Notes: generated by a model from the sequence alone, not told the origin. Positions 1-18,636 are shown, counted from the stretch's first letter. The stretch: DNA of 18,636 bases from Candidatus Iainarchaeum sp. (GCA_028700905.1 JAQVRT010000006.1:1-18636); one strand, 5' to 3'. Numbers and translations are program-made.

Positions 1-1
1 T

Positions 2-718
2 GGAATTGCAATTTATCATGTTGATGAACAATATATAGAAGACAATTATCCTACTAACAGTATCATGTGGGATCCTGATGGAGATTTCTATGATGATACT
101 GGTGGACATCCAGGAATTGTTTTTGAAGAAAATTTTAAAGAAAGTACTTTTAATCATATATATGATTCAATTGATTTGTATTCAAAAGATTATGATGATT
201 TAATTGGAGACAATACTTTTGGCTATTTTGATAGATATCAAAGATTCTATCCTGAATATGGTGCAATTTGGGATTATCACAATAAAGCATATAATGGTAA
301 TTTAACTGGTGTTACTGTTGGTACTTTAAGTGGTAGTGGTTCTATTGTTTATGCTTATCTTCAAAGTTATCAAGAACCTTTTGATGCTTTAATTTCTTCT
401 CCAAAGAGTAACAGATGGTATAAATATACTAACAATTTAAATTTTATTTCAAGTTATTATAACAACTTAGGAGATGTTAGTTGTGTTTGGGAAGATTCAA
501 GTAAAAATATTCTTTCTCAAGATTGTGAATTTTCTGCAACTCCAGAAGAGTTAGATCTTCCAATCAGTGAATGTTCAGAAAAAATAACTTTAACTTTAGA
601 AATAACAGATCAAGAAACTGGAGATACAATTATTGATACTGTTGATATTAAGATTTATGAAACCATAAGAGATATTTGTGAGACTGCTAATAATAACACA
701 CAAGCAGCAACAAAATAA
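2..718 (+). CDS. C-terminal part of a secreted/extracellular protein (5' end lies outside the window); function unknown, possibly M6/InhA-like metalloprotease-associated
   Basis: The frame of the 65..718 ORF stays open back to base 2 (GIAIYHVDEQYIEDNYPTNS...), so the gene starts upstream of the window. Stop is TAA 716-718. The product is D/N/Y/S-rich with scattered Cys and no TM segment. The AIYHVDE string resembles the hydrophobic-W/Y-H-[IV]-D-E string I recall from immune-inhibitor-A (M6) type peptidases, which is a weak match. Confidence 0.6.
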   Translation, partial: GIAIYHVDEQYIEDNYPTNSIMWDPDGDFYDDTGGHPGIVFEENFKESTFNHIYDSIDLYSKDYDDLIGDNTFGYFDRYQRFYPEYGAIWDYHNKAYNGNLTGVTVGTLSGSGSIVYAYLQSYQEPFDALISSPKSNRWYKYTNNLNFISSYYNNLGDVSCVWEDSSKNILSQDCEFSATPEELDLPISECSEKITLTLEITDQETGDTIIDTVDIKIYETIRDICETANNNTQAATK

Positions 719-794
719 AAAAATAAGTAAACCATTTATATACTTTATGTTACATAATTTATAATATAATATTTAATTTTAAAAATAAAAATAG

Positions 795-902
795 GTGAAT
801 ATTTTGACAAAAATTAAAAAAGGACAAGTTTCTTTAGAAGCAATTATTATAATTGGTGTTATTGTTTTAGCAAGTATTATATTTGCGACATTCTATATTT
901 CT
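795..902 (+). other. Class III signal peptide / pilin-like N-terminal helix of the 983-aa protein (predicted prepilin-peptidase cut after Gly10, nt 824/825)
   Basis: A basic stretch (K6, K8, K9) is followed by G10, then Q+1, V+2, S+3, L+4, E+5 and about 20 uninterrupted hydrophobic residues. This matches the KGQ-x-S-x-E pattern of EppA/PibD/FlaK substrates (Class_IIIsignal/DUF361-type pilins). Confidence 0.75.
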
Positions 903-3746
903 AATGTTAATAAAAAAATAGATACTGCAAGTAATCTAGATCCAAATTTTTCTGGAATGATTGGATCTGATGAAATGGGATCAATTGATCCTATTGATAT
1001 AGGAGAAGATCCAGGTCCAGGTCCAGGAGGAAGTACTTGTGGTAATGATATTGTTGAAGGCACTGAAGATTGTGATGGTACTGATTTAAATGGTGCTACA
1101 TGTGAAACTGAAGGTCAAGGTTCAGGAGATTTATCTTGTAATTCAAATTGTACTTTTAATAATTCTGGATGTTCTAGTCCAACAACAAGTTATACAATAA
1201 CTTCAAGTCATGGATCAAACGGTTCAATTAATCCATTAGGAGCAGTTACAGTTTTAGAAGGTGCAAGTAAAAAATTTAGTTTTTTTCCAAATGCAGGTTA
1301 TGATGTAGATACTGTTTCAATTGATGGTGCAGAAGTTTCTCTTAGTGAAAGAAGAAGTTATACTTTTAATAATGTTACTTCAGATCATACAATACATGTA
1401 ACATTTAAACCACAATCTTCAAATGAACATATTATTTTTGCAAGTAATGGTTCACATGGAACTATAGATCCTGCTGGAAATAATACAGTTACAGAAGGAG
1501 ATGATATTACTTTTACATTTAATCCAGATACAGGATATCGTGTAGGTAATGTTTATATTGATTCTTTAACAGTTGGTGCTGAACAAATAGAAATTATTAA
1601 TGATTTTTCTTCAAAAGATTCTGAAAATAATAATTTATATTTTTCTGAAGAAGATACTTTATATTTTGCAGCTAATACAGGTCCAGGAACTTCTTCAAAT
1701 TTAGTTTATACTTTTGAAGATGTAGATGATAGTCATACTATACATGTAACTTTTATTTCAAATACAACTCCAACATATACTTTAGATTATATAGCTGGAG
1801 CTAATGGTAGTATTGATGGTTTTGCTTCTCAAACTATAAATCAAGGAGAAGATGGAGATGAAGTATGTGCTGTTGCAGATGCTGGTTATGTTTTTGAAAA
1901 TTGGGATGATAACTTACAAACAGAATGTAGAACTGAAACAAATGTAACAAGTAACCAAACATATACTGTTTCATTTACAGAAGCAGCAGGTCAAACAATG
2001 GCTATGGATTTAGAAGGTGTTGAATCAACTCCAATAAGTCAAAATTTTGATGTTGTTGTTAATACTTCTGAAACTCCAGGAACTGTAAGTTATGGTTTAG
2101 TTGCAGATTTATTAATTTATAATGATGTTGCAGGAGATTATTTACCTACAAACAATTGTTCTTATAACGGAACTTTTGCTTCAACACACACACTTGAAAC
2201 AAATCAATCCCCAGGTATTGAAAATTATACATTCTCTTGTAATACTTCTGGAAACTATAAATTTACATTTACAGCAACAGATACAACTAATCCAACAAAT
2301 GATGTTTCAAGAGATAAATTAATAACTGTTGTAAATAATCAAACAGCAGCTGCACCTACATTTTCAATTGACGGAGATACTTATTATAATGACCAAACAT
2401 TAATTTTAAGTTCAACAACTCCTGGTGCAACTATTAAATACACAATTAATGGAGCAAATCCAACATGTACTACAGGAACAACTTATTCAAGTCCAATTCA
2501 AATTAACCAAGTTTCAACAGTAAAAGCAATTGCTTGTAAATCAGGATATATTGAAAGTCCAATTGTTACAGAAATTTATAATTTAAAAGTTGGAACTCCT
2601 ACACCAAGTGTTAATCCTGGTGTATATTCTCAAGCACAAACAATTACTCTTTCAACAGAAACAATTGGTGCAACTTTGTATTATTCAACAGATGGTTCTG
2701 GTGCTTTTGATGGAAGTGTTTATGTTCCAGGAGAAGAAATAATAATTTCAAGCCCATTTACTGAATTAAGAATAGCAGGAATAAAATCAAATTATAATGA
2801 TAGTGAAGAATATGATGAAATCTATTATATAAATGGTTATGAATCTCCTACTCCAAGCATGGTTTTTACAAATGATTATGGAGGTGCATTTGATCTTGTA
2901 GGTGCTGCAAATTTAACTCATGGAAATGTTTTCATTGAAGATGAAGTAAATAATTTAGTAAGATTTATTGATCCTAAATTAGATGGAAATTATTTTAACG
3001 GAAGTAATGCTTCAGGAGATACATTAATAGATTGTGAGGCATTTTGTTCTGAAAAGTATTTAGGAGGAACTTGTTATTCTTATGATACTATTAATTATTC
3101 TGGAAATGGAAATGATTTAATCTATTATAGATACATGATTCCAGGTGCTGGAGGGACAAATGATGTTTTCCCTTACACTATTGGAGGTATGTTATCTAAT
3201 TCTTCTCAATGGGCTTATGGTTCCGGAGTGACTGGAGGTCCGGATAGAGTAGAATACTTCACTTGTGATTTCTCACATACTCCAAGTCCAGAAGATACAG
3301 ACTTTGGATTTATTGATTTATACACAGTAGATTTATTACAGTGTGATGGAACTTTTGATTGTACAGGATACTATTATGATTCTGCAAGAGTAACTTTTGA
3401 AAATGTTACAAAAGTAGGTTCAGAATATACTTACTCAGGTTTAAATGTTGTAGGTAATTTTGTTACACAAGGTGCTACTGCTCCAACAGGAACAGTTTAC
3501 ATACTTTCAGATGATTTCTCACAAGCTTGTGATGCTGTATGTGATGCTTTATATCAAGGAAGTTCTTGTGAGAATTATGATGATAGTCAAATATCTTCTC
3601 AAGGTAAAGCTGTTTCATATAAATATTTTAGTCTTTTTCTTAACCCTAATTTAAGTACAGGTTATTATTGGACATCTGGAAGTCCACTTTTTTATGATGT
3701 TTATGCAGGAGATTATGTTCTTTCAGAAGTTACTTGTTCAAAGTAA
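795..3746 (+). CDS. Large modular surface protein with N-terminal class III (archaeal type IV pilin-like) signal peptide; putative pilus-associated adhesin
   Basis: Single 983-codon ORF with stop TAA 3744-3746. GTG 795 overlaps an AGGTGA Shine-Dalgarno (793-798), so TTG 804, 5 nt after the SD, is an equally likely true start. The N-terminus reads TKIKKG/QVSLEAIIIIGVIVLASIIFATFYI, i.e. K-G-Q-x-S-x-E plus a hydrophobic helix. The body has a GPGPGG linker, a CGNDIVEGTEDCDG Cys-rich module, 3 InlB-B-repeat-like units, 2 chitobiase/hexosaminidase-C-like units and a duplicated 4-Cys C-terminal module. A hairpin plus T-run lies directly downstream. Confidence 0.9.
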   Translation: MNILTKIKKGQVSLEAIIIIGVIVLASIIFATFYISNVNKKIDTASNLDPNFSGMIGSDEMGSIDPIDIGEDPGPGPGGSTCGNDIVEGTEDCDGTDLNGATCETEGQGSGDLSCNSNCTFNNSGCSSPTTSYTITSSHGSNGSINPLGAVTVLEGASKKFSFFPNAGYDVDTVSIDGAEVSLSERRSYTFNNVTSDHTIHVTFKPQSSNEHIIFASNGSHGTIDPAGNNTVTEGDDITFTFNPDTGYRVGNVYIDSLTVGAEQIEIINDFSSKDSENNNLYFSEEDTLYFAANTGPGTSSNLVYTFEDVDDSHTIHVTFISNTTPTYTLDYIAGANGSIDGFASQTINQGEDGDEVCAVADAGYVFENWDDNLQTECRTETNVTSNQTYTVSFTEAAGQTMAMDLEGVESTPISQNFDVVVNTSETPGTVSYGLVADLLIYNDVAGDYLPTNNCSYNGTFASTHTLETNQSPGIENYTFSCNTSGNYKFTFTATDTTNPTNDVSRDKLITVVNNQTAAAPTFSIDGDTYYNDQTLILSSTTPGATIKYTINGANPTCTTGTTYSSPIQINQVSTVKAIACKSGYIESPIVTEIYNLKVGTPTPSVNPGVYSQAQTITLSTETIGATLYYSTDGSGAFDGSVYVPGEEIIISSPFTELRIAGIKSNYNDSEEYDEIYYINGYESPTPSMVFTNDYGGAFDLVGAANLTHGNVFIEDEVNNLVRFIDPKLDGNYFNGSNASGDTLIDCEAFCSEKYLGGTCYSYDTINYSGNGNDLIYYRYMIPGAGGTNDVFPYTIGGMLSNSSQWAYGSGVTGGPDRVEYFTCDFSHTPSPEDTDFGFIDLYTVDLLQCDGTFDCTGYYYDSARVTFENVTKVGSEYTYSGLNVVGNFVTQGATAPTGTVYILSDDFSQACDAVCDALYQGSSCENYDDSQISSQGKAVSYKYFSLFLNPNLSTGYYWTSGSPLFYDVYAGDYVLSEVTCSK
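1038..1172 (+). other. Cysteine-rich module CGNDIVEGTEDCDG...C...C...C...C (DUF4215 / Myxococcus cysteine-rich-repeat-like)
   Basis: CGNDIVEGTEDCDGTDLNGATCETEGQGSGDLSCNSNCTFNNSGC has 6 Cys. The CGN-x3-E-x2-E-x-CDG opening matches the consensus I recall for that repeat family. Confidence 0.55.
1191..1976 (+). repeat. Three tandem InlB B-repeat-like (Flg_new / Flg_new_2-like) beta domains inside the 983-aa protein (1191-1406, 1428-1754, 1776-1976)
   Basis: Unit 1 is YTITSSHGSNGSINPLGAVTVLEGASKKFSFFPNAGYDVDTVSIDG...SDHTIHVTF. Unit 2 is HIIFASNGSHGTIDPAGNNTVTEGDDITFTFNPDTGYRVGNVYID...(insertion)...DSHTIHVTF. Unit 3 is YTLDYIAGANGSIDGFASQTINQGEDGDEV.AVADAGYVFENWDD...YTVSF. All share the skeleton nGsI.P.G...V.eG....F...P..GY ... 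(H)T(I)(H)V(T)F. Confidence 0.7.
2352..2831 (+). repeat. Two tandem chitobiase/beta-hexosaminidase C-terminal-like (CHB_HEX_C-type) domains (2352-2579, 2598-2831)
   Basis: Unit 1 is APTFSIDGDTYYNDQTLILSSTTPGATIKYTINGANPT..GTTYSSPIQINQVSTVKAIACKSGYIESPIVTEIY. Unit 2 is PTPSVNPGVYSQAQTITLSTETIGATLYYSTDGSG...VYVPGEEIIISSPFTELRIAGIKSNYNDSEEYDEIYYI. Both fit the P.fS...G.Y....v.Lss...GATIyYTtDGs.P....Y..PI.i...t.vKA.A...G...S pattern. Confidence 0.65.
2985..3743 (+). repeat. Internally duplicated, unassigned 4-Cys C-terminal module (copy A 2985-3272, copy B 3453-3743)
   Basis: Copy A reads GNYFNGSNASGDTLIDCEAFCSEKYLGGTCYSYD...VEYFTCDF. Copy B reads GNFVTQGATAPTGTVYILSDDFSQACDAVCDALYQGSSCENYD...VLSEVTCSK. 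Both have the identical spacing C-x3-C-x3-Y-x4-C-x2-YD plus a terminal TC. Confidence 0.7.
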
Positions 3747-3753
3747 TTTTTAA

Positions 3754-3796
3754 AAAAGCTTAAGATTTCTTTTAAGCTTTTCTTTTTTTTTCTTTT
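3754..3796 (+). terminator. Hairpin plus oligo-T terminator after the 983-aa gene
   Basis: aaaagcttaa (3754-3763) pairs perfectly with ttaagctttt (3772-3781), giving a 10-bp stem with an 8-nt loop. It is followed by tcttttttttctttttt. Oligo-T is the established archaeal termination signal. Confidence 0.7.
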
Positions 3797-3918
3797 TATA
3801 TAGCTTTTTTTAAATAATTATATTTAAAAACATTCCTCCATATATAATATTTATATATATAGTTCTTTTTTTCAAAAAAAACTAAAAAACCAATGACACT
3901 ATAAGGAGGTTGTTTGTC

Positions 3919-4458
3919 ATGTCTGAATTTATAAAATTCTCTGTACCTGAAGATTTAAGAGTTTTACAAGATGAAACTATTAAAAAATTATCAAAATCAG
4001 GTAAAATAAAAATAGGTATAAACGAAGTTACAAAAACAATTGAAAGAGGAAATGCAAAATTTGTTATTATTGCTGAAGATGTATCTCCTGCTGAAATTGT
4101 AATGCATATACCAATAATCTCAAAAGAGAAAAAAATCCCTTTTTCTTATGCAAAAACTAAAGAAGATTTAGGTAAAATGGTTGGTATTTCTGCAAAAGCA
4201 AGTTGTGTTGCTATAACAGATGCTGGTTCAATGCAAAAAGAATTAACAACATTAATCGATAAGATTGAAGAAGTTTCTGGTGGTAAAAAAGCAGCTGCAA
4301 AAACAGAAGATGTTAAAAAAGAAAAACCTTCTCCTAAAAAAGAAGAAGTAAAAAAAGAAGCTCCTTCTCCTAAAAAAGAAGAAGAAGTAAAAAAAGAAAC
4401 ACCTAAAGAAGAAAAACCAGAAAATAAAGAAGAAGTTAAAAAAGAAAACAAAGAATGA
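3919..4458 (+). CDS. rpl7ae: 50S ribosomal protein L7Ae (K-turn binding) with an approximately 57-aa Lys/Glu/Pro-rich C-terminal extension
   Basis: NEVTKTIERGNAKFVIIAEDVSPAEIVMHIP...KIPFSYAKTKEDLGKMVGISAKASCVAI is a typical L7Ae/L30e-fold core. It is the first gene of the conserved rpl7ae-rps28e-rpl24e trio. SD AAGGAGG is at 3903-3909 and ATG at 3919. The ORF-track TTG 3910 abuts the SD and is unlikely. Stop is TGA 4456-4458. Confidence 0.93.
   Translation: MSEFIKFSVPEDLRVLQDETIKKLSKSGKIKIGINEVTKTIERGNAKFVIIAEDVSPAEIVMHIPIISKEKKIPFSYAKTKEDLGKMVGISAKASCVAITDAGSMQKELTTLIDKIEEVSGGKKAAAKTEDVKKEKPSPKKEEVKKEAPSPKKEEEVKKETPKEEKPENKEEVKKENKE
4327..4401 (+). repeat. 36-nt tandem duplication inside the L7Ae tail (PSPKKEEVKKEA / PSPKKEEEVKKET)
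   Basis: ccttctcctaaaaaagaagaagtaaaaaaagaagct (4327-4362) is repeated from 4363 with one extra gaa codon. Confidence 0.85.
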
Positions 4459-4470
4459 GGTGAATAATTT

Positions 4471-4683
4471 ATGGCTGATGAAGGAATACCTGCAGAAGTA
4501 GTAGAAGTTGTAGGTAGAACTGGTTCTCGTGGAGAAGCTACCCAAGTTCTTTGTAGAGTTATTGATGGTTATGAGAAAGGTAGAATTAAAAAAAGAAATG
4601 TCAAAGGTAATGTTAAGAAAGGAGACATTCTATTATTAATGAATCCAGAAACAGAAGCAAAGGACATTAAGGCACGTAGGTGA
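4471..4683 (+). CDS. rps28e: 30S ribosomal protein S28e
   Basis: AEVVEVVGRTGSRGEATQVLCRV...GR.KKRNVKGNVKKGDILLLMNPETEAK matches the S28e consensus (GRTG..GE.TQV ... RNV.GPV..GDIL.L.E.EREA). SD GAGGTGA lies 7 nt upstream. Confidence 0.95.
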   Translation: MADEGIPAEVVEVVGRTGSRGEATQVLCRVIDGYEKGRIKKRNVKGNVKKGDILLLMNPETEAKDIKARR

Positions 4684-4689
4684 TTTTTA

Positions 4690-4884
4690 ATGCAATGTAC
4701 ATTTTGCGGAAAAGAAGTTCCAAAAGGGACTGGTGTTTTATATGCAAAGAAAGATGGAACTACTTTTATATTTTGTTCAAGCAAATGTAAAATTAATGTT
4801 CTTGAAAAAAAATTCAAAGCACATAAAACCAAATGGACAAATAAATATCATGTAGAAAAAGAAAGACATTTAAAGAAAAAATAA
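4690..4884 (+). CDS. rpl24e: 50S ribosomal protein L24e
   Basis: MQCTFCGKEVPKGTGVLYAKKDGTTFIFCSSKC is the L24e zinc-binding N-terminus. SD AGGTGA is upstream and a T-run lies downstream. Confidence 0.95.
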   Translation: MQCTFCGKEVPKGTGVLYAKKDGTTFIFCSSKCKINVLEKKFKAHKTKWTNKYHVEKERHLKKK

Positions 4885-4908
4885 TTTTTTTTCTTTTTCT
4901 TTTTTCTT
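4885..4908 (+). terminator. Oligo-T termination tract after rpl24e
   Basis: ttttttttctttttcttttttctt lies immediately after the TAA stop (4882-4884). An AT-rich promoter-like spacer follows before aIF5B. Confidence 0.5.
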
Positions 4909-4983
4909 CAAATATTTCTAAATATAAATATTTTTTTTAATATAAATTAAATATTTAAAATAAAAATAAATAAAAGGTGGTTT

Positions 4984-6726
4984 TTGTTGTTTAGACAACC
5001 AATAATTACAATAATGGGACACATTGATTCTGGAAAAACAACTTTTCTAGATAAGATCAAGGGTACCGGTATTGCAAAACTTGAAGCTGGAAAAATAACA
5101 CAGCATATTGGGGCAACAGAGATATCTTTAGATGTTATTTTAAAAATTTGTTCACATCTTTTAGAAAAATATAAATTTCAAGTAACAATTCCAGGTTTGT
5201 TATTTATTGACACACCAGGACATAATGCTTTTGATAATTTAAGAGAGAGAGGTGGCTCTTTAGCAGATTTAGTTGTTTTAGTTGTTGATATTAATAAAGG
5301 TCTTCAAGCACAAGATATTGAAACTTTAGAAATATTAAAAATGTATAAAGTTCCATTTATTATTGCTGCAAACAAAATAGATTTAGTTTCAGGATATTTT
5401 CAAGAAGGAAAAGATATCTCTCAAGCTTTAGAAAAACAATCAAAATCAACTGAAGATAAAATAGATGAATTAATCTACAAAATTGTTGGACAACTTTATG
5501 ACAAAGGTTTTCAAGCTGAAAGGTTTGATAGAATTTCTGACTTTAAAAAACAAATTGCAATTATTCCAACCTCTTGTGAAAAAGAATATGGTTTAACAGA
5601 AGCAATTTTATTTTTATCAGTTCTTTCTCAAAAGTTTTTAGGTCCAAGAATAACAATTGAATCTTCTCAAAAACCACAAGCAACAATCTTAGAGGTTGGA
5701 GAAATAACTGGTATTGGAAAAACAGTTGATGCAATTGTTTATCAAGGAGTTTTAAAAGTAAAAGATAAAGTTTCTTTTCTTTCAAGAGAAGGAGTTATTG
5801 AAACAAAAATAAAATCTCTTCTTAAATTAAATGTAATGAGTGCAATTAATAAAAAAAGAGATTATAAAAACGTAGATTTTGTATCAGCTGCAAGTGGAGT
5901 TAAAATAGTTGGTCCTGATCTTGATAAATGTATTCCAGGAAGTATTATTGTTTCTTCTGAAGATTTAGATGCTGTTGAAAGATTAAAAGAAAAAACATTA
6001 AATAGTTTTGTATCATCAGATATTGATGGTGCTTTTCTAAAAACAGATACTTTAGGATCTTTAGAAGCATTAATTAAGCTTCTTACAAAAAATAATATTC
6101 CAATCGCAAAAGCAGATATTGGTCCTATTACACAAAAAGATATTTTAGAAATTAAAGTTTTAAATCAAAGAGATAAGAAAAAAGGAGTTTTGTTTTTATT
6201 TAATGCAAATATTTCAAAAGATTTTTTAGAAGATTTAAATAAAGAAAAAATTCCAGTTTTTAAAAATAATATAATCTATAAACTTATAGAAGAACATGCC
6301 GATTGGCTTTTAAAAGAAAACAAAATTGAAAAAGATAGTTTACTTAAGGAAATTATTTTTCCTTGTGAAATTAAAGTTTTAAAAAACCATATATTCAGAA
6401 CTAGTAAACCTGCAATTGTTGGAGTTAAAGTTGTTGCAGGAAAATTAACTCCTGGTTCAAGAGTATTATTAAATGATAAAGAAATTGGAGTTGTTGAAGG
6501 AATTCAAGCTGAAGGAAAATCTTTAGATATTTTAGAAAGAGGTTCTGAAGCTGCAATTTCAATTAAACATGCAGTATATTTAAAAGATTTTAAAGAGGAA
6601 GATGTTTTTTCAGTATATGTTCCTGATTCCTCTATTAAAAAACTTGAACAAATGATAGATGATCTTACAAATGAAGAACAAGAAATGTTATATAAAATTA
6701 AATCAAAAAGAATTAATGTAAATTAA
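4984..6726 (+). CDS. infB: Translation initiation factor aIF5B (IF2-type GTPase)
   Basis: RQPIITIMGHIDSGKTTFLDKIKG is G1, with Ser where GHVDHGKT is usual. DTPGH is G3 and ANKID is G4. The 580-aa length and a C-terminal beta-barrel/helical part fit aIF5B. TTG start at 4984 (or 4987) follows SD AAGGTGG at 4974-4980. Confidence 0.93.
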   Translation: MLFRQPIITIMGHIDSGKTTFLDKIKGTGIAKLEAGKITQHIGATEISLDVILKICSHLLEKYKFQVTIPGLLFIDTPGHNAFDNLRERGGSLADLVVLVVDINKGLQAQDIETLEILKMYKVPFIIAANKIDLVSGYFQEGKDISQALEKQSKSTEDKIDELIYKIVGQLYDKGFQAERFDRISDFKKQIAIIPTSCEKEYGLTEAILFLSVLSQKFLGPRITIESSQKPQATILEVGEITGIGKTVDAIVYQGVLKVKDKVSFLSREGVIETKIKSLLKLNVMSAINKKRDYKNVDFVSAASGVKIVGPDLDKCIPGSIIVSSEDLDAVERLKEKTLNSFVSSDIDGAFLKTDTLGSLEALIKLLTKNNIPIAKADIGPITQKDILEIKVLNQRDKKKGVLFLFNANISKDFLEDLNKEKIPVFKNNIIYKLIEEHADWLLKENKIEKDSLLKEIIFPCEIKVLKNHIFRTSKPAIVGVKVVAGKLTPGSRVLLNDKEIGVVEGIQAEGKSLDILERGSEAAISIKHAVYLKDFKEEDVFSVYVPDSSIKKLEQMIDDLTNEEQEMLYKIKSKRINVN

Positions 6727-6748
6727 AAGAAACTGAGGTGTTTTAAAA

Positions 6749-7132
6749 ATGAAATTAAATATTGCAGACCCTAAAAATGCAAAAACTTTTTCAATAGAAG
6801 CAGATGAAAAAAATAGTCTTTACTTTGTTGGAAAAAAATTAAAAGATGAAGTTGACTTATCTTTCATTGCAGCAGGACTTAAAGGAGTAATTACTGGTGG
6901 TTCTGATAAAGATGGTTTTCCAATGCACGGAGCACTTGATTCAGAAAATAGAAAAAAATTATTATTATCTGGTGGAGTTGGATTTAAACCTACAAGAAAA
7001 GGTGAAAGAAGAAGAAAAAGAGTTGCTGGAAGAATAATTACAACTCACATACAACAAATAAATATTAAATTAACTGCAGGTGATTCTAAAGTTTTAGAAG
7101 AAAAACATACAAAAAAAGATGAAAAGAAATAA
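6749..7132 (+). CDS. rps6e: 30S ribosomal protein S6e
   Basis: MKLNIADP..AKTFSIE...GKKLKDEVDLS...GGSDKDGFPM...GFKP.RKGERRRK.V.G matches S6e. SD GAGGTG is upstream. Confidence 0.93.
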   Translation: MKLNIADPKNAKTFSIEADEKNSLYFVGKKLKDEVDLSFIAAGLKGVITGGSDKDGFPMHGALDSENRKKLLLSGGVGFKPTRKGERRRKRVAGRIITTHIQQINIKLTAGDSKVLEEKHTKKDEKK

Positions 7133-7159
7133 AAGGATGAAATAAGTAGGTATTAATAT

Positions 7160-8365
7160 ATGAATAATGAAATTCAAGCAGAACTAAATATAGGGATTGT
7201 AGGACACGTTGATCACGGAAAAACAACATTAACTTCAAAGCTAACCGGTAAATGGACAGATAGACATTCTGAAGAAATAAAACAAGGAATTTCTATTAAA
7301 TTAGGTTATGCAGACGCAGAGTTCTATATTGATCCATCAGTTTCTGGAATTTCAAGCTATACCTCTCAAAAAACACACCCTTTGACAGGAAATAAGACTG
7401 AGTTGATAAGAAAAGTGTCATTTGTGGATGCTCCTGGCCACGAAACCTTAATGGCAGTTATGCTCTCTGGAGCTGCATTATTAAATGGTGCAATTTTAGT
7501 AGTTGCTGCAAATGAAGAATGTCCTCAACCAAGAACTGTTGAACATCTTTTAGCACTTAAGATGCATGGTATTAAAAATTTAGTTGTTGCTCAAAATAAA
7601 ATAGATTTAGTTTCAAAAGAAGAAGCTCTTTTAAATTATAAAAAACTAAGAGAGTTTTTAGATTCTGAAGGTTATAAGGATTCTCCAATTATTCCAACTT
7701 CTGCTCATTTTGATACAAATATTGATGCTTTAATTTATGCAATTGTAAACACTATTGAAAAACCTTCAATTGAAAAATTATCTTCTAAACCTTTAAAGAT
7801 GCAGATTGTAAGATCTTTTGATATTAATAAACCTTCAACAAAAATAAAAGAACTTAAAGGTGGAGTTTTAGGTGGAGCTATTTTAGAAGGTAAAATTTCT
7901 GTAAATGATAAATGTTTTATTTATCCTGGTTTTGAAAATGGTCCTATTGAGTTTAAGGTTAAATCTTTAAATTCTGAAAGAATTTCACTTAAGAGTGCAC
8001 ACGCTGGTGGACTTATAGCAATTGGAACTGATTTAGATCCTTTCTTTTGTTTTTCAGATAAAATGGTTGGTCAGATTGTTTGTGAAGAAAAATCAAAACC
8101 TACTCTTTCAAATATTATAAAAATTGATTATAATAAAATAGAAAGATTAATTGAACCAAATCAATCAGAATTTAAGATTGGAGAAAGAATTGTTTTAGTT
8201 ATAGGTTCTTCTGCTCAAGTAGGAGTTATTAAAAAAATAAATAAAAATAATGAATTTGAAATAATGCTTGCAAGAAACGCAGCTTTTTATCCAAAAAATA
8301 AAGTTGCAGTAAGCAGAAATGTAAATAGTAGATGGAGACTTGCAGGATATGGGGAGATTAAATAA
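7160..8365 (+). CDS. eif2g: Translation initiation factor aIF2 gamma subunit (zinc-knuckle cysteines absent)
   Basis: NIGIVGHVDHGKTTLTSKLTGKWTDRHSEEIKQGISIKLGYA, VDAPGHE, AQNKID, SAHFDTNIDAL, IVRSFDINKP and the C-terminal SRWRLAGYGEI align along the whole length with aIF2gamma as I remember it from Sulfolobus. Confidence 0.95.
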   Translation: MNNEIQAELNIGIVGHVDHGKTTLTSKLTGKWTDRHSEEIKQGISIKLGYADAEFYIDPSVSGISSYTSQKTHPLTGNKTELIRKVSFVDAPGHETLMAVMLSGAALLNGAILVVAANEECPQPRTVEHLLALKMHGIKNLVVAQNKIDLVSKEEALLNYKKLREFLDSEGYKDSPIIPTSAHFDTNIDALIYAIVNTIEKPSIEKLSSKPLKMQIVRSFDINKPSTKIKELKGGVLGGAILEGKISVNDKCFIYPGFENGPIEFKVKSLNSERISLKSAHAGGLIAIGTDLDPFFCFSDKMVGQIVCEEKSKPTLSNIIKIDYNKIERLIEPNQSEFKIGERIVLVIGSSAQVGVIKKINKNNEFEIMLARNAAFYPKNKVAVSRNVNSRWRLAGYGEIK

Positions 8366-8756
8366 TATTTTGATTGATACAAATGTATTAATCTATATGT
8401 ATGAAAACAAAAAAGATATCTTTGATTATGTTACAGTTTTAATCCCTGATCCAAAGTTTTTTATTTTAGATAAAGTTTTTGATGAACTTTCAAAAGTTTA
8501 TAAAACTAAACCTAATAAGTTTTTAGGTATTAAAAGATATTTAGAAAAATTAAAAGAAATAAATAAGTTTGAAATTATTGAAGTTGGAGAAGATGTTTTA
8601 AGTCTTAGTGTTAAATTTACAAAAATAGATAACTTATTAATATATTACAGTAATAAATATTTAGTATATACAAATGATAAAATATTAAAAGATAAAATTA
8701 AAAAAAAAGGAAATAGAGTTTTAACTTTAAAAAATAATGGTGTTTTATTAATTTAA
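8340..8756 (+). CDS. PIN-domain protein, Fcf1/COG1412-like (conserved partner of eif2g-rpoE in archaea)
   Basis: ILIDTNVLIY (first acidic PIN residue), DKVFDEL and VYTNDKILKDKIKKKGNRVLTL (Fcf1-like vaT.D..L+..l+..g) are present. The position between aIF2gamma and Rpo7 is the established archaeal gene order. The start is uncertain: TTG 8340 or ATG 8349, both overlapping the end of eif2g (stop 8363-8365). Confidence 0.8.
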   Translation: MQDMGRLNNILIDTNVLIYMYENKKDIFDYVTVLIPDPKFFILDKVFDELSKVYKTKPNKFLGIKRYLEKLKEINKFEIIEVGEDVLSLSVKFTKIDNLLIYYSNKYLVYTNDKILKDKIKKKGNRVLTLKNNGVLLI

Positions 8757-8787
8757 AAAAAAAAATATAAAAAGAGGAAGATTTTAT

Positions 8788-9417
8788 ATGGGTTATAAAA
8801 AATTTGATGTAGAAGGAATCGTTTCAGTATCTCCTTTAAATTTATCTGGAGAATTAAAAGATATTTTAAAAGAACAATTATCAATTAACTATGATGGTGT
8901 TATTGATAAAGACATAGGTCTTATAATTGCAATAACAGATGTTTTAGATCATAGTGAAGGAGAAATTATTCCTGGAGATTCAGATGTTTTCTTTAAAGTT
9001 AAATTTAGAGTAATAAGTTTTCTTCCTAAATTACATGAAGTTATTAGAGGTAGAGTTACACAAGCAACTGATTTTGGTGCTTTTATAAATATTGGTCCTT
9101 TTGAAGGTTTATGTCATGTTTCTCAAGTAATGCCAGATTTTAATTCTTATAACCCTGAACTTCCTGGTTTCTTTGCAAAAGAAAGTAAAAAAACATTAGT
9201 GGTTGAAGATAAAGTTTTAACTAGAATTTCAAACATTAGTTTTAAGAAAACAATTGCTGAAACAAAAATTGGTCTTACAATGAGACAAACAGGTCTTGGT
9301 AAAGAAGAATGGATTGCAATTGATGCAAAGGCTGAGAAGAAAACTACTAAAAAAACATCTAAAAAAGATGATACTAAAGAAAAAAAGACCACAACTAAAA
9401 AAGGTGGTAAAAAATGA
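8788..9417 (+). CDS. rpoE: DNA-directed RNA polymerase subunit Rpo7 (RpoE/E') with Lys/Thr-rich C-terminal tail
   Basis: An N-terminal Rpb7-like fold is followed by an S1 domain (EVIRGRVTQATDFGAFINIGPFEGLCHVSQV). SD GAGGAAG is upstream. The stop TGA overlaps the spt4 start (ATGA at 9414-9417). Confidence 0.9.
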   Translation: MGYKKFDVEGIVSVSPLNLSGELKDILKEQLSINYDGVIDKDIGLIIAITDVLDHSEGEIIPGDSDVFFKVKFRVISFLPKLHEVIRGRVTQATDFGAFINIGPFEGLCHVSQVMPDFNSYNPELPGFFAKESKKTLVVEDKVLTRISNISFKKTIAETKIGLTMRQTGLGKEEWIAIDAKAEKKTTKKTSKKDDTKEKKTTTKKGGKK

Positions 9418-9638
9418 ATAAAAAAGCATGTAGAAAGTGTAGAAAAATTATAGAAGAAGTTGAAGTAAATGAAAAAGGAAAAGAAGAATCTGTAAAGGTT
9501 TGTCCTGTATGTGAAAGTACAAATTTCACAACTTTTTGGAAAGGTTCTGCACTTGTTGTAAATCCTGAAAAATCAGAAATTGGTAAGGCAATGGATGTAA
9601 CAGTTCCTGGAAAATATGCCTTAAGATTAAGTAGGTGA
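9414..9638 (+). CDS. spt4: Transcription elongation factor Spt4 (RpoE'')
   Basis: It has a CRKC...CPVC zinc ribbon followed by FTTFWKGSALVVNPEKSEIGKAMDVTVPGKYALRL, which matches the Spt4 consensus W.G...i.dPekS.iAk......G.YAl. The spacer between the two CxxC pairs is 20 aa, longer than the roughly 8 aa I recall for Methanocaldococcus Spt4. Confidence 0.9.
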   Translation: MNKKACRKCRKIIEEVEVNEKGKEESVKVCPVCESTNFTTFWKGSALVVNPEKSEIGKAMDVTVPGKYALRLSR

Positions 9639-9774
9639 TTTATAAGTATTATTATACTTATTTTTTAAGAATGGATTTTACGAAAGTAAAGTTTTAATTT
9701 TTCTTTATAAAAATATTTTTTTAAAGAAAATAAAAATCTCTCTCAAAGATTTTAGAAATATAAGGTGAAAATTA

Positions 9775-10185
9775 ATGGAAATAGAATTTGAAAAATCAAG
9801 AAATGAACTTTTAAAAAGAACAAATGTTTTTGTAAAAATTAGAAGTGTTAAAACACCAAGTAAAAAAGAACTTCAAACAAAAGTTGCTTCTGTTCTTGCA
9901 TGTGATGAAGCATTAGTTGTTGTTGATAAAATTTCTCAAGAATTTGGATCTAAAATTTCAAATGCATATGTTAAGGTTTATGATTCTTTAGAAGCTTTAA
10001 AAAAAATAGAGCTTGAACATAACATTAGAGATATTTTAAAAGAAGAAAAAGAAAAAGAAGAGGCACTTAAAGCTGAAAGAAAAGCAAAAAAAGAAGCTGC
10101 AAAAAAACCAGCTGAACCTGAAAAAGAAGAAGCTGAAAAAGAAGAAGCTGAAGAAAAGTCTCAGGAAGAAGTTAAAGAAGAGTAG
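9775..10185 (+). CDS. rps24e: 30S ribosomal protein S24e with Lys/Glu-rich C-terminal tail
   Basis: NELLKRTNVFVKI....TPSKKELQTKVASVL..DEALVVVDKISQEFGSKISNAYVKVYDSLEALKKIE is S24e-like. SD AAGGTGA lies 6 nt upstream. Confidence 0.9.
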   Translation: MEIEFEKSRNELLKRTNVFVKIRSVKTPSKKELQTKVASVLACDEALVVVDKISQEFGSKISNAYVKVYDSLEALKKIELEHNIRDILKEEKEKEEALKAERKAKKEAAKKPAEPEKEEAEKEEAEEKSQEEVKEE

Positions 10186-10237
10186 TTTTTAAACAAAAAC
10201 TAATTTTTAAAAAATTGGAAAATTAAGGTGAAAAATT

Positions 10238-10465
10238 ATGGCTAAAAAGAAAGGAGCTAATTCAGTTAAAAAAGGTAAGAAAGCTCATAAGAAAACTGTA
10301 AGAGTTAAAGTGAATAAATTTTATGAAGTTTCTGGCGCAAGTGTTACAAGAAAAGGAAAAGATTGTCCTAAATGTGGTACTGGTGTTAAAATGGGTTCTC
10401 ACAAAACAAAAGATGGTCAAGTAAGGTATGCTTGCGGTAAATGTGGGACAACAGTTTGGGAATAG
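10238..10465 (+). CDS. rps27ae: 30S ribosomal protein S27ae
   Basis: KFYEVSGASVTRKGKDCPKCGTGVKMGSHKTKDGQVRYACGKCGTTVWE contains the C4 zinc ribbon CPKCG...CGKCG typical of S27ae. SD AAGGTGA lies 6 nt upstream. Confidence 0.92.
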   Translation: MAKKKGANSVKKGKKAHKKTVRVKVNKFYEVSGASVTRKGKDCPKCGTGVKMGSHKTKDGQVRYACGKCGTTVWE

Positions 10466-10579
10466 TTTTATTTTAAATAAATGTGATTTAATATTTTCTA
10501 TATATTAGATCTCTTTTTATTTTTATTTCCTATTTATTTTTTATTTTTTGAAAATAGAAAAATTAAATTTAAAGAGATT

Positions 10580-11020
10580 TTGTCTAATTTTGGTGTTAAA
10601 AAAATCTCTTTTAAATATTTTATAAAACATACTTTTATTGTTTTTTTTATTCTGTTATTTTTAAGTATGTTTATTAATCTAGTATTTATTTTATTTGGTT
10701 TTACAGATTTAGGTCTTGTTACTGAAAAAATAAAAACTCTTTCTCCATTTTTTATAGTTTATTTATTAGTTGTTAGAGTATTTTTAGAAGAATGGTTTTT
10801 TAGAGGTTTTTTAGTTTATAAAACTGGGGTTTTATTTTCTGCATTTTTATTTGCTGCAGGACATTATGGGTATGGGTCTATTGTCGAAGTAGTGGGTGCT
10901 TTTATATTAGGTTTAGTTTTAGCTTTCTATTATAAAAAAATAAATAATATTTATCCTCTTTATGCTGCGCATTTTCTATATAACTTAATGGTTATTTTAG
11001 TTACTTTTTTTACAATTTAA
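10580..11020 (+). CDS. CPBP-family intramembrane glutamic protease (CAAX protease / Abi-like), minimal 146-aa form
   Basis: All three CPBP motifs are present: EEWFFRG (EExxxR), FAAGH (FxxxH) and HFLYN (HxxxN). The protein is multi-TM. The TTG 10580 start has no clear SD, and in-frame ATG 10667 is an alternative. Confidence 0.8.
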   Translation: MSNFGVKKISFKYFIKHTFIVFFILLFLSMFINLVFILFGFTDLGLVTEKIKTLSPFFIVYLLVVRVFLEEWFFRGFLVYKTGVLFSAFLFAAGHYGYGSIVEVVGAFILGLVLAFYYKKINNIYPLYAAHFLYNLMVILVTFFTI

Positions 11021-11174
11021 TTTTAATTAACAATAGTTAACTAATTATATTTTTTAAAAAATAATTTAAAGAAAAGAATAGTAGTATAGTTTAATTTATT
11101 AATGTGTATTATTTTGTATATCTATTTTAGTATTATATATATATAGTTTATATTCTATTCTTATATTGGATTAA

Positions 11175-11312
11175 AAAAGCTATTCTTTATAGAGATGATA
11201 GAAGAGCTTTTGTGAGTATTATGAGTATGACAATACAACACAAATCCGATAGTTAGGAGGAGCTAAACTCAACGTGTTTAAACGGAAAAAAACTTAAGGT
11301 GTGCTCCCCTAT
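11175..11312. ncRNA. Candidate small structured RNA of unknown family (strand unresolved)
   Basis: It sits in a 445-bp gene-free spacer. An 11/12-bp hairpin spans 11175-11211 (aaaagctattct / agaagagctttt). A locally GC-enriched patch at 11246-11312 contains a 9-bp bulged stem, TAGGaGGAGC (11254-11263) with GCTCCCCTA (11303-11311). A TATA-like run (about 11133-11147) lies roughly 27-40 nt upstream and a T-run (about 11326-11333) lies downstream. No family motifs were recognised. Confidence 0.3.
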
Positions 11313-11408
11313 CTTTAACATTTACTATTTTTATTATTTTCTAATATTATTTTTTCAAATTCTATTTTTTTAAGTAAATCGTAATTTATAAATAATTTTT
11401 TAATAAGT

Positions 11409-11435
11409 AACCTAAGTAACAATGTTACATAGGTT
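11409..11435 (+). promoter_or_regulatory. 27-bp near-perfect palindrome overlapping the padR promoter; candidate PadR autoregulatory operator
   Basis: AACCTAaGTAACAaTGTTACaTAGGTT has 12 of 13 symmetric pairs. It abuts a TATA-like TTTATAT (11434-11440) about 26-32 nt upstream of the ATG at 11466. Confidence 0.55.
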
Positions 11436-11465
11436 TATATTCTTTTTGTTATATGTATTCTTATA

Positions 11466-11828
11466 ATGGTTACAATAAAAAATATGGCTGATAATCCTGA
11501 AAAGATATGGTTGCAATTTCTTATATTGAGATTGATTTATGAAAATCCAACTTATGGTTATAAGTTAATTAAAGATATTAATAAAATAAGTAATGGAAAA
11601 TATATTGTTAAATCAGGTACTATGTATACTACACTTAGACGAATGGAAAAAAATAAATTACTGAATTCTATTTGGGAAAAAAATGAGTCTGGTCCTAGTA
11701 GTAGAATTTATAATCTAACTATAAAAGGTAAAATAAAACTTAAAAATTTACTTAAAATGGTTGTTGAAAGAAAAAAAATAATAGATCAGTTAATTAAATT
11801 TTATGAAAAAGAATTTAAAGAACAATAA
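11466..11828 (+). CDS. PadR-family winged-helix transcriptional regulator
   Basis: LQFLILRLIYENPTYGYKLIKDI....G.Y.VKSGTMYTTLRRMEKNKLLNS.WE.....SSRIYNLTIKGK matches the PadR consensus (hGYel...i ... gtlYp.L.rLe..Gli ... r+.Y.lT..G). A C-terminal dimerisation helix follows. Confidence 0.88.
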   Translation: MVTIKNMADNPEKIWLQFLILRLIYENPTYGYKLIKDINKISNGKYIVKSGTMYTTLRRMEKNKLLNSIWEKNESGPSSRIYNLTIKGKIKLKNLLKMVVERKKIIDQLIKFYEKEFKEQ

Positions 11829-11852
11829 ATATAATGTAAATTAAGATTATTT

Positions 11853-12077
11853 ATGAAAATAAAATTACATCAAATATTACTTTGGATTACAATAATTTCT
11901 TTAATAGTTTTAGTTATATCTACTGTACCTTTATTAGTTAGTTATTTAAAAAATGTAGATGTTAAATTTCCAATGTTTGTAACTATTCATGTTTGGTCTG
12001 GTATTATACTATTAGTGGTTGTATTATTAAGAGTTTTTATTAATCGTAAAAAATTAAAGATAATGCTTACTAATTAG
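11853..12077 (+). CDS. Small two-TM membrane protein (DUF4405-like H-x-W-x-G helix pair), function unknown
   Basis: The 74-aa product has two hydrophobic helices (ILLWITIISLIVLVISTVPLLV and FVTIHVWSGIILLVVVLLRVF). It is packed between padR and the CARDB-like gene with 24-nt gaps on each side. Confidence 0.6.
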   Translation: MKIKLHQILLWITIISLIVLVISTVPLLVSYLKNVDVKFPMFVTIHVWSGIILLVVVLLRVFINRKKLKIMLTN

Positions 12078-12101
12078 TTATTTTAAAAATTAAGGAGTTA
12101 A

Positions 12102-13307
12102 TTGATTAATATGTTTTCAAAAAAAATTATTTTAGTATCTGTTTTATTTTTACTTACATCTTTATTTTCGGGGTTGATTTTCTCTGAAAGATATATAGAT
12201 AGTTCTTATGTTCAAGTTATTGCTCAAGAAGTAAGTCCTGAACCAGTAGAGCCTGGTCAAGATTTTTTACTAAAAGTTAGAGTTCATAATTTTGGAACAG
12301 TGGATGCTAAAAATGTAAAAATTAATCTTGATTTAAATTATCCTTTTTATTTAAAAAATACAAGTGAGTCTTATATTGACTTTAATTCGATTTGTTCTAA
12401 TTGTTCTGCAGAAAATACATATTATTTTACAGTTTCAAGTTCTGCAGTTTCAGGGATATATCCCATACATTTTAATATATCTGAAATAAATAATGAAACT
12501 GTTTCTTTTAAACCTCAAATAATAGATATTTCCATATTAGGTAAACCTGATTTAGTTTTAGAAACCATAAAAGTAGATCAAAATATTTCTGCCGGAGATA
12601 TATTTAATATTAAATTTTTATTAAGGAATATAGGTACTGGGAATTCTAGAAATATAAAAATAATTCCTAATTCTGATGATTTTATGCTTATTGGGACAAA
12701 TACTAAATGGTTTGAAGAATTAGGTCCCAATAAAGAAATTATTTTTGATTTAAATTTTATTTCAAACAAAGATTTAATTTCAAATAGTTATATTTTTCCT
12801 ATAGATCTTGAATTTTTAGGAGAAAAACAAAATTTTTATACCTCTTCATATAATATTGGAATTAATCTTTTAGGAAAAGCAGATTTATCTTTACAAAATT
12901 TAAAAATTACTCCTTTAAACCCTTCTTTAAAAGATTTAATTAATTTTGAAGGAATTATTGAAAATATAGGAAATGGAAAAGCAAATAATGTTTCTTTAGA
13001 ATTATTTGTTTCAAATGATGAGAATTATAAATATTATATTGGTCAATTAAATAAAGATGATGATGCTCCTTTTTATTTTAATGAAATTAAATTTAATTCT
13101 GTTGGAAATAATAAAGTAAATTTGATTGTAAATTATGATGATGATTACGGTAATTATAAAATAGAAATTCCTTTAAATCAAAATATAAATAAATCTAATA
13201 ATTTATCTTTATTTTTTATAGTTTTATTTTTATTTTTGGTTTTATTTTTTAGTTTGTATTTATTAAAAAATAATAAACACAATAAAAATAAAAAAATAAA
13301 GAATTGA
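12102..13307 (+). CDS. Surface protein with three CARDB-like (COG1361 'S-layer domain') modules, N-terminal signal/anchor and C-terminal TM anchor
   Basis: The N-terminus is hydrophobic (KKIILVSVLFLLTSLFSGLIF). Three modules recur: PEPVEPGQDFLLKVRVHNFGTVDAKNVKINL, ISAGDIFNIKFLLRNIGTGNSRNIKIIP and LNPSLKDLINFEGIIENIGNGKANNVSLEL, sharing the CARDB-like G..f.l...i.N.G...a.nv.v.l pattern. The C-terminus is LSLFFIVLFLFLVLFFSLYLL followed by a basic tail. SD AAGGAG is at 12092-12097. The start is TTG 12102 or ATG 12111. Confidence 0.8.
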   Translation: MINMFSKKIILVSVLFLLTSLFSGLIFSERYIDSSYVQVIAQEVSPEPVEPGQDFLLKVRVHNFGTVDAKNVKINLDLNYPFYLKNTSESYIDFNSICSNCSAENTYYFTVSSSAVSGIYPIHFNISEINNETVSFKPQIIDISILGKPDLVLETIKVDQNISAGDIFNIKFLLRNIGTGNSRNIKIIPNSDDFMLIGTNTKWFEELGPNKEIIFDLNFISNKDLISNSYIFPIDLEFLGEKQNFYTSSYNIGINLLGKADLSLQNLKITPLNPSLKDLINFEGIIENIGNGKANNVSLELFVSNDENYKYYIGQLNKDDDAPFYFNEIKFNSVGNNKVNLIVNYDDDYGNYKIEIPLNQNINKSNNLSLFFIVLFLFLVLFFSLYLLKNNKHNKNKKIKN

Positions 13308-13318
13308 TTTAGATTTAT

Positions 13319-14518
13319 ATGAATAAAAAAGATATTAAGCTAATGTTTTTTTTAGCTTATAAAAATATAATTAAAAGTAAATCTACTTTTATTGTAATTG
13401 TAGCTGTAATGGCTATGAGTTTTTTGTCAATAACTTTTTTTTCTGCAATTATTGATGGGTTAAGTTATGAATTTGAAGAGTCGATGATTGATGGTCAAAC
13501 AGGGCATTTAATGATCGAACCATCTAATGAAGAAAGTTTTATATTTAATTCTGATAGATTAGAAAAAAATATTTCTAAAATTCCAGGAGTAATTGGTGTT
13601 TCTTCAAGATTAGAATCAAATATTTTAATTACTTATAAAAATGAAGAGCTAGGGGCACCTGTTTTCTTTATTGATCCTATTGATGAACAAAAAGTATCTA
13701 ATTTTCATGAAAGTTTAATAGAAGGTAGTTTTCTTTCATATAAAGATACATCTGAAATTATTATTGGTTCTGATTTACTAGAACAGTATGCGCCTATAGA
13801 TGATACTAAGAAAAGGTTTAATCTTAGAATAGGGGATAATATTATTTTAACTTTTAATAATGGTTATAAAAAAGAATATAAAATCAAAGGTATTTTTAAA
13901 ACAGGTTCTAAGTTTAATGATGATAAAATTTTAATTAATAAAGAAGAATATTTTTCAATATTCAATAAAGAAGATATTTCTCATAAAATACTTATTAAAC
14001 TTCCTTCAAGAGGTCTTGAAAAAGAATATATTCAAAAGATAGAAGCTTTAGGAATAATTGAACAGATTAACCCTTGGGAAACTAAGATTGGTATGATTAA
14101 ACAATTTGTAGGAAGTCTTCAAATTACAAATCAGATAACTGGTTTTATAGGTTTATTAACTGCATTTGCAACAATTTACATAATTATTTTTATAAATGTA
14201 ACTAATAAAAGAAAGCAGATAGGTATATTAAAAGCTATAGGTATTAAAAAAAAAATTATTCTTGGATCATATATTATTCAATCTTTTATTTATGGTTTTG
14301 TAGGTGTTATTTTTGGAAATATTATTATGCAAATTTTGTTGGCTTTACTTGCAAGTTATCCATTATCTATGCCTATTGGGGATGTAGTTCCATTACTAAC
14401 AATAGGTAAATTATTAACTACCTCTTTTATTTTAATTTTAGCCTCTATTGTTGCAGGTTTTTTTCCTTCTAGAAAAGCTTCTAATGATAATATCTTAGAT
14501 GCTATATTTGGAGGATAG
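13319..14518 (+). CDS. ABC transporter permease, FtsX/MacB type (N-terminal TM, large extracytoplasmic domain, three C-terminal TMs)
   Basis: The 399-aa product starts with AYKNIIKSKSTFIVIVAVMAMSFLSITFFSAI. An approximately 230-aa soluble insert follows, then the FtsX-like region KRKQIGILKAIGIKKKIILGSYIIQSF...LASIVAGFFPSRKASNDNILDAI (consensus r.+EigiLKAiGa....i......E ... P A.+A.+..p..al). Confidence 0.9.
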   Translation: MNKKDIKLMFFLAYKNIIKSKSTFIVIVAVMAMSFLSITFFSAIIDGLSYEFEESMIDGQTGHLMIEPSNEESFIFNSDRLEKNISKIPGVIGVSSRLESNILITYKNEELGAPVFFIDPIDEQKVSNFHESLIEGSFLSYKDTSEIIIGSDLLEQYAPIDDTKKRFNLRIGDNIILTFNNGYKKEYKIKGIFKTGSKFNDDKILINKEEYFSIFNKEDISHKILIKLPSRGLEKEYIQKIEALGIIEQINPWETKIGMIKQFVGSLQITNQITGFIGLLTAFATIYIIIFINVTNKRKQIGILKAIGIKKKIILGSYIIQSFIYGFVGVIFGNIIMQILLALLASYPLSMPIGDVVPLLTIGKLLTTSFILILASIVAGFFPSRKASNDNILDAIFGG

Positions 14519-14521
14519 ATT

Positions 14522-15211
14522 ATGATTAAAAATATTATTGAAGTAAATAAACTTGAAAGAATATATTCTAATGGAATTGTTAAAACTTATGCCTTAAAAG
14601 ACGTTTCTTTAAGTATAAAACCTGGTGAATTTGTTGCAATTATGGGGCCTAGTGGTTCTGGAAAAAGCACTTTACTTCATCAGTTAGGACTGTTAGATAC
14701 TCCAACTAATGGAAGTATTATTATTGATAATGAAGATGTATCGAAATTAACTGATAAACAAAAAACTACCTTTAGATTAGAAAAATTAGGTTATGTTTTT
14801 CAGTCATATAATTTATTACCAGAACTTAATGTTATTGAAAATGTTTTTTTAACCTCTATGGCTAAAGGTTTAGATCCTAAAGAATATAATTTGAGAGCAA
14901 AAGATATTCTTGAAAAAGTAGGTTTAAAAGATAGATTGTATTATTATCCTTCTGAACTTTCTGGAGGTCAACAACAAAGAGTTTCTATTGCAAGAGCATT
15001 AGTTAATAAACCTAAAATTTTATTTGCAGATGAACCAACTGCAAATCTTGATTCTGATTCTTCTCAAGATATAATTGATTTATTTAAAAAATTAAATAAA
15101 GAAATTAATCAAACTATTGTTATGGTAACACATGAATTAGAAGAAGGTAAAAAAGCAGATAGGATAATTTGGATTAAAGATGGTATTCTAGATAAGTCTG
15201 TAAAAGTTTAA
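14522..15211 (+). CDS. ABC transporter ATP-binding protein (MacB/LolD-like, COG1136 type)
   Basis: Walker A GPSGSGKST (14645-14671), Q-loop FQSYNLLP, signature LSGGQQQRVSIARAL, Walker B ILFADEPT and H-loop VTHE are all present. SD GGAGG lies inside the permease stop region, 3 nt after the permease stop. Confidence 0.95.
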   Translation: MIKNIIEVNKLERIYSNGIVKTYALKDVSLSIKPGEFVAIMGPSGSGKSTLLHQLGLLDTPTNGSIIIDNEDVSKLTDKQKTTFRLEKLGYVFQSYNLLPELNVIENVFLTSMAKGLDPKEYNLRAKDILEKVGLKDRLYYYPSELSGGQQQRVSIARALVNKPKILFADEPTANLDSDSSQDIIDLFKKLNKEINQTIVMVTHELEEGKKADRIIWIKDGILDKSVKV

Positions 15212-15312
15212 CTATTTATAAATAAAATATTTAATATTTTTATTATAACTATATTTTAAATAAAATTTAGATCTATAGATATTTTTATATATTTTATTAA
15301 TATAGTTTATTT

Positions 15313-15821
15313 ATGAAGTCAAGATATATTTTATTAGTTTTAATATTGTTAATTATAATTATAGGTTTTATTATATTTTATAATAAATCAAATTCTAATT
15401 ATTTTTTAAAAAATAATATTTTGGATAATAATTTATCTGTAGAAGAAATAAATGCTTTAAACGCAACTTTAAATGATGAATATAAAGCAGAAGCTACTAT
15501 CAAAAAGTTATTAATAAATTTGGAAATGTTCCACCTTTTGTAAATATTATGTCTGCTGAACAAAAACATAGTTCTTCTTTAATTATGTTATATAATAAAT
15601 ATAATTTAACTATTCCAGAAAATGATTGGTATAATGAAGTTCCAGAATATGAAAGTGTTCAAGAAGCTTGTAAAGCAGGAGTTAATGCTGAAATTGAGAA
15701 TGCTGCTTTATATGATGAAATGATGAAAAATATAACTCATGAAGATATAATTCAAGTTTTTAATTCCTTAAAAAATGCTTCTTTAGAAAAATATCTTCCT
15801 GCTTTTGAAAGATGTTCTTAA
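15313..15821 (+). pseudogene. DUF2202 (ferritin-like) membrane-anchored protein split by a 1-nt frame change near 15496-15507
   Basis: ORF 15313-15543 encodes a TM anchor plus LSVEEINALNATLNDEYKAEAT. The -1 frame, open from 15486, continues YQKVINKFGNVPPFVNIMSAEQKHSSSLIMLYNKYNLTIP...VNAEIENAALYDEMM...DIIQVFNSLKNAS...LPAFERC. This runs colinear with the DUF2202 consensus (EEKLARDVY......F.NI..SEQ.H......L..KY.L..P ... IE..D...Y ... S..HL.AF). The two track ORFs are therefore one gene. Confidence 0.75.
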
Positions 15822-15851
15822 TTAGTTGTATTAAATTTCATTTTTCTTTGA

Positions 15852-15873
15852 GGTTCAATTCCCGCCAGAAGCT
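15852..15873 (+). other. tRNA 3'-end-like fragment (T-loop, 3' T-stem and 3' acceptor strand) without the rest of a cloverleaf
   Basis: GG-TTCAATT-CCCGC-CAGAAGC-T has a canonical T-loop (TTCRANY) and GC-rich flanks unlike the surrounding spacer. The 5' T-stem partner (expected GCGGG) is TGAGG, so there is no intact T-arm. Confidence 0.3.
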
Positions 15874-15959
15874 TTGCTTTTTAATTTATGTTATTTTAAT
15901 TTATTTTTTATTACTTTTAGAAATAAATCTATTTAAATAGTTTATTTTTATATATATGT

Positions 15960-15975
15960 ATTATTCGCGAATAAT
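15960..15975 (+). promoter_or_regulatory. Perfect 16-bp palindrome ATTATTCGCGAATAAT between a TATA-like box and the SD of the RNA-ligase-like gene; candidate operator
   Basis: The sequence is perfectly self-complementary with a CGCG core, which is rare in this spacer. TATA-like tttatttttatatatat lies at about 15941-15957 just upstream, and SD GAGGTGG at 15992-15998 lies downstream. Confidence 0.5.
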
Positions 15976-16002
15976 GTTGGACAAAAATTTTGAGGTGGTT
16001 GT

Positions 16003-16677
16003 GTGTTTGATATCGCAGATTTTCCAAAATTAGAATCTCCCTTTATAAGAAAAACTATTAATGAAAAATATATAGTAACTTTTGAGATTAATCCTAAATA
16101 TAAATGGATTTTTAATAGAAACATTGTTTTAGCTTCAGAAAAGATAGATGGAACTAATGTTTCAATAATTATAAATAAAGGAAAAATAATTGATATATAC
16201 AATAGAAAAAATAAAATTGAAATATTAGCAAATAAAAAATATTTTAGATTTATAGATGGTATCAACTATGCCTTATATAAAGAATTATTTAGAACAAATA
16301 AATCTATGCAAATATTTGGAGAATTAATTGGGCCAACAGTTAATGGAAATCCCTATAATGAAGTAAGAAACATATGGGTGCCTTTTTCTTACTTAAAAGA
16401 AAAATGTGAATTTAAATTTTGGAATAAATTTTTAGAAGAAGAAATTGACGGTAAAGATTTAAGCGAAAAAGAAATATTTGAAAAAACATCAAATATTTTT
16501 AAAAATCTTTGGAGTCTTTATTATAGAAGAAAAACAGGCGAAAAGATATTTGCTGAAGGAATTGTATTTTATAATAAAGAAACTGGAGAGATGTGTAAAC
16601 TAAGAAGAGATATGTTTGATTGGTATGAAGGAATTAGTCATGATTTTTTTAAAGCTAAAGCAAAAAAAGATCTATAA
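16003..16677 (+). CDS. Minimal RNA-ligase-like covalent nucleotidyltransferase (KxDG superfamily, Rnl/DRB0094-like), 224 aa
   Basis: Motif I is SEKIDGTN, with the Lys codon at 16141-16143. Motif III-like is IFGELIGP, motif IV-like is AEGIVFY and motif V-like is MCKLRR. The N-terminal PKLESPF string is common in the RNA_ligase family. GTG start 16003 lies 4 nt after SD GAGGTGG. Confidence 0.7.
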   Translation: MFDIADFPKLESPFIRKTINEKYIVTFEINPKYKWIFNRNIVLASEKIDGTNVSIIINKGKIIDIYNRKNKIEILANKKYFRFIDGINYALYKELFRTNKSMQIFGELIGPTVNGNPYNEVRNIWVPFSYLKEKCEFKFWNKFLEEEIDGKDLSEKEIFEKTSNIFKNLWSLYYRRKTGEKIFAEGIVFYNKETGEMCKLRRDMFDWYEGISHDFFKAKAKKDL

Positions 16678-16701
16678 TATTTAATTTTTATAAATATATT
16701 T

Positions 16702-16758
16702 TGTATTACTCACATCTGTGTATTACTCACAATCTTTTTAAATGTTTTGAGTAATACA
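16702..16758 (+). promoter_or_regulatory. Three copies of an 11-13-nt motif (two direct, one inverted) between a TATA-like box and the fic start codon
   Basis: TGTATTACTCACA occurs at 16702-16714 and again at 16719-16731, a 17-nt period. The inverted copy TGAGTAATACA is at 16748-16758, 5 nt before ATG 16764. Copies 2 and 3 form a perfect 11-bp inverted repeat with an 18-nt spacer. TATA-like tttttataaatatatt is at 16686-16700. Confidence 0.6.
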
Positions 16759-16763
16759 TATTT

Positions 16764-17699
16764 ATGAGTTATTTATCTAAACTTAAAAGAAATAATAAAA
16801 CATATTATTATCTTGTAGAAAATATTCCTATATCTAAAGGTAGGCGAAAACAAATTAGAAAATATATAGGGACAATTAAACCTACAGATCAAAAATTATC
16901 TTTAGAACTATTAAAGTTTGAAAAAGAAATTACTTCTAAAAAAAAACAAATGCAAGGATTTACCTATTTAACTAAAGAAGAAATAAAAGAAGTAGATGAA
17001 ATTAATTCAAATTTTTGGAAAAAATATAATAAATTATCAAAAACTGAGAGAGAAGAATTTTGGAATAATTTTATTGGAATTTTTGTTTTTAACACAAACT
17101 CAATAGAAGGTTCAACTTTAACATTAAAGGAAGTTGAACTACTATTATCTGAAAATATATCTCCAAATAGACCTTTAGAAGATGTTTTAGAAGCAAAATC
17201 TGCAAAAAAAGCAATTAATTTTATTTTAAATTATAAATCTGATTTGTCAATAGATTTAATTACTAAACTTCATAAAATATATTTTAAAGAAAGCTTTCCA
17301 GATATAGCTGGTAAATTTAAAAGATTAAATAATAGAATAAAAGGATCAAAATTTGATACTACTCCAAAAGAACTAGTTTTAACTGATTTAAAAATACTTA
17401 TAGATAATTATAAAAAATTTAAAAAAGAATTACATCCAATAGAATTATCTGCTTGGTTGCATTGGTCTTTTGTAAAAATTCATCCTTTTCAAGATGGAAA
17501 TGGAAGAATTTCAAGATTACTTATGAATTTTATACTTTTTAAAAATAAATATGCTTTAATAGATATTAAAACAAAAGAAAAACAAACATATTTTAATTCT
17601 CTTGAAAAATGTAATTATTTGAATAATGGAAAACCATTAGCTCAAAGATTAGTTAGAAGATTTAAAAAACAGTATAAAAATATATTTTCAAATTTATAG
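16764..17699 (+). CDS. Fic-domain protein (AMPylase/phosphotransferase family) with an internal N-terminal inhibitory-helix motif
   Basis: The canonical Fic motif HPFQDGNGRISR (17481-17516) matches HxFx(D/E)GNGRxxR. TNSIEG (17094-17111) matches the (S/T)xxxE(G/N) alpha-inh motif N-terminal to the core, the class II arrangement. Confidence 0.92.
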   Translation: MSYLSKLKRNNKTYYYLVENIPISKGRRKQIRKYIGTIKPTDQKLSLELLKFEKEITSKKKQMQGFTYLTKEEIKEVDEINSNFWKKYNKLSKTEREEFWNNFIGIFVFNTNSIEGSTLTLKEVELLLSENISPNRPLEDVLEAKSAKKAINFILNYKSDLSIDLITKLHKIYFKESFPDIAGKFKRLNNRIKGSKFDTTPKELVLTDLKILIDNYKKFKKELHPIELSAWLHWSFVKIHPFQDGNGRISRLLMNFILFKNKYALIDIKTKEKQTYFNSLEKCNYLNNGKPLAQRLVRRFKKQYKNIFSNL

Positions 17700-17728
17700 T
17701 TTTATTAATTTTTTTTTAAAAGAAAAAA

Positions 17729-18475
17729 CTATTTATAACTTAAAAGTTTCTTAACATCAATATTTTCATTAAAGATCTCTTTTGACATACCTTGAACATG
17801 CCCAGCACCAACAACAACCACAATGCTGTTAACATCTTCTTGTTCTAAGATCTGTCTAATACCATAAGCCATAAACTGATCTCTTTCATCAATCATTATT
17901 CTTTTTAATGTTTTATGTCTTTTCATGAAAATTTCAAGAAGTTTATTTAGTTTTTCACCGCTTTCTTCATCATCAACACTTTTTAAAATAGTATTAACAT
18001 CAAAGTCTTTTCCAAGTTCTTTTCTTGTATTAAATCCTCCAAAGAAAAGCCTAAATTTATCTCTAAAGGTTAAATTTTTTAAAAGTTTACTTAAAGTAAA
18101 CTCTGCATCTCTATCAAGAAGTAAAAGTTTTGATTTATTCTCTTGAGCAGAAATAACTCCTTGCATCATTTCTTCTCCAGGAGTTGTATCAAATTTACTT
18201 GCAATTTTTTTTTGAAATTTTTGTAAAACGTAATATACTAAAAAAAGACCTGGCTTTTTAACTTTAAAAACATCTTTAAATCTAATCTCTCTTTTATTTT
18301 CTTTTGTCATCATGCTTTGAAATCTTTTTCTATCAAGCTCAATTCCAACAACATCAGGTTTTTCTAAATCAATAGTTTCTTTTACTTTTTCCTTACTTTT
18401 TTTAGAAATATGTGCTGTTCCAACAATAATTATTTTCTTATTATTATAAAAAATAGTTTTAATCATAATTTTCAC
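17729..18475 (-). CDS. TraB/PrgY-family protein (short, soluble-domain-only form)
   Basis: IIIVGTAHISKKSKEKVKETIDLEKPDVVGIELDRKR matches GTAHvS..S...V...I....PD.V.vEL...R, and VVVVGAGHVQGM matches the conserved GAGH. The 248-aa product is convergent with fic, separated by a 29-nt T/A-run spacer. Confidence 0.85.
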   Translation of the reverse strand: MKIMIKTIFYNNKKIIIVGTAHISKKSKEKVKETIDLEKPDVVGIELDRKRFQSMMTKENKREIRFKDVFKVKKPGLFLVYYVLQKFQKKIASKFDTTPGEEMMQGVISAQENKSKLLLLDRDAEFTLSKLLKNLTFRDKFRLFFGGFNTRKELGKDFDVNTILKSVDDEESGEKLNKLLEIFMKRHKTLKRIMIDERDQFMAYGIRQILEQEDVNSIVVVVGAGHVQGMSKEIFNENIDVKKLLSYK

Positions 18476-18582
18476 TTAAAATAAACATTTAAATAGGTTT
18501 TTAATATATTATATATTATAAATATAGGAAACATTTTTAATATGTTTTTAAAATATTTAAATTAAGGAAAATCAAGATATAT

Positions 18583-18636
18583 ATGAAAAATAAGATACTA
18601 ATAATTTTTTTATTTACAATTTTACTTTCAACTTTT
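18583..18636 (+). CDS. 5' end of a gene encoding a protein with an N-terminal signal/anchor sequence (runs off the window)
   Basis: ATG 18583 is preceded by AAGGAAA at 18564-18570. It encodes MKNKILIIFLFTILLSTF, a basic n-region plus hydrophobic core. Only 18 codons are visible. Confidence 0.4.
   Translation, partial: MKNKILIIFLFTILLSTF

Follow-up and report, generated by a model that had tools for sequence, protein, structure and literature searches.

The window analysed here, an archaeal DNA stretch of 18,636 nt, contains the gene of a large multi-domain protein, called adhesin in the following for its presumed function, which is probably displayed through pilus machinery, since residues 1-40 reproduce both signal and helix of a subunit of the lineage's own type IV pilus. 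According to the full proposal, the adhesin would be a minor or tip subunit of the filament by virtue of a helix-only pilin module of the DUF361/EppA type, and we give this proposal about an even chance. The source genome is that of a DPANN archaeon, tiny and of the symbiotic type, a member of the Diapherotrites close to Ca. Forterrea multitransposorum; a DPANN-type origin had been considered in a preliminary description of the sequence. The main interpretation of that description, an archaeal pilin helix fused to an adhesin body, is supported by the results reported below.

The adhesin gene and its flanking regions

The preliminary description had listed a protein of 983 aa encoded at positions 795 to 3746. 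The reading frame was confirmed on the plus strand, but 983 codons are obtained by counting the maximal frame from GTG 795, and translation most likely begins at TTG 804, which yields a product of 980 aa. TTG 804 is preferred because the NCBI call for the window protein (MDD4049609.1) has 980 aa, because GTG 795 falls within the Shine-Dalgarno-like AGGTGA, and because an ATG in the related genes of loci L011 and L013 aligns exactly with TTG 804, at equal distance after AGGTGA. The orthologs, and likewise L011 and L013, retain both this motif and its distance from the start codon. With the corrected start, the mature N-terminus is predicted to be Gln8 and not Gln11, as had been assumed. A start downstream of the KGQ motif had also been considered; TTG 804 keeps the motif, which is retained from either start.

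The gene is flanked by genes for an M6 peptidase and L7Ae and lies within a ribosomal-protein cluster. The features of this part of the window are compiled in Table 1. From its sequence, the AT-rich region upstream of the gene may act as promoter, and the inverted repeat with the following T tract downstream is likely to be a transcription stop. A scan for consensus terminators made no call at the latter position, since the stem contains fewer than three G-C pairs.

Table 1. Features of the adhesin gene region
Feature	Position	Strand	Remarks
Secreted M6 (immune inhibitor A-like) metalloprotease gene, 3' end	2..718	+	last 239 codons; frame open from window edge
AT-rich upstream region	735..803	+	TATA-like boxes TTTATATA (735-742) and TTTATAAT (757-764); AGGTGA (792-797)
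Adhesin CDS, class III signal	804..3746	+	start TTG 804, stop TAA 3744-3746, 980 aa
Class III signal leader MTKIKKG	804..824	+	PF04021 match, model positions 1-27; predicted cleavage after Gly7
Mature pilin-like helix, Gln8-Asp40	825..923	+	QVSLEAIIIIGVIVLASIIFATFYISNVNKKID, Glu at +5; only hydrophobic segment; conserved
Low-complexity Asp/Gly/Pro linker, residues 41-77 (37 aa)	924..1034	+	occupies place of a globular pilin domain
Six-Cys acidic repeat module	1035..1175	+	CGNDIVEGTEDCDG...C...C...C...C; DUF4215/myxo_disulf_rpt-like
Three divergent InlB B-repeat domains, residues 125-205, 206-320 (with insertion), 321-396	1176..1991	+	PF18998
Beta-rich Ig/PKD-like module, residues 397-515	1992..2348	+	one Cys pair; weak matches
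Two CHB_HEX_C_1/Fn3_assoc (chitobiase/hexosaminidase C-terminal-type) domains, residues 516-595, 596-676	2349..2831	+	profile matches
Lineage-restricted C-terminal region, two related Cys modules, residues 677-825, 826-980	2832..3743	+	each CxxxCx8C...C
AT-rich 10-bp inverted repeat, then long T tract	3754..3798	+	AAAAGCTTAA ... TTAAGCTTTT (3754-3781); likely transcription stop from sequence reading

The pilin-like head

The N-terminus of the adhesin, MTKIKKG/QVSLEAIIIIGVIVLASIIFATFYI, consists of a basic leader of 7 aa with a terminal Gly, followed by Gln at +1, Ser at +3, and Glu at +5. EppA substrates are characterized by a short basic leader of 5-13 aa with Gly (or Ala) as its last residue, by Gln+1, and by Glu+5 (PMC3875500), and MTKIKKG/QVSLE agrees with this description in all three respects. 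The class III signal model PF04021 (Class_IIIsignal) matched the isolated N-terminal 78 aa with 27.5 bits (E 2.9e-6, 27 of 27 model positions covered) and the whole adhesin with 23.0 bits (E 7.5e-5), which is 0.7 bits short of the cut-off of 23.7. Judged by its sequence, the N-terminus is a class III signal of the DUF361/EppA type, and the signal class named in the preliminary description was correct.

Proteins of this class have a hydrophobic helix of about 20 residues or more directly after the cleavage site, and a hydrophobic helix also follows the predicted site in the adhesin; in a low-confidence structure model it was predicted at residues 11-38. KD windows above 1.6 are limited to residues 4-36 of the 980-aa protein, the sole hydrophobic segment, and hydropathy analysis revealed no C-terminal membrane anchor. 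A globular pilin module, in which alpha1C is packed on a beta-sheet, is absent after the helix, and no pilin-domain family matched the adhesin. The linker had no family match either and is succeeded immediately by the Cys-rich repeat. Helix-only pilins of the Flp/Epd type likewise lack a globular pilin module. Across four ortholog clusters, residues 1-40 are 90% invariant and constitute the most conserved part of the adhesin.

A pilus locus in close relatives

The absence of a prepilin peptidase and of pilus assembly genes had been named as a finding that would contradict the pilin interpretation. Both were detected in the lineage: contig Ga0334898_1000022 (331,976 bp) holds an adhesin ortholog with 87% identity together with a complete Epd-type pilus locus, so that with this locus and a resembling 57-aa pilin the opposite was found. 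The evidence comes from relatives at 84-87% identity and not from the window's own MAG. The locus contains genes for a T2SSE ATPase, two T2SSF platform proteins, an EppA-like peptidase (Peptidase_A24 and Arc_PepC), and six class III proteins. In L023, the respective scores were 165.9 bits for T2SSE, 56.3 and 57.1 bits for T2SSF, and 32.5 bits for PF04021 in the 57-aa pilin. The peptidase (L023, 11605-12726) matched Peptidase_A24 with 50.4 bits and Arc_PepC with 28.2 bits, and its best NCBIfam match was EppA; since it reached 51 bits with the EppA equivalog model, which has a cut-off of 450, it is called EppA-like and not an EppA ortholog by the NCBI standard. The locus is also conserved in L017/18, L021/22, and L024. 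It is the single type IV pilus locus of the lineage and is of the Epd type with two platform genes ('system 1'). The adhesin gene is not part of it; on Ga0334898_1000022 approximately 195 kb separate the ortholog, at about 122 kb, from the pilus locus, at about 317 kb.

By size and position, the 57-aa protein is a candidate for the major pilin. KG/QVSLE is common to this protein and the adhesin, residues -2 to +5 being identical, and over the first 15 mature residues the two agree at 11 positions, Glu+5 included. For the other five class III proteins of the locus, only 4-7 of 15 residues are identical to the mature N-terminus of the adhesin.

Domains of the adhesin body

The domain order deduced previously, a Cys-rich module, three InlB B-repeats, a beta-rich module, two CHB_HEX_C domains, and a duplicated Cys module, was recovered. 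The Cys-rich module shows the pattern CGNxIxEGTEDCDG..C..C..C..C and is weakly DUF4215/myxo_disulf_rpt-like: the adhesin's own copy had no direct Pfam match, but it shares 45-60% identity with the roughly 13 tandem copies of another archaeal protein (P0072), which yielded weak matches to DUF4215 and TIGR02232. Flg_new_2 (PF18998) reached 48.8 bits over the three InlB stretches (cut-off 23.6); scored singly, they gave 22.1, 21.0, and 37.9 bits, and only the third exceeds the cut-off. For the Ig/PKD-like module, weak Big_9/PKD-like matches with E of about 0.01-0.04 were the only ones obtained. The two CHB_HEX_C_1 copies scored 62.2 and 37.8 bits (cut-off 22), and the whole adhesin 71.8 bits with PF13290 (cut-off 22) and 55 bits with PF13287 (cut-off 23).

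The two halves of the C-terminal region have identical Cys spacing (C744-C748-C757...C821 and C909-C913-C922...C978) and resemble each other in a self-comparison (E 3e-4). Variation along the adhesin is highest in this region, where 60-70% of the positions are invariant among orthologs. An exhaustive HMMER search with it detected only the orthologs and five weak NHL-repeat matches, and neither a PDB match nor a Pfam match, Pfam NHL included, was found; structure models of the region were unusable. One NHL-blade-like stretch of about 40 aa is present at about residues 698-740 (E 2e-5 to 6e-4, whole library). An NHL-repeat beta-propeller was rejected, as there is a single blade-like stretch versus the usual 5-6 tandem blades.

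N-x-S/T sequons are enriched in the adhesin, with 26 observed versus 15.7 +/- 3.4 in shuffled sequences, and its 22 Cys residues are grouped as sets within modules. In the body, neither a catalytic module nor a known carbohydrate-binding one was identified. The adhesin is interpreted as an extracellular multi-domain protein which is rich in disulfides and probably N-glycosylated.

The M6 metalloprotease partner

The full M6 ortholog in L001 comprises 696 aa with a Sec signal, HEFGH, and a match to PF05547, and it scored 114 bits with TIGR03296 (cut-off 110.8). Adjacency of an M6 gene to a pilin-headed gene recurs in other loci, with three body types and in both gene orders. In the literature, no report was found of a pairing between a pilin-headed protein and a secreted M6 metalloprotease across three different body types. 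CHB_HEX_C-type domains are present in adhesin bodies and, in L013 and L015, also in the M6 partner. Class III proteins adjoin an S8 subtilase in L006.

Other pilin-headed proteins

A paralog of 345 aa has the same head and carries an equivalent Gly-rich linker; a stretch of it is 29% identical to adhesin residues 439-493 (pairwise E 0.005), and its body is otherwise unrelated. The paralog locus adjoins an S-layer gene and a gene for a DsbA-like thioredoxin. In distant relatives of 990-1,015 aa, the head is kept and the bodies are different. The proteins of L011 and L013 (about 1,000 aa) combine a KKG/QISIE head with CHB_HEX_C and GLUG, P0045 (1,401 aa) has Pilin_N, four Flg_new_2, and PKD, P0047 (1,637 aa) Pilin_N and PKD, and P0072 (1,442 aa) a KRG/QSAIEF head with the repeats mentioned above and LamG. 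These archaeal giants with Pilin_N/PF07790 or DUF361 heads are like the adhesin in joining a pilin head to a large body, but their bodies differ, and in P0072 and its 550-aa neighbour the helix is followed by a longer structured region, in the adhesin by the linker only. One ortholog is listed by NCBI as 'class III signal peptide-containing protein'; the name given there to the window protein refers to its chitobiase C-terminal domain only. Archaeal proteins of 990-1,640 aa with a pilin head are already predicted in databases, so that the kind as such is known and its novelty had been overstated; that no characterised example of this size was known still applies, as those proteins are uncharacterised.

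Comparison with known systems

The adhesin has its signal class (short Gly-ended leader, Gln+1, Glu+5, PF04021) in common with the EppA-processed DUF361 pilins of the Epd pili of Methanococcus maripaludis (EpdA-E, MMP0600/0601/0709). Both M. maripaludis and the Forterrea-like lineage combine an ATPase and two platform genes with a dedicated EppA-like A24 peptidase, a major pilin that is very small and helix-only (MMP1685 with 74 aa and the 57-aa candidate, respectively), and several larger pilin-like proteins partly encoded outside the main locus (PMC3875500). The adhesin is far larger than the Epd pilins; it has 980 aa and includes a linker and at least seven additional modules. Unlike in M. 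maripaludis, all predicted pilus machinery of the Forterrea-like lineage is encoded in one locus.

In class III substrate-binding proteins of the bindosome type, a large non-pilin functional domain is joined directly to signal and helix, as in the adhesin, and their genes also sit away from the pilus or assembly locus (bioRxiv 10.64898/2026.04.22.720090). No SBP family matched the adhesin, and an ABC transporter is not adjacent, the neighbours being the M6 peptidase and ribosomal genes. The adhesin further differs from bindosome proteins by its adhesin-type repeats, its M6 protease partner, and a signal of the Gln+1/Glu+5 euryarchaeal type.

For PilB (vWA module) and PilC (Ig and lectin modules) of Streptococcus sanguinis, presentation at the pilus tip has been proposed (PMC9934059). 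The likeness to bacterial modular pilins drawn in the preliminary description holds for the class III pilin head carrying extra adhesive modules, but not for the globular pilin module, which is complete in the bacterial proteins and replaced by helix and flexible linker in the adhesin. In addition, modular pilins are encoded in the pil locus, while the adhesin gene is unlinked, and the adhesin body of about 900 aa is much larger than theirs. The archaeal Epd system is considered a relative of bacterial Tad/Flp pili (PMC3875500; bioRxiv 10.64898/2026.04.22.720090). The pilins of Tad/Flp pili are helix-only, have about 50-60 aa, and often begin with Gln+1, but the Flp motif and Tyr+6 of Flp pilins are absent from the adhesin. 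No Flp system is known that carries a 900-aa body on an Flp-type helix.

Proposed display and alternative explanations

In the proposed mechanism, the N-terminal helix would insert the adhesin into the membrane, and the EppA-like A24 prepilin peptidase of the Epd-type locus would cut between Gly7 and Gln8. The freed helix, QVSLEAIIIIGVIVL..., mimics that of the 57-aa Flp/Epd-like major-pilin candidate and would enable the pilus ATPase and platform to load the adhesin, which would form a minor or tip subunit of low abundance in the filament. The flexible linker of 37 aa would keep the body clear of the shaft, and binding of a ligand or host would likely fall to the variable double Cys module at the far end. 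The secreted M6 metalloprotease of the adjacent gene would probably act on the same target surface. The N-terminal pilin module is proposed to be the only attachment device of the adhesin. Pilus display is favoured by the full-model PF04021 match, the single hydrophobic segment, the conservation of the head while the C-terminus is least conserved, the retention of the head on swapped bodies, the pilus locus in relatives, and the similarity to the 57-aa pilin. Sequon enrichment, Cys sets, the DsbA-like thioredoxin at the paralog locus, and the conserved M6 adjacency were also counted in favour of this explanation as the best one. The missing globular pilin domain, the distance of about 195 kb from the pilus locus and the position in a ribosomal-protein cluster, the full-length PF04021 score below the gathering cut-off, and the membrane-tethered class III sugar-binding proteins of Sulfolobus count against it.

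It is possible, though doubtful, that the adhesin is processed as a class III protein and does not polymerise. The leader would be removed, the helix would remain either membrane-embedded or part of a short pseudopilus at the machinery, and linker and body would project through the S-layer, as proposed for the sugar-binding proteins of the Sulfolobus bindosome. Such tethering would suit a helix, a linker, and a functional body without globular pilin domain, an arrangement known from class III substrate-binding proteins (bioRxiv 10.64898/2026.04.22.720090), as well as the unlinked gene and the paralog locus next to S-layer and DsbA-like genes. However, recognition by a peptidase alone would not call for 11 matches in the first 15 mature residues, 90% of the helix is invariant, and the favoured model for the bindosome itself is a pilus-like assembly.

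An ordinary uncleaved signal-anchor (type II) or a Sec-secreted protein, in which KGQVSLE would be inherited without a present role in processing, is improbable. Although the full-length PF04021 score is marginally under the cut-off and the NCBI name refers to the chitobiase domain alone, the isolated N-terminus exceeds that cut-off, and the motif is invariant in orthologs, paralog, and distant relatives despite replaced bodies. A charged Glu opens the hydrophobic stretch of about 25 residues, unlike a Sec h-region, and the lineage possesses an EppA-like peptidase and pilins with identical residues from -2 to +5. A plain Sec signal had been considered in the preliminary description as well; the adhesin head differs from the textbook Sec signal encoded by the neighbouring M6 gene. 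Little probability is likewise assigned to the body being a scaffold or carbohydrate-binding partner of the M6 protease in a surface-tethered degradative complex that scavenges polymers, with the head serving for display only. The conserved M6 adjacency, the CHB_HEX_C-type domains on both sides of the pair, the S8 subtilase in L006, and the minimal metabolism predicted for Forterrea (PMC5905446) fit such a complex, whereas the lack of an identified catalytic or known carbohydrate-binding module in the body and the rapid divergence of the distal module, which fits recognition of a variable partner surface, do not. A scaffold of this kind is compatible with display on a filament and not exclusive of it.

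Start codon and surroundings of the putative adhesin gene

The longest ORF of the window, initially described as coding for 983 aa, is present on the plus strand, but its first possible start codon, GTG 795, falls within a Shine-Dalgarno-like sequence, AGGTGA (792-797), and TTG 804 is matched exactly, with equal spacing, by an ATG in the related genes of two other loci (L011 and L013). GTG 795 was therefore dropped in favor of TTG 804, yielding a protein of 980 aa. The NCBI model of the identical protein, MDD4049609.1, has the same length and the same start. Starting at 804, the leader reads MTKIKKG, and the predicted mature N-terminus becomes Gln8 rather than the Gln11 proposed before.

The G+C content is about 25-30%, and the neighboring genes are archaeal housekeeping genes (L7Ae, S28e, aIF5B, S6e, aIF2-gamma, PIN protein, Rpb7/RpoE', Spt4, S24e, S27ae). 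The adhesin gene and the gene of the M6 metalloprotease form a pair wedged into this otherwise housekeeping cluster, between the L7Ae gene and a gene for a TrmB-like regulator, which itself follows genes for ribosomal proteins and for subunits of RNA polymerase, being downstream of them. Because of the sequences preceding and following it (see table), the adhesin gene looks like a transcription unit of its own. The AT-rich hairpin that follows the stop codon was not called by a consensus terminator scan.

Features of the window and of further loci (L-numbers); positions refer to the respective sequence
Feature	Sequence	Position	Remarks
M6 gene, 3' end	window	2-718 (+)	upstream of adhesin gene
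Spacer	window	5' of adhesin gene	76 nt, AT-rich, TATA-like boxes; read from sequence
Longest ORF	window	795-3746 (+)	
Adhesin gene	window	804-3746 (+)	
Inverted repeat	window	3' of adhesin gene	10 bp, AT-rich, into long T tract; read from sequence
M6/adhesin pair and flanks	window	65-4458	
M6/adhesin pair and flanks	L001	6980-13652	ortholog locus
L7Ae	window	3919-4458	
PIN-domain gene	window	8340-8756	
Rpb7/RpoE'	window	8788-9417	
S24e	window	9775-10185	
PadR-to-ABC cluster	window	11466-15211	
76-aa ORF	window	15313-15543	
90-aa ORF	window	15549-15821	
RNA ligase, Fic/DOC, TraB/PrgY	window	16003-18475	
345-aa paralog and M6 (M6 at 37% identity)	L004	9989-13472	M6 downstream
Paralog type and M6	L012	9989-15876	two M6 copies, downstream
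GLUG type (roughly 1,000 aa) and M6	L011	73-4149	M6 downstream
GLUG type and M6	L013	9989-14880	M6 downstream
GLUG type and M6	L014		M6 downstream
M6 and two pilin genes	L015	128-2751	
Two class III-headed proteins, subtilase	L006	106-7406	
Surface-protein island of paralog	L004	9133-9783 (-), 9989-11026, 15152-17665	
Surface-protein island of paralog	L005	1557-2225 (-)	
Epd-type pilus locus	L023	5899-13580	contig Ga0334898_1000022; metagenome scan and family matches; genes in order below
T2SSE ATPase	L023		667 aa, 165.9 bits
T2SSF platform genes	L023		two
PF04021 pilin	L023		57 aa, MKFKRLIKDNKG/QVSLEFIIITGVVIL...
Class III proteins	L023		three; 172, 155, 62 aa
Peptidase_A24 + Arc_PepC protein	L023		373 aa, best NCBIfam match prepilin peptidase EppA
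Class III proteins	L023		two; 158 and 120 aa

The pilin-like head

The Pfam model Class_IIIsignal matched MTKIKKG/QVSLEAIIIIGVIVLASIIFATFYISNVNKKID (slash, predicted cleavage position) over all of its 27 positions. Against a cut-off of 23.7 bits, the full protein scored 23.0 and the isolated 78-aa N-terminus 27.5 (E 2.9e-6). Substrates of EppA in Methanococcus maripaludis carry signals of 5-13 residues ending in Gly, followed by conserved Gln at +1 and Glu at +5 (PMC3875500), and the sequence of the head fits this definition. The early assignment of a class III signal is supported. The head is the sole hydrophobic segment of the adhesin; a hydrophobicity check of the whole protein detected no C-terminal anchor. 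The M6 peptidase upstream has a textbook Sec signal (MYLKKLTLVLLFLFIFSIPVFSF), so that both signal types adjoin in one locus. Among four ortholog clusters with 84-90% identity, residues 1-40 are the best-conserved part (90% invariant). Cleavage between Gly7 and Gln8 is predicted to produce a protein starting with QVSLEAIIIIG..., possibly as pyroglutamate, and the uncleaved protein should start with MTKIKKGQVSLE...

Neither the sequence nor the family search revealed anything resembling a globular pilin domain after the helix. A linker of 37 aa, composed of Asp, Gly, and Pro, runs directly into a Cys-rich module, and the head is therefore Flp/Epd-like, consisting of the helix only. In this respect, the adhesin differs from a classical 'modular pilin'.

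Modules of the body

The predicted domains of the central body were confirmed by Pfam: Flg_new_2 matched three divergent InlB B-repeats (48.8 bits overall; 22.1, 21.0, and 37.9 singly), and two CHB_HEX_C_1/Fn3_assoc domains scored 62.2 and 37.8 bits. The module between them gave weak Ig/PKD-like matches. The six-Cys acidic module (residues 78-124) gave no direct Pfam match. Some 13 repeats arranged in tandem in P0072, a large pilin-headed archaeal protein, share 45-60% identity with it; P0072 itself weakly matches DUF4215 and TIGR02232.

The last 302 residues consist of two related modules with equal Cys spacing, CxxxCx8C...C, in agreement with the duplication noticed earlier, and are the least conserved part among the four ortholog clusters (60-70% invariant). 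An exhaustive HMMER search of this region over 1.84 billion representatives returned the ortholog cluster and five weak NHL-blade matches only; the region is lineage-restricted. The NHL-blade likeness is confined to one stretch of roughly 40 aa, and the idea of an NHL propeller was rejected. Nothing matched among PDB sequences, and AlphaFold2 models from 4-sequence alignments were unusable (pLDDT 29.8 for the full protein, 30.7 for the C-terminal 302 aa). The body contains 26 N-x-S/T sequons, compared with 15.7 +/- 3.4 in shuffled sequences, and 22 Cys in within-module sets; both features would fit an extracellular archaeal glycoprotein.

Lineage and pilus locus

When the 345-aa paralog served as query for homologs, nothing but its own orthologs came up; HMMER evidently discounts the hydrophobic head. 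Therefore, relatives sharing just the head were sought by peptide-pattern scans. With one genome per species, the head was found in a single genome, the complete sequence of Ca. Forterrea multitransposorum (CP045477.1; 839,632 bp), a Diapherotrites archaeon, which agrees with the suspected DPANN membership. It occurs there twice, in the ortholog and in the 345-aa paralog. The ortholog is named 'class III signal peptide-containing protein' by NCBI (NCP72376.1 and others), and the key observation is therefore already part of public annotation for the ortholog; the name of the window protein rests on its chitobiase-type domain only. Pili are not mentioned in the Forterrea genome paper, which describes two fixed copies only of the Forterrea transposon, or in a comparative paper on DPANN archaea. 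The paralog gene is located in an island of surface-protein genes, with a DsbA-like thioredoxin gene immediately upstream, kept in a 60%-identical relative, and an S-layer protein gene (PF05124) about 4 kb downstream.

A motif search detected no pilus genes in the window or within +/-10 kb of the orthologs and paralogs. Scanning metagenomes with the pattern [KR]GQ[VIS][SA][LI]E[AYF][ILV]I yielded 22 loci. One contig of 331,976 bp contains both an adhesin ortholog of 86.6% identity with the same M6 neighbor (L007) and, about 195 kb apart, an Epd-type pilus locus (L023). The prepilin peptidase and assembly genes called for in the preliminary description are therefore present in the lineage, on contigs of relatives. 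An ATPase, two platform genes, and a dedicated peptidase also make up the 'system 1'/Epd layout of methanogens, Thermococcales, and DPANN archaea (bioRxiv 10.64898/2026.04.22.720090). L021 and L022, judged from shared contig-name prefixes to be probable Crystal Geyser samples, carry this locus with 92-97% identity; it is also present in L024 and L017/L018 (ATPase and platform 60-89%, peptidase 39-67%). Across related AT-rich genomes, identity of ATPase and platform proteins ranges from 97% down to about 60%.

Possible modes of display

Adhesin and 57-aa pilin agree in all residues from -2 to +5 (KG/QVSLE) and in 11 of the first 15 mature residues; for the remaining five pilin-like proteins encoded in the locus, the figure is only four to seven. 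This likeness exceeds what peptidase recognition alone would need and is the main argument for a helix able to pack among the 57-aa subunits. Display on a pilus is an inference, and we give incorporation of the adhesin into the filament about an even chance. Cleavage followed by tethering to the membrane or a pseudopilus is less probable. Bindosome substrate-binding proteins have the same order of helix and linker, and both tethering to the membrane and assembly in the manner of a pilus have been considered for them (bioRxiv 10.64898/2026.04.22.720090), but tethering would leave the closeness to the 57-aa pilin in excess of peptidase recognition. An unprocessed anchor is improbable, and we attach as little weight to other readings. 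As far as sequence reaches, the original interpretation is supported.

Related large proteins and the M6 metalloprotease

Pilin-headed architectures are, by sequence comparison, not unique; archaeal metagenomes often contain large proteins of a similar kind. Among the loci and homologs retrieved, KKG/QISIEALIIVS...IIFATFY heads precede CHB_HEX_C and GLUG bodies in L011 (1,015 aa) and L013/L014 (991 and 990 aa); P0072 (1,442 aa) and its 550-aa neighbor combine KRG/QSAIEF and RRG/QISIEY heads with Cys-rich repeats and LamG; in P0045 (1,401 aa) and P0047 (1,637 aa), Flg_new_2/PKD bodies follow the alternative pilin head of archaea, Pilin_N (PF07790). In L006 (JGI 3300076213, about 38% G+C), the two adjoining class III-headed proteins of 550 and 1,442 aa with the same Cys-rich acidic repeat and LamG are followed by a secreted S8 subtilase. 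Large class III or adhesin-like proteins have been predicted in archaeal pilus loci (PMC4858521), and thousands of class III substrate-binding proteins were described as 'functionalised' filaments (bioRxiv 10.64898/2026.04.22.720090). The adhesin would belong to the known archaeal class III-signal surface proteins, among which no experimentally characterised member of its size was found in the literature. The architecture as such is unsurprising to the specialist, the ortholog being labelled accordingly; distinctive are the helix-only head, the orphan distal module, and the conserved M6 partner.

In every case of the three body types, a gene for a secreted InhA-like M6 metalloprotease with intact HEXXH adjoins the adhesin-type gene, and the adjacency holds over these unrelated bodies and both gene orders. 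In L015, M6 is positioned directly upstream of two pilin genes of the pilus locus, where L020 has the A24 peptidase; in L006, the S8 subtilase takes the place of M6. No report linking M6 to a class III head was found in the literature. Since the IIFATFY helix is shared, the arrangement suggests one ancestral head-plus-M6 cassette in which the body was replaced repeatedly. That M6 stayed adjacent while bodies were exchanged and the gene order changed suggests that adhesin and M6 are functionally coupled, but the adjacency may also reflect a general clustering of genes for secreted proteins. A more far-reaching and rather unlikely proposal is a conserved two-gene 'grab-and-cut' cassette in Forterrea-like Diapherotrites and related AT-rich archaea. 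The constant helix-only head would connect interchangeable adhesin bodies, whose proteins range from 345 to about 1,000 aa, to the Epd-type pilus, and the secreted M6 metalloprotease encoded next to it would breach the protein surface layer of the partner cell. If true, this would constitute a pilus-borne device for host attachment and attack.

Little is known of the ways in which DPANN archaea recognise partner cells and hold on to them, and for Diapherotrites we know of neither a cultured member nor a host. As attachment apparatus of the Forterrea lineage, adhesin, paralog, and the 57-aa pilin locus are a concrete and testable candidate, offering a defined cleavage site (Gly7/Gln8), peptidase, and filament subunit. 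The fast-diverging distal module could serve to fish for the ligand. The range of 'functionalised' archaeal type IV filaments would be widened from solute-binding proteins to giant adhesins, and the partnership with M6 is flagged here.

Other genes of the window

L7Ae, Rpb7/RpoE', and S24e have long C-terminal tails rich in Lys, Glu, and Pro beyond their Pfam domains (for L7Ae, e.g. KKEKPSPKKEEVKKEAPSPKKEEE). Within the translation-factor cluster, the PIN-domain gene shares 26 nt with the 3' end of the aIF2-gamma gene, and L001 has the same arrangement. Also arranged alike in L001 is a cluster specifying a PadR regulator, a 74-aa membrane protein, a 401-aa CARDB-domain protein with N-terminal signal and C-terminal anchor, an FtsX-type permease, and an ABC ATPase. 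Two consecutive short ORFs follow. In the first, an N-terminal membrane anchor is accompanied by a putative DUF2202-type motif, LNDEYKAE, read by eye only; the second matches DUF2202 weakly (17.1 bits, cut-off 22), and both may represent one gene split by a stop codon or a frameshift. The last genes encode an RNA ligase (PF09414) and a Fic/DOC protein with the motif HPFxDGNGR; a TraB/PrgY family protein is encoded on the other strand. Near 17 kb, the G+C skew changes sign at the switch of the coding strand.
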